In this document: piece after piece, positions 1 through 64,000 of the stretch | How positions within the stretch are numbered: the stretch's first letter is position 1 | How the letters are laid out: every line of letters begins with the position of its first letter | Source: an uncultured candidate division Zixibacteria bacterium | GTDB taxonomy: Bacteria; Zixibacteria; MSB-5A5; RBG-16-43-9 | Direction: 5' to 3' | NCBI GenBank assembly: GCA_963713865.1 | Contig: OY970208.1 | Span: 256,001-320,000, forward strand | DNA: 64,000 nucleotides | Translations under genes and position numbers: made by a program | The notes under the pieces: model-generated | Told to the model about the DNA's origin: nothing | The model's input: only the letters and a program-made list of their open reading frames with translations | Databases searched by the model: none

Positions 1-558
1 AGGTGGTTCTTCAGGAGCAATAGAGAGTTCTCGTCTCTCCTGAGCAGGTGCAGGAGGAGTTACTTCTTCAGAAAGAGGTCCAATCCTATGCTTTTGCATA
101 CGCAGAGGTCTCTCTCCTTTAAACCTTATCCTTTTTTCTATAATCCTCTTCCCTGCTGCCCGATGTAATCTTCTTTCCCTGATAGTTTGCAGCTGCTCTT
201 TGGTTAGGACCTCTCTTATAACCATTTTCCTTTCGAACTTCGCCTTTTGCAGTTTAGTTCTCAAATCCCCGATCTCATCCAGTTTCCGGTTAATCTTGGC
301 TTTATCCAGATCGTCCTGCTGCATTAACTCTCTTAATTCCAGATGAGCGATTTTCAAATCAGAGCTGAGCCGGATTTCATCTTTCCTTCCCTCCAGAGCC
401 GTACTCCTGATCTTTTCTTTCTGTTCCGGTGAAAGATTAAAGCCGGGCTTAGAGGGTTTTTCCCTTTTCGTCATTTGCGAGAAAGCTGAATTATAACAAA
501 GGAAAAGGGGTAGCATAACCACAATTAAAAGCAAGATCAGTTTCTTTTGGGTTATCAT
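1..558 (-). CDS. Spy/CpxP-like periplasmic helical protein (partial, runs off the window; not in ORF track)
   Basis: Hand translation from ATG at 558 with GGAGGTG RBS: MITQKKLILLLIVVMLPLFLC...FNLSPEQKEKIR...VLTKEQ; signal peptide plus two LTxEQ-type motifs; no stop before position 1. Confidence 0.75.
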   Translation of the reverse strand, partial: MITQKKLILLLIVVMLPLFLCYNSAFSQMTKREKPSKPGFNLSPEQKEKIRSTALEGRKDEIRLSSDLKIAHLELRELMQQDDLDKAKINRKLDEIGDLRTKLQKAKFERKMVIREVLTKEQLQTIRERRLHRAAGKRIIEKRIRFKGERPLRMQKHRIGPLSEEVTPPAPAQERRELSIAPEEPP

Positions 559-579
559 CTTTATCACCTCCTTCAGTTA

Positions 580-1182
580 TTATTCCCCAAAACTTCTTTT
601 TCCACGGTACTGACGAATAATATCCATCATCTTTTTTTCAAAGCTATCCTCAAAGAGCAAAAGCTTTGCCTGTTGTTCTAAGGTTAACAACTCCTTGGCC
701 TTTTCTCTGAATCTCTGCTGGACCTCCTCCAGGAAAATTCTTTCTTTTTCTAACTGGATTAAAATATCTTTTATCTTGCCTTCCTTAGGTTTCTCGTCTG
801 TTACTCTTCCCATTGTCGCATGACCTACTGCATCACCAGGAACTCTACCCTTTGTTCCTATTCTGGTCCCATCGTCTACTTCTACTTTTCCTAAAACAAT
901 CTCTAGTTCCCTGAAAAGATTTTCTCTTTTCTCCCGGAAAGTCTTTTGCGCTTTCTGTAACTCTCTCCAGGCTGGTAAAAATCTATCCGATTGTTCCTGA
1001 GATAGATTTAAAGCCTCTATCATCTTCCACATCTTCATCGTCTCAATCTCTTCTTTTAATCTCTCCCTTTTACCTTCTTCCGGGAAAGGAGGTCCGGGTG
1101 GTCCCTGGGCATAGAGGGTCTTTCCAGCTAAAAGAAAACTGAAAGCCAAGAGAAGCATAACCGATGATTTAATCTTTCTCAT
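580..1182 (-). CDS. Spy/CpxP-like exported helical protein
   Basis: Signal peptide, LNLSQEQ and LLTLEQ motifs, located in an ECF sigma/anti-sigma operon. Confidence 0.65.
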   Translation of the reverse strand: MRKIKSSVMLLLAFSFLLAGKTLYAQGPPGPPFPEEGKRERLKEEIETMKMWKMIEALNLSQEQSDRFLPAWRELQKAQKTFREKRENLFRELEIVLGKVEVDDGTRIGTKGRVPGDAVGHATMGRVTDEKPKEGKIKDILIQLEKERIFLEEVQQRFREKAKELLTLEQQAKLLLFEDSFEKKMMDIIRQYRGKRSFGE

Positions 1183-1817
1183 AAAATCTCCTTTTTAAAT
1201 TTTTCCTTTTCTAAGGTTTTCTTCAAATCCTCTAACTGTTTAATATCTAACTCCTCCAGGCTTTTTTCTTTTCCACCCTTTTCCCAGTAATATTCCTCTA
1301 ATTCCTCCTCTGCCAGAACTAACTTTTTTCTATCAGCTTCAGTGATAAGAGACCTGATCGAGCTTTCGTCCTCTTCAGCATAGAAAAGCTCCTCTATCTT
1401 CTCGTTTTCTGCTGGTAACAGGTAGGTATAGGACTCTGCTCCAGATCTGAACATAACCTTTCGGTCATTTCTCAATAGAAATACACCCAAGAGTAAAATC
1501 AAGAAGAAAGTAACAATCCCTCCAGCAAATTTCCACTTTGGAATAATTACACCCCCGGTTTCTTCTTTCTTTTCGATTTTTGATCTCACCGCAGGTACGA
1601 AATTAGTCCAGAAAAGCTCCTCTGCTTCAACTGGACTTTCCTTTTTGAGCATTTCAAAAGTCGAAACAATCTCCTCATACTCTTTCTGACACCTAGAGCA
1701 TGTATCCAGATGGTTCTGAACTAACTTTTTCTCCTCTAGAGAAAGATTATTTTCAAAATAACCAATCAGCTTAAATTTTATGTCTTTACATCTCATTTTC
1801 ATTCTACCATTCCTCAA
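1179..1817 (-). CDS. Zinc-binding (zf-HC2) anti-sigma factor; true start probably 1802 or 1796
   Basis: HLDTCSRC (HxxxCxxC) motif, one TM helix, directly downstream of the ECF sigma gene. Confidence 0.85.
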   Translation of the reverse strand: MRNGRMKMRCKDIKFKLIGYFENNLSLEEKKLVQNHLDTCSRCQKEYEEIVSTFEMLKKESPVEAEELFWTNFVPAVRSKIEKKEETGGVIIPKWKFAGGIVTFFLILLLGVFLLRNDRKVMFRSGAESYTYLLPAENEKIEELFYAEEDESSIRSLITEADRKKLVLAEEELEEYYWEKGGKEKSLEELDIKQLEDLKKTLEKEKFKKEIL

Positions 1818-2355
1818 AATGAGCTAAAGATTTTTTGAGCTTTTTTAAAGCTTGAAAATAATTGGCTTTAACAGCACCTTCGCTTTTACCCATAACTTCA
1901 GCTATCTCTGAATATTGTAATTCCTGATAATGCCTTAAAACGAAAACTGCCTTTTGCTTTTTGGGCAGATTTAAGACCGCCTGGTCAATTGCTTTATCCA
2001 GCTCCTTTTTCTCAAAGTCCTTAAGAGGAGAATCAGAGGACGGGACTGGTTGAGTTAAATCTGGTAGCGAGATAAAGGACCTGAACTTGTCTCTCTGGGT
2101 AAAATTCAAGCTCAGGTTTACCGCTATGCGATGAAGCCAGGTGGAAAAGTTGGACTCCCCTCTAAAATCTTTTAAGGAATGATATACTTTAACAAAAACT
2201 TCCTGGGCTAAGTCCATAGCATCCTCCTTATTGCGCACCATTCTGAAAACCAGATTGAAAATCCTTTTCTTGTATAGATTAACCAGCTCATTAAAAGCCT
2301 TCTCCTCTCCCTGTTTAAACCTCCGGATTAATTCCTGAGTAATTCCCTCATTCAT
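1804..2355 (-). CDS. ECF RNA polymerase sigma-70 factor
   Basis: DAMDLAQEVF, FSTWLHRIAVN, YSEIAEVMG...VK region 2 and region 4 motifs. Confidence 0.95.
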   Translation of the reverse strand: MNEGITQELIRRFKQGEEKAFNELVNLYKKRIFNLVFRMVRNKEDAMDLAQEVFVKVYHSLKDFRGESNFSTWLHRIAVNLSLNFTQRDKFRSFISLPDLTQPVPSSDSPLKDFEKKELDKAIDQAVLNLPKKQKAVFVLRHYQELQYSEIAEVMGKSEGAVKANYFQALKKLKKSLAHFEEW

Positions 2356-2374
2356 CTCTTATCTTTCTATATAT

Positions 2375-2402
2375 TTTGACACCAGAGTAACCTAAAAAGT
2401 TT
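2375..2402 (-). promoter_or_regulatory. Putative autoregulatory ECF promoter AAACTT-N16-GTCAAA
   Basis: Resembles the sigmaE-type GAACTT-N16-GTCAA consensus, about 20 nt upstream of the sigma start. Confidence 0.55.
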
Positions 2403-2415
2403 AATCAAATAATAA

Positions 2416-2436
2416 AGGGCAAACCGGGTTTGCCCT
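2416..2436 (-). terminator. Intrinsic terminator after mreB
   Basis: AGGGCAAAC-cgg-GTTTGCCCT perfect stem followed by a T-rich tract on the minus strand. Confidence 0.7.
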
Positions 2437-2480
2437 GTCTTTTCCAAATAATAACCACTGATCACTGAGAACTGTTTTAA

Positions 2481-3548
<1,068 letters not shown>

Positions 3549-3577
3549 TTACGAGGAGCTAAGTCCGGCGCCCTATC

Positions 3578-4600
3578 CTACGGATCAGTAGGACGGACGG
3601 GCAGGCTCGTAGCCGCCGTATCCGCCTCAGATGAATTATCAGCTTTCTCCTTTCCTAAATAGATATATCGGCGAATTAAAGGAACCCAATCGCTCCATTT
3701 TTTATCGGTTTTACCCTGGTGGCTCTCACGGTGGATGATTTCTGTAAATGCTCCGGCTTTGGCATCCATCTCATCTGCGTAATACAGGATAACTGCTTCC
3801 AGGGTTTGCGGTACGACTGGAGAAGCAAATTCTAACTGTCCCTGATGAGACAGTACCAGATGCCTTAGCTGTAAAGCCAGTCCCTCCGGGAAATCTTCAA
3901 CTTTTTTTATCTTATCCCGGACAATCTCATCCCCGGAGATAATATGTCCTAATAGCCTACCCTCGTCTGTGAAATCTATAAAACCGGTAATGGAATAAGT
4001 AAAAATCTTACCTATATCGTGAAGTAATGCACCAGTAATAAGTAAATCCCTGTCAACCAATTCATACAAATCTGCTGCCTTTTCGCAGAACTCTACCACT
4101 TTTAAAGTATGTTCCAAAAGCCCGCCTAAATAGGAATGATGCCAGAGCTTTGCACCCGGGGCTATCTTCAGCTTATCGATTAACTTATCATCCTCCAAGA
4201 TTAAATTCAATAACCTTCTTAAATAAGGGCTGGTTATACTTTCTGCTTTTTCCTTGAACTTCTCAAAAAGAATATCCAGAGCTACCTGAGAGCGGGGCAA
4301 AAAATCTAAAGGATCGCTCTCACCCTCTTTAACCTTTCTTAACTTATCGATTTTTATCTCCAAACCATCTTTATAGGTTATAGCCATCCCTTTGACCTTA
4401 ACGATCTCCCCGGTTTCAGCCTCAGAATAAGATTCTTCTGCTTTCTCCCACAATACCGCATCAATCCTGCCAGAAGGGTCTCCCAATTCCAGTTTCAGAT
4501 ATTTCTGACCGTTATACTCCTTGAGCTCTTTTTTCCTGAGCACGAAGAAATCGACCACTTCGGTCCCGGGCTTCAAATCTTTTATCCAGATATTTTTCAT
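3578..4600 (-). CDS. yhaM: OB-fold + HD domain 3'-5' exoribonuclease (YhaM/Cbf1 family)
   Basis: N-terminal OB fold, HHSYLGGLLEH, LLHDIGK and SHQG motifs. Confidence 0.85.
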   Translation of the reverse strand: MKNIWIKDLKPGTEVVDFFVLRKKELKEYNGQKYLKLELGDPSGRIDAVLWEKAEESYSEAETGEIVKVKGMAITYKDGLEIKIDKLRKVKEGESDPLDFLPRSQVALDILFEKFKEKAESITSPYLRRLLNLILEDDKLIDKLKIAPGAKLWHHSYLGGLLEHTLKVVEFCEKAADLYELVDRDLLITGALLHDIGKIFTYSITGFIDFTDEGRLLGHIISGDEIVRDKIKKVEDFPEGLALQLRHLVLSHQGQLEFASPVVPQTLEAVILYYADEMDAKAGAFTEIIHRESHQGKTDKKWSDWVPLIRRYIYLGKEKADNSSEADTAATSLPVRPTDP

Positions 4601-4805
4601 AACCTATCCGCCAAAGGTGGATTTAAAAATACCAAAATCCTCAAACAAAAGTCAAGCAGAAAATAGTTGTTTTCCATAAAGGGGATGGAGCTTGATTTCA
4701 TCTTTATCTCTTATATGGGAAAGGCTACCATTGCTGATAATTGGGAAAGGTGACTTTAACCTTAAAGAGACTTTAGGTGAAATCATAATATTCTCAATTA
4801 TAACA

Positions 4806-4834
4806 AAAAAGCCCATCCCTTGGATGGGCTTTTT
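4806..4834. terminator. Bidirectional intrinsic terminator after the S8 protease gene
   Basis: AAAAAGCCCATCC-ctt-GGATGGGCTTTTT. Confidence 0.85.
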
Positions 4835-4847
4835 AGTCTCTTTTCAA

Positions 4848-6455
4848 TTAAGGGAAACAGGCTGAACAACAGAAAGCTGGTGGAGAACCATTTTTGTAAA
4901 GAAAATTGTTTAAATATACTATATCACCTATACTAACACGCCCATCTCCGTTGCAATCCCCTTTGCCTGGAGCAGGTGGAGGCCCACCTTTAAATAGATA
5001 ATTTATCAGGTAAACCATATCACTAATATCGATCTTCTTATCATTGTTCACATCACCTGTATTTATGGTAACCAGTGCATTCCAGGAATCTACTCTTCCA
5101 TGACCTAACTTAGGTCTTAAATAAGTCGGGTAAACATTGGGATCTGCGGTAGCCTCTAAAACAGACCTGACCTGGGCATTTGTAAAATTAGGGCAGGCAG
5201 ACCAAATTAATGCCGCCACACCTGACACTAAAGGTGCAGAAAATGAAGTCCCTTCATTATATACATAGCCAAAATATTTACCCCCTAATCTAGCAGGGGC
5301 ATAGGTAGAACAAGGAGCACAAAGGTCAACCCAAGTACCATAGTTTGAATAGTCCGTTTTTGTATCACTAGAATTAGTAGCTGCGACACCTATTACATTT
5401 GTATACGAACCTGGATATATAGGTGTCTCGGACCAATTGTTACCGGCTGAAGCCACCAAGAGCAAACCAGCCTGATAGGCTAAGTTTACCGCTAATTCTA
5501 AGCTTGGAGGATTAGGAGGAGGATAATGCCAACTCATATTAATAATTTTTGCCCCGTTATCACGGGCATAAGCTATACCGTCAATGGATTTAGCCAATAC
5601 CACATCAGCTTTGTATATCATAAGTTTAGGGTACCAGATTGCTCCTGCGACCCCGCGATTGTTGTTGGTAAGAGCTCCAGAAGTCCCACCAACCTGATTT
5701 CCGTGGTCGCTTAACTCTGGGAGTAAGAAGCTCAGGCAGTCTGGGTTATTATCATACTCATACTGGTCCCAACCTACAAAATCATCATAATACCCATTGA
5801 AGTCATTATCTATACCATTTACATCACCTGGATCAAAAATCCATCTTCCACTTACTGAGTCCCACTCTAAGGTATGTCCGTCTCCATCCGAATCCTCACC
5901 CAAATTCTGCCAGATATTAGTATAAGCTGAATCCCCGAAATCGGGATGATACCAGTCCAAACCACTATCGTGGATTAAAATAATCACTGATGAATCCCCT
6001 TTTTCCAGATTCCAGGCACTTTCAGATTTGATTTTTGGTAGCCCCCACTGATTATAGTAAAAGGGATCGTTGGGTACAATATCTATCTGACCAATGTAAT
6101 TCGGGTCCACCAGCAAAATGTGTGGATCCGTGGAGTAAATGGAAGCCAGGTTAGATACATCTAAGGTGTCAGAGAACTTTAAAAGATAAAAACCCTGAAC
6201 CGCACTCCATTTTCCTTTATAGATTTTCTCCAGAGCATAAGATTTAAAAAGAATATTCAAGCTATCTAAGGAGCCTAAATTGGTTATTAAAGAATCATTT
6301 CTAATAACAGGATTGATAGGCAGATATTCATTTTTAATGACAATTATTAACTGCCCCGGAACATAATTCTGAGAGAAAAGAGGACTTGAGGAAAGAAATA
6401 AGCTTAGAAGGGAAATGGTGCAAATCCCTGCAAATAGTATTTTACTTTTCAACAT
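4848..6455 (-). CDS. Secreted S8 (subtilisin-like) serine protease with C-terminal dockerin domain
   Basis: Signal peptide; triad motifs HDSG, DHGNQVGG, GTSFSAP; duplicated GDVNND/GDCNGDG...DxVYLxNxL dockerin repeats. Confidence 0.9.
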   Translation of the reverse strand: MLKSKILFAGICTISLLSLFLSSSPLFSQNYVPGQLIIVIKNEYLPINPVIRNDSLITNLGSLDSLNILFKSYALEKIYKGKWSAVQGFYLLKFSDTLDVSNLASIYSTDPHILLVDPNYIGQIDIVPNDPFYYNQWGLPKIKSESAWNLEKGDSSVIILIHDSGLDWYHPDFGDSAYTNIWQNLGEDSDGDGHTLEWDSVSGRWIFDPGDVNGIDNDFNGYYDDFVGWDQYEYDNNPDCLSFLLPELSDHGNQVGGTSGALTNNNRGVAGAIWYPKLMIYKADVVLAKSIDGIAYARDNGAKIINMSWHYPPPNPPSLELAVNLAYQAGLLLVASAGNNWSETPIYPGSYTNVIGVAATNSSDTKTDYSNYGTWVDLCAPCSTYAPARLGGKYFGYVYNEGTSFSAPLVSGVAALIWSACPNFTNAQVRSVLEATADPNVYPTYLRPKLGHGRVDSWNALVTINTGDVNNDKKIDISDMVYLINYLFKGGPPPAPGKGDCNGDGRVSIGDIVYLNNFLYKNGSPPAFCCSACFP

Positions 6456-6494
6456 CTTAAACCCCTCCCTACGGGTCGTGAAGCTTTTATCGAC

Positions 6495-7991
6495 CTATCT
6501 GATTAAAAGCATTTTCTTTGAATCTTTAAACTTATCACAGCTTAAAACATAGAAGTATATACCACTCTTTACCTCCTTTCCATCCTCGTCTTTTCCATCC
6601 CAGCTCACCTGATAATCCCCGGGCATCTTTTCCCCATCTACCAATGTCCTCACCAACTGCCCCAGGATATTATAAATCTTCAGGGTGGTGTGGATGGTAC
6701 TATGAACTATGAACCGCGAACCATAGACAGTAAAGGGTATGGTGGTGTTGGGGTTAAAAGGATTGGGATAGTTTTGATTAAGTTGAAAATTTAAAGGTCT
6801 TTCCGGATTATCCGGAGAGACAAATCCTGGGCTGGGTCCAAAATAGTAGATCTCTGCTGAATCCGTTAATACATAATTGAAGGAAGAGTACCCTATAAAT
6901 GCGGCATACCCTTTTCCATCAGAATCCAGTACAAAAAGAGGGTATTCGGGATAATAAGTGTTATCCAGTATCTGGGTAGATTCCCAGTATCCTTTTTTCT
7001 TGTTGGCATAATAGTAGTTGGCCAGACTCACAATCCCCCAAATGACATGCGGCTCGACGAGACTGTCCACAAACAGCCATCCCCACATCCCAATACCGGT
7101 TATCACCTCTGGTGGATTCCATTGCGTGTTTGTGCTGTCCCGATAGTAGTAATAGGTCGTGAAATCTGGGTCCAGATATGGATACAGAATATTTGAGCCC
7201 CTCAAGAGCATATGAAGAGAATTGTTCTTGCCTATCTTGAAATTCTGCACTACATTCCAGTAAAAAGGATAGGCTAAACTATCCTTTGTCCAGTTGGTTC
7301 CACCCATTGTGTCGTTGACTACATGAAAAAGAAAGTCAGTTCCATAATATAGGATATGAACTCGCCCACCTTTTTCTACCGCCATGGGCGACATCACAGA
7401 TGTTCCTCCGACAACCAAAATCTCCGGTGACACCTGCTGTTTCACCCACTGTCCAGTTGAATTAGTCATATACATCACATGATAATATCTCACACCTGCA
7501 ATGTAATAATCATAGCTCCAGCTAAAATGCACATTCCCCAGAGAATCACAGAACAGGTTATCTCCGGCAAGGTAGTGTGCATTGGAGTCTATCTTTGCCA
7601 CTTCCCAGTTTAAAGTGTTGTTGGTATAATAGAGAGTATCTCCATAGGCATAAAGACAATGTATTACACCATTACGTATGTCAATCCCAAATCTGTGGCG
7701 ACCATAAAGCGTACTTTTAAATCCAGGATTCCCGATCTCAAGCGGCATTGACCAGCTACTACCCTTTTCCCTGGTTATAAGTAAGTCAGTTACGTTTGTC
7801 GTATAAGGCTTTGGGTCCTGTAAATAGATTAAATAGATTTTATCGTTTTTGTCTATCTCCATAATAGCATATAATCTGTTTTCATATATATCCGTCGTTA
7901 ATCGAGAAATCTGAGCACCCTCCCACTGGGCAAGAGCTATAGCTGGAAAGAGAAATAAAAGGCAAAAGTTTAAATAAATCAATTTTCTCAT
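6495..7991 (-). CDS. Secreted beta-propeller-like protein with T9SS type A/FlgD-Ig C-terminal sorting domain (copy A)
   Basis: Signal peptide; repeated D..G.(V/P)H..(W/Y) blades; QNYPNPFNP...IYNILGQLVRTL...WDGKD...SGIYF...KMLLIR. Confidence 0.85.
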   Translation of the reverse strand: MRKLIYLNFCLLFLFPAIALAQWEGAQISRLTTDIYENRLYAIMEIDKNDKIYLIYLQDPKPYTTNVTDLLITREKGSSWSMPLEIGNPGFKSTLYGRHRFGIDIRNGVIHCLYAYGDTLYYTNNTLNWEVAKIDSNAHYLAGDNLFCDSLGNVHFSWSYDYYIAGVRYYHVMYMTNSTGQWVKQQVSPEILVVGGTSVMSPMAVEKGGRVHILYYGTDFLFHVVNDTMGGTNWTKDSLAYPFYWNVVQNFKIGKNNSLHMLLRGSNILYPYLDPDFTTYYYYRDSTNTQWNPPEVITGIGMWGWLFVDSLVEPHVIWGIVSLANYYYANKKKGYWESTQILDNTYYPEYPLFVLDSDGKGYAAFIGYSSFNYVLTDSAEIYYFGPSPGFVSPDNPERPLNFQLNQNYPNPFNPNTTIPFTVYGSRFIVHSTIHTTLKIYNILGQLVRTLVDGEKMPGDYQVSWDGKDEDGKEVKSGIYFYVLSCDKFKDSKKMLLIR

Positions 7992-8041
7992 AGTTTAAAC
8001 CCTGTTATTGTTAATTGAAAAACTTTTTCCTTTTCAAGAAT

Positions 8042-8070
8042 ACTTTACATTGAGAAAAAGCTTTTGTCAA
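8042..8070 (-). promoter_or_regulatory. Sigma70-type promoter TTGACA-N17-TAAAGT for copy A
   Basis: Consensus match about 50 nt upstream of the ATG; duplicated at 9681-9708. Confidence 0.65.
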
Positions 8071-8157
8071 GGAAAAAATGGTGCAAATCCCTGCAAATAG
8101 TATTTTACTTTTCAACATCTTAAACCCCTCCCTACGGGTCGTAAGGCTTTTATCGAC

Positions 8158-9630
8158 CTATCTGATTAAAAGCATTTTCCTTGAATCTTTAAACTTATCA
8201 CATCTTAAAACATAGAAGTATATACCACTCTTCACCTCCTTCCCATTCTGGTCTTTACCATCCCAGTTAATCTGATACTCCCCGGAAATCTTTTCCTCAT
8301 CCACCAACGTTCTCACCAACTGCCCAAGGATATTATAAATCTTCAGGGTGGTGTGGATGGGATTATGAACTATGAACTGCGAACCATAGACAGTGAAGGG
8401 TATGGTGGTGTTGGGGTTAAAAGGATTGGGATAGTTTTGTTTAAGTTGAAAACTTGAAGGCCTTTCCGGATTATCCGGAGAGACAAATCCTGGGCTGGGT
8501 CCAAAATAGTAGATCTCTGCTGAATCCGTTAATACATAAGGATACCCTATAAATGCAGCATACCCTTTTCCATCTGAATCTAATACAAATTGGACCCTCG
8601 AAGGAAAATAGGTATTATCCAGTATCGAAGTAGATTCCCAGTAACCTTTCTTCTTGTTGGCATAGTAATAAACACCCCAGCTCACATGTGGCTCTCCAGA
8701 ACTGTCCAGAAATAACCAATAACCCCTTCCCCTGTCCGTTACCTGCTCTGGTGTAATCCAATCTCCGGTACTACTATGCCGATAGTAATACCAGGTAGAA
8801 AAATCGTCATCCTGAATGGGATAGGGGATATCCGAACCGATAAAAAGCATATGCATAGAATTATCTTTATCTATCCTGAAATCGCTTACCTCATTCCAAC
8901 AGCAAAAAGGATAAGACAGGCTATCTTCGGTCCAGTTAGTGCCGCCAAGAGTATCATTTACAATATGATAAATAAAATCACTGGTATAATAGATGATATG
9001 AGCTCTCCCACCTTTCTCCACTACCATCCGAGGTGCAAAAAAAGAGCCCGCAACACCGATGTAGATCTCGGGTGAGACCTGCTGTTTAATCCACTGGCCG
9101 CTTGCATTGGTCATATACATCACATGATAATATCTAATACCTGAGACGTAATATTCAGACTTCCAAGAGAAATGCACATTCCCCAAGGAATCACAGAATA
9201 GTCTATCACCCCCTGAGTAGTTAGCATTGGAATCTATCTTTGCCACTTCCCAGTTTAAAGTGTTGTTGGTATAAAAAAGAGTGTCTCCATAAGCATAAAG
9301 GCAATGTATTACGCCGTTACGCAGGTCAATTCCAAATCTGTGGTGATATTTCAGTGTATTTTTATAAGCCGGATTCCCAATCTCAACTGGGACTGACCAG
9401 TTACTGCCTTTTTCCTTGGTTAAAAGAAATTCAGTTATAGTAGGATAAGGCCTTGCGTTCTGCCAATAGATTAAATAGATTTTATCGTTTTTATCTATCT
9501 CCATATTGACTAATCCGTTATCATACACATCATTTGATAATCGAGAAATTTGAGCACCCTCCCACTGAGCAAAAGCTATAGCTGGAAAGAGAAATAAAAG
9601 AAAAAAGTTTAAATAAATTAATTTTCTCAT
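8158..9630 (-). CDS. Secreted beta-propeller-like protein with T9SS type A/FlgD-Ig C-terminal sorting domain (copy B)
   Basis: Paralog of 6495..7991 with the same architecture. Confidence 0.85.
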   Translation of the reverse strand: MRKLIYLNFFLLFLFPAIAFAQWEGAQISRLSNDVYDNGLVNMEIDKNDKIYLIYWQNARPYPTITEFLLTKEKGSNWSVPVEIGNPAYKNTLKYHHRFGIDLRNGVIHCLYAYGDTLFYTNNTLNWEVAKIDSNANYSGGDRLFCDSLGNVHFSWKSEYYVSGIRYYHVMYMTNASGQWIKQQVSPEIYIGVAGSFFAPRMVVEKGGRAHIIYYTSDFIYHIVNDTLGGTNWTEDSLSYPFCCWNEVSDFRIDKDNSMHMLFIGSDIPYPIQDDDFSTWYYYRHSSTGDWITPEQVTDRGRGYWLFLDSSGEPHVSWGVYYYANKKKGYWESTSILDNTYFPSRVQFVLDSDGKGYAAFIGYPYVLTDSAEIYYFGPSPGFVSPDNPERPSSFQLKQNYPNPFNPNTTIPFTVYGSQFIVHNPIHTTLKIYNILGQLVRTLVDEEKISGEYQINWDGKDQNGKEVKSGIYFYVLRCDKFKDSRKMLLIR

Positions 9631-9680
9631 AGTTTAAACCCTGTTATTGTTAATTAAAAAATTCTTTCCTTTTCAAGAAT

Positions 9681-9708
9681 ACTTTACATTGAGAAAAGGC
9701 TTTGTCAA
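9681..9708 (-). promoter_or_regulatory. Sigma70-type promoter TTGACA-N16-TAAAGT for copy B
   Basis: Consensus match; copy of 8042-8070 with a spacer one nt shorter. Confidence 0.6.
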
Positions 9709-9795
9709 GGAAAAAATGGAAAAAAACTGTTGTTAAAAAACCAACCGGGGATTATATTTGAAAAAATTGGAGAGTATATCGAAGGTGGTTAGCTG

Positions 9796-11169
9796 ATGCC
9801 CATAATCTACCGCTATATTTTAAAAGAACATATCGGACCTTTTTTCTTTGGCCTGGCTACGATTACCTTTGTTTTGATTATGGATTTCCTTTTAGAGCTT
9901 ATTAATCTGATCATAGGGAAAGGAGTAAGCCTTTTAACTGTATTTCACGTATTCGTATTGAATTTAGCCTGGATGTTTGCTCTATCTATACCTATGGCGG
10001 TCTTTGTCTCCACCCTTATGGCTTTTGGAAGGCTTTCTCAGGACAACGAGATCACCGCTCTGAAATCCTCAGGAGTGAGCCTTTATCGAATCGTCTTTTC
10101 CCCTCTTATTTTCTCTTTTGTCTTAGCTTTTGGCTTGATCCTTTTTAATGATAAAGTTCTACCGGAAGCTAACCATAAAGCGCGGATACTTATGTCAGAC
10201 ATACATCAAAAAAAGCCAACTTTAAGCTTGAAAGAGAACCTTTTTATAGATGATATACCTGGTTATCATCTTTTGATCAAGAAAGTAAACCCCAAAACTA
10301 ACGAGATCTCAGGGATTACTATCTACGAAAAAAAAGAAGGCCTTTTCCCTCGAACCATCTTAGCCCAGAAGGGAAAAATAGAATTTTCCGAGGATAAAAA
10401 CACCTTGATCTTCCGTTTGGAAAAAGGTGAGGTACATGAGGTGGATGAAAAGGAGCCAGGCCGTTACCAGCGGATAAGTTTTGAAAAACAGACACTCTTT
10501 ATTCCGGATGTGGGGAATAGATTTATCCAGAGCAGATCTGATTATCGTACTGACCGGGAGATGACCCTCAAGATGATGCTGGATCAGGTTAAGATGATTG
10601 AAAAGAATATGGAAATCGAAAAGGTAAATCTAAATAAACTGTCAGAACAAAAAATCTCCGAGGTTTTTCAAAGCAGCACTCTTTCATCTTCAAATCCTGC
10701 CTTTAAAACAGAAAAGGATTTATTAGCCTACCTTTTTCTAGCCAATCAGAGACTTTTTTACCAGCTGCAGATGGAAAATCAGAACCTCTCTTTTCAGATG
10801 AAAGATAAAAACTCATATCTAGTAGAGGTGCATAAGAAATATTCACTCCCCTTTGCCTGTGTGGTCTTTGTCTTGATTGGCGCCCCCTTAGGTATTATGG
10901 CTCGTCGGGGGAGTATGGCAGTTGGACTGGGGCTATCCCTGCTTTTTTTCCTGTTGTACTGGGCTTTTCTTATCGGAGGTGAGGAGTTAGCTGATCGGAT
11001 GTATATCTCGGCTTTTTGGGCAATGTGGTCAGCCAATATTCTTTTAGCTTTAGCTGGAGGTTACATTCTGATAAGATCAAGTAAAGAAGCCACCTTTATC
11101 TCCTGGAAATGGACTGAGAAACTTATCCCGAAAAGATTTCGAAAAGTTATGTTCGAAATTGATTCTTAA
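9796..11169 (+). CDS. lptF: LPS export ABC transporter permease LptF
   Basis: YRYILKE start, FGRLSQDNEITALKSSGVS, VEVHKKYSLPFAC; paired with an LptG-like gene. Confidence 0.88.
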   Translation: MPIIYRYILKEHIGPFFFGLATITFVLIMDFLLELINLIIGKGVSLLTVFHVFVLNLAWMFALSIPMAVFVSTLMAFGRLSQDNEITALKSSGVSLYRIVFSPLIFSFVLAFGLILFNDKVLPEANHKARILMSDIHQKKPTLSLKENLFIDDIPGYHLLIKKVNPKTNEISGITIYEKKEGLFPRTILAQKGKIEFSEDKNTLIFRLEKGEVHEVDEKEPGRYQRISFEKQTLFIPDVGNRFIQSRSDYRTDREMTLKMMLDQVKMIEKNMEIEKVNLNKLSEQKISEVFQSSTLSSSNPAFKTEKDLLAYLFLANQRLFYQLQMENQNLSFQMKDKNSYLVEVHKKYSLPFACVVFVLIGAPLGIMARRGSMAVGLGLSLLFFLLYWAFLIGGEELADRMYISAFWAMWSANILLALAGGYILIRSSKEATFISWKWTEKLIPKRFRKVMFEIDS

Positions 11170-11223
11170 ATGAGAAAAAAGTTTTGAAGTGTAAACCTTT
11201 AGGGAGTGTTGAAAAACCCATAC

Positions 11224-11323
11224 TGTCATTCTGAGAGAGTCCGCTTTTGGCGTGACGACCGAAGAATCTCTTTTATTAATATGTAGATTCTTCATTCTGC
11301 CTTTGGCAGAACTCAGAATGACA
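11224..11323. repeat. 100-bp palindromic miniature element TGTCATTCTGAG...GAAGAATCT...AGATTCTTC...CTCAGAATGACA
   Basis: Perfect 12-bp terminal inverted repeat, internal 9-bp inverted repeat, nested TCTGCC-ttt-GGCAGA hairpin. Confidence 0.8.
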
Positions 11324-11341
11324 CTCTAAAAAACTTTCAAT

Positions 11342-12427
11342 ATGCAGATTTTAAACCGATACCTTTTAAAACAGTTCTTCTCGGTTCTTCTTTTTGCCAT
11401 TCTCTCTTTCTGGATTATCTTCTTGATAGTTGATCTGGTGGAACATATCGACACCTTCATTGATAGACAAGCAGCTCCAGATGCGGTCATAAGATATTAT
11501 CTTTATTATTCCCCTTATATTTTAGTTCTGGTTTCCCCTATCGCCATGCTTTTATCTTCTCTTTTCTCCCTGGGTCTTTTAGCCCGACAGAATGAGCTTT
11601 TAGCTATGAAATCCTCAGGCATAAGTCTATACCGGATTCTCCTCCCTCTTTTAGGATTAGCCTTGGGTATAAGTATTTTAGTAACGCTGGCTGGAAATTT
11701 CTTAATCCCTTACACTAACCAGAAGAGCTTAAAAATCCGTGCCCAGGAAATAGAGAAAAAAAATAAAGGTATGGAAATCTCCTTCAACGATATCTATCTG
11801 CAGACAGAAAATCAACAGATCATTTATCTTAATCATTATAACAGCCAGAAAAAAACTGGCGAGGGGGTATTATTTCAGACCTTCAAGAGTGACCGCATCA
11901 AAGAAGAAATCCTTGCAGAAAAAATTATCAGGCAGGATAACGGCTGGCTATTTTTAAAGGGAAGTTATCGGATTTTTTCAGATTCCTCCTCTTCTTCTGA
12001 AAAGTATGAACAGTTCGAACACATGCTACGTTTGGATTTAAAGCTCAAACCAGAGGCATTAACCAAAGAGCAAAAACTCCCGGAAGAGATGAGCTATAAG
12101 GAACTCAAAAATTATGTCAGGCTAAAGCAAAAGACTGGACAGGATACAGCTAAGGAAAAAACAGACCTCTATATGAAAATCTCCTTCCCTTTAGCTAATC
12201 TTATCATAGTTTTATTCGGATGCACACTGGCAACCAGCCCGCGCCGATCCGGCTTAGCCTTAAGCTTTGCCATCAGTTTAGGGATAAGCTTTATCTATTA
12301 TACCTTTTTAAGACTCGGACAATCATTTGGCTACTCCCATAAACTACCACCCCTTTTGGCCGCCTGGATATCCAATATTGTATTTGGAGTAATAGGGCTA
12401 TTACTTTTAATCAAAGCGAAAAAATGA
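11342..12427 (+). CDS. lptG: LPS export ABC transporter permease LptG
   Basis: ILNRYLLKQF, LARQNELLAMKSSGISLYR, LPPLLAAWISN. Confidence 0.88.
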   Translation: MQILNRYLLKQFFSVLLFAILSFWIIFLIVDLVEHIDTFIDRQAAPDAVIRYYLYYSPYILVLVSPIAMLLSSLFSLGLLARQNELLAMKSSGISLYRILLPLLGLALGISILVTLAGNFLIPYTNQKSLKIRAQEIEKKNKGMEISFNDIYLQTENQQIIYLNHYNSQKKTGEGVLFQTFKSDRIKEEILAEKIIRQDNGWLFLKGSYRIFSDSSSSSEKYEQFEHMLRLDLKLKPEALTKEQKLPEEMSYKELKNYVRLKQKTGQDTAKEKTDLYMKISFPLANLIIVLFGCTLATSPRRSGLALSFAISLGISFIYYTFLRLGQSFGYSHKLPPLLAAWISNIVFGVIGLLLLIKAKK

Positions 12428-12429
12428 AG

Positions 12430-12457
12430 GTAGGGGCGTATTGCAATACGCCCCTAC
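12430..12457. repeat. REP-like palindrome GTAGGGGCGTATTGCAATACGCCCCTAC (may double as terminator)
   Basis: Perfect 28-bp palindrome with GTAG ends; related copy at 37791-37817. Confidence 0.8.
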
Positions 12458-12566
12458 GAAAACCTCACAGTCGAATTTGACCTTGAGGCTGATTGTCTTG
12501 ATTAAGCTGATAAATCTGCTTTGAAAATCCGTTTAATCTGTCTAATCTGTTGTGAATTTTATTAAC

Positions 12567-14165
12567 CTATTTCAACAGCACCAACCTCTTCGCCTCAGAA
12601 TAATCTCCAATTTTCAATCGATAAAAATAAATCCCTGAACTAACTTCTTTCCCTGAATCATCCTTACTATCCCAAAACATAGACTTATAACCTGAATTTA
12701 GATTTTCAGAAACTAAGGTTTTTATCCTTCTTCCCAGAAGATCATAGATGGTTAAGTTAACAAAACCAGACTGCGACAGAGTAAATTCTATTTTGGTGGA
12801 TTGGTTAAATGGATTGGGATAGTTCTGTGAAAGAGTAAATTCTGAGGGTTTTTCTCTACTCCCAGTTTCATCCTTTACATCAGTGAATTTAAGGTACTTT
12901 ATGGTGGTATAGTCCCAATCTATCCCACTGTAACTTTCACCAGTTACATAGACATTGCAGAATTTGTCAACTAATATAGAATTAGCCCAATCCGAGCCAT
13001 TTCCCTGTCCGTTGTACCTATCAACCCACAGCGTTCCCCCGTCAGGCTTATACCCGATTGTAACGTAATCGTAATCAGAACCGAAACCAACGCTATACCC
13101 AGTCACATAAGCGTTGCCACTTGAATCTACTGCAATAGCATAAGCCTTATCCTGATCATTCGCAGGTCCATTGTATCTTCTAACCCAAGCTACATCACCG
13201 TTTGGATAGTACTTTACTGTAGCATAGTCTCTATATCCATTCTCATTGTAGCTTCTACCGGTTACAAATACATTATAGAATTTATCAACAGCAAGATCAT
13301 AAGCATTTTCGTCATTATTAGCTATGTCGTAGTTGTATGTTCTTACCCAAACCAGATCTCCATTTGCCTTGTACTTTCTACTACAATAATCACACCCTGT
13401 TAGGATAGTACAACTGTCTCCAACTACATAAACATACCCACTATCATCTACCCCTATACCTTCACAGTCACAGGAGCTGTCAGCTACTGTCCAAACTGTA
13501 TCTCCGAGGCCTGTATACTTTATGATTACACACCCATTTACTGTGGTTCCAATTATATATACATATCCACTATCATCTAATGCTATCGGGGTCCCGTAAT
13601 ATGGAGGAGAATTTGCTCCACTGTATCTTCTCACCCAAGCTGTGTCACCATTTGAAGAATACTTTATGGTCACTAAGTCGTCCAGTGTTTCACCTGTCAC
13701 ATAGAGGTTTTCATTCTTGTCAACAAGGAGGTCACGTGCAAAATTCCAGAGACCTGTCCCATACTTTCTTGTCCAAAGAGTATCACCGTTTTTGTCATAG
13801 CAAATAGTAATCCATACATCTTCTTGTGCTCCTTGATCAAAGCTTGAACCCGTCACATAAACATTCCCGCTTTTGCTTACTGCTATTGCAAAAGCTTCAT
13901 CTGACGCTCTGTTGTATAATCTTACCCAAGCGGTATCTCCATTGGAATAATATTTGATTGTAGCATAGTCTTTGTTTGGCCCTGTACTGTAGCTATATCC
14001 GGTCACATATACATATCCGCTATCATCCACTGCTATGTCATTAGCACAGTCATCCGAGTTTGCTGATCCGTTGTATATTCTCACCCAGGCAGTGTCAACG
14101 GTTTGACTAAATGCAGGGATACTTCCCAAAAGTAAAATCACCAAAATGAGTAGCTTTTTGATCAT
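12567..14165 (-). CDS. SBBP-repeat beta-propeller protein with T9SS type A sorting domain
   Basis: About seven repeats of IAVD.SG.VYVTG.S......DY.TIKY...GD..WVR.Y; C-terminal QNYPNPFN domain. Confidence 0.88.
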   Translation of the reverse strand: MIKKLLILVILLLGSIPAFSQTVDTAWVRIYNGSANSDDCANDIAVDDSGYVYVTGYSYSTGPNKDYATIKYYSNGDTAWVRLYNRASDEAFAIAVSKSGNVYVTGSSFDQGAQEDVWITICYDKNGDTLWTRKYGTGLWNFARDLLVDKNENLYVTGETLDDLVTIKYSSNGDTAWVRRYSGANSPPYYGTPIALDDSGYVYIIGTTVNGCVIIKYTGLGDTVWTVADSSCDCEGIGVDDSGYVYVVGDSCTILTGCDYCSRKYKANGDLVWVRTYNYDIANNDENAYDLAVDKFYNVFVTGRSYNENGYRDYATVKYYPNGDVAWVRRYNGPANDQDKAYAIAVDSSGNAYVTGYSVGFGSDYDYVTIGYKPDGGTLWVDRYNGQGNGSDWANSILVDKFCNVYVTGESYSGIDWDYTTIKYLKFTDVKDETGSREKPSEFTLSQNYPNPFNQSTKIEFTLSQSGFVNLTIYDLLGRRIKTLVSENLNSGYKSMFWDSKDDSGKEVSSGIYFYRLKIGDYSEAKRLVLLK

Positions 14166-14331
14166 CTTACCTCCTTTTTAAGTTTTAAGTTTTCGTTTTT
14201 GTGAGCTAATCAAATATTGCGATTCTTATTACTAAGTATATCTCCCTCACTTTTTTGTCAAGTGGAAAATTTAGAATTTCATAGCTACATTTAGAAATAA
14301 GATTTACAGAACTAATTCAGCTCCGCTTAAG

Positions 14332-14450
14332 AATGTAGTGGAAGGCTTCAGCCTTCCATTTTTCATAAACATGGAGGTCTGAAGACCGCCGCTACATTTT
14401 CTTAAACCTGCGGAAATCTCAAAAAAGAGACGCATTCTATGCGTCTCTAC
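14332..14450. repeat. REP-like cluster: GTAG...CTAC doublet (14334-14396) and GAGACGCA-ttcta-TGCGTCTCTAC (14427-14450)
   Basis: GGAAGGC-ttca-GCCTTCC and GGTC-tgaa-GACC hairpins enclosed by TGTAG/CTACA. Confidence 0.7.
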
Positions 14451-14517
14451 AAAAGACAAAAACGCCTGACACCGTAGTCGGGCATTACGTTTTTACTTTA
14501 AACTTTTGAACCTTTTT

Positions 14518-15857
<1,340 letters not shown>

Positions 15858-15871
15858 CTTCTTATAAGTCC

Positions 15872-16210
15872 CTAAAGCATCTTTCCAATTTCTTCGACTG
15901 AATCACTCAACTCGCAATTATCCTGGATATAATTTAAATCTTTTGCTAGAATCAGATAATAACGTAGTTCTTCAAGAGAGCTCTGTGCAATATTGTAGAA
16001 ATTAGATTTATCTTTTAATGTTCTTTTCTTAAAGCCTTCAGCTAAGTTAGCCGGTATCGAAACCACCGCTCGTCGCATCTGGGAAACTAATCCGAATTTT
16101 TCCTCTTTTGGGAAATTTCTTGTGAGATTATACACTTTTAACACCAGTGCATGAGCCCTTTTCCAAACTTCCAGATCCTCAAATCTCTCTGCTCTGACTA
16201 GTTTACTCAT
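15872..16210 (-). CDS. Four-helix-bundle protein (23S rRNA IVS protein/bAvd-like); frame continues past TAG to a second stop at 15848
   Basis: FEDLEVWKRA, FPKEEKFGLVSQMRRA..SIPANLAEG, SLEELRYYL. Confidence 0.9.
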   Translation of the reverse strand: MSKLVRAERFEDLEVWKRAHALVLKVYNLTRNFPKEEKFGLVSQMRRAVVSIPANLAEGFKKRTLKDKSNFYNIAQSSLEELRYYLILAKDLNYIQDNCELSDSVEEIGKML

Positions 16211-16226
16211 AACTATTGTCCACTCC

Positions 16227-16292
16227 CTATCTACTGTATGCTACCTACTGTCTACTTTTTTCCCCTGTCTACTGTATACTGTCTACTGTCTA
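16227..16292. repeat. Two arrays of four 7-mers (CTGTCTA consensus) between metK and the four-helix-bundle gene
   Basis: ctatcta-ctgtatg-ctaccta-ctgtcta and ctgtcta-ctgtata-ctgtcta-ctgtcta. Confidence 0.8.
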
Positions 16293-16298
16293 CCTATT

Positions 16299-17459
16299 TT
16301 ACGCGTCTCTTTTCAAATCTTCCACTTTATCCAGCCTTTCCCAGGTAAACTCCGGCTCAGTTCTACCAAAGTGTCCATAAGCTGCTGTCTTTAAATAGAT
16401 CGGCCTTCTTAAATCTAACATCTCAATCATCCCCTTAGGCGTAAGTTGAAAATGTTTCTTGATCAGCCTGACCAGGTTAGATTCGGGGACCTTACCAGTT
16501 CCATAAGTATCCACCATTACCGAAACCGGGTCTACAACTCCTATAGCATAAGCTAATTGTACCGCACATTTCTGAGCCAATCCAGCTCCCACAATATTCT
16601 TGGCAATATATCTTACCATATAGGAAGCTGACCGGTCCACCTTGGTTGGATCTTTTCCGGAGAAAGCACCACCACCATGCGGAGCCATCCCCCCGTAAGT
16701 ATCCACGATGATTTTTCGACCGGTCATACCGGTATCTGATTGGGGACCACCGATGACAAATTTACCAGTGGGATTAACCAGATATACAGTATTCTCATCC
16801 GCTAAATTTCCAACAACCGGTTTAACAATATTTTCGATAATTTCCTCCCTGGCTTTATCCGATATTTTTTTGCCGGTTTCATCCAGGATCTCCTCAGTAT
16901 GCTGTGAGGACAAGACCACGCAGTCAACTCTACAGGGTTTCCCGTACCGATATTCCACAGTCACCTGGGATTTACCATCCGGTCCTAAGTAATCCAGAAT
17001 TTTCTTCTTCCTTATCTCAGCCTGTTTCTGACAGAGTTTATGAGCTAAAGATATCGGAAGAGGCATTAGTTCAGGAGTCTCATCACAGGCATACCCCACC
17101 ATCAATCCCTGATCCCCTGCACCACCTATATCTACACCCTGAGCGATATCCGGGGATTGGGACCCGATCGCATTCAGCACCGCACAGGTCTCATAATTGA
17201 ATCCGTATTTAGAATGAGTGTACCCAATATCTCTAATCAGATTTCTGGTCAACCCAGCAATATCCACATACCCGGAGGTGGTGATCTCTCCTCCTATTAT
17301 GACCAGTCCAATTGTGATAAAAGTCTCGCAGGCTACCCGTCCCAAAGGGTCCTGTCTTATTACCTCGTCTAAAACCGCATCTGAGATCTGGTCGCAAACT
17401 TTATCCGGATGACCCTCAGTTACTGATTCCGAAGTAAAGAAAAATATTTTATCATCCAT
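16299..17459 (-). CDS. metK: Methionine adenosyltransferase
   Basis: [35 protein letters not shown]. Confidence 0.98.
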
Positions 17460-17525
17460 CTTTCGTCCTTTCTTTTTATTTATTTATCTATCTTTCCTGT
17501 CTATTCTCTACTATCTACTTTTTTA

Positions 17526-18503
17526 TTAATCCAGCCCCACTTCAGACGAGTCTCCGACATTCAACTTCTGAAATTTCCCCAGAACCTGAGAATTATCACC
17601 GACTAAAGAAGAATCTAATAAGCAGTAATTTACTTCTGATTTCTCGCCTAAAATAGAGTTTTTTATAACTGAATGGCGAATAACCGCATTATTGCCAACT
17701 GAGACATTAGGTCCAACAATTGAGTTTTCTACTTTACAACTTTTGGGTATGAAAACTGGAGGAATAATTACACTCCCTTTTATTTCCCTGGTTTTTTTTA
17801 ACTTCGAAAGAAGGTGACGGTTAGTTTCTAAAAGGGTCTCCGGTTTTCCGCAATCATACCACCCTTCCACATCGAAAGTTGAAAATTTAACTCCCCTCTC
17901 GATCATCAATTGCAAAGCATCCGTGAGCTGGTATTCTCCTTGAGTCCGGATGTTTTTTACCATCATATCCCAGAGTGCCCTTTTCAAAAGCTGTCCACGT
18001 CTGACATAGTAAACACCGACTAAAGCTTTTTTACTTGTAGGTTTTTCCGGCTTCTCGATTAATTTCCTGGCAAATCCATCCTCCAGTTCAGCTATCCCGA
18101 ATCTTTTTGGATCTTCAACTTCTTTTATCCCCAAAGCATCACACCCCTTCCTGATAACTGGTTTCAGGTCCATCTCAAACACCGTATCTCCCAGGATGAT
18201 CAGAACCGGTTCCTCTGCCTTTACTCTTCTGGCACCTAAATATACCGCATACCCCAGCCCTTTCAACTTTTTCTGTTTTACAAAGGAAGATTTGAATTTA
18301 TAATTTTTCCTTATGTACTCCACGATCTTCTCTCCCATAAACCCGATAACGAAAATTACCTCATTTATCTCCAAGCCCTTTAACCCGTCTAAAACATGCC
18401 CCAGAATCGGCTTCCCCGCCATCTGCAACAAAACCTTGGGAGCGGTATGGGTTAAAGGCCTTAATCTGGAGCCAATTCCCGCTACTGGAATAATCACTTT
18501 CAT
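17526..18503 (-). CDS. Sugar-1-phosphate nucleotidyltransferase (long-form glucose-1-phosphate thymidylyltransferase-like)
   Basis: VAGIGSRLRPLT, EKP, GEYQLTDAL, WYDCG, C-terminal left-handed beta-helix. Confidence 0.85.
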   Translation of the reverse strand: MKVIIPVAGIGSRLRPLTHTAPKVLLQMAGKPILGHVLDGLKGLEINEVIFVIGFMGEKIVEYIRKNYKFKSSFVKQKKLKGLGYAVYLGARRVKAEEPVLIILGDTVFEMDLKPVIRKGCDALGIKEVEDPKRFGIAELEDGFARKLIEKPEKPTSKKALVGVYYVRRGQLLKRALWDMMVKNIRTQGEYQLTDALQLMIERGVKFSTFDVEGWYDCGKPETLLETNRHLLSKLKKTREIKGSVIIPPVFIPKSCKVENSIVGPNVSVGNNAVIRHSVIKNSILGEKSEVNYCLLDSSLVGDNSQVLGKFQKLNVGDSSEVGLD

Positions 18504-18519
18504 ATTTTTAAAATAATCT

Positions 18520-19125
18520 TTATTTAATAATATGCAACCAGTTTGTTAAAAGAAATTGAGTTCTTCCGATTAATAATGAGACCCGCGCCATTACTGTATA
18601 TCCAAAGGAAGCACCAAAGGAGATCATAATAAACCAGATCCCGACCCGAGCTACGAAACCTAATGCTCCTTTATGCTCTTTCGAAAAATAGAAATATATG
18701 ATGGTAGAAACAACCCCAATCACCATAACTATACCACCAAGAGTAGTCAAGTTTAAAAATGTGCTCCTCACTTGAGGTAAGACCATTCCGTGTAACTGTT
18801 GGATTATAGTTATCCCTGCGGTGTTCCCTACTACAAATGCTAAAGACAGCCTGGAAAGCCAGGAGATTTTAGAGATAAAACGGGTAAACATCAATACTCC
18901 CAGGATACCGGGTATTATCAAAAGATATTGACCTTCCTTGATCAATGGCGACCAGAGTTGTTGTTTGATAACCGAATGCCAGATCAAGCCCACATAATAA
19001 CCGGCAGAGATTCCAGCAAAAATATGTTCAGCTAATTTATAAAAAAGGTTATCCTTATACAAAAAACTATATAGAGATAAGGTTAGAAAAGCGGCTACTG
19101 TTACCCCGAAAAACTCCCAGCTCAT
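18520..19125 (-). CDS. Uncharacterised multi-pass membrane protein (four-gene cluster, gene 4)
   Basis: About six hydrophobic segments; YSFLYKDN..YK.AEH; overlaps the upstream gene by 4 nt. Confidence 0.75.
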   Translation of the reverse strand: MSWEFFGVTVAAFLTLSLYSFLYKDNLFYKLAEHIFAGISAGYYVGLIWHSVIKQQLWSPLIKEGQYLLIIPGILGVLMFTRFISKISWLSRLSLAFVVGNTAGITIIQQLHGMVLPQVRSTFLNLTTLGGIVMVIGVVSTIIYFYFSKEHKGALGFVARVGIWFIMISFGASFGYTVMARVSLLIGRTQFLLTNWLHIIK

Positions 19126-19964
19126 TTTAATCCCCCTTTTTTCCGGGTGACGAAATACCCTATATTGCCTAAGATCACAAAAAATATGATTAAAAAATGG
19201 ATAATCGATTGAGGATCCATTCCCCGCATAGCTTTTCCATAGTTCAAAGAAAGCTTTTCATATTCAGCCGCACCTTTCATCCCTCCTAAAAGACCGACCA
19301 TCTGGTTGGTCTGTAAATAAGAATAACATTTCGGAGCCATAACCGCAGTCACCCCTGCACCCATTGGAGTCCCGAATTGAGCATTAACCAGAGAAACCCA
19401 GTAGTCCACAGTGGCATTGTCCGAGACCACAAAGATAAAATCCACATTCTTGTAATTTTTTACTCGTTGCATCAAAGGAAGACTATCTAACTTATTATTA
19501 TAAGCATCCATCGGAAAGATATCCTCAATTTTCCTGCCCATACCCAAAAGCACTGCTTGATAACCATATTTATAACCTAAATTGACATAATCGACTCCGT
19601 ATTTCTTATCATATTCCCTGGCAACATTTTTAACCACATTCTCCATCACCGAAAGTGCTCCCAAGGGGATAGTGGTAACAGTGATAACTTTAATATTTCT
19701 TCTGAAGAGATGCCTTAAAGCTGCATAAGACATCGGCTCAGTCTCAGGCAGGGTAGAAGGGTAGTAATCGAAAGTTAAAAGGACCACTGAACCCTCTTTC
19801 AGGCTCTCGACTTTATCGTACAAGTTTTTAGAAGGCTGGGTAACCCCCAAAGGCAAACCTAAGGGGAAAATGAGAGGCAGAATCACTGCTATCCCGATCA
19901 AAAGGAAGATATATCTTCTGTCTATATCTTTTAGCTGTGAAAATATTTTAAAAAAAGAGTTCAT
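19122..19964 (-). CDS. Uncharacterised membrane-anchored alpha/beta protein (four-gene cluster, gene 3)
   Basis: N- and C-terminal TM helices; YGVDYVNLGY, GLLGGMKGAAEYE. Confidence 0.75.
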   Translation of the reverse strand: MNSFFKIFSQLKDIDRRYIFLLIGIAVILPLIFPLGLPLGVTQPSKNLYDKVESLKEGSVVLLTFDYYPSTLPETEPMSYAALRHLFRRNIKVITVTTIPLGALSVMENVVKNVAREYDKKYGVDYVNLGYKYGYQAVLLGMGRKIEDIFPMDAYNNKLDSLPLMQRVKNYKNVDFIFVVSDNATVDYWVSLVNAQFGTPMGAGVTAVMAPKCYSYLQTNQMVGLLGGMKGAAEYEKLSLNYGKAMRGMDPQSIIHFLIIFFVILGNIGYFVTRKKGGLK

Positions 19965-20066
19965 AGAATTTGGAATATAAAGCTTTAGCTTTATCCTGGT
20001 AAACCTGTCCTGGTAACGGAGATTATGTTTGGTGTAGCCACCGTAGGAAAGGTTTATACTCTAGTC

Positions 20067-20414
20067 TTATTTCTCCTTTCTGAAACTATCTAACGCTTCC
20101 TCCAGGCTCGAATAGGTTTCAAAGATCTGATACAAACGGGTTACCTCAAGTATCTTTTTCACCTCCAGACCAGGATTAGCCAGTTTTATACCACCGCCTG
20201 ACTTTTTGAATTTCTGGTTATACCCTAAAAGAGTAGATATAAAAGCAGAATAGATAAGCTCGGTCTTGGAAAAATTTATTACCACCCTGGATATACCTGA
20301 AGACTGTACTTCAGCCAGTTTATCCTCTAACTCCTTAATCTCATCCCCGGTAAGAAATTTCTCCAGAGGTTCAATTACCACTATATCCTCAAATTTATAA
20401 CTTTTTACTTTCAT
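20067..20414 (-). CDS. STAS-domain anti-sigma factor antagonist
   Basis: VVINFSKTELIYSAFIS...GGIKLAN...VKKILEVTRL..IF...SLEEAL; ATG at 20414 follows GGAG (ORF track start 20438). Confidence 0.85.
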   Translation of the reverse strand: MKVKSYKFEDIVVIEPLEKFLTGDEIKELEDKLAEVQSSGISRVVINFSKTELIYSAFISTLLGYNQKFKKSGGGIKLANPGLEVKKILEVTRLYQIFETYSSLEEALDSFRKEK

Positions 20415-20543
20415 CTGCACTCCGTCCCCGTAGGTCAACCAATACCGCCTTTGGTGGAATGGTTGACAATTCTGTTAAATTATACTGTAGTTGCCTATCA
20501 TTTGAAACTAAGTCTACTCTATTTCTCATATCTAAATAATTAT

Positions 20544-20822
20544 TTAACCCAATCCAAGAATTTGATTTCTTAATTTTATTAGGTCATCAGATATTGCCTC
20601 TTCAGTAGAGATATTTAAATAATATTTGTTATAGATTCTCTCTTGAAAAACAAGGGCACTTAGCGAGCAATTACATAGTATAAAATCTAAAGCTTCCTCA
20701 TATTCAAAATCATTACTCAAAAGCAATCTAAAAAGATTATCGAAAGTGAATCTATCATAGACTTCGGAGTATTCTTTTATGTATTCTCCTAAGTGTTCTG
20801 CAAAATCTTTCTTGTAATCCAT
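20544..20822 (-). CDS. Small acidic hypothetical protein coupled to the putative nuclease gene
   Basis: 92-aa ORF whose ATG overlaps the upstream stop; AT-rich island. Confidence 0.65.
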   Translation of the reverse strand: MDYKKDFAEHLGEYIKEYSEVYDRFTFDNLFRLLLSNDFEYEEALDFILCNCSLSALVFQERIYNKYYLNISTEEAISDDLIKLRNQILGLG

Positions 20823-21916
20823 TATTCTAAATATTTAAAATTCAGATTCAATCTAATTTTTTTAATTTGTAAATCAAGGCTAAATATGTTATTTACTTCA
20901 ATCCCAAGTGGAGTTAGATATAACTTATCATATTTACTATTAGTTTTTATTCTGTCAATTAACCCTAATTCTAAACAGAAGTTACACGTAAAATTAAGTA
21001 ATTCAAACATTGTTCTTTCTTTATAAGAAACTCCGAATAAGCTATTTACCAAATCTAATTTCTTTTGTTCAAAATCTTTAAAATTTGGTATCCATTCACC
21101 CCGAGTGACTTCAATAAATCTTAAAAACCAATAAATATTAACTTTATGAACTGTCCAAATTCCATTGGTTAATATTTTCAATAATAATCTTTTTTGCTCA
21201 TTTGTTAAATCAATTGAAGGAAGTCTTTTTGTAGTTAAATTAACGATCAAAGGATTGAAATTGCTAATATAATCCTTCCCGTTTTGAGTAATTGTATAAA
21301 AATCACCATCTGTTTCAATCATTTCAAAATCCAATGCTAATCTCAGATAACATTTGAAATTTGTCGTTTTAGGTGAGGTAAAATAATATGCTAATTTATC
21401 TACTGTTAACGCATCTTTTGAATAATCATAAAATGGTTTCATAATCTTGTTCAACCATCTTAAATAGCAAATAGTATAATTACTTGGCTTTGGTAAAGCT
21501 AAACCAAAACTTAAACTTAATCTTTCAACTGTTTTACTGTATAGATTTTTAACTTCATTAAGCGGATAAGACCTAATTAAAACATCATTTTCTTCCCCAT
21601 ATTCATCTAACAGTATTTGTAATTGTTTATCAGTTTCAGAAGCATATAAGATGCAATAATCGGTCTTAGCCCCAAAACTAATGTTTTTATAATTAAGAAC
21701 CTGATTGAAACAGTAATCTAATTTATTCTTGTTATCAAGGATAGTTTCTAGCTCTACAATAAGTTGATTCTTCTTAAAATCTTCTACTATAAAATCAATT
21801 CTTCCATAATCAGTCGTTATTTCTTGACCTCTTTTGGCTGCGATATCAAATTTCAAACATTTTCCAAGATAAACCAGATTATTTAGAAGTGTCCATTGTA
21901 CTAAAGATTCATTCAT
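20822..21916 (-). CDS. Putative restriction endonuclease: N-terminal NucS/PD-(D/E)xK-like domain plus two winged-helix domains
   Basis: NE..VQ, GRIDF...IVELE, QVLNY; wHTH-like ends YTITQNG and LELGLI...YLTPLG; follows a DNA methylase gene. Confidence 0.6.
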   Translation of the reverse strand: MNESLVQWTLLNNLVYLGKCLKFDIAAKRGQEITTDYGRIDFIVEDFKKNQLIVELETILDNKNKLDYCFNQVLNYKNISFGAKTDYCILYASETDKQLQILLDEYGEENDVLIRSYPLNEVKNLYSKTVERLSLSFGLALPKPSNYTICYLRWLNKIMKPFYDYSKDALTVDKLAYYFTSPKTTNFKCYLRLALDFEMIETDGDFYTITQNGKDYISNFNPLIVNLTTKRLPSIDLTNEQKRLLLKILTNGIWTVHKVNIYWFLRFIEVTRGEWIPNFKDFEQKKLDLVNSLFGVSYKERTMFELLNFTCNFCLELGLIDRIKTNSKYDKLYLTPLGIEVNNIFSLDLQIKKIRLNLNFKYLE

Positions 21917-21919
21917 ATT

Positions 21920-22621
21920 TTATTCACCTAATATTTTATACCGCTTCAATATAAAAGGTTGGGACGTTTTAATGAGACGCCTTGGTAACTCCTCTGGGAA
22001 CATGGCCAGATGTTTCTCTTGCTTTTCGCCTGGAAAGTTCCAGTGTCCAGTAAAATATTGATTCCATTCTTCCTGGGTTAATTTCGATTGCTTTTTTATC
22101 TCATGGCTTACTTTGAGAGGTATTCCATATTTTTTGAAAACTAAAATAAACTCGTAATCCAATTTAAGAATTCCACTCCTGGGATAAGGGAACGAACCCA
22201 TTACTGTTGCACCGCCAGTTGTATGACAGGTAGTAACTTTCTGCCAGATGACAGCCCCCATATAGTCAAAACCTGCACTTTCACAAAACTTGATTATCTC
22301 AGTTCTTATTGGAATAACTTTGTATCTTCCGTAATAGACTGAACGTGCAAATTGATCTCCAATATTGATGCATAAACGACAGCCATTATGCAATACTCTG
22401 CGGCACTCATTCCAAACCAGATTAAGATTATTGATATATTCTTCATAACTGTCATTGAAACCTATCTGCTTTCCATTCCCATAATCTTTTAATTGCCAGT
22501 AGGGCGGAGATGTGATAACAAGATGAATCGACTCATCTTGAACCTCCTTCATCCACCTTGAATCACCAATAATTATCTTATGATAAGTCTTCAAGTAATT
22601 ACCTCTACGATTTTCAAACAC
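21920..22621 (-). pseudogene. Beta-class N4/N6 DNA methyltransferase, truncated before the SAM-binding FxGxG motif (likely TTG start at 22594)
   Basis: GDSR, VITSPPYW, HLAMFPEELPRRLIK are present, then the frame ends after 15 unrelated residues with no VLDPFxGxGT. Confidence 0.75.
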
Positions 22622-22664
22622 TAAAATCTTTCATTTTTTTCTTTTTAATTAATATCTCTTATTC

Positions 22665-23279
22665 TCACCCCATATAAGCCCTCTCGATCCCCAGGATAAT
22701 CCTCAAGGACATTGCGGCGGCGCCCAAAGCTGCTCCGATTATAATCCCTCTCTGCACTGCTAAATTAGGATAAGCCATTATCCAGTCCGCATAACTTGGA
22801 AGTTTATCCCAGAGGTATTGTCCTAAGGGTATCCTTCCTAACATAACTATCACTGAAGTAAAAAGCAGGATAGTAGCTTCTCTGGTTCTGGCTCTGAAAG
22901 CCCGATAAGCCGCAGAAGCGATGAAAAAAGCCAGGATGGAAAACATGGTTGACATCATCGGCGACTGGATATTCTGAAAAAGCCAGTCAAATGGGGTTTT
23001 CTCCTGAATTCCCCACAGTAATCCGGATATGGACATACCAAAAACAAATAACACCAGGATCAGTTTCAACCACCAGTCCTTTCCCTTCTCTGAGATAATC
23101 TTAAGATTGACCTTAAGAATACTAACTATACCTAAAAGCAAACTGATCCCGCCCACAATCGTAACCCAGGTTAAAAGGTTCTGACTGAAATTCACAATTC
23201 CAGGGTTAGCGCTGAAAAAAGCTAAAATCATAATAAACCCGGATAGAAAAGCAATTACAACTGGAAGTTGAGTTTTCAT
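22665..23279 (-). CDS. Uncharacterised multi-pass membrane protein (four-gene cluster, gene 2)
   Basis: About six TM segments; FSILAFFIASAAYRAFRAR, RGIIIGAALG. Confidence 0.75.
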   Translation of the reverse strand: MKTQLPVVIAFLSGFIMILAFFSANPGIVNFSQNLLTWVTIVGGISLLLGIVSILKVNLKIISEKGKDWWLKLILVLFVFGMSISGLLWGIQEKTPFDWLFQNIQSPMMSTMFSILAFFIASAAYRAFRARTREATILLFTSVIVMLGRIPLGQYLWDKLPSYADWIMAYPNLAVQRGIIIGAALGAAAMSLRIILGIERAYMG

Positions 23280-23284
23280 AAGCT

Positions 23285-24157
23285 TTAGCGTTCTATGAAA
23301 AGTTTATAAAAAAATCCACCACCTAAATTGAAAGTTTCAAATAATGCTCCCAGGAGGATGCATATGACCAGAAAAACCTTCATCCAATCCTGCCCTTTAA
23401 GACTGCCTAACATCAAAGGCTCTTTTGAAAGATAAGAGCTTGCCGCAAAAAGCTCCTCACCCATCAGTGTATAATCACACGCTGTAATGAAAAAAGGTAA
23501 CTGGTCTGGATTAGCAGTTCCAGCTATTTGTATGGCTCCACTTGCCTGTCCTTCTTCGGCTAAGAGCAAAGACTCAGCAAAAAAAGCTCCCATATACACG
23601 ATGGTGGCTGGCTTATCCCGGTGCATAATCCCGTGAACCGCAGACACAAAAGCAAACTGCTCTCCAGCCACATATCTTACCATTTCAGGAGAATAGTCCT
23701 CCCCCTTACCCATATCCAAATAGGCTCCCTTGATCGACTCCTGCGCCGCAGCTAAAACTAAAGGGTACTGCACGGGAACAAAAAGTGGGGTATGGTATTG
23801 AGCAGTTATTTTAGCCACCTTGCTTAAGATCGAAAGTCCGGCTATGGTTTGAATGTCATCCAGCTCCTGTATGCCTGGAATAAAAATGACTGGACGTCCC
23901 ATCTCGGTTGCTCTTCCCACTCCCTCCTCCACTACTTCTAATCCAGTAATCTTGCGGACGAAGAATTCTTTCCCCTTTTTGGCATTTCGGATATATAAAA
24001 GGACAATTGTAGAAAAGACTAAAACTAAAATTAATATATTTATCCTGTCCATCCTGAGCCAGGAAATCTCTTCTGTGGGATTGGCTAAAGTAAATCCTGA
24101 AATAAAAAAGGAGAAAATCAGAATAAATAAAAAAAGGTGGACAGCTCTTTTTATCAT
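23285..24157 (-). CDS. DUF6754-like membrane-anchored protein (four-gene cluster, gene 1)
   Basis: GVGRATEMGRP, GAFFAESLLLAE, QLPFFITACDYTLMGEELFAAS.YL, GSLKGQD; family assignment recalled, not searched. Confidence 0.75.
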   Translation of the reverse strand: MIKRAVHLFLFILIFSFFISGFTLANPTEEISWLRMDRINILILVLVFSTIVLLYIRNAKKGKEFFVRKITGLEVVEEGVGRATEMGRPVIFIPGIQELDDIQTIAGLSILSKVAKITAQYHTPLFVPVQYPLVLAAAQESIKGAYLDMGKGEDYSPEMVRYVAGEQFAFVSAVHGIMHRDKPATIVYMGAFFAESLLLAEEGQASGAIQIAGTANPDQLPFFITACDYTLMGEELFAASSYLSKEPLMLGSLKGQDWMKVFLVICILLGALFETFNLGGGFFYKLFIER

Positions 24158-24170
24158 CTTTTTTAGTTTT

Positions 24171-25241
24171 TCAAGTGGTTAATTTGTTTTTGAGATAATC
24201 TATAACCTCAACCGGAGTAGGATCAATTCGATTGAGAATCGCCAGATAAAAGCTGGTAAAATCCCCTAATTGAATCAAAGAGAATATCCGGCACAGAAGA
24301 TCTTCACCTTCGCTTTTTATCTCTATCACCTTAACTTTCTCCTTCTCGATTATCTCCTTAACTATTTGCATCCTTCTTTGAATTCTGGGATGATCTTCTT
24401 TATCTTGTAATATAATCACAACTAACCTATCTCTTATATGTTCCAGGACTTTCCAGCCCACTAACTCATTATGGTTGAATTCCGGGAAATAATTATTAAA
24501 AGCCAGAATCTTGGAGTTCTCACACAACTGCCCTTTCCACCTGTATCCGACTGCATCGAAATAATCAGTAGAGGAGTAAATTATGGGAATTTTCTGAAAA
24601 AGATTTATAGCTAAGGTTTTAGCGGGATTTTCTCCACTTTTCCTTTCCAGCGAATACTCGTTCCTATTCTCCTCCAGGAATTTAGAAGTTTTTTCAAGCT
24701 CCTTAATCTTATCTGAGACCAGTCCTAAACGAGAAAGAGTCACCAGAATCGGGGTGAAAGAATAACCTAAAGCAGCACGGGGTGGTAAACCTTTTGGGAG
24801 CAGTATAAAGGGATAGTTAAAAGTTTTACATTCTTCCAAGAGCTTACCCCCTGAGGTGATAGCGATAATCTTGGCTTTTCTTCTTTTAGCCTCCTGGTAA
24901 GCTGAAAGGGTCTCTTCGGTATTACCTGAATAACTGGTAACGAAAATCAAACTTTTATCATTAACAAATTCTGGTAGATTATAATTTCTGCAGATCCAGA
25001 AGGGTATTTTGAGTTCTGAAGCCAGATATGATCTGGCTAAATCACCACCGATAGCAGAACCCCCCATTCCAGCCAGAGTTATGCTGCCCGGAGTAAAACT
25101 CTCCAGGTTTAAATCAGCTATAACCCCAAGCTGAGCCCCCGCTGTCAATTGAAGAGGAAAATCATAGATTAAATCATACATCCTTTTTTGATCGATCTTC
25201 TTTATATCCGCAAGATTGTCTAAATTTGGTCTGGTATTCAT
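24171..25241 (-). CDS. Bifunctional phosphoglucose/phosphomannose isomerase
   Basis: GMGGSAIGG, SYSGNTEET, PPRAAL, RWKGQLCENSK, PEFNHNE. Confidence 0.93.
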   Translation of the reverse strand: MNTRPNLDNLADIKKIDQKRMYDLIYDFPLQLTAGAQLGVIADLNLESFTPGSITLAGMGGSAIGGDLARSYLASELKIPFWICRNYNLPEFVNDKSLIFVTSYSGNTEETLSAYQEAKRRKAKIIAITSGGKLLEECKTFNYPFILLPKGLPPRAALGYSFTPILVTLSRLGLVSDKIKELEKTSKFLEENRNEYSLERKSGENPAKTLAINLFQKIPIIYSSTDYFDAVGYRWKGQLCENSKILAFNNYFPEFNHNELVGWKVLEHIRDRLVVIILQDKEDHPRIQRRMQIVKEIIEKEKVKVIEIKSEGEDLLCRIFSLIQLGDFTSFYLAILNRIDPTPVEVIDYLKNKLTT

Positions 25242-25244
25242 AAT

Positions 25245-27014
25245 TCAAACCTTTGTAGAGTTTTCCTGGTTAAACCTTCGCCGATAGTCTTCCTCTAAGA
25301 ATTTTTCAATCCGTTTGGAATCATTTAACTTCATCACCTCTTCAGCAAAATCCTTGGCTTCTCTGAATTCTATGGAGCGGATGATCTTCTTAATCTGGGG
25401 TATAGAAAGAGGTGATGCGGAAAGTTCATCTATCCCTAAACCTACCAGCAAAACTGTAGCCTTGGGATCGGCCGCTATCTCACCACATAACCCCACCCAG
25501 ATATTATTTTTATGACCGTCATCTATGGTCTTCTTTATCAATTTCAAAACCGAAGGATGAAAACTCTGATAAAGATGGGCAATTTTTTCGTTGGTTCGAT
25601 CAACCGCCAGGGTATACTGGATCAGATCATTAGTCCCGATGCTGAAGAAATCGCAGTGTTTGGCAAGGGAATCCGCCTCTAAGGCAGCAGAAGGGATCTC
25701 GATCATAATTCCAACTTTAAGATTTTCATCAAAACTAACCTCTTTAGCCTTTAATTCTTCTTTAACTTCCTCTAAAACTTTTTTTGCCTCTAGAAGCTCA
25801 TCTATTCCAGAAATCATCGGGAGCATAAGGCTAAGATTTCCTAATGGGCTGGCTTTCAGAATTGCCCGTAGCTGTGTTTTGAAAACGTCAGGTAGATCCA
25901 GGCAAGCCCGGATAGCTCTCCAGCCCAAAAATGGGTTTGCCTCATAATCTCTTTCCTGATCACGTGCGAACTTATCACCACCCATATCAAAAGTCCGAAT
26001 GATAACATTCTGAGGGTAAATCTTCTGTGCAATTGAAAAATAAGCTTGATACTGTTCTTCCTCATCCGGCAGATTAGAACTGGCTAAATATAGATATTCA
26101 GTTCTAAAAAGACCTATCCCTTTTGCTCCGTTTTCGAGTGCAGATTCCACATCTGACGGAAGTTCGATATTAGCCGAAAGCTCAATCTTTTTTTTATCCT
26201 TGGTCTCAGCCACAAGACCAGTCAGCTCTAAAAGGGTTCTACTCCTTTTAAGAAGCTTTTCCTTTTTAAACTCATAATTTTTCAAGGTTGACTGATCCGG
26301 AGAAAGGATCACTTCTCCTATATTCCCATCCAGAATCAAATTTTCACCAGATCTGACCGTAGAAAAAAGAGTTTTTAAACCCACCACAGCCGGGAAACCT
26401 AAAGATTTGGCTAAAAGCGCTACGTGAGAGGTTTTCCCACCTAAATCAGCAGTAAAACCCAGGACGCTTTCTCTCTTCATCTGAACCACGTCCCCGGGAG
26501 AAAGCGAATGAGCAACTATAACCCTCGGGGTCTTTAGAGGTTCTATGGTATGTTGTTTCAAGCCTAAAAGTCTGTTTATCACCCGGGTTGAAACCGCAGA
26601 AATGTCAGCAACTCTTTCTTTCAGGTATTCATATTTGGCTGAAGATATAACCTGGATAGTCTTTTGAATTACCCGATTATAAATAAACTCCGCATTTTTT
26701 TTCTCTTCTTTGATCTCATTGATAACCTGACGATTGATAACTTCATCCTCTAAGATCAGAAGATGAGCATCAAATATCTTCGCCTGATCCGCACCTAATT
26801 TTTTTACTATGTTCTTCTTTATCTTTACTATTTCCTTTTTAGCTTCCTGTAGGGAATTTTTGAATCGTAGAATCTCTTCTTGAACCTGGCCGGGAGGAAG
26901 CTTTTCCTCTTTAATCGTTATCTCTTCTCTATCTAAGAGATAGGCTTTGCCGATAGCAATACCCGGCGAAGCGGGTATGCCCTGCCAGACAATATTTTTT
27001 TTTGGTTTCTTCAT
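25245..27014 (-). CDS. ptsI: PTS enzyme I (PEP-protein phosphotransferase)
   Basis: GGKTSHVA phospho-His, GLFRTEYL, EANPFLGWRAIR, FSIGTNDLIQY, CGE. Confidence 0.97.
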   Translation of the reverse strand: MKKPKKNIVWQGIPASPGIAIGKAYLLDREEITIKEEKLPPGQVQEEILRFKNSLQEAKKEIVKIKKNIVKKLGADQAKIFDAHLLILEDEVINRQVINEIKEEKKNAEFIYNRVIQKTIQVISSAKYEYLKERVADISAVSTRVINRLLGLKQHTIEPLKTPRVIVAHSLSPGDVVQMKRESVLGFTADLGGKTSHVALLAKSLGFPAVVGLKTLFSTVRSGENLILDGNIGEVILSPDQSTLKNYEFKKEKLLKRSRTLLELTGLVAETKDKKKIELSANIELPSDVESALENGAKGIGLFRTEYLYLASSNLPDEEEQYQAYFSIAQKIYPQNVIIRTFDMGGDKFARDQERDYEANPFLGWRAIRACLDLPDVFKTQLRAILKASPLGNLSLMLPMISGIDELLEAKKVLEEVKEELKAKEVSFDENLKVGIMIEIPSAALEADSLAKHCDFFSIGTNDLIQYTLAVDRTNEKIAHLYQSFHPSVLKLIKKTIDDGHKNNIWVGLCGEIAADPKATVLLVGLGIDELSASPLSIPQIKKIIRSIEFREAKDFAEEVMKLNDSKRIEKFLEEDYRRRFNQENSTKV

Positions 27015-27038
27015 TTTTAATATTTATATTTAAATTAA

Positions 27039-27305
27039 CTATTCTTCCCCAAATTTCTCCTCGAAAAGCTTGGCGATCTCCTCCACTGCCGTTGATTCAT
27101 CTTCACCCCAGGCTTTGATAGTTATGAAGCTTCCCATCTCCGCCGCTAACATCATAACGCTCATAATGCTTTTAGCATTCACCTCATATTCGTCTTTTAC
27201 CAGCCGGATCTCAGATTTAAACTTGCCAGCTTTTTGCACCACCAAAGCCGCAGGACGGGCATGTAAGCCCAAACGGTTTACGATCTCAATTTTTTTCTCT
27301 GTCAA
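27039..27305 (-). CDS. ptsH: Phosphocarrier protein HPr (TTG start at 27305 preferred over ORF-track 27356)
   Basis: GLHARPA, VNAKSIMSVM; AAGGA RBS before the TTG. Confidence 0.95.
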   Translation of the reverse strand: MTEKKIEIVNRLGLHARPAALVVQKAGKFKSEIRLVKDEYEVNAKSIMSVMMLAAEMGSFITIKAWGEDESTAVEEIAKLFEEKFGEE

Positions 27306-27315
27306 CTTTATGTCC

Positions 27316-28410
27316 TTAAATCCGGATGAAGTTTTTCCCTGAAATTTGCCTGACAAACCCTTTTAATTCCAAACTCAACAAAAGCGAGAGAGTTTGTGGA
27401 GTTGAAAGTTCGCTTTCTTTAGCAAGTCGGTCGATATGAGCTGGTTCTGAAGAGAGAAGTTTATAGATTTTTTGTTCCTCATCCGAAAGGGTAGAACTTT
27501 TTTCCCTTTTTAACTCTTTTTCATCTTCACATAAAACCCCTTTAAGCTCCTCTAAGATATCTTCAGCTTTAGTAACCAGAACTGCTCCCTTCTTAATCAA
27601 CCAGTTGGTTCCCTCGCTCCCTTTGGAGCTGATATTTCCGGGAATAGCGAAGACCTCCCTCCCTTGATCCAGCGCCAATTGAGCAGTAAGAAGCGCCCCG
27701 CTTTTAATCCCTGCTTCGATGATGATCACTCCTAAGGAGAGGCCGCTTATCAGTCTGTTTCTCTTGGGGAAATTAGTACCCTCTGGTTGCGTGCCTAAAA
27801 GAAATTCTGAGATCAAAGCTCCGTTTCTCTCTATTTTATCTGCCAGTTTCTTATTCTCAGGTGGATAGATTATATCCAGACCAGAGCCGAAAACCCCGAT
27901 TGTTCTTCCGTTTGCTTCCAAGGAGTAATGATGAGAAAGAGAATCAATCCCTCGGGCAAAGCCGCTGATTATAGTAATCCTTTTCTCCGCCAACTCACTT
28001 GAAATTTTTTCTGCTATGAGTTTGCCGTAAGTAGAGGGAACCCTGGTCCCTACAATAGCTAAAGCCTTCTGATCACCTTTTTTTATCTCTCCTTTTAAGA
28101 AAAGATAAGGAGGAGGATCATAAATATTTTTTAAATTAGGAGGATATTCAGGAGATTTTATAGTGATAAATCTAATCCCATCTTTTCCTACCTTTAAACT
28201 TTGTTTCTCGGCTTCATCCCAGGAGTTGAAATTTTTGATATTCCGGGCAACTACCCTGCCTATATCTGGAATTTTTTCAAGCTCTTTCAAGCTGGCTGAA
28301 AAAACCTCCCGGGGTGAGCCAAAATAGTTTAAGAAAGAGATAAATCTCTTAGTCCCCACCTCCGGAACCAAAGACAATCCAATCCAATCTCTAATCTCAG
28401 AAATCTCCAT
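27316..28410 (-). CDS. dprA: DNA-processing protein DprA
   Basis: AIVGTR, SGFARGIDS..H, FPKRNRLISGLS, EAGIKSGAL.TA. Confidence 0.96.
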   Translation of the reverse strand: MEISEIRDWIGLSLVPEVGTKRFISFLNYFGSPREVFSASLKELEKIPDIGRVVARNIKNFNSWDEAEKQSLKVGKDGIRFITIKSPEYPPNLKNIYDPPPYLFLKGEIKKGDQKALAIVGTRVPSTYGKLIAEKISSELAEKRITIISGFARGIDSLSHHYSLEANGRTIGVFGSGLDIIYPPENKKLADKIERNGALISEFLLGTQPEGTNFPKRNRLISGLSLGVIIIEAGIKSGALLTAQLALDQGREVFAIPGNISSKGSEGTNWLIKKGAVLVTKAEDILEELKGVLCEDEKELKREKSSTLSDEEQKIYKLLSSEPAHIDRLAKESELSTPQTLSLLLSLELKGFVRQISGKNFIRI

Positions 28411-28462
28411 TCTCTATCTTCCTTTTTTCTTTCCTGCTACCTGCTTCCTGCTAAAAAGCTGA

Positions 28463-29479
28463 TCAGAGAGTTCCAATTTTAATCTCTCCTTTTTCCCTTA
28501 ACTTTACCTTTTCCAATTCCTGGTTTATACAATCTAAAAGCTTTTCTATCCCTTCTCCAGTTAGGGCTGAGAGCTTTACTAAGGGAAGACCTATCTCCAG
28601 TTTTAATCTTTTCTTATCTTTTTCAGTCAATAAATCTATTTTATTCAAAGCTAAGATCGCTGGTTTCTCTAAAAGCGATAAATCATAGAGCTTAAGCTCA
28701 TTTTTAAGGTTATCATACTCAGAGATCAGGTCAGAAGCTGTCACATCTAATAAAAATAGCAAAACTTTAGTTCTCTGAATATGTCTTAAAAAATCTAATC
28801 CTAATCCTTTTCCTTGATGTGCACCCTCTATTAGTCCGGGGATATCAGCTAAGATGAAGCTTTTATGATCTTTTAACCTTACTACCCCTAAATTAGGTTT
28901 AAGAGTAGTGAAAGGATAAGGGGCTATCTTTGGTCTGGCATCTGAAACCCTTGCTAAAAGCGTCGATTTGCCTGAATTGGGTGGTCCCACGATACCAACG
29001 TCAGCTAAAAGCTTCAGTTCTAGGATTATCTTTCTAACCTCTCCTTTCTCTCCTGGTTGAGCAAACCTGGGAGCTTGAAGAGTAGAGGATTTAAAATGAG
29101 TATTCCCCTTACCTCCTCTCCCTCCTTTAGCTATCACATAGAAATCAGTTACAGAGATAAGATCAGTTAGACTTTCTCTAGAAATTTTATCTTTTGCTAT
29201 TGTTCCGGGTGGAACTTTTACAACCAGGTCTTCTCCACCCTCACCGGTACGATTCTTACCTTTTCCGTGTTTACCCCTGCCAGCTTTATATGCTCTTCTA
29301 TAATGAAAATCCAGAAGGGTAGATAAGTCCTGCTCTACTTTAAGAATTACATCCCCTCCCTTTCCCCCATCCCCACCATCTGGACCTCCTTTGGGGATAT
29401 ATTTCTCTCTTCTGAAGCTGATACAACCCCTTCCCCCATCTCCTCCCCGAACTTCTATCTCTGCATAATCTACAAACAT
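28463..29479 (-). CDS. obgE: GTPase ObgE/CgtA
   Basis: Gly-rich Obg domain, GPPNSGKST, YPFTT, DIPG, NKID. Confidence 0.97.
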   Translation of the reverse strand: MFVDYAEIEVRGGDGGRGCISFRREKYIPKGGPDGGDGGKGGDVILKVEQDLSTLLDFHYRRAYKAGRGKHGKGKNRTGEGGEDLVVKVPPGTIAKDKISRESLTDLISVTDFYVIAKGGRGGKGNTHFKSSTLQAPRFAQPGEKGEVRKIILELKLLADVGIVGPPNSGKSTLLARVSDARPKIAPYPFTTLKPNLGVVRLKDHKSFILADIPGLIEGAHQGKGLGLDFLRHIQRTKVLLFLLDVTASDLISEYDNLKNELKLYDLSLLEKPAILALNKIDLLTEKDKKRLKLEIGLPLVKLSALTGEGIEKLLDCINQELEKVKLREKGEIKIGTL

Positions 29480-29482
29480 AAA

Positions 29483-30253
29483 TTAGCTACTTTTTGCCTC
29501 AATCATCTGGATCAAAATTTCTCTTAAGCTGCTTTTTTCAATATCTTTCCTTAAGCTCCCGTTAGAAGCTATAGATATCTCTCCGGTCTCTTCAGAAATG
29601 ATTAGAGCCAAAGCATCCGACTCCTCAGTTACCCCGATCCCAGCCTTATGCCTCATCCCGTATAGCTCCGCATATTCCCTTTTCTGGGTCAAAGGAAGAG
29701 TGCAGGCAGCTGCGACCACTGTTTCTCCCCTAATGATAACTGCTCCATCGTGTAAAGGTGTATAAGGGGTAAATAGGGTCAAGAGCAATTCACCAGTAAG
29801 CTGGGCATTCAAAGGTTTTCCCGTCTCGATGAAATTCTTTAGACCTATCTCCCTTTCTATAACGATCAAAGCCCCATACCTGAGTTCCGAGAGTTTTATC
29901 AACCCTTTTACCAGTTCATCTAAAATCTTTTGTTTCTCATAACGTATAAAAAGTCTGAAAAGCTTATTATGCCCGAACTGAGCTAAAGCCTTTCTTACTT
30001 CTGGCTGGAACACAACTACCAAAACTATTACTCCTACAGTAGCTATATTGGTTATCAACCATTTCAAACCTTCTAATTGAAACCAGAAAGCTACAAAGGA
30101 GAAAAGGATCAAAACAAAAACCCCGAAGAGTATCTGGATAGACCTGGTCCCTTTAACCAGGACTAAAAAACGGTAAAACAGGAAAGCCACAATCGCTACA
30201 TCGATTAAATCTATGATCCCGAATTTCAAGAATCCTATATGGAACAGAATCAT
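29483..30253 (-). CDS. cdaA: Diadenylate cyclase CdaA
   Basis: Three N-terminal TMs, FQPEVR, LHDGA, GMRHKAG, SEETG. Confidence 0.93.
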   Translation of the reverse strand: MILFHIGFLKFGIIDLIDVAIVAFLFYRFLVLVKGTRSIQILFGVFVLILFSFVAFWFQLEGLKWLITNIATVGVIVLVVVFQPEVRKALAQFGHNKLFRLFIRYEKQKILDELVKGLIKLSELRYGALIVIEREIGLKNFIETGKPLNAQLTGELLLTLFTPYTPLHDGAVIIRGETVVAAACTLPLTQKREYAELYGMRHKAGIGVTEESDALALIISEETGEISIASNGSLRKDIEKSSLREILIQMIEAKSS

Positions 30254-30259
30254 CTTTAT

Positions 30260-31150
30260 TTATCCTCTTATTAAGATCGCATCCACCAATCTTGCAACCC
30301 TTTTACTTTCCTTAATATCATGTACCCTTAAGAGATTTGCCCCATTCATTATGCTCACTGCCAATGCAGCTAAACTCCCTTCTAACCTTTCTTCCACCGG
30401 CAAATCCAGTATCTTTCCGATAAACGATTTGCGAGAAACCCCTATCAAAAGGGATCTGCCTAAGTCTGTGAATTCCTTGAGATTTCTCAATATTTTTAAA
30501 TTATCCTCTAAGGTTTTACCAAAACCTATCCCCGGATCAAGTACTATCTTTTCCTCATCTATGCCAACATCTTTTGCCATCTTCATAGATTCCTTAAGAT
30601 ATTCCTTAATTTCCTCAACCACATTTTCATAAAAAGGATTTTCCTGCATATTTTTAGGCGTACCTTTGATATGCATTAAGGCTACTGGAATTCTGTAATA
30701 AGCTACTACATTTTTCATCTCCGGATCAAACCTTAGAGCACTAATATCATTTACCATTTGAGCTCCGGAATCTAAGGCCTCTTTAGCTAATTTAGATTTA
30801 TAGGTATCGATGGAAATCGGAACATCAGTTCTTTTAGCTAACTCTTCAATCACTGGCATGACCCGACGCAACTCCTCTTCTAAAGATACTGGCTCAGAGC
30901 CTGGTCTGGTAGATTCCCCCCCGATATCGATTATATCCGCACCTTCCTCTGCCAGATTTACACCCTGTTTTATTGCCTCGTCCAGCTTAAAGAATCTACC
31001 GCCATCTGAAAAAGAATCCGGGGTCACATTCAGAATGCCCATTAGATGGGTACGGGAGGAAAGGTTTAGCCTTCTATTATGAAAATCAAGAAAATATTCA
31101 GAGGTGCTTTTTCCTTTAAGCTGGTTCAATCCTTCTTCTTTTAAATTCAT
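30260..31150 (-). CDS. folP: Dihydropteroate synthase
   Basis: MGILNVTPDSFSDGG, GGESTRPG, DPGIGFGK, SRKSF, RVHD. Confidence 0.98.
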   Translation of the reverse strand: MNLKEEGLNQLKGKSTSEYFLDFHNRRLNLSSRTHLMGILNVTPDSFSDGGRFFKLDEAIKQGVNLAEEGADIIDIGGESTRPGSEPVSLEEELRRVMPVIEELAKRTDVPISIDTYKSKLAKEALDSGAQMVNDISALRFDPEMKNVVAYYRIPVALMHIKGTPKNMQENPFYENVVEEIKEYLKESMKMAKDVGIDEEKIVLDPGIGFGKTLEDNLKILRNLKEFTDLGRSLLIGVSRKSFIGKILDLPVEERLEGSLAALAVSIMNGANLLRVHDIKESKRVARLVDAILIRG

Positions 31151-31704
31151 CTCCCCTTAATCAGGGCAAATGCTTCTGCCCGAATAGAGTCCTTTCTCAG
31201 AACACCTCTCATAGCTAAGGTAACTGTAAGAGAGCCAGGCTTTTTTATCCCGCGCATCGAAAGGCAAAGATGTTCTGCCTCAACTATAACCAATACCCCT
31301 TTAGGTTTTAAACCCTGCATCAGGCAATCGGCAACCTGTGAGGTGAATCTTTCCTGCAATTGAGGTCTGGAAGCTAATACCTCCACTACCCGGGATAGTC
31401 TGGAAAAACCGGTGATCTTATTGTTTCTCGGTATATAAGCTATATGAGCTTTGCCAAAAAAAGGTAAAAGATGGTGTTCGCACAGAGAATAGAAGGGGAT
31501 CTTTTTGGCGATGATTATCTCATCCTGGTTTGGAACAGCATATAATTTTAGTTCCTCTTTTGGGTTTTCAAAGATACCACAGAAGATCTCTTCATAGAAC
31601 TCAGCTACCCTTCTGGGAGTTTCTCTCAACCCTTCTCTTTTAACATCCTCCCCTATCCCCTCTAAGATCATCCTTACCCCTTTTTCTATCCTCTTTTTAT
31701 CCAT
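31147..31704 (-). CDS. folE: GTP cyclohydrolase I (ATG 31704 preferred over ORF-track 31779)
   Basis: [35 protein letters not shown]. Confidence 0.96.
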
Positions 31705-33673
31705 CCCCTTTGTTTTTCTGGTCATTCTTTTTATCCTCAAGCCTCTCTCCTTTAAATATCCTGTCAATCTCCTCACCATCTAAAATCTCTTTCTCTAAAA
31801 GCACCTTTGCTAATAAATGAAGTTTATCCATGTTCATACTTAGAAGCTGATATGCTTTTTCTTCAGCCTGGTCTACAATTCTCCTCACTTCCTCATCTAT
31901 ATCCTGAGCAGTCCTCTCGCTATAATCCCGGTGCTTGGCAATCTCTCGTCCCAAGAAGATCTCTTCTTCCTTTTTGCCGAAAGTCAAAGGACCTAATTTT
32001 TCACTCATTCCCCATTCACACACCATCTTTCTGGCAAGCTCTGTGGCTCTTTCAATATCATTCCCCGCACCGGTAGTAAGCTCATTAAAAACTAACTTCT
32101 CTGCTTCCCTGCCGCCTAAAAGATGAACCAGCTTCGTCTCCAGATACCCTCTCGAATGGGTATGTTTCTCATCTATAGGTAGATAGTGAGTTAAACCAAG
32201 GGATAATCCCCTGGGGATTATAGTCATCTTGTGAACTGGATCTGAACCGGGGATGAGTTTAGCCACCAGAGCATGCCCGGATTCGTGATAAGCAGTAAGT
32301 TTCTTCTCCTCTTCACTTATCACCATGCTTCTCCTTTCAGTTCCCATCATCACCTTATCCTTAGCTTCCTCAAAATCTTCCATAATTACTTTATCACGGT
32401 CTTTCCTGGCAGCCAAAAGGGCAGCTTCATTCACCAGGTTAGCTAAATCTGCACCTGAAAGCCCTGGGGTTCCCCTGGCTAAAATCGATAAATCTATCTC
32501 CTCATCCATCTTTATCTTACGAGTATGGACTTTTAAGATCCCCTCTCTACCTTTCACATCCGGAATATCAACCACAATCTGGCGATCAAATCTACCCGGT
32601 CTTAACAGAGCCGGATCCAGAACGTCCGGTCGATTTGTTGCAGCTAAGAGGATTACCCCTTCATTCGACTCAAAACCATCCATCTCCACTAAAAGCTGGT
32701 TCAGGGTCTGTTCTCTTTCATCATGTCCACCACCCAGACCGGCACCTCGATGACGTCCTACTGCATCTATCTCATCGATAAAAATTATGCACGGCGCATT
32801 CCTTTTCCCTTGATCGAACAGATCTCTCACTCTCGAAGCTCCCACGCCCACAAACATCTCCACAAAATCCGAACCGCTCATACTGAAAAAGGGAACTCCA
32901 GCCTCTCCAGCTACTGCTTTAGCTAAAAGAGTTTTTCCCGTACCGGGAGCACCTAAAAGTAATGCCCCTTTAGGGATTTTACCCCCTAATCTTTGAAATT
33001 TGGAAGGGTCTTTTAAAAACTCTATAATCTCCTGCAATTCTTGCTTGGCTTCATCTGCACCAGCTACATCGCTAAAGGTAACTTTGGGCCTGTCCCCGGT
33101 TAAAAGCCTGGCTCTGCTTTTACCAAAGGAGAAAAGTCCCTTGGTTCCCCCCTGCATCTGTCTGAAAAGTAGAAACCAGAGTAACCCTAAAAGCAATATA
33201 TAAGGCAATACCCCCAGAATAAGACTTGACCAGTTAAATTTGGGTGGCTCAGCTTTTATCTGCACACCTTTTTCTTCTAATTTCTGGAGAAGGCTGGGGT
33301 CTTCAAAAGGAAGGTATAGTTTGAAGTTACGATAGGATTTAGTAATCTTTCCCTCAGTCTTTTTAACTTCTTTGACGAATTCCCCTTCCACATCTTTTTC
33401 CAGCAAAAGAACGGTTTTGACATTGTTAGAATCGAGCTGTTCAATGAATTCGCTGTAGGTGATCTCGATCTCTTTCTTAAAACCCCGATTATAATACTGG
33501 AAAAGATATACTGAAATAAGGAAAAGAAATACCCAGATAATCATGGTTCTGCCAGCTTTCCGCCAGCGAAACTCATCCCCCGGCTTTTTCCCGTCCGGCT
33601 CTCCTCTTAATCTGTTTTTCTTCTTGGGATCAAACCTGCTGCCTCGATTTAAATTATCCTTTTTTTCATTCAT
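31697..33673 (-). CDS. ftsH: ATP-dependent zinc metalloprotease FtsH
   Basis: Two TMs, [27 protein letters not shown]. Confidence 0.98.
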
Positions 33674-33703
33674 AAGCTCTACCTTGTCATCTTTTTCTTA
33701 GTC

Positions 33704-34258
33704 TCAAAGTTCAAACCATCTCTGAGTTAATTTATCTCCCTCAACCTTAGCTATGTAAGGCAGATTGCGGTACCTTTCACCTAAATCCAGACCATAACCC
33801 ACAACAAACTCGTTCGGAACTTCAAATCCTACGTATTTGATGGGCACATGAACTCTTCTCCTCTCCTTTCTATCCAAAAGGGTAACTATCTCCAGACTCT
33901 TCGGATTACGCAGAAGTAGATTTTTCCTTATGAAGTTCAGGGTCAAGCCAGTATCCACGATATCCTCTATGATTATTACGTTTTTCCCTTCGATATTAGC
34001 ACTTAAATCCTTAATTAATCTTACCGCTCCACTCCCTTCGATCTCCTGGCCATAACTGGCAACTGCAATGAAGTCAACCTCATGCGGGATTTTAATCTGC
34101 CTGATCAGATCAGCTAAAAAGATAAAACTACCTTTAAGTATTCCGATCAAGATCAGCTCTTTTCCTGCATAATCCTTGGAAATTTTAGCACCTAATTCCT
34201 TTACCCTTTTTTTCAGTTCCCTTTTCGGGATAATAATTTTTACACCTTTCCCTTTCAT
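33704..34258 (-). CDS. hpt: Hypoxanthine phosphoribosyltransferase
   Basis: LKGSFIF, IIEDIVDTGLT, FVVGYGLD...YRNL. Confidence 0.96.
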   Translation of the reverse strand: MKGKGVKIIIPKRELKKRVKELGAKISKDYAGKELILIGILKGSFIFLADLIRQIKIPHEVDFIAVASYGQEIEGSGAVRLIKDLSANIEGKNVIIIEDIVDTGLTLNFIRKNLLLRNPKSLEIVTLLDRKERRRVHVPIKYVGFEVPNEFVVGYGLDLGERYRNLPYIAKVEGDKLTQRWFEL

Positions 34259-34288
34259 TTACTACCCTGTGGATCAGTTAATAGACAA

Positions 34289-35690
34289 CTAACTTTTTTG
34301 AGCTTTTATTTTCAATATCTTTTTGGTATCCTTAGTTATTTTAAATTCATCTGCAATTCTATAGCCCAGAACCCAGAACGATTTTACCCTTTGAAGTTAA
34401 AACCAAAGCTCTTTCTTTTTCATAACGAGGAACTTTAAGATCAGTTAGAAAATCTTTTAAACTTTTTGTTCCTTTCATCCCTAATGGTTTGAACTTATCA
34501 CCAGATTCGGGATTTCTTAAACTAAAGGGAAGCTTTAACTTGCCCCAATCCAAAAACGCTGTCATCTGGTTATCGTTAAAAGGTTTTTCCTTTAAATCCT
34601 TTTTCTTGATAATCTCTGAATCTAAGCTGATTCCAAACATTTTACTCTTTTTAATCCCCGGAAAAACGACTGGTAAACCTTTCTTCTTTTTTTCAACCTG
34701 GTATATATTCAAATAATTTAAGGAGATCTCTGCCAGAAGACTTCTATTCAAAAAAATCCTTCTACCGGTCTTTTTTTTCTGGGCTAAATCTAAAATCCGC
34801 TCTACTATCTCAAAATTTGTCTTGAAAACACCACCTCCCATCTGATCAATGGCTAATCTGACCAGTTCTCTTCTAAAATAAATATCATAATTAAATAGTT
34901 TGTTTAAATCAAGCGAAATCTTCTTATCTTCTCTTTCTATAATTTTATTGAATACCTTGAAAGTTTCTTCTTTTAAAAATTTCTCTTGAGCAGATAAAAT
35001 CGAGGCTGTTCGATTCAGAGCATCCACGATCTTAGGGTTATAACTCTTTCTAAGGAGTGGTATCAGTTCCAATCTTATCCTGTTTCTAAAATAATCCTTT
35101 CTTAAATTTGAGGAATCTATCTTGAACTGTAACTTATTTTCTGATAAAAATTTTTCGATCAGCCCTCTTTTTATCTCTAAAAGAGGTCTGATAATTTTAC
35201 CGGACACAAGAGGGATACCTGATAGACCCAAACCACCTGCTCCTCGAATCAATCTCATTAAAACCGTTTCTGCCTGGTCGTCTGCATTATGCCCTAAGGC
35301 TATTTTTGTAGCCTTTATCCGATTTGCTAATTTAATTAGATAATCATATCTTATCTTCCGGGCACACTCCTCAATTGATAATTTCTCTTTCTTTGCTATC
35401 CTTTTAATATCAAAAGACTTAGAATAAAATTTTAACCTTAAATTAAGAGCTAATCGTTTTACAAACCTCTCATCTTCATCTGACTCTTTCCCTCTGAGCT
35501 TGTGGTTTATATGTGCAATAAATAATTTCAAACCATATTCCCCCTTTATCTGATTCAGGAGATTAAGCAAAGCCACAGAATCCGGACCGCCAGAACAGGC
35601 AACAATTACCCTATCCCCTTTTTTTAACATATTCCAGCGGTTAATCGTTTCTTCGAATTTTCTCAACATCACCATATACCTTAACCTCAT
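34289..35690 (-). CDS. tilS: tRNA(Ile)-lysidine synthase; apparent +1 frameshift at 34373-34379 (called ORF stops at 34359, repaired frame at 34289)
   Basis: SGGPDS, HINHKLRG, GHNADDQAET, RNRIR; removing one base restores the C-terminal IVWVLGYRIADEFKI. Confidence 0.93.
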
Positions 35691-35700
35691 ATCCCCTTGA

Positions 35701-35728
35701 AAGATAAATATTTTAGAGGAATTGTCAA
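35701..35728 (-). promoter_or_regulatory. Sigma70-type promoter TTGACA-N16-TATCTT for the tilS operon
   Basis: Consensus match immediately upstream of tilS. Confidence 0.55.
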
Positions 35729-35946
35729 ACTAAAAGGTGGCATTTTCTCAATGGAATTGTAGTAGTTCTAACAACTCCATTTCCAGGGACTGGAGTCCAA
35801 GTCCTGCCCCGGTTAAGGTTTTTTACCTGACTGATTTTTCTTGACTTTTTATAAGAAATTAAATAGGGTATAAGAAAGCTTAATCGATTCAAGATAAAAG
35901 CTTATTTATCATTCCAAGTGAATTATAATGTAAAGGAGATACTTAT

Positions 35947-36984
35947 ATGCCTAATTCAGCTCTTGAAATTATGAGAAAAGGGTTCAGTCATATTAATGAA
36001 GGGCAGTTGCTTTTAATTCTTTTGATTCTTTTTAGTTTCTTTTATATACAGACAAGTATGACCGCAGCCCCCTCATTAGAGGAAGGGAAAAAGTTATTTA
36101 AAGAGGAAAAATTCCAGGAGGCAAAAGCCGTTCTGGAACAAGTGATTAAATCAGACCCTCGAAACCACGAAGCATATTTTATCCTGGGTAAGATCTATTA
36201 CTCTGAGAAAAACTACGATAAGTCTATTGAAAATCTCGAAAAAGCAGTGGAACTTAAAGATTCAGTATCAGAATATCATCTATGGTATGGCAGCTCTTAC
36301 CTTATGAAAGCTCAAAAATCAGGTAAAATCAAAGCCTTATTTAGAGCTAAAAAAGGGGTGGGCGAGCTTGAAAAAGCCGTTAAATTAGATTCAACTGATG
36401 CTGAGGCCAGATTTAGCCTTTTTCAGTATTATCTTGTAGCTCCAGGTATTGCCGGTGGAGATAAAAAGAAAGCAGAGAAAGAGGCAAAGATAATTCAGGG
36501 CTTAAATCCCTATTTAGGTGCTCACGCCTGTGCAGCTTATTGGGAAGCTGAAAAAAATCTGGAAAAAACAGAAACCTATCTAAATGAAGCGGTGAAATTG
36601 GATACCTCCTCTACTTTCAATTCAAGATATTCCCTGGGATATTTTTTCCTGAGATATAAAAAATATGACAAGACGGTAATAGTTTTTGAGGAGATTTTAT
36701 CAAAGAATCCTGAAGAGAAGAACGCGCTTTATCAAATTGGCAAAGCTTATCTCCTCGCTCAGCATAATCTGGATAAAGCGGAGGACTGTTTCAAAAAGTA
36801 TCTGGAAACTGAACCGACCAAAAATGCACCTTCTTGGGCAGCAACTCATTGGAGATTAGGAATGGTCTATAACCTTCAGGGGAAAAAAGAATTAGCCCTG
36901 CAGGAGACGAAAAAGGCTTTAGAACTGGAACCTGACAACCAAGAATTTAAGAAAACCCTCCAGGAATTACAGAAGAAAAAATAA
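35947..36984 (+). CDS. Tetratricopeptide repeat protein, probably exported
   Basis: Multiple TPR motifs (AYFILGKIYY, ALYQIGKAYL, HWRLGMVY) after a hydrophobic N-terminal segment. Confidence 0.88.
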   Translation: MPNSALEIMRKGFSHINEGQLLLILLILFSFFYIQTSMTAAPSLEEGKKLFKEEKFQEAKAVLEQVIKSDPRNHEAYFILGKIYYSEKNYDKSIENLEKAVELKDSVSEYHLWYGSSYLMKAQKSGKIKALFRAKKGVGELEKAVKLDSTDAEARFSLFQYYLVAPGIAGGDKKKAEKEAKIIQGLNPYLGAHACAAYWEAEKNLEKTETYLNEAVKLDTSSTFNSRYSLGYFFLRYKKYDKTVIVFEEILSKNPEEKNALYQIGKAYLLAQHNLDKAEDCFKKYLETEPTKNAPSWAATHWRLGMVYNLQGKKELALQETKKALELEPDNQEFKKTLQELQKKK

Positions 36985-37192
36985 GCTTCACGGTAAAGAA
37001 CATCATACCCAGCTCAATAATTGGTGGTGACATAGATTCGAACGACTTTACATATCATATTGAGGCTGGCTTATGTTTAAGTAAGAGATTTAGCAGGGCT
37101 GGGAGCCCTGCCTAGGGGAGTTTTATATTATATTTTTAGAGAGCAAAATAATTTCTTGATAAATTTCTGCTAACTTTTAGATAATAATAACG

Positions 37193-37210
37193 TATAGATA
37201 ATTGTCTATA
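37193..37210. promoter_or_regulatory. Putative ArsR-family operator TATAGA-N6-TCTATA
   Basis: Inverted repeat just upstream of the arsR-family RBS; related palindrome at 37528-37555. Confidence 0.6.
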
Positions 37211-37224
37211 TATTAGGTGAACTT

Positions 37225-37512
37225 ATGAACGATAAATGTCAGCTAATCTTTCAAGCCCTATCCGATAAGACCCGGCAGAAGATCCTGGAGATGTTAAAGG
37301 ATAAAGAGCTCTGCGTTATGGCCATTTGCAAGCCCTTTGATATGCGCCAGCCATCAATATCTCATCACCTGAATATCTTGAAAAGGGCAGGACTGGTAAA
37401 ATGCTGCAAAAAAGGAAAGGAGGTCCATTACAAGTTAAATCAGCATGCTTTGGAGAACTGCTGTTGCTCCATTTTAACTGAATTCGACCTGAGACCCAAA
37501 AAAGCAAAATAA
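37225..37512 (+). CDS. ArsR/SmtB family metalloregulator
   Basis: FQALSDKTRQKIL, ELCV, QPSISHHLNILKRAGLV; Cys-rich (CC, CCC). Confidence 0.93.
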   Translation: MNDKCQLIFQALSDKTRQKILEMLKDKELCVMAICKPFDMRQPSISHHLNILKRAGLVKCCKKGKEVHYKLNQHALENCCCSILTEFDLRPKKAK

Positions 37513-37527
37513 TTTTTTTAACTTATT

Positions 37528-37555
37528 ATATAGATATATTTAAATATATCTATAT
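37528..37555. promoter_or_regulatory. Perfect 28-bp palindrome ATATAGATATATTTAAATATATCTATAT, putative ArsR operator
   Basis: Lies directly before the AGGAGGTG RBS of the small ORF; shares the TATAGATA half-site with 37193-37210. Confidence 0.65.
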
Positions 37556-37575
37556 TTGAAAGGAGGTGATAAGAA

Positions 37576-37752
37576 ATGTTCTGTACCTTTGGTTGTGATC
37601 CCAAGAAGTTCTCCCAGCTCTTCGAAAAGGAGATAGAGGAGACCAAAGACGGGATCATCATAAAATTAAAAGCCAGGGATAAGGAGAAAGCGGAGGCTTT
37701 GAAAAATCTCATCTCCGCTTCTAAGACCCTCTTCGGCGAAGACTGCTGCTAA
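37576..37752 (+). CDS. 58-aa Cys-containing small protein (not in ORF track)
   Basis: Strong AGGAGGTG RBS; MFCTFGCDPKKFSQLFEKEIEETKDGIIIKLKARDKEKAEALKNLISASKTLFGEDCC. Confidence 0.8.
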   Translation: MFCTFGCDPKKFSQLFEKEIEETKDGIIIKLKARDKEKAEALKNLISASKTLFGEDCC

Positions 37753-37790
37753 AGAGGAGCTGAATCTCCTATCCCCGGCAATTTTTTAAG

Positions 37791-37845
37791 GTAGGGGCGA
37801 GATAACCTCGCCCCTACCCAAGCAAGCCTAAAAGGCTCGCACTAC
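37791..37845. repeat. REP-like palindromes GTAGGGGCGAG-ataac-CTCGCCCCTAC and GCAAGCC-taaa-AGGCTCGCACTAC between convergent genes
   Basis: Hairpins with GTAG/CTAC ends, same family as 12430-12457. Confidence 0.75.
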
Positions 37846-37849
37846 GATG

Positions 37850-38506
37850 CTATTCTTTCCCTATATACTGTCTACTGCCTACTTTCTTCCCCCACATCTC
37901 TTCCGTAATCCTCATCTCTTCAAATTGCACCAGGATTTCCTCTCCCTCTTTTTTAAAATATTTTCTTATACCCTTAAAACGCTCGTCTCCGAAAACATCT
38001 ATTTTACTTCTCGGATCGTGTTTATTGAATTTAGTTCCACAGAATTCAAATCCGCATTTGAGATAACATTTTATTGCCCTACGATTCAAAGTAGCCACGT
38101 CTAAATATAGTTCCTTAAATTTCATTTTTTCAAAATAATAAGGCAGAAGGGTTTTAATCGCCTCACTCCCATACCCCTTATCAATATATTCATATCCCAG
38201 ATAAATCCCTAAATATGCCTTTTTATCCTCCCAATTAAGGTTATACAGGCTGAGAAATCCAATAAGTTCCTTTTTGAGATTATCTATGGCTAAGAAAAGC
38301 CTCCCGGGTTCTTTTTTCCTCTTTTGATACCATTCCTTTTTTTGTGCTTGAGTCATCCCTTCTATATTGTAATGAAAATACAAAGGATCAGGGTATTTTT
38401 GCCACTTCAATCTTTTATCGATATCATCCCTTCTGAGCGGACGGATTATTATTCGTTCCCCTTTGAGCTTAAAGCGGACTATTGTGAAGGATAAATTTTG
38501 GTTCAT
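37850..38506 (-). CDS. GNAT family N-acetyltransferase (RimJ/RimL-like)
   Basis: IIIRPL, LIGFLSL, YIDKGYGSEAI, NRRAIKCYLKCGF. Confidence 0.88.
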   Translation of the reverse strand: MNQNLSFTIVRFKLKGERIIIRPLRRDDIDKRLKWQKYPDPLYFHYNIEGMTQAQKKEWYQKRKKEPGRLFLAIDNLKKELIGFLSLYNLNWEDKKAYLGIYLGYEYIDKGYGSEAIKTLLPYYFEKMKFKELYLDVATLNRRAIKCYLKCGFEFCGTKFNKHDPRSKIDVFGDERFKGIRKYFKKEGEEILVQFEEMRITEEMWGKKVGSRQYIGKE

Positions 38507-38560
38507 TTACTTAAAGATTGACCCAGGTTGAGGGCAACCTGGATTTACTGTTTGTTCTTA

Positions 38561-38595
38561 TTTTCCCCTGTCTACTGTATGCTGTCTACTATCTA
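38561..38595. repeat. 7-mer array ttttccc-ctgtcta-ctgtatg-ctgtcta-ctatcta
   Basis: Near-identical to 16258-16292; a second array lies at 37861-37881. Confidence 0.75.
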
Positions 38596-38599
38596 CTTA

Positions 38600-39136
38600 C
38601 TACAGCCATCTGGACATAATTAGAAAATCCATTTTATACCAGTGCTTACGCAGATAGGCTTCGGGAACAAAACCGGAGGCTAAATAGAAACTGACGGTTG
38701 AGACCAGATAAGGTGTGGTATAAGCAAAAAGCTTATGACAACCTTTTTCTTTCGAGTAGCTTACAATCTTATTAATCAGTTCTTTGCCAATCCCTTTTCC
38801 TTGTGCTTCTAAGGCTGTGCAAATCCAGGAAAGATCCGAAATACCGCCCTGTTCAAGTCTGCCAATAGCCAGGCCGTCTATTTTCTCATTTTCTACAGCT
38901 ACAAAACCATACTTTCTTTCATCTCCGATAAACCTTAAAAAAGTATCATAAGAATAGAGTTTAAGCTCCTCCTCCAGGAGTTTTCTGGGGTAAACCTCTT
39001 TTTCATACTTCTCCCAGGTTTTTCCCCTGACCGTTCTGGAAAGCTCAATCGAGCTTTCGATATCTTCTTTTGTCATCTTTCGGACAGTCACTAAACCTCC
39101 TATAAATTCTGGAGTATAAACCTTCAGGTTTATCAA
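38600..39136 (-). CDS. GNAT family N-acetyltransferase
   Basis: QGKGIGKELI acetyl-CoA motif, FYLASGF. Confidence 0.88.
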   Translation of the reverse strand: MINLKVYTPEFIGGLVTVRKMTKEDIESSIELSRTVRGKTWEKYEKEVYPRKLLEEELKLYSYDTFLRFIGDERKYGFVAVENEKIDGLAIGRLEQGGISDLSWICTALEAQGKGIGKELINKIVSYSKEKGCHKLFAYTTPYLVSTVSFYLASGFVPEAYLRKHWYKMDFLIMSRWL

Positions 39137-39170
39137 AAAAAGAGATAAAGCTAAAGCATTATACTCCGAA

Positions 39171-39749
39171 TCAAGCCAAACCTAACTTCTTCTCCAACTC
39201 CTCAATCAGATGCAAATACTCGTGATGTTTTCCTTCACCGATAACCTCTTTTTCCACCTTTTCAAATTTCTCTTCCAAAACCTTCTGCTCTTTTTCCGGG
39301 ATATTTCTGTCTGCCATTATATAGAGGATATTATCCTTTTTGAAGATATGCGGAGCTAAAAGTCCGGTGTAACCTCTGGTATTCTCAATTATATCTTTAA
39401 TAGATGATTTGTCCCCTTTTTCATGTTTCTCAGCTGCCTCTGCTAAACCTTTGACGAAATTTCTACCTAAGGTATGCTCATATAACATAACCCCCAGAGG
39501 ACCCCCCTCTCTGGGAATCCCGTATTTCTCCATCATCGGGAAAAGGGTCTCCTCTTCTTTGCCATGATGACATCTATCTGCAAAATTGCGGATGAAAGAA
39601 ACCGCTTTCTTGAAGACTACCACTGGAACATCTTTACCTTCCTCTAAATTTTGTGAGGCTTTTTCCAAAACTTTCAGCATCTTTAAAATAACCTTATGCT
39701 CTTCTTTTAATTCCTCTGTAGGTTTCACAATTGAACCTCTTCTTTTCAT
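39171..39749 (-). CDS. Hemerythrin/HHE cation-binding domain protein
   Basis: LKEEH, DRCHHGKEEETLFP, MLYEH, HIFKKDNILY. Confidence 0.88.
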   Translation of the reverse strand: MKRRGSIVKPTEELKEEHKVILKMLKVLEKASQNLEEGKDVPVVVFKKAVSFIRNFADRCHHGKEEETLFPMMEKYGIPREGGPLGVMLYEHTLGRNFVKGLAEAAEKHEKGDKSSIKDIIENTRGYTGLLAPHIFKKDNILYIMADRNIPEKEQKVLEEKFEKVEKEVIGEGKHHEYLHLIEELEKKLGLA

Positions 39750-39784
39750 AATATGGAGTATAAAACTTTAGTTTTATCTTATTC

Positions 39785-39892
39785 GTAAGCCTAAAGGGCT
39801 ACACTCCAGATTTAAGTAATTATCTTTTTTGTCAAGAAGCCCTCCGGACATGCTTGACTTACTTTGTTTGCATTAGCAAGCTAATGCACTCC
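39785..39892. repeat. Two GGAG-type REP-like hairpins (39785-39807 and 39870-39892)
   Basis: Reverse complements GGAGTGTAGCCC-ttt-AGGCTTAC and GGAGTGCATTAGC-tt-GCTAATGC; related copy at 51103-51125. Confidence 0.6.
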
Positions 39893-39919
39893 TATAACCT
39901 ACTACCTATGATCTATTAC

Positions 39920-41237
39920 CTAAATTTTCCATATCCTTTTATTCAAAATCCTAACCAGTTCATCAATCTTCACCCTTATCTGTTCCATCGAATCTCTTTC
40001 CCTCAAGGTCACGGTCTCGTCCTGCAAAGTCTGAGAGTCAACGGTTATGCCAAAAGGTGTTCCTGCCTCATCCTGCCTTCTATATCTTCTGCCAATGGCA
40101 CCGCCTTCGTCATAAAAAACTTTAAAATGAGGCCTCAATATATCCTCGATCTTCTTTGCCACCTCTGGCATATTATCTCTTTTAACCAAAGGATAAATCC
40201 CGGCTTTGATTGGAGCAATTTTAGGGTCTAATCTCAGGACCGTTCTCTCCTCACCTTTGACCACCTCTTCATAGTAACCATCCACCAAACAGACCAGCAT
40301 AGTGCGGTCTACCCCGGCTGAGGTTTCGATGATATAAGGGATAAATCTTTCTTTGGTCTGGTCATTGTAATAGGAAAGGTCTTTACCAGTTACCTGGGTA
40401 TGTTCTGGAAAGGTCATAATCAGTGCGGTTATGAATCCCCTCTATCTCTTTCCAGTCAAAGGGGAAATTATATTCTATGTCATAAGCGGTCTTAGCATAG
40501 AAAGCTAATTCTTTTTTATCATGCTGATGAAACCTTAAATTCTCTTTTTTTATACCCAGGTTTAGATACCATTTCATCCTCTCCTCTTTCCAGTATTCGA
40601 TCCATTTCTCATCTTCATCTGGATGGATGAAAAACTGCATTTCCATCTGCTCGAATTCACGCGAGCGGAAGATGAAATTTCCCGGAGAGATCTCATTCCT
40701 GAAAGCCTTCCCTATCTGGGCGATTCCAAAAGGGAGTTTTTGCCTGGAAGGGGCTAAGACGTTTAAAAAATTAACATAGATACCCTGAGCAGTTTCCGGG
40801 CGAAGATAGACTCCAGAAGCTTCATCCTCTACCGGTCCCATGTGTGTTTTGAACATCAGGTTGAACTGCCGTGCTTCAGTCAGCTCTCCTCCACAGTTAG
40901 GACATTTATTGCCAGATACCTCATCTGCCCTGAACCTCATCTTGCAGTTTTTGCAGTCAACCATCGGGTCTGCAAAAGACTCCACGTGACCTGAGGTTAT
41001 CCAGACCGAAGGATGCATTAAAATCGAGGCATCCAGCCCTTCGATATCATCCCGGAACTGGGTCATACTTTTCCACCAGTTCTGTTTGATATTATTTTTA
41101 AGCTCAACCCCTAAAGGGCCATAATCCCAGCAGCTATTAATCCCACCATAGATTTCACTGGACTGAAAGATGAAACCTTTTCTTTTACACAAAGAGACCA
41201 ATTTATCCATCAAATCTTGATTCTTTTTATTTGACAC
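39920..41237 (-). CDS. glyQS: Glycine--tRNA ligase (homodimeric alpha2 type); apparent +1 frameshift at 40402-40408 splits it into two ORFs
   Basis: [36 protein letters not shown], then [12 protein letters not shown] and [14 protein letters not shown] in the other frame. Confidence 0.95.
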
Positions 41238-41311
41238 CTTGCCTCCTGTCCTATCATCCTGTGGATCCCTTACGGGACAGTTCTATTTCCAAAGTAACAA
41301 TATTAATCTGA

Positions 41312-42067
41312 TTAATCCTCTAATCGTCTTATAAACTCCAGGGTTTTCAAATCCTTGGCCCCGGTATGATAACGAACAAAGCTTTTAACTAAATCTTCGA
41401 TCTCTTTTAAACTTCCCTTATCTACGGGGATTTTATCGATTTTGTTAATGTCCAGGGATAGAAGTTGTTCTGGCAGAAAGATAGGCTTTTCGACCGAGTT
41501 TAAGATAATATTCCTCTTCTCTGGTACAGTGGTGACAAATAACCCCGCCTCTTTCCGGGCTCAGGAAAACCTCTTCTTCTTTTATCTCCTTCCCACACCT
41601 TACGCAGGTATCCAGTCTAGGCTTATACCCTAAATTTGAAAAAAGCTTCAGGGCAAAACCCCAGAAGATTTTCTCTAAATCTGATTCATCCATACTTTCC
41701 ATCCGCGATAAAGTTTTCAGGCTTAAATTGAAAATCCTCTGGTTAGGCTCTTCACCGCTTATCAATTGATCCAAAAGCTCAGTCACAGCTGATGCCCAGG
41801 AAAAACGATTGAGGCTTTTGCCTAAACCCGAAAAATTCTTCAGGGTTTCCCCTGAAGATAGAAGATGAAGTTCACTTTTCTCCCTTTTGTAGAATACTAT
41901 CTCGGATAACGAAAAATATCCCAGGGGAGGGGTTCTGCTTTTTCTTCTTTTTATCCCCTTGGCTAACAGCTTTATCTTCCCGAAATCTCTGGTATAAAGG
42001 GTAAAAATGTTCGAGGAATCACCGTACTTCAAGCTCTTTAAAACTATCCCTTCGGTCTTGACCAGAC

Positions 42068-42071
<4 letters not shown>
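41312..42071 (-). CDS. recO: DNA repair protein RecO; apparent +1 frameshift at 41467-41473 (called ORF stops at 41445)
   Basis: KTEGIVL, TLYTRDFGKI..LAKG, CxxC...CxxC; repaired frame adds QLLSLD...FVRYHTG..DLKTLEFI. Confidence 0.9.
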
Positions 42072-43806
<1,735 letters not shown>

Positions 43807-44179
43807 CTAAATCTAAAGCTTAAAAATACTTTTGCAATAGAAAAATTCAGGGGGGCGTGGAAATTTATTCATATTATTTTTATCAGGTAAGACGATAATG
43901 AATTAACCAAACTCTCCAGGACCCAGGAAAACCCAACCCAAATTAAAATAAATTTGAAGCAGGGGTGGGCGGGGTAGCATCCCCCAACCCCTATCTGTCT
44001 GTAATTTGACCCGCCAGAGGGAATCTACATAGGATTGTTGGCAGAGATTTTACTTGAACGAGTTTCCAACCTCACAGGGTGTCGAAATATTTTCAGGTTG
44101 TAAACTAAAATGGATATGCCATATAGACCTATCCCTTGCTAAGAGGTGCTTCTTCTACCTATCGAATGATAGCTCCTTT

Positions 44180-46433
44180 TCAACACGTTGGTGGTGGTCC
44201 ACCCTTGAACAGATAATTGATCAAATAGACTATATCTGCAACAGTTACATCGCCATCACAATTTGCGTCTCCTGCTTCAATTGAGTTAGGTTCAGGACCT
44301 CCTTTGAAAAGGTAGTTTATTGTGTATACAACATCAGACACAGTTATCTTTTCATCTCCATTGACATCGCCGCGTAAGAAAACATGGAAACTCCAGGTCT
44401 GAGTTGACCAGGTTTCTCCACCCCGCATGTCGTATCCTTTAACCTTCCAGAAATATGAGCCCGTATTAAGAGTATCTGAATGATTACTTACAGGGAGGTT
44501 TCCATGAATGATTGTGGAATCTGGATGAAAGTTCAATGATGGGCTTATATGTAGACTGTATCTAACCGTATCCCCAGCATCGGGGTCAGTGGCATTTGCC
44601 CAATCAAAGGCCAGAGCCGCAGTAACAAAAGCACTATCTTCAGGTAACAGTAGTGAAAATAAACTTGGAGGAGTATTCGGACTACTCTTCAGTTCGTCGG
44701 AGCTTATGATAGAGTAATGCTGAACCGACGCCAGAGTTCCTTTGTGATTCACGGTCAAAACATATTGGCCAGCAGGCGGAGAGGCCACATAGATTTGCTC
44801 CACATTGTCTCTAATATTGTCACCAGTGCTCGCAGCACCACCAGGATTGCCAGGGTTCAGTACATAAGGCAGGTAGATAGTGGAAGTGGCTATGTGTTCC
44901 AGCCTGAGATCCAGGTCGTTCACGAGCATAAGAGTGGTGGGATTCAGTGAGGGAGGAGGAGGAGTCCCTGGAGGGTCAGTCCAAGCCAAGGTGATGCGAA
45001 TCGGCTCAGACCCGTAACTATAGAAATAATAATTATTGAATTGTTCATTGCTCAAGCTGTCTTCAGCGATTAGTCCTTGCTCCGCGGAGTTTTGTTGAAT
45101 TAACTTGGCAGCTTTTAAGGTATTCATTAAACCCCAGCCAAACATGTAGTCCGGACCTGTATTAGGACCTGCCTCATCGGCTGTATGTATAAGGAGCGCT
45201 TTCATAGTTGATGACCGGGGTGTCGTATCTGCATGGGATGCTTCATAGTAACGTACCAGAAGATTAAGGGAACCAGATAAATTGGGCGTGCTCGCCGAAG
45301 TTCCAATATAATCTGAATACGAACTATTACTGGAACTGGCACAAGAATAAAGATAAATACCGTTAGTAACTAAATCGGGCTTGATCCTGCCATCATCCGT
45401 AGGTCCCCAACTACTAAAAGAGCTCATCACTACACCTCTAGGTTCAGTGTAACCATCTGGGATGTCAGATACCGCACCAACGGTGATTGTATTCTTTGAG
45501 TTACCTCTATGCGAAAGACAATCGTATCCGTCTGTTCCTCCATCCGGATCACGAGTATCAGTGCTCCACACCCAGCTCCCACTATAGGGATCCCACACAT
45601 AATGCCCCCCATCTGGTCCAGGTCCAGATTGACTTCGGTCATTACCAGCTGCTATGACAATAGTGTAATAAGGGGCATTATAGGCAATTTGGTCCCATTC
45701 TTGGGCAGCAGAGCTATAAAAGCCAAAGTAATAATCCTCAGTAGTGCTGATGGTAATGTTTCCCCACCAATACCAATTTTCACTAGAATGATGCCATCCT
45801 GTGGCAATACCGTAGGAATGATTCGAGACGTTCATCCCTGAAACAGCCGCTGAAGCCATTTCTGACTCGTCGTAATTCCAATCATAAGCTGCTAGTCTGC
45901 CCTGAAAAGACATTCCTTTTGCTGCACCATCTACTCCTGCAGCCACCATAGTCCCGGCAACGTGTGTCGCATGTCCACTCGTACCGCTTGAGCTATCCAT
46001 CTGAGTCACCCGGCCACCAAACTCCTGGTGAGTTGTGAGCACACCACCACCATCCCATATTCCAAGCTCTCCCAATAAAGTTGCTGAGCCACTAAGAGAC
46101 AATCCACCACTCCCTCCAAGCCAGAACATCGTCCGTACTGATAGTTTTCGCTGCATTTAGGTTGTCCACTGCATAGTACACTGGATAACCTCTGTCGTCT
46201 ATATACATGAGCTGAATATTCGGATCCATGTTCAGCTGCTTCTGAGGTACTGCATCGCTTTTGAGCAAATCGTAGTACAGCTTGGAACGGCGAGCATCTA
46301 ATTGTTCTCGAAAAACTTGACTTAATTCCTTAAGTTTGGCTACTTGCGTAACTTGTTGCCTATCTGTGAATGCACTTGCCGTTAAACAAAAAACTAAGTA
46401 CAGGACAACGAAAATGATAAATTTTTTTGACAC
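44180..46433 (-). CDS. Secreted S8 serine protease with C-terminal dockerin; apparent +1 frameshift at 46121-46127 separates signal/propeptide (46092..46433) from the rest (44180..46156)
   Basis: WDGG, GHATHVAG, GTSASTP triad; GRIKPD; RGDVNGD...GDANCDG dockerin; repaired junction reads AAKTISTDDVWLGGSGGLSL. Confidence 0.88.
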
Positions 46434-46879
46434 ATTGTTCTCTCTCTGAAAGTTATTACTGTTTAAGTACGATATCCATCACTCTAATTAAAAATAACCC
46501 AAAACCAAAAAAAGTCAATCAAAATCAACTCGTTAGGGCATATCCTCCTTTCTTGTCTTTCTCTAATTGGATATGTCCTTTCTACTTACCTAAATCAACT
46601 AAAATTTACACAAAAGAATTTATATAATAACTAAAGGGTGAAAGAACACTTTAGCTAATTTTTTTAGAGCTTGGAAGCTCAAAGCTGTCAAAAATGAGTT
46701 CCAGAATCTACTAAAGCTTGAGATTTGAAGACTTATGGGAATTAAAAACCTGGAGGTAGTTGACGAGTTTAGCACTTTCCTTATTCAAAATTCCAAGTTT
46801 TCTTCGCAACCCATCTAAACCCGACCTGAATTTAAACAAAAGTTCGCACTTGGAAGCTAAGCCATTCTAAAACAGGAGA

Positions 46880-47728
46880 CTAATTCCCACCAATTTTTCG
46901 CAAGAGAAAAAATAAAATAACCCCGGAAATCGAGGATAGAAAATTGACCCAGTCGTTATTCAGCCAGGAAATCCCGGAGACTCTTTTTGTTTCCAATCCA
47001 CAATGAGCCTTTTTTTCCGTTATCTTATGACAAACCGGACATAGATATTGAGCCTGAAGATATGCACCCAGAAGACTATCGATAAGAGAGCCTGAAAAGC
47101 CAGCTAAAATTATTATTAAGAAAGCATTCAATCTTAAAGGAAAAGGAGAGACTCCTGGAATAAATCCGCTCAAAACCAGGAAGAAAGAGCCACAAAAAGA
47201 GCTTATAGTGCCTAAAAGACTTATTCCACCAGAACTCCCCGGAGAGACTCTCTTAAAACTTTTTAGAGATAAAGGTGCAGAAGGAGATAGAATCCCTATT
47301 TCTGTCCCCCAGGTATCAGCAGTTACTGCGGCTAAAGAAGACAGATAGGCAGAGTAAATGGAGGAAGATGGAAATAAGAGATAAATAAAACAAAGAATCC
47401 CGGCTAAACTGCCATTAGCTAACACCTGATTTTTATCCCTGGCTCCAGTTTTCTCAAAAATTGTTTTGTATTCTGTTTTCTTCCCCTGTTTATATTTTGA
47501 AAGTAAACTGGATGAAAAAAAGAAAAAAAGTAAAGGCAAGGCAAAAGTGACCCCTCCTGTTCCAAAGATGATACTGCCTAAAAGAAAAGCAGATAAAGCC
47601 CCGTCCAGGGTTAGAAGTTTAAATCTGTAAGCTAAAATAGAGACCAGATCGCTTAAAGCTGTGCCTGAGATTAGCTGGAGTAAAAGTCTCAAGATCATAA
47701 AAGCTGAAATCTTTTCCTGAAAAACCAC
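46880..47728 (-). CDS. DUF92 family membrane protein
   Basis: R...QVLANG, ADTWGTEIG, PGSSGGISLLG, DSLLGA.LQ, NDWVNF. Confidence 0.9.
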   Translation of the reverse strand: MVFQEKISAFMILRLLLQLISGTALSDLVSILAYRFKLLTLDGALSAFLLGSIIFGTGGVTFALPLLFFFFSSSLLSKYKQGKKTEYKTIFEKTGARDKNQVLANGSLAGILCFIYLLFPSSSIYSAYLSSLAAVTADTWGTEIGILSPSAPLSLKSFKRVSPGSSGGISLLGTISSFCGSFFLVLSGFIPGVSPFPLRLNAFLIIILAGFSGSLIDSLLGAYLQAQYLCPVCHKITEKKAHCGLETKRVSGISWLNNDWVNFLSSISGVILFFLLRKIGGN

Positions 47729-49851
47729 TCTAAGGACAAAAAGAATATAAAAAAGAATAAAAGTAGCGGTTTATCCCAGAGGGTTATCTCTCTTATCTTA
47801 AGCCTGGGCTTTTTCTCCAGATCCAGCCTTTTTAGAAGCGATGCAAAATCTTCAGGCTCAGAATAATCTCCTCCGGAAAGCAGGGCAATCTCTTTAAGAA
47901 GCTCTTTGTCTGGCTTTAAATCCTCATCCTCTAAACTTACATCCTCGATCTCAAATTTACCTGAATAACTTCCCAGAATAAACTCCTCCTTTCTGGCTTC
48001 TCCTTTGAAGAGATATTCTCCTGGAGGCAAAAAAGAAAGAGTATAGTAATAATCGCCATCTTCAGGCATAAGGTTGAAAAGCAGTGAATCGGCTTCTTTC
48101 CCTTTTGGATAAACCTTTATTTTTATCTCTGCCCCTTTGATCTTTTGATAACTTTCATCGAAAACTCGGGAATTAAATTTTATCTCCTCACCTCTTTTAT
48201 AGACTGCTTTGTCCGTATAGATTTTAAACCTCTCCAGATCTTCTCGGGATAGAAGCCATCTGAAGGAGTTCTCCCAGAATTTTTTATAGGCTGAATTATC
48301 TTCCTTAACCCCCCAGAGCAAAAAATCCCATTTCCATAAAGGGGATAAGCCCAGGACCTCTATTTTTCCCTTTTCCAATTCCCTGATTATTATTGCGGGC
48401 AAACTCTCCTCCCCTGTTTTAACCAGTGTCAGTACCTTAGCTCCGTTTTTTTCTTTGAGGGGTATAATCATCTCAAAAGGAGGAAGATTTGTCCAGAGAA
48501 AAAGATTTTCCTCTAACTCTTCTGAAAGCTGGGTTAAGGGATGAAATTCCCCCTCCGGTGAAAGGCTCAAGATGAAATTCTGAAACAGAGGTTTCTTTTC
48601 TTTTATTATCTCAAAGGGAAGGAAATCAAAACCACTTAATATCTCTTTCCTTTTGTAGAACTCTTCACCCACTAAGAGCAAAAACGAAATTCCTTTTTTC
48701 TGCAAAAGGTTTTTAATTTCTTTTTGATTTTGTATTAAAAATTGAGGGGAATCCAGAACGATTAAAAGGTCAAAATCTTCAATCTTTTTACTCTGGGAAA
48801 GTTCTGGCAAAAGAGGTTTTCCGGATTTTGAGAAGACCAGAGTCTCAAAAGTTATGTCTTTGTTTAGATTTAATAACCTTTTGAGGAAGCTGAATTCCCA
48901 GTTCAAGCTCTGGCTTACTAAAAGAAGATTGAACCTTTTCTTGAGAACTTTCTGGGTGAAGCTTTTAAGGTTATTCTGCTGAAAACTTTCCCCTTCTACT
49001 TTAGGGATTACCACCTGGTATCTATGTATCCCCTCCTCTTCTGGTTCAAATACCAGTTCAGTTTCCTGGAGCTCGCCTGAGATATTAAATGACAATTCTT
49101 TGCGAGCTAAAACTTTTTTATTCTCCTGCAGAAGAACAGGAATTTTAACCCCTTTATATCCCTGATTTTTTATAGTAACTTTAATGGTATCATTCTCTCC
49201 AGAATAGGTGATCTCATCATATTTAACTTTTTCTAAGCTCAAATCCTTAAAAGGCACAAACTCACCTATGCCTACCGTATAGACAGGCATAGTATAATTT
49301 CGAGCAACAGCTATAGGGTCTTTCCCGGAATTATTAGTTCCATCGCTGAAAAGAATTACCGTGGAAAACTCTTTGCCCCTTGAATTCTCTTTGAGCTTTT
49401 CCAAATTATTTCCGATTGAAGTGGCTTCACCTGAAAAAACAGGTAGCTTCCCGGAAAGATTATAGGGAACTATACTATCAGAAAAAAGGTAAGAGGAAAT
49501 TTCCGCTTTTGATAAGACCTCTTTAAAACTTTTCTCCGCTAAAAGATTTTGCAGGACCTCTTTTCTGGTAATAGCCTTATCTTTTATATTCATACTCCTG
49601 GATGAATCCAAGAGTAAAGCAATCTTGGGCTTCTCCCAGGATTTTTTTGCTACCCCCAGTAAAGCTTCACCTAAAGCTAAAAAAAGGCTTATAAGAGCCA
49701 GCCACCTTAAAACTAAAAGCAAAACTTTCCTCCTGGCTTTAAGAGGTGGTAATGTAAAACGATAGGAAAGAAAAGCTAGGACCAAGGCAACTGCAAAGAT
49801 GAAGATAAGCAGAATTATATTGGGGGTTTGAAAATCTATCCACAGTTTCAA
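47695..49851 (-). CDS. Membrane-anchored VWA-domain protein with Ig-like and GATase-like domains
   Basis: N-terminal TMs, DSSRS MIDAS motif, FSDG..N, LWKW, C-terminal LSLEWFFRK. Confidence 0.75.
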   Translation of the reverse strand: MKLWIDFQTPNIILLIFIFAVALVLAFLSYRFTLPPLKARRKVLLLVLRWLALISLFLALGEALLGVAKKSWEKPKIALLLDSSRSMNIKDKAITRKEVLQNLLAEKSFKEVLSKAEISSYLFSDSIVPYNLSGKLPVFSGEATSIGNNLEKLKENSRGKEFSTVILFSDGTNNSGKDPIAVARNYTMPVYTVGIGEFVPFKDLSLEKVKYDEITYSGENDTIKVTIKNQGYKGVKIPVLLQENKKVLARKELSFNISGELQETELVFEPEEEGIHRYQVVIPKVEGESFQQNNLKSFTQKVLKKRFNLLLVSQSLNWEFSFLKRLLNLNKDITFETLVFSKSGKPLLPELSQSKKIEDFDLLIVLDSPQFLIQNQKEIKNLLQKKGISFLLLVGEEFYKRKEILSGFDFLPFEIIKEKKPLFQNFILSLSPEGEFHPLTQLSEELEENLFLWTNLPPFEMIIPLKEKNGAKVLTLVKTGEESLPAIIIRELEKGKIEVLGLSPLWKWDFLLWGVKEDNSAYKKFWENSFRWLLSREDLERFKIYTDKAVYKRGEEIKFNSRVFDESYQKIKGAEIKIKVYPKGKEADSLLFNLMPEDGDYYYTLSFLPPGEYLFKGEARKEEFILGSYSGKFEIEDVSLEDEDLKPDKELLKEIALLSGGDYSEPEDFASLLKRLDLEKKPRLKIREITLWDKPLLLFFFIFFLSLEWFFRKRFQLL

Positions 49852-49951
49852 GGAAACCCTTCTTTCTGATCCTCTATACCTTTCTTTTGGATAAAAAAAC
49901 CACTGCCGAAAACATCTACAGTGGCCGGTTGCAGATCCCTATTACAGAAAT

Positions 49952-50926
49952 CTATTTCTCACGGGTCAAGATGAAATCAACTAATTTCTCCAACGCTTCT
50001 TTATATTCGGTTGGATTTAATTCGGAGATTAATTCTAAAGCTTCATTGCCAAAATCCTGGGCTCTTTTTAAGCTGTATTCCACACCGCCTTCTTTTTGGA
50101 CAAAGGAGCAGATCTGAGAGAAATGTTCTGGCTTATATCCTTCTTCTAAGATTTTCATTATTTTATCACGGGTTCCATCCTCTGAGTTAGCCAGGGTATA
50201 GATCAGGGGTAAGGTGATCTTACCTTCTTGTAGGTCATTCCCCAATTCTTTTCCGGTTTTCTCCTTATCACCTACTAAATCTAAAAGGTCATCGATTATC
50301 TGAAAAGACATGCCAAAACCCTCACCAAACCTCTGGTAGATATACTGAGTTTTTTCATCCAAACCCCTGGCAATCGCTCCAGACCCGCAGGCAACGGAGA
50401 AAAGAGAAGCAGTCTTATCTGTTATAATCTTAAGATATACTCTCTCCGTCAAATTGTAATTTCCTCGCTCCTGAATCTGCAGAAGCTCCCCCAGGCTAAT
50501 ACTCTCAGTAGCTTTAGAAACAGCTTTAAGGAGTGGAGTAAGTCCGGTTTGAACCAAGATCTTAAATGACTTTGCTAATAGATAATCACCCATCAGGACT
50601 GAGACTAAATTACTCCAGCGATAATTCACTGAGGCTTTTCCCCTGCGGGTAGTAGATTGATCGATAACATCATCATGCAGTAAGGTTGCAGTATGAATCA
50701 ACTCTATGGCTACGGCTGCATCTAAAGCATTATCTTTATTAGAACTATTAGTCTCGCCAAAGCTCAGAAGAACCAAAGCTGGCCTGAGTCTTTTCCCTTT
50801 TCGCTCCAGAAGATACTGAGCCACCTGAAAAATCAAAGGTGAATCTGAAGAAAGATATTCTTCTAACTTTTGTTCCACCTTATCTAAATCAGCTTTTATC
50901 AGCGAAAGGATCGAATCCAGACTCAT
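49952..50926 (-). CDS. Polyprenyl diphosphate synthase (IspB-like)
   Basis: GKRLRP, LHDDVID...RRG, KTASL, FQIIDDLLD. Confidence 0.93.
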   Translation of the reverse strand: MSLDSILSLIKADLDKVEQKLEEYLSSDSPLIFQVAQYLLERKGKRLRPALVLLSFGETNSSNKDNALDAAVAIELIHTATLLHDDVIDQSTTRRGKASVNYRWSNLVSVLMGDYLLAKSFKILVQTGLTPLLKAVSKATESISLGELLQIQERGNYNLTERVYLKIITDKTASLFSVACGSGAIARGLDEKTQYIYQRFGEGFGMSFQIIDDLLDLVGDKEKTGKELGNDLQEGKITLPLIYTLANSEDGTRDKIMKILEEGYKPEHFSQICSFVQKEGGVEYSLKRAQDFGNEALELISELNPTEYKEALEKLVDFILTREK

Positions 50927-51102
50927 TGCTAAATTTATGATTATCCCATCAAGTCCTAAACCGGATGGCAGAAGGAGATCTTAAAATTTTTGACACAACT
51001 GAAATTTTCCGAAAAACTCCTTCCAATTTTGAATAAAATACCATCTCCTTTTCAGATTGTCAAACGAAAATTATAGCTGATTTTTAATTTTTGTATGCTT
51101 TT

Positions 51103-51211
51103 GGAGTGTGCACCTTTAGGTTTACCAGTTTTTCGTAGGGTAACTCTCAAGATCCATTCTGGACCTTCAGGGTTGCTTCTTTTTTTCGCAAGGCTAAAGC
51201 CTTGCCCTACG
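51103..51211. repeat. REP-like cluster: GGAG hairpin (51103-51125) and GTAGGG...GCAAGGC-taaa-GCCTTGCCCTAC doublet (51134-51211)
   Basis: CGTAGGG/CCCTACG terminal inverted repeat with internal hairpins. Confidence 0.7.
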
Positions 51212-51235
51212 ATTAATACTCTATCAACTTTTGAA

Positions 51236-51721
51236 TTATCTTTTAACCCCAAATTTATTCTTCAACTTTTTTACTACAATCTCCGGTACGAAACGACTTA
51301 TCTCGCCTTTGTTACGAGCGATCTCTTTGATCAAAGTTGAGCTTAAATAGGTATATTTCTCGCTGGGCATTAGAAATACCGTCTCGGTCTCAGGGGCTAA
51401 TTTACGGTTCATCAAAGCCATCTGAAACTCATATTCGAAATCCGAAATCGCTCTCAAACCTCGAATTATTACCACCGCTTTACTCTTAGAGACAAAATCC
51501 GCTAAAAGTCCAGAAAAAAGCTGAGCCTTCACACCTTTTATACCCTTAATACTTTCCTGCACCATCTTCAATCTATCCTGAGCTGAGAAAAGCGTTGCTT
51601 TATTAGGTTTAGAGGTAACTGCAACTATCAATTCATCAAATAAATTCGTAGCCCTCTGGATTAAATCTAAGTGTCCATTGGTAATTGGATCAAAAGTCCC
51701 GGCATAGATCGCCTTTTTCAT
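51236..51721 (-). CDS. coaD: Pantetheine-phosphate adenylyltransferase
   Basis: GTFDPITNGH, RGLRAISDFEYE, LSSTLIKE. Confidence 0.97.
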   Translation of the reverse strand: MKKAIYAGTFDPITNGHLDLIQRATNLFDELIVAVTSKPNKATLFSAQDRLKMVQESIKGIKGVKAQLFSGLLADFVSKSKAVVIIRGLRAISDFEYEFQMALMNRKLAPETETVFLMPSEKYTYLSSTLIKEIARNKGEISRFVPEIVVKKLKNKFGVKR

Positions 51722-52314
51722 AAAAGCTCCTTTTTACCATTAATAGGTTTTTTCTTAAAAAAGGAAATCAGGGTATCCCCATATTTTCTCTTTTGAAGTA
51801 ACAAGAAATCTTTTTTTTCTTCTATCTTTTCTTTTTTATGATGCTCCATCACCAGAATCCCGTCTGCATTTAAAAAACTCTTCTCCGCTAAAATCCCTAA
51901 TAATTTCTGGCAGAGTCCTTTTCCATAAGGAGGGTCAGCTAAGATAAGATCGAATCCGCCAGAGGTGATTTCATTTTCGCTTCTGAGAAATCTGAGAATG
52001 TCTTTTTTAACCATCTTACCTTTATTTTCAAATCCAAGCTTTTTCAGGTTTTTTCGGGTAAGGTTTAAACTGGCAGAAGAATTATCCACAAAAACAACTT
52101 CTTCTGCTCCTCTGGACAAAGCCTCAAGCCCCAAAGCACCGCTTCCTGCAAAAAGGTCCAAAACTTTCTTCCCTTCCAGCAGTTGCCCGAATTCTAATCC
52201 ATAGGACAGGATATTAAAAATCGCTCCTTTGACCTTATCTGAGGTAGGTCTGATCTCTCTTCTCTTTAAAGAGAAGAGCTTTTCCCCTTTTTTCTCACCA
52301 GAGATAACTCGCAA
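51718..52314 (-). CDS. rsmD: 16S rRNA m2G966 methyltransferase
   Basis: MRVISG, RPTSDKVK, LDLFAGSG.LGLEALSRGA, DPPY. Confidence 0.95.
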   Translation of the reverse strand: MRVISGEKKGEKLFSLKRREIRPTSDKVKGAIFNILSYGLEFGQLLEGKKVLDLFAGSGALGLEALSRGAEEVVFVDNSSASLNLTRKNLKKLGFENKGKMVKKDILRFLRSENEITSGGFDLILADPPYGKGLCQKLLGILAEKSFLNADGILVMEHHKKEKIEEKKDFLLLQKRKYGDTLISFFKKKPINGKKELL

Positions 52315-52330
52315 GTTTTATCCTCTTAGA

Positions 52331-52741
52331 TTATTCTACAGTGATAAGGTTCTTGAACTTCTCAAGGGTTTTAGGTCCGATTCCTTTTACATTTACAATC
52401 TCATCTATTGTAGAAAAATTACCCTTATTCTCCCGAAACTCTAAAATCCTCTTACCTAATTCTGGACCGATTCCAGGTAGAGATTCGAGCTCTTTTAGCG
52501 TCGCGGTATTGAGGTTAACCTTCCTACCCGGGATTTTCAAATCTATATTATCAGAAATAGCAGAACTTTTTACCGGCTCAAAAATTTTCTTTTGTTCTGG
52601 AAAATTGTTCTCTATCAATAGCTCCGGGGCAAAATCAGGATGATACTTTTTATAGATAGTTACACTGCTTCCTATTAAAAGTACCGCTATAAGAAAGATT
52701 ATGGTTTTTGATTCCTGTGGGGTAAAGCTAAAAAAATCCAT
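52331..52741 (-). CDS. comEA: ComEA-family helix-hairpin-helix DNA-binding protein
   Basis: N-terminal TM, VNLNTAT..EL..LPGIG, VKGIGPK. Confidence 0.85.
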   Translation of the reverse strand: MDFFSFTPQESKTIIFLIAVLLIGSSVTIYKKYHPDFAPELLIENNFPEQKKIFEPVKSSAISDNIDLKIPGRKVNLNTATLKELESLPGIGPELGKRILEFRENKGNFSTIDEIVNVKGIGPKTLEKFKNLITVE

Positions 52742-52747
52742 TTTATT

Positions 52748-53657
52748 TTAATCGTAAAGAACCTTGAGTAAAACTTTTCCCACCTTCTCCAGACTTTCCG
52801 GACTGCACTTGTCCGGGGTGTCCTGCAGGGTATGCCAGTAAGGATAATCGAAGTCGATTAAGTCTATACAGGGTATCCCGGCCTGGATCAAAAAAAGATG
52901 GTCATCTATTACATAGTGTTTCACTTCCGGTCTGAAATTTGAGAGCGAGAGCTTCACTGCTTTTTCCCAAACCAGCCCAACAATATCTTTGGCATATCTA
53001 TTGGAATAACCCTCTTTATAGATCTGTAAGTCTTTATCTCCTATCATATCCAGTAAAATGCCAAACGATGCCTTGTATTCTCCCAAGTTCCGGGAAAAGT
53101 AATTTGAGCCCAGAACACCACCTGTCTGGATGTTCCTCTGAGCCAAAGTCCTCCCCATCGAAAAAGACAATATCCACACCATACTTGGGCTTTTTCTTAG
53201 AAATTATAGTAGCTAATTCCATAAGAACTGCTACTCCGGAAGCTCCGTCATTTGCTCCCAGGATCGGGGTTGAATTATTTACAGAATCAGGATCTTTATC
53301 TGCCCACGGTCTGGTATCCCAATGAGCACATAAAAGGACTCTTTCTTTTTCATCAGGATAAAAAGAGACGATTATATTGCTCAACTCCAATCTTAAATTC
53401 TCAGTAGTATCCTCCCATATAAAATCCTGCGATTTAACTAAGTTAATATATGCGGAAAAGAAGTCAAGCAGATACTTTTTCAAAGCTTGATGCCCGTAAG
53501 AGCCTGGATCTCTGGGACCAAACTGGCATTGTACTTTAAGATATTGATACGCCCTTTCTCCTTTAAATTCAAAATGAGGATTAGAAGAACAGTTAAACCC
53601 GACTAAAAGGCAGAAAAGGAAAAAACCTAAGCTTAATCTATATCTTTTAATGTTCAT
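52748..53657 (-). CDS. M28 family peptidase/glutaminyl cyclase-like lipoprotein; apparent +1 frameshift at 53110-53116
   Basis: AHWDTRP, GANDGASG, FDGED in one frame; LLDMIG, DDH, YWHT..DT in the other; repaired junction reads RWCLGSNYFS. Confidence 0.88.
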
Positions 53658-53701
53658 TTCTCCTTTTCATACTCTGATAAATCGTTTTATCCCGAATCGA
53701 T

Positions 53702-56700
53702 TTAGAAGACGAACTCAACCCAGATGCTTAATTCCCGGGTATGATTCTTTTCGCCGGTTATATTATTTTTCGTATCTATCCAGAGTGCAGATAACCCTCC
53801 TCTCACCTGAGAAGAGAAGCTATAGCTTGCTCGTGGCACCACCGAGAAACTTTTATTATTTCCGGTTACCACGAATTTGTTACCCACGGCTGAGCTTTTA
53901 CTTTGATCTCGCTTTATGGAAATTTCCAAACTTACCGCTAAATTGCTGCGGAATTTTATCTTTTTCAGAAAGGGGAGCTTTATCCCTTTTGGTGCGCTAA
54001 AGGAATAGGCCGCATTGGCTGAATAAGAATTTGAGGTGCTGATACCTGTATTCGGTTGAGCGATATTTCGATTCTCAGTAATTTGTTTATCCCATTTCCA
54101 GCTTGTTTGTACCCCGTTTTTAAGGGTCATATTCAGCGAGAACATTGGAGAAAAACTTGTGGAAATATCTCTTTTGTTCAATTTATATTGAACCCCATCC
54201 CGTGCCTCATCAACTTTTTTCCTGTACCCAAAAGAATAATAAGCAGAAGTAGCAAATCTTTTTAGAAATTTTATTTTCTCCAAACTTCCCCAGGTTATAC
54301 TTAGATCCGGAAAGGTTTTAGAGATATTCTCGTTTGGCTGTCCAGATCCTAAAGTATTCGATACTGTCCTGGAATACCTGAAGCTTGAGATATTGATGTC
54401 TGAGGAAATCCTCAATCCACTGCTCAAGTCTAAACTCGTCTGGGTATTCAGCCCATTCGAGCTGGTTTCAGTTCCGGAAGTTAAAGGCACATCGGTTTTA
54501 TGGGTAAATCCAAATTGATAGGAAAGGGATGGTCGGGCTAAAAGCCCGCTTTTGTTTGAGGTCTTGGTTATGCGGTAGTTGATACTAAGGGCTGAAAGGT
54601 TCTGGCTTAAATTGCCAATAAAACCCCTTACAGTCTCCAAGGGATTTATCCCTTTCCCCTCCTTTTTTTCTTTGGGCTTGGTTTTTAAAATCCCGAAGAC
54701 TCTCTGCCAGTAGAAGGTAAAATTCGCATTTCTGGCAGCTTGATTCCCCACCACCCTCGATCCATGGTATAGCTTGGGATCAGCATTCTCTTTATAGAAA
54801 GAATTAAAACTAAAGCTCTGATCTAAAATCCCCACCCATTTAGGCCGATAACTTGCTGAAAAACTCTGGCCCCGGTTCAGCTCAATTCCTAATTTTGCCT
54901 TCTTGGGTAAAAGTGAGAATTTAATATCATTATCATTCCTGATATCTCTCGAAGTATCAAATTTATAATCTAATTGCACAGTTTTCAAAGGAGTCATGGA
55001 GCTTTCAATCCAGCCTCTGAAATCACGGGTATAATCTGAGGTTATATTTCCAACATCACTCTGCGAAAAAGATTTAGCCCCTTTAATGGATGATGTAAAT
55101 ACAAGTTTATTTGGAAGAAAACTTATGGTTTCGGAAGACAGCTTCTTTAAAAGGAAAACCGATTTCAAGCCTTTGAATGGGGAAACAGTCAGATTTTTTT
55201 TGAGGGTAGCATCATATTTTAATCCGAATCCATAACTTTCTACTCTGCTTATTGGAACTGTAGGACTTCTCGAATCTGTGCGCGAATAAAATAAATTTTC
55301 ACTTAAAGTGAGTCTTTTGAGAATCAGTTTCAATAGCCAGTTATTGGTCTCACGGATAAATCTGGGTGAAAAGCTGAAGCTCTTAGATGTGGTCTCGCTT
55401 CGTTCTCTGCTTCTCAGTTCGGTGGGGAGCACGATATCCGACCCGGGTTTGAGCCTTGGCAAGTCAAGAGCATTAGACCAGTTAAAAGAAAAAGGCAGGC
55501 TAAAGCCCCAGGAAGGGGGAATAAATTTCTCAAGAGAAATACCTGATCTTAATCCCAAACTGGTAGAATTAGTTCCAGACCCTTTATTATCAATATCTGC
55601 TAAATCTCTGAACTCACTGTCTTTACGCGAGAAGGTAAAATCTAAGCTAATAAGATCAGCGAACTTCGTTGAAACGCTTCCGGTATAATACCATCCTGGC
55701 ACTTTACGCACATCTGTAATCCTGAGCTCATCCACCCAGATCTCACCTGAAACTACTTTGGATGAATCCTGTTTCAGGGTATCAGAATATACTCCCATAG
55801 CAAGCCAGGAGACTGAGCTGAGGGTGGGATTCCCAACAACTCTATAATTCCCTGCAGTAGTATCCCGATACCCGGTAGAATCTTTGGGAGGATTCATCAG
55901 CATATAGTTTTTCAGGGCAGTTATCTGGCTGAAATCTATATTGACTTCATTCCTGGGATCCCATCCTTCATAAAGCTCGGTATGATATTCATAGTAATTT
56001 TTGGTGTCTGTGCCCATCCGGTAGAAAAACGTAACACAAGAATCTTCTATATTTCCATGAACGAACATTTTCAGCTTTTGATAATTAGTGTAATCCTCTG
56101 CTCTATGTATCCGGTAAGCCATACCCGAATGACCACGCTTGAGTTCCTTATATCTAAAAACCAGAGATTGCTCTCTTTCCCGCACGCCTGTGTTCCGGTC
56201 CAAAACTCCAGCCACACCCGAAGGTGGATCATAATTGCTATTCTCATAAGTATTAATCACGAAAACATTGAAAGACTCTTGAATTGTATCAACCGGGGCA
56301 AAGCTACCCGACTCATTCATTAACGCAACCCCTGAACTCTGCCACCTATTTCCCACTAACTGCATGGATGCGATCTGAACCATAGTTGATTCAGGAGAGG
56401 TAAGCCAGAGACGGGCATATCTTATATGGTCCCAGTAAGGAACTCCTACTTTATTCGAATCCGGAACATCTTCTAAAGGGATGCGATAAAGTCTCCATCC
56501 TTTATAATCGGTATTATCTACAAAATAGGGTGAGGAATGATAATCTTGTTGTAAATCTAATGTAAATTCAAAATAACTATTGATCTTATCTAAAACACCA
56601 TCATAGTTAATATCCTCAGTATCAGGCCTATAACCCCTGTCCGGATCTTTGGAATTACCCTGTGTTCCATTGATATGGCTATAATCATTTGTATTGTCAT

Positions 56701-59662
56701 AATTCCAGTTATCCCCGCTCGGATCAGCAAGTGTAGTATCGTAATAAGCTTGCTCCTGTGCATCGGTCATCCCGTCTAATCCTATATCTTCACCCGGACT
56801 TAATATCCCATCCTGTATTCCGCTTACCACACTATCTTCAGTATCCAGCAATCCATTCGCATTTATATCCTCGCTTATATCTCCCAAATCGATTTTTAAA
56901 ACCCCTGTATCCCCCTTAACCCAGACCTCTAGAAACTTGGTTCTGGTCTGGTCATAACTTCCCGGGCCAAATGCTCTCATAATACCATTACAGGACCTGT
57001 CTATTTCAGAGGGCTTAAAGCTGGTATCTGCCGGTATATGCGGTCTATTAGGAGAATATACTAAATTAAGCACATTGACTAATCGGTCTCTTTCCTGAAC
57101 TTGATAGTTAGGCCAGATATCAGTCACACGTACCTGTTCATACGGATTATACCATATCATCCGGGCTCTCTGCCACCTGTTCAGACTATCCCGTGGAGGA
57201 GGCAGGCTGGCAAGGGTCCAGACTCCCCGACGCACATTCAAATCAGTATATTCTAAGGAACCTTCAAAATCATCTATATAGGCTTTATTTTTAATATTTG
57301 GATTGGGTATGCTTTGTGCCAGTTTCAAAGAAAAATTAAGTTTGGATGGTTCTTCGGTTCCGAAAAAAGGTAAAGCATCAGCTATTTTTGTCATAATTGG
57401 AGGAGATAAGTTAAAGGATAGATCAGTTCCCCAGACAAAATTCTTTTTAGGTTCCTCTCCCACCCTGGGCCTTTCCTCAGTGGTTTTCTCGCTTTTGTAA
57501 ATAGCTACGCCATTGATTTTCAAACCGCCTTCGGTTTCATAATTAGCTTGCAATCCATAAAGTGATTTTTTCTCCGCCATGATAAATGGCGCATATTCAT
57601 AGTCAACTTTTAGCTCTGCAGTTGGATCCAAAACCTCCTGAGATATAAAAGATATCTGCCCGGTTTCATAATCGATATTGTAATCACGCCCCTTAGCTAA
57701 AACTCTGCCATTGAGAGTAACGACCTCTGAGTTTTCGATTATATTACTACGTCCCAGGGAATATTCAGTTCTTCGGTTCTTAGTCTCAACGTTAATATAG
57801 TATTTACTTTGATATGTCCGGTCAATACTACTTGGTATGGTATTATATAAAGCCGGAACTTTATCCTCATCTTTTAAGGTATCAGCTAGAGTATCTGTGT
57901 AAGACCGGCCAGTAGCAAAGGGATGCCGGTCCGGGAATATGAGTAATCCCTTTACCAAATCTAACTGATTTATACTGAAATCTATAACTCCATCCGGATT
58001 CGGTAATCCACTTTTATCATATCTATCCAGCCCGAATATCCGCAGATACCTCACTCCGTTGTAATTATTTGGATCAGTCGCAGGGTTTTCCCCTCCAATC
58101 CCTTTATAAATATCAATTTTTAACCCATCCTCCTCGATATTTTTAGATCCCAGAGAATAGACATTTCTCCATTCATATTCCCAGGTCACCTGACTAGGTC
58201 GAGGATCTCTGGCTTTTAAAAGCTTAAGCAGATAGGTTGTATCGTCTTTTAAATCGGCTACTGTGGTATCAAAATGCAGATTGCCAATATAAATTGTGTC
58301 TTTGCTACCATCTTGATTCTGGCGTAACATTTCGCCGTAATAGGCTAAAACTTCATACTCGCCCAAAGAAGAAAGCAACTCAACATTGGGCAGGGTTGCA
58401 TATTTAACACTGTCTATTATTTTCTCCGTCATAAGGGGATAAAGTAAATAATCCTTTTCACTATCAAGTTTTATGAATCTTATCCATTCCATCTCACCCG
58501 GGCATAGAGTTGTATCCAGAAGGCTATCACAAGTTGGATCCACACAGGCAAGACCATGAGGAGTAGTTATGGAAATTGAATCTCCTGTTTCAGGAATACT
58601 TTTATATAGTTCAAAGTAGATTAAGCTATCCCCTGCGTGAAAATCATCAGTATCATATCCTAAATAACTACTTCTTCCTAAATAATAAAATCTTCTTTTA
58701 ACGTAATTATAATCACGGATATAAGATTTAGAACTCTCTGCTCCGGCTTTAAACTCTGTTTTTTCAGTTGAGGCTTTTTCCTGGCTGGTTATCATAGTCA
58801 AGCCTAATTTACCCACTTTGGCAGTGGCTTTAAACCCGAAAAGCCCTCGCACCGTTTGGCTATATCCCACCAGACTGCTTCCCACTCCCAGGCTGGTATT
58901 TCCTGCCTCTATGCTTTGCAGTATCTCATCTTCCTCCCCGACATATTTAAGGTGGATCCGGTTCTCTAAGTCAGTTTTGCTTTCACTATTCTGGTCCACG
59001 TCTACTGAGATTTTACTCCCGATATTACCATTTACTTTAAAGCTATATCTCTGTTCCATATTTAAAGAGGGCCACTTGGAGGGCTTATAAGTAGCAGTCG
59101 TTGCTATGCCTTCCTTCCACTGACTCTTTCCCGAAAAGGAGATTTTCCTGTTCCCGGTGATCTTCAAGCTGGGACCTCCCTCACCAATGAACTTTGACAC
59201 GATAGAAGGAAATTTAATCGGGATATCAAACTGAAATAGGCTCTTCCTCTGCCCTTGTTGGGTCTGGGCCAAGGAAAGGCTCAGGTTTTCTATCCAGCTC
59301 TTCTGATACTGTGAGCTGAGAGTATAGCTCAAATAAGAATCAAAGCTCAGGGGGAAAAATCTATAGACCGGATAAGTGCTTAATTTATCATTTAGTCCAA
59401 CCACTTTATCTTTGAAGTTGATCTCAATACTCCGGCTGAATCCGATCTTATTTTTGAGCAAAGGGAGCTCTTTAAAAGCTAAGGAAAGCCCTATATTAGG
59501 AAAATCTGGTTTAGAGTAGAGATATTTATTCTCCTTTACCTCTAAATTTATTTTCAGACCCTGGGCTGAGGTTAAAGCTGGTAAAAGAAAAAATAAAACC
59601 GCCAGTTTAAATAAAAACTTTAGGCCCTTGGCGGCAATAAATATTTTCAAGCTCTTAAGCAT
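53702..59662 (-). CDS. sprA: SprA/Sov-like type IX secretion outer-membrane translocon
   Basis: 1986 aa; LKYVGEEDEILQSIEAGN, GLFG.K, YIDDFEGS, GEIWVDELR, beta-strand-rich C-terminus ending in F. Confidence 0.85.
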   Translation of the reverse strand: MLKSLKIFIAAKGLKFLFKLAVLFFLLPALTSAQGLKINLEVKENKYLYSKPDFPNIGLSLAFKELPLLKNKIGFSRSIEINFKDKVVGLNDKLSTYPVYRFFPLSFDSYLSYTLSSQYQKSWIENLSLSLAQTQQGQRKSLFQFDIPIKFPSIVSKFIGEGGPSLKITGNRKISFSGKSQWKEGIATTATYKPSKWPSLNMEQRYSFKVNGNIGSKISVDVDQNSESKTDLENRIHLKYVGEEDEILQSIEAGNTSLGVGSSLVGYSQTVRGLFGFKATAKVGKLGLTMITSQEKASTEKTEFKAGAESSKSYIRDYNYVKRRFYYLGRSSYLGYDTDDFHAGDSLIYFELYKSIPETGDSISITTPHGLACVDPTCDSLLDTTLCPGEMEWIRFIKLDSEKDYLLYPLMTEKIIDSVKYATLPNVELLSSLGEYEVLAYYGEMLRQNQDGSKDTIYIGNLHFDTTVADLKDDTTYLLKLLKARDPRPSQVTWEYEWRNVYSLGSKNIEEDGLKIDIYKGIGGENPATDPNNYNGVRYLRIFGLDRYDKSGLPNPDGVIDFSINQLDLVKGLLIFPDRHPFATGRSYTDTLADTLKDEDKVPALYNTIPSSIDRTYQSKYYINVETKNRRTEYSLGRSNIIENSEVVTLNGRVLAKGRDYNIDYETGQISFISQEVLDPTAELKVDYEYAPFIMAEKKSLYGLQANYETEGGLKINGVAIYKSEKTTEERPRVGEEPKKNFVWGTDLSFNLSPPIMTKIADALPFFGTEEPSKLNFSLKLAQSIPNPNIKNKAYIDDFEGSLEYTDLNVRRGVWTLASLPPPRDSLNRWQRARMIWYNPYEQVRVTDIWPNYQVQERDRLVNVLNLVYSPNRPHIPADTSFKPSEIDRSCNGIMRAFGPGSYDQTRTKFLEVWVKGDTGVLKIDLGDISEDINANGLLDTEDSVVSGIQDGILSPGEDIGLDGMTDAQEQAYYDTTLADPSGDNWNYDNTNDYSHINGTQGNSKDPDRGYRPDTEDINYDGVLDKINSYFEFTLDLQQDYHSSPYFVDNTDYKGWRLYRIPLEDVPDSNKVGVPYWDHIRYARLWLTSPESTMVQIASMQLVGNRWQSSGVALMNESGSFAPVDTIQESFNVFVINTYENSNYDPPSGVAGVLDRNTGVREREQSLVFRYKELKRGHSGMAYRIHRAEDYTNYQKLKMFVHGNIEDSCVTFFYRMGTDTKNYYEYHTELYEGWDPRNEVNIDFSQITALKNYMLMNPPKDSTGYRDTTAGNYRVVGNPTLSSVSWLAMGVYSDTLKQDSSKVVSGEIWVDELRITDVRKVPGWYYTGSVSTKFADLISLDFTFSRKDSEFRDLADIDNKGSGTNSTSLGLRSGISLEKFIPPSWGFSLPFSFNWSNALDLPRLKPGSDIVLPTELRSRERSETTSKSFSFSPRFIRETNNWLLKLILKRLTLSENLFYSRTDSRSPTVPISRVESYGFGLKYDATLKKNLTVSPFKGLKSVFLLKKLSSETISFLPNKLVFTSSIKGAKSFSQSDVGNITSDYTRDFRGWIESSMTPLKTVQLDYKFDTSRDIRNDNDIKFSLLPKKAKLGIELNRGQSFSASYRPKWVGILDQSFSFNSFYKENADPKLYHGSRVVGNQAARNANFTFYWQRVFGILKTKPKEKKEGKGINPLETVRGFIGNLSQNLSALSINYRITKTSNKSGLLARPSLSYQFGFTHKTDVPLTSGTETSSNGLNTQTSLDLSSGLRISSDINISSFRYSRTVSNTLGSGQPNENISKTFPDLSITWGSLEKIKFLKRFATSAYYSFGYRKKVDEARDGVQYKLNKRDISTSFSPMFSLNMTLKNGVQTSWKWDKQITENRNIAQPNTGISTSNSYSANAAYSFSAPKGIKLPFLKKIKFRSNLAVSLEISIKRDQSKSSAVGNKFVVTGNNKSFSVVPRASYSFSSQVRGGLSALWIDTKNNITGEKNHTRELSIWVEFVF

Positions 59663-59720
59663 TGATCACCTATAAAAAAACCCTTAGATATTATCGATAA
59701 AAACCTCCTTTCCTAAAGTT

Positions 59721-60677
59721 TTACTCTCCTAAATAAATTACTTCTTCTTCTAACTCTATATTAAATCTTTTTTTCACTTTCTCTTTCAAGATTCTGGCTA
59801 ACTTTTTTACCTCTTCTGCCTTAGCTTTACCTGAGTTCACGATTATATTGGCATGTTTATTAAAAACTTTAGCATCTCCAACTTTCACTTCTTTGGCACC
59901 TACCTGCTCTAAAAGATACCCCGCAGAGACTCCGGATGAAAAAACCCTTGAGGATTTAATATTCTTAAAAAATGAACCTGCAGAGCCTTCTTTTTCCGGA
60001 AGTTTTTCTTTCCTCACCTTTAGATTTTCTTCCACCTTTTTCTTTATCTTCTCTTTCTCACCTTTTTGCAAAACTAAGGTAGCAGAAAGTAGAATATCTT
60101 TAACATTCTTCAACTTAGAATAACGGTAATCGAATTCAAAATAAGCCTGATTTACTATCTCCAGACTCCCTTTGGGAGTCAGGATTACCCCTTCCTCAAA
60201 AATATTGGATATCGACTTGCCAAAAGCTCCGGCATTACCATAAACTGCACCCCCTAAGGAGCCATAGATACCGGCTGCAAATTCAAGACCTGTCAAGCTC
60301 TGTTCAATAGAGAGGTCCACTAATTCCGAAAGTAAAATCCCGGATTGGGCAGTTATCTTGTTATCCTGGCAAAGAACCTTTCGACATAAATTCTTTATCA
60401 AAAGTCCGCGAAATCCAGAATCGCTAACCAGAAGGTTGCTTCCGCCGCCTAAGATAAAATACGCAAGATTAAGCTCTTTTGCGGTATTAACCCCTTTAAT
60501 CAGCTCCTCCGGGGTATAGGCTTCATAGAAAAAGTCAGCCGGGCCTCCGATCCTGAAGGTGGTATGAGAAGCTAAAAATTCATTTACTTTAAGCTTTCCC
60601 CCTAAGATTTCAAAGAGCGTCTCTCTTATCCCTTCAGGATAAGCTTTATAACAACATCCTCTTCTATTTATCGACAT
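59721..60677 (-). CDS. murB: UDP-N-acetylmuramate dehydrogenase
   Basis: HTTFRIGGPA, GGGSNLL, GNAGAFG, SAGSFFKN, HANIIVN, LEEEV. Confidence 0.96.
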   Translation of the reverse strand: MSINRRGCCYKAYPEGIRETLFEILGGKLKVNEFLASHTTFRIGGPADFFYEAYTPEELIKGVNTAKELNLAYFILGGGSNLLVSDSGFRGLLIKNLCRKVLCQDNKITAQSGILLSELVDLSIEQSLTGLEFAAGIYGSLGGAVYGNAGAFGKSISNIFEEGVILTPKGSLEIVNQAYFEFDYRYSKLKNVKDILLSATLVLQKGEKEKIKKKVEENLKVRKEKLPEKEGSAGSFFKNIKSSRVFSSGVSAGYLLEQVGAKEVKVGDAKVFNKHANIIVNSGKAKAEEVKKLARILKEKVKKRFNIELEEEVIYLGE

Positions 60678-60855
60678 CTGAAAAGCAGGTTTAACCTCTT
60701 TATAATTTAAGGAGTCTTTTTAAAAAAGCAAGCGGAAATTGAAGGAAAAACTAAAAATCTGGTATAGAAGCGACACAAAGGGTCATCACTCTATTCACAA
60801 TGAAAATCAAAAGAACCGAGCAAAATAGAAGATTACTCCCTTGTCTTTCCATCCT

Positions 60856-61029
60856 TTAAGAACAGAACCCTAAGCTTTCCGAGTTTTTATCCTCTAATTT
60901 CAGGAAAGAATAGGTATCCCCCTTAAAAACTGCCAGACAGTTATCGCAGATATATTTCCCCTTTTCTTTTCTTAGATGCTTTCCGCACAAGGGACAAGAT
61001 TTTTTCCTTTTATTTTTTAGTAATCTCAT
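60856..61029 (-). CDS. Small basic zinc-ribbon protein, 57 aa (not in ORF track; alternative ATG at 61035)
   Basis: MRLLKNKRKKSCPLCGKHLRKEKGKYICDNCLAVFKG...; CxxC-x12-CxxC; AAGGA RBS. Confidence 0.6.
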   Translation of the reverse strand: MRLLKNKRKKSCPLCGKHLRKEKGKYICDNCLAVFKGDTYSFLKLEDKNSESLGFCS

Positions 61030-61245
61030 ACTCATATCCTTTTGATGATTATTTCAGCAATAGCTATGCCAGATTACTGGTTTCTTGCCGGATATAGGTA
61101 AGAGATTATCCAGAAAGGGAATATGATTAATGGTTCTTGGATTTTTTTAATATTACTTAAAACGGGAGTTCGAAAGTATGGATTCCTTCCCATAGAAAAA
61201 TATTGAGAGGATTTTTGTTGACAAATAATCTATCAGAAAATTATT

Positions 61246-61572
61246 TTATCTTAGCACCTTAAGAAGATTTATCCCGATCAAAAGGCAAACAAAGAAGGGG
61301 AGAATATTAAAGAAAGAATACGGGATAATAAAGGAGGTTAAACCAGACAAGATTAAGGAGGGGATCAAAATATAAAAGACCAGATTAAGCGTGGCTTTGA
61401 AAATCTTCACCAGGAGCAAAAGGAAAAAATATAAAAGAAGCAGGTCAAAGGTGACCTGGGCAAAAAGCCCGAAATTCTGCCGGATGTAAAGGTTAAAGCT
61501 CCAGAGCCACCCCAGCCATTCTTTTAAATATTGAATTATTTCTGGTAAGGTATGGAATATTTTTAAAAGCAT
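61246..61572 (-). CDS. Small hypothetical membrane protein
   Basis: Three hydrophobic segments; follows the 61590 ORF. Confidence 0.65.
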   Translation of the reverse strand: MLLKIFHTLPEIIQYLKEWLGWLWSFNLYIRQNFGLFAQVTFDLLLLYFFLLLLVKIFKATLNLVFYILIPSLILSGLTSFIIPYSFFNILPFFVCLLIGINLLKVLR

Positions 61573-61589
61573 CTAATTATTGAAATGAG

Positions 61590-61835
61590 TTAAGTCATTA
61601 CCTCCTCCACCGGTTCAATAGTAAGACTGGACTCTCCTACTTTCTTTAACCCCACAATCCTTCTGGTCAAGAAGTTCTGGTCTTTAAGCCACTCCTTGGA
61701 GATAGAAAGGACCTCCTCCTCCGGAAGGTCTGAGACCCAGGCAAGGGTTATGCGATTTATATGTTTTTCGTTTCCTTTAACTACGTTTTCGGATACTAAA
61801 ATATTGGACATATTCAGTGTGAATTTGACTTTCAT
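61590..61835 (-). CDS. Hypothetical protein, 81 aa (ATG 61835 preferred over 61922)
   Basis: AAAGGA RBS before MKVKFTLNM; protein-like composition. Confidence 0.6.
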   Translation of the reverse strand: MKVKFTLNMSNILVSENVVKGNEKHINRITLAWVSDLPEEEVLSISKEWLKDQNFLTRRIVGLKKVGESSLTIEPVEEVMT

Positions 61836-62085
61836 ATATTTGGTCCTTTTTGGTTTAAATCCGCCATATGCGGATAAAACTCTGTGTGTGGAAAAAGCAA
61901 GGATAATGCCGAGAAATAGCAAAAAACAAAGTTCTATCTAACTATCGTTACTTTTAGAGGTTAAAGCTTAAAATTAAAATGAACCTTTTTAATACACCTT
62001 TTTTTGAATCAAAAATTGTGGGGATAAACCTATAATTTATGGCTTTTACACCTTCTAAGAAAGTAAGCAAAAAGGAGAAAATAGA

Positions 62086-63501
62086 ATGAGTAATTCTAAA
62101 AAGCCCGACAGTAATCCCAGGGGACTGGATAAACTTTTCCATCTCCGGGAACTCAATACCAATTTCAGGACCGAGCTTTTAGGTGGGGTCACAACATTTC
62201 TTACTATGTCTTATATTATCTTTGTCAACCCGCTTTTCTTAAGTTTTTTCGGTGATCCCAATCTCAAAAATTTAGCTCTCCCCTTCTCTGCCTCGATGAC
62301 TGCAACTTGTCTTGCTTCTGCCTTGATGTGCATCTTGATGGGTTTGTGGACTAATTACCCCTTCGCTTTAGCTCCAGGCATGGGATTGAATGCGATAGTC
62401 TCCTACCAGATGGTTTTGAGTATGGGTTTATCCTGGCCCCAGGCAATGGGGATTATCGTCTTAGAGGGTATTGCGATTACTATTCTGGTTATTACCGGCT
62501 TCAGGGAAGCGGTTATGAACTCTATTCCGATGTCCTTGAAACAGGCAATCTCCATCGGGATTGGTCTTTTTTTAGCCTTTATTGGTCTCCAGAATGCTGG
62601 CTTTGTGAAATCCCATCCGGTTACTTTTGTGACCTTAGGTGATTTCACTAAATGGCCCATTTTAGTCTCTGTAATTGGACTTCTGTTTACTGCGATAATG
62701 ATGAAAAGGAAAGAAAAGGGTGCTTTACTCATAGGAATCGCTTTTTCCACGGTCTTAGCTATTATAATAAATTATCTTTCAGGACTCTCTGCTTTTCCGG
62801 AACAGGGGAAGGCAATCATACCTGAATCTGTCTTCTCTGCCCCGGATTTATCTACCTTTGGAAAGTTTGATTTTTCCGCTATTTTAAAATTAGGGCTTCT
62901 CCCTGCTCTGATGCTCATATTCTCGGTTATGCTCTCTGATTTTTTCGACACCTTAGGCTCGGTGATAGGACTGGGAACCGAGGCAAAGTTTTTAGATGAG
63001 AAAGGGAATCTTCCCCGCATCAATCGGGTGCTTTTAGTCGATTCCTTATCTGCGGTTATGGGAGGGATAAGCTCTTCCAGCTCAGTTACCACTTATATCG
63101 AGAGTGCGGCAGGCATCTCTACAGGTGGAAGAAGTGGACTTTCCACAGTAGTTGTGGGCATACTTTTCTTTCTGGCAATCTTCTTCTCCCCTTTAGCTGG
63201 TGTAGTACCCAAAGAGGCAACTGCTCCAGCCCTTATTATAGTAGGGTTTTTGATGCTTACCATAATCAAGGAAATCCCTTTTGATAAATTTGAGGAGGTT
63301 TTTCCCGCTTTCTTGATAATGATAGTTATGCCCATGACCTATTCCATCACAAACGGAATAGGGTTTGGCTTTATTTCTTATACTCTGATAATGCTTCTCT
63401 CGGGAAAGGGGAAACAGGTTCACCCGCTGATGTATCTGGTCTCAGTTGCTTTTGTGCTTAATTTCCTATTACCGGTTTTGAAGATGGTTTTTAAGTTTTA
63501 G
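62086..63501 (+). CDS. NCS2/AzgA-family purine permease
   Basis: GGVTTFLTMSYIIFVNP, ALAPGMGLNA, DFFDTLGS, TTYIESAAGI..GGRSGL. Confidence 0.93.
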   Translation: MSNSKKPDSNPRGLDKLFHLRELNTNFRTELLGGVTTFLTMSYIIFVNPLFLSFFGDPNLKNLALPFSASMTATCLASALMCILMGLWTNYPFALAPGMGLNAIVSYQMVLSMGLSWPQAMGIIVLEGIAITILVITGFREAVMNSIPMSLKQAISIGIGLFLAFIGLQNAGFVKSHPVTFVTLGDFTKWPILVSVIGLLFTAIMMKRKEKGALLIGIAFSTVLAIIINYLSGLSAFPEQGKAIIPESVFSAPDLSTFGKFDFSAILKLGLLPALMLIFSVMLSDFFDTLGSVIGLGTEAKFLDEKGNLPRINRVLLVDSLSAVMGGISSSSSVTTYIESAAGISTGGRSGLSTVVVGILFFLAIFFSPLAGVVPKEATAPALIIVGFLMLTIIKEIPFDKFEEVFPAFLIMIVMPMTYSITNGIGFGFISYTLIMLLSGKGKQVHPLMYLVSVAFVLNFLLPVLKMVFKF

Positions 63502-63567
63502 ATGGTAGCGACAGATCATTGATCTGTCCTTGCATTATTTAAATCTTTATATTTGAGGAGGTGAAAA

Positions 63568-63921
63568 ATGGGTAATTCTATCTGTCATATTGAGATTTCT
63601 ACAACAGATCTTAAAAAAGCTGAAAAGTTTTATTCAGAGCTTTTCAGCTGGAAGGTTACAGCCTGGGAAGGTTCTTCAGATTATTTAATGTTTGATACCG
63701 GCAAGGAGCCAGGCGGAGGGATTATGAAAGTAGATAAGGTTAATCCTGGTGATGGGGTCCTTATCTATGTTCTGGTGGAGGATATTGAGAAGACCCTGAA
63801 TAAAGCCAAAAGCTTAGGCGGTAAAATAATCAAGGAGAAAACAGAAATCTCGTCTATTGGCTGGTTCGGGCTATTAGCTGATTTAGACGGGAATATCATC
63901 GGAATTTTTAAGAGCAGATAA
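63568..63921 (+). CDS. VOC/glyoxalase family protein
   Basis: CHIEI...D...A.KFY.ELFSW, GGGIM, DLDGNIIGI. Confidence 0.92.
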   Translation: MGNSICHIEISTTDLKKAEKFYSELFSWKVTAWEGSSDYLMFDTGKEPGGGIMKVDKVNPGDGVLIYVLVEDIEKTLNKAKSLGGKIIKEKTEISSIGWFGLLADLDGNIIGIFKSR

Positions 63922-63942
63922 TAAGTCTATCTTTTAATTATG

Positions 63943-63990
63943 GCAGGGGCAATTTCCATTTGGATACATCCGGATATGAATAGCCCCTGC
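63943..63990 (+). terminator. Hairpin after the VOC gene (terminator or degenerate REP)
   Basis: GCAGGGGC...GCCCCTGC inverted repeat. Confidence 0.5.
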
Positions 63991-64000
63991 TATTTAACGA

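Follow-up and report, generated by a model that had tools for sequence, protein, structure and literature searches.

Five genes broken at one heptamer

Within the stretch of 64,000 nucleotides analysed here (the window), five genes are each spread over two reading frames, and every break falls on the heptamer CCAGAAC. This raises the question whether the extra base is part of the organism's DNA or was introduced into the sequence afterwards. A first-pass annotation had placed frameshifts in tilS, glyQS, recO, an S8 protease-dockerin gene and an M28 peptidase gene on CCAGAAC. We found CCAGAAC or its complement GTTCTGG at all five coordinates, and the strands were also as described: the five genes lie on the minus strand, with the motif on the plus strand at three sites and on the minus strand at two.

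In tilS (motif at 34373..34379, plus strand; upstream piece 34359-35690, minus strand; true sequence CCAGAC), Pfam shows the TilS_C domain cut short at the end of the open reading frame. The glyQS gene (40402..40408, minus strand) consists of the minus-strand pieces 40383-41237 and 39920-40417, and the core and anticodon domains of GlyRS are thereby found in two separate open reading frames; the true codons are TCC AGA CAT, encoding S-R-H. In the upstream piece of recO (41445-42071, minus strand; site at 41467..41473, minus strand), the RecO_C domain ends early, at profile position 112 of 157. The S8 protease-dockerin gene (46121..46127, plus strand) is divided into 46092-46433 and 44180-46156, both on the minus strand, and the match of the downstream piece to the Peptidase_S8 profile begins only at profile position 46. 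The M28 peptidase gene (53110..53116, plus strand) is present as the minus-strand pieces 53034-53657 and 52748-53182. They divide the M28 domain between them precisely at profile position 69, with positions 1-69 in one piece and 69-192 in the other.

CCAGAAC is abundant in the window: 26 copies are present against 6.07 expected, a number attained in none of 100 shuffles. Deletion of one A joins two open frames at five of them (tilS 450+29, glyQS 292+161, recO 201+52, S8 117+648 and M28 184+122 aa), and the repaired junctions DLSRHTQVTGK and TDDVWLGG, given in the first-pass annotation, agree with the ends of the open reading frames. Of the remaining 21 copies, 19 sit within open frames that are intact and 138 aa or longer; the other two are in frames of 115 aa (61674) and 118 aa (63769). 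A genuine CCAGAAC even stands immediately 5' of the tilS site (34366..34372, plus strand). It is ungapped in the congener G001 and serves as an internal control without error.

The error is specific for CCAGAC throughout the genome

The genome (G000) is a single contig of 2.72 Mb with 671 CCAGAAC and 1186 CCAGAC sites. At 57 of the 671 CCAGAAC sites, removal of an A merged two open frames of 100 aa or more, whereas 17 control words gave 0-1% in the same test, with 0-7 cases each (CCAGAAG 5/863, TCAGAAC 1/397, CCGGAAC 1/361, CCAGAC 7/1186). The genome-wide enrichment of frameshifts that had been proposed as a test is thus strongly present. It also emerged when no word was specified beforehand: when 7-mers were ranked blindly by their enrichment at the 319 insertion-type junctions, CCAGAAC came first (57 observed, 3.33 expected). 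The 310 deletion-type junctions yielded ATGA start/stop overlaps only, and no other enriched error word or homopolymer signature was found at the junctions of the assembly.

When the flanks were set to 50 aa or longer, 98 of 671 CCAGAAC sites were positive compared with 157 of 6153 control sites, an excess of about 81 sites. At least about 81 affected sites thus stand against 1186 unaffected CCAGAC, and the effect is partial, as had been supposed. Among the 22 single-base insertion derivatives of CCAGAC, CCAGAAC alone was enriched (75/671, 11.2%), the rest reaching at most 2.5%; none of the deletion derivatives was enriched. All six letters of CCAGAC are needed, and duplication of the fifth letter is the only error type. 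In the first 400 kb of the genome the CCAGAAC test gave 10 observed against 0.54 expected. The first 400 kb of G029, a single-contig genome of the same order, gave 1 against 1.38, a weak control as to sequencing platform.

Relatives carry one base fewer inside the motif

The sequence that should stand at these sites was read from relatives. For glyQS, a one-base gap and an encoded S-R-H were found in nine of nine relatives' loci. In-frame relatives likewise showed a one-base gap in the motif for tilS (3/3), recO (7/7) and M28 (3/3). The tilS site reads CCCAGAACCCAG-AC, i.e. CCAGAC, in G001 and G006. In G005 both pieces of the S8 gene form one frame with the junction TISTDDVWPGG, and the site is GAC GTC TGG (V-W), which contains GTCTGG.

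A metagenome scan with the upstream GlyRS piece returned 80 loci, the best with 83% protein identity. The piece is 284 aa long, and in all 80 the match stops at residue 276-282; R-H was found in 33 of the 37 loci in which the pattern could be located. No same-species DNA was among the 80 loci, and the scan bears on conservation of frame and residues only.

For the congeners, 69 CCAGAAC sites from eight regions were examined, of which 60 could be aligned to G001 or G002. Twenty had a one-base gap in the motif, one was ambiguous and 39 were ungapped. At all 20 gapped sites the error is a one-base insertion and not a substitution. The relative's sequence is CCAGAC at ten of these. At the other ten it departs from CCAGAC by one or two letters: CCAGGC at three, CCAGAT at three, and CCAGAA, CCAAAC, TCAAAC and CTAAAC at one each. 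Neither CAGAAC nor CCGAAC occurred in the relatives at the 20 gapped sites. The relatives' readings together with the invariant Arg-His of GlyRS rule out CAGAAC (with a doubled C), CCGAAC and CCAGAA as alternative true sequences. That the true sequence is the asymmetric hexamer CCAGAC, as first suggested, is therefore borne out by relatives that are in frame and have one base fewer inside the motif.

Orientation and sequence context

Genome-wide, the motif is sense to the coding strand at 19 sites and antisense at 40. Since it occurs in either orientation to the gene, the effect lies in the DNA or the consensus, as had been claimed, and not at the ribosome; signals for ribosomal and transcriptional slippage are excluded by the same count. 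Programmed ribosomal frameshifting and transcriptional slippage were rejected because there is no fixed coding-strand orientation and the orthologues keep their frame and lack the extra base. No replichore effect was seen (leading:lagging 36:39 compared with 538:648, p=0.72).

No base is preferred just ahead of the motif (p=0.69). Just after it there is a modest preference, with A at.40, C at.35, G at.15 and T at.11 of 75 sites (p=2.5e-5). The purine that had been noticed after the motif holds for the five sites of the window but not genome-wide, where C is frequent and T is disfavoured. A longer or bipartite motif was sought by comparing affected with unaffected sites from position -15 to +20 and was rejected, the effect at +1 being the sole one; two borderline flank positions (p=0.0025 and 0.005) fail correction for about 30 tests.

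Origin of the extra A

That the extra base is real, through a mutational hotspot or recoding, with the genes broken or decoded by frameshifting, is very improbable. The assembly itself speaks for it, and nothing further. It would mean some 80 or more broken genes, glyQS, tilS and recO among them, and every relative examined keeps the frame and lacks the base. Judged by these sequence comparisons, the analysis shows the five frameshifts to be assembly artefacts: the genes are intact in the organism, and a spurious A has been written into about a hundred copies of CCAGAC.

The consensus error at CCAGAC arises, in our view, most probably from a strand-specific adenine modification made by the organism, likely N6-methyladenine. 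In the consensus of this long-read, single-contig metagenome assembly the fifth base, A, is written twice at a minority of the true CCAGAC sites, about 6% or more, turning them into CCAGAAC. What we infer from this is a modification, the chemistry of the mark, the enzyme that makes it and a split between strands. The sharp specificity for six letters on one strand is what would be expected of an enzyme recognition site. The organism would thus modify an adenine of CCAGAC on one strand only, because the complement GTCTGG contains no A. The maker of the putative mark could be one of the organism's Type IIG fused restriction-methylases or a Type III Mod. An additional A would then be seen in reads of the strand that bears the mark and be missing from those of its partner, and the consensus would tip over at some sites only, less often where T follows than where A, C or G does.

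Untrained DNA modifications are described as causing systematic motif-specific errors in nanopore data (PMC10687267), and such errors are restricted to one strand (PMC11610603). In the available text of PMC10687267, GCAGC and GCTGG are the Listeria example motifs of modification-mediated Nanopore consensus errors. The published Oxford Nanopore errors are lineage-specific and linked to methyltransferase or defence systems (PMC10687267, PMC11610603); as in the present case, one short motif is affected genome-wide and can be recovered from the errors alone. They are, however, substitutions, whereas the CCAGAC error is exclusively a one-base insertion of A at a minority of sites. The available text of PMC10687267 describes mismatches and explicitly discounts indels as a source; its supplements may list indel-type errors. 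A pure insertion signature is therefore atypical by that account, and the available part of PMC11649196 holds nothing specific on motif-linked insertion errors. Long-read homopolymer-length errors resemble the present one in that a repeated letter is over-called by one base, with frameshifts and split genes as the result. They differ in that the true run here is a single A, the full six-letter context is needed, and coding junctions show no enrichment of A/T runs.

An alternative is a bias of base-caller or polisher that is independent of modification, by which software and chemistry would mis-call CCAGAC as CCAGAAC in any organism. We regard this as rather unlikely. The penetrance is low (at least about 81 affected sites to 1186 unaffected) and depends on the next base, and the published modification errors, so far as PMC10687267 was available, are mismatches and not insertions. 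The low penetrance counts against a modification, as does a weak imbalance of affected sites between plus and minus strand (48:27, p=0.028). On the other hand, the edges are sharp at exactly six bases, which is unlike a pore k-mer effect: the tested single-base variants are all at background and the preceding base is irrelevant. A general bias would also have to be reconciled with the junctions, where CCAGAAC is the one error word enriched, and with the lack of enrichment in G029, of the same order, which is a weak point as to platform. A mark other than N6-methyladenine, such as a bulkier adenine adduct, a backbone phosphorothioate or a deazapurine, might disturb the read-out as well; insertion instead of mismatch and partial penetrance might suit an unusual or sub-stoichiometric mark. 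Phosphorothioation is partial. This explanation is improbable, since the genome holds no DndC/SspD-type gene (0 TIGR03183 matches), the candidate enzymes hold gamma-class adenine methylase domains of the ordinary type, and the genome searches made gave no positive evidence for an exotic pathway. Similarly slight is the chance that CCAGAC bears an unusual mark in place of plain m6A, such as a hypermodified or bulky adenine produced by one of the Type IIG enzymes or with its help. A search of sequencing runs with sampled words found no run with at least half of them; the best share was 0.16, in soil and sediment metagenomes, which is not evidence of habitat.

Consequences for the genome and for later analyses

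The closed genome is clean apart from this error, which leaves about a hundred genes falsely divided. Among them are glyQS, tilS, recO and one of the genome's own restriction-methylase genes, and the completeness estimate (94.16%) is thereby lowered. Any downstream scan will report pseudogenes, 'split genes' and novel small ORFs that do not exist. As a correction rule, CCAGAC should be tried in place of CCAGAAC wherever two frames join. If an adenine modification is indeed the cause, the errors alone disclose that an uncultured lineage methylates the six-base word CCAGAC on a single strand, and an insertion-type modification error would be documented beside the substitution type described so far. 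Should the mark be an unusual one, its appearance as two As would amount to the phylum's first trace of a new DNA modification recovered from sequence only.

Candidate modification enzymes

MmeI recognizes TCCRAC, EcoP15I CAGCAG and BREX TAGGAG. Like the sites of Type IIG (MmeI/Eco57I-like), Type III and BREX adenine methylases, CCAGAC is asymmetric, has six bases and an adenine adjoining its 3' end, and its complement is free of adenine, so that only one strand can bear N6-methyladenine. As in Type IIG systems, fused nuclease-methylase genes are present in the genome; CCAGAC itself is a putative methylation site. Among the literature matches listed for CCAGAC as a methylation motif, all were unrelated, mostly primer sequences.

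If a modification is the cause, the enzyme responsible is narrowed to a few genes. Of the Type IIG, Type III or BREX-like methylase put forward in the first-pass annotation, the first two have candidate genes, two of Type IIG and a Type III pair, and BREX has not. The sole PglZ match (1571024-1571443), in a gene of the 548-aa type with a homologue in G001, does not adjoin the Eco57I-type genes at 395-398 or 719-723 kb. In a BREX locus a PglX methylase would cluster with PglZ and BrxC/BrxL, and a BREX assignment was rejected as unsupported. Also rejected was a PrmC-like gene (1246853-1247725), which scored on Eco57I/N6_Mtase and is a protein methyltransferase by Pfam. At least eight genes of DNA methylase type are present, including several N6_N4 methylases, none of them tied to CCAGAC.

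The Type III candidate is a mod and res pair at genome positions 2683779-2687999. Its mod gene is split at a place other than the motif, which was counted against a modification. The second Type IIG candidate (719425-722574) encodes 1050 aa with an Eco57I-type methylase and has a PAS/GAF histidine kinase as its neighbour. The first (395484-398139) combines HSDR_N/MmeI_N, Eco57I/N6_Mtase and TaqI_C domains, and its nearest solved relatives are adenine-N6 methylases, a BREX BrxX among them. This gene is itself split by a CCAGAAC site, at genome position 395903.

Frameshifts at CCAGAAC in the window and genome-wide

The window covers bases 256001-320000 of a single contig of 2,723,046 bp without any N, belonging to a genome with a completeness score of 94.16%; GC content is about 40%. 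It contains CCAGAAC 26 times, compared with 6.07 expected from dinucleotide shuffles, and 26 was reached in 0 of 100 shuffles. The word is present at all five coordinates at which the first-pass annotation had placed a frameshift: tilS (34373-34379), glyQS (40402-40408), recO (41467-41473), the S8-dockerin gene (46121-46127) and the M28 peptidase gene (53110-53116). Removal of one A fuses two open frames at exactly these five of the 26 sites (450+29, 292+161, 201+52, 117+648 and 184+122 aa). Of the remaining 21, 19 lie within intact open frames of 138 aa or more; the frames around the other two, 61674 and 63769, measure 115 and 118 aa. Pfam domain matches support the gene splitting: the M28 profile is broken exactly at position 69, in the downstream piece the S8 profile begins at position 46, the RecO_C and TilS_C matches are cut short, and the catalytic and anticodon domains of GlyRS are on separate ORFs.

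In the whole genome, 57 of 671 CCAGAAC sites (8.5%) joined two open frames of 100 aa or more once an A was removed, whereas 17 control words gave 0 to 7 matches each in the same test (0-1%). The assignment of the five frameshifts to this word is fully confirmed, and on much stronger grounds than the first-pass annotation had. The genome-wide enrichment among frameshifts, which it had proposed to look for, was also found in a blind search for all places where taking out a single base would join two frames of 100 aa or more. Among the resulting 319 junction windows CCAGAAC, which had not been supplied, was the top 7-mer (57 observed, 3.33 expected), and the words next in rank overlapped it. In the converse set of 310 windows, with a base missing, only ATGA-type start/stop overlaps of ordinary adjacent genes were seen.

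With flanks of at least 50 aa, 98 of 671 sites scored compared with 157 of 6153 controls, an excess of about 81 sites. This is a lower bound, because non-coding sites, gene ends and twice-hit genes are missed. A PglZ-domain gene (G000:C1:1570324-1571895, on the single contig of the genome under study, G000) carries three one-base insertions relative to the congener G001, where it is a 548-aa open frame. Two are motif insertions (1571473 and 1571551), 78 bases apart, and neither is in the genome-wide count. The gene also has one non-motif extra A at 1570894, GAGAAATG compared with GAGAATG in G001.

The true sequence

At the glyQS site, nine of nine related genomes have a one-base gap within GTTCTGG and encode Ser-Arg-His there. 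One-base-gapped, in-frame relatives were likewise found for tilS (3/3 loci), recO (7/7) and M28 (3/3). For the S8 gene no DNA homologue was found in the congeners; in another relative, G005, a single frame spans the N-terminal and S8 pieces and reads TISTDDVWPGG, the site itself being GAC GTC TGG. The GlyRS N-terminal piece (284 residues) matched 80 metagenome relatives, and in all 80 the match ends at residue 276-282, i. e. at the break. The junction pentapeptide could be located in the longest ORFs of 37 of these 80 loci, with Arg-His in 33.

Eight regions, comprising the window and seven picked for holding junction sites, supplied 69 CCAGAAC sites for comparison with two congeners, G001 and G002; owing to this choice the affected fraction is biased there. 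Sixty sites were alignable, of which 20 had a one-base gap in the motif, 39 were ungapped and one was ambiguous. At the gapped sites the congeners read CCAGAC (10), CCAGGC (3), CCAGAT (3) and CCAGAA, CCAAAC, TCAAAC and CTAAAC (1 each), never CAGAAC or CCGAAC. Ten exact matches are about the 6-mer retention expected at roughly 88% identity. These matches and the invariant Arg-His of GlyRS jointly establish CCAGAC, with its A written twice, as the true word. Two further CCAGAAC sites, at G000:C1:1199951 and 1201223, are the breaks of a serine-palmitoyltransferase locus, where G001 reads CCAG-AC and CCAGG-C.

Specificity, orientation and other errors

Among 22 one-base insertion derivatives of CCAGAC, CCAGAAC alone was enriched at junctions (75/671 with flanks of 75 aa or more, compared with 2.5% or less for each of the others). 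One-base deletion derivatives of CCAGAC showed no enrichment, and all single-base variants of the seven-letter CCAGAAC were at background. The base preceding the motif had no effect (p=0.69). The following base had a moderate one: A.40, C.35, G.15 and T.11 at affected sites, compared with A.20, C.40, G.11 and T.30 at unaffected CCAGAC (p=2.5e-5). Hence, while the first-pass annotation was right about the artefact and its motif, its rule that a purine follows the motif fails.

The 59 motif occurrences at junctions were 19 sense and 40 antisense to the coding strand; the motif lies on both strands relative to the gene, and ribosomal or transcriptional signals are therefore ruled out. Affected sites are distributed over the entire chromosome, with no leading/lagging preference (36:39 compared with 538:648, p=0.72). 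The cumulative GC skew gives no simple two-arm curve, with a local trough at about 0.75 Mb, a maximum at about 1.9 Mb and a minimum at about 2.7 Mb. The motif of affected sites was more often on the contig plus strand (48 vs 27; p=0.028 in a binomial test with CCAGAC as background); in the 2.0-2.5 Mb interval the counts were 10 plus and 0 minus.

Of the uncompensated single-base indels in 94,697 aligned bases, 17 were insertions at the motif and 40 were elsewhere (19 with a base extra, 21 with one missing). No open frame of at least 100 aa spans 20 of these 40; the others mostly adjoin A/T runs or fall in the upstream portions of stop-to-stop frames. As to a generic error, in the first 400 kb of G029, another single-contig genome of the same order and a weak control, as its sequencing platform may not be that of G000, CCAGAAC occurred at junctions once (1.38 expected), compared with 10 times (0.54 expected) in the first 400 kb of G000. 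G029 is 74% complete, with a GC content of 52.7% and 6200 N within this part (G029:C1:1-400000); it has about 2.5 times as many frame-junction windows per Mb as G000, with no dominant single word.

The frameshifts are not biology. The data show a sequencing artefact together with its motif, true sequence and scale, and the finding is a further case, with an unusual insertion signature, of an already known artefact type. Its value is modest and lies mainly in genome correction and the putative CCAGAC methylation motif.

Possible cause and candidate enzymes

Untrained DNA modifications are described as causing motif-specific systematic nanopore errors (PMC10687267), and modification-linked errors as limited to one strand (PMC11610603); the error type described in both is substitutions. 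The preferred interpretation is that CCAGAC is modified on its sole adenine-bearing strand. Reads of the modified strand would then over-call A, those of the opposite strand would not, and the consensus would flip at a minority of sites. DNA modification as the cause of the extra A is plausible but unproven.

Eco57I/N6_Mtase/MmeI_Mtase domains occur in two large G000 genes. The Type IIG restriction-methylase gene A (G000:C1:395484-398139) combines an HSDR_N/MmeI_N nuclease, a gamma-class adenine methylase (Eco57I/N6_Mtase) and a TaqI_C specificity domain; its closest solved relatives are adenine-N6 methylases, one of them a BREX BrxX. A CCAGAAC site within it, at 395903, splits the gene, and so a candidate author of the mark looks disrupted by a footprint of its own making. 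The methylase core recurs in gene B (719425-722574, 1050 aa). No DndC gene was found in G000, and its sole PglZ match has no methylase alongside.

The genome further encodes N6_N4-type methylases, among them small ones and one with a fused Mrr-like nuclease. A 619-aa N6_N4 methylase (G000:C1:1422683-1425524) adjoins a BanI-type restriction enzyme of full length (Pfam RE_BanI, E=6.7e-129). In a Type III pair (G000:C1:2683779-2687999), mod is followed by a ResIII-type res. The mod is in two frames, with a break near 2684606-2684624 that has neither CCAGAAC nor an obvious homopolymer; it may be a real pseudogene or else another error. All these enzymes are no more than candidates for marking CCAGAC.

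A small N6_N4 methylase (G000:C1:1921348-1922120) is broken at a TTT run, seemingly one T short; in contrast to the insertions at the motif, this break is of the deletion type. In the window, a 236-aa open frame of the N6_N4 methylase type (21962-22528, minus strand) covers only positions 1-178 of the 221 of the profile and may be truncated.
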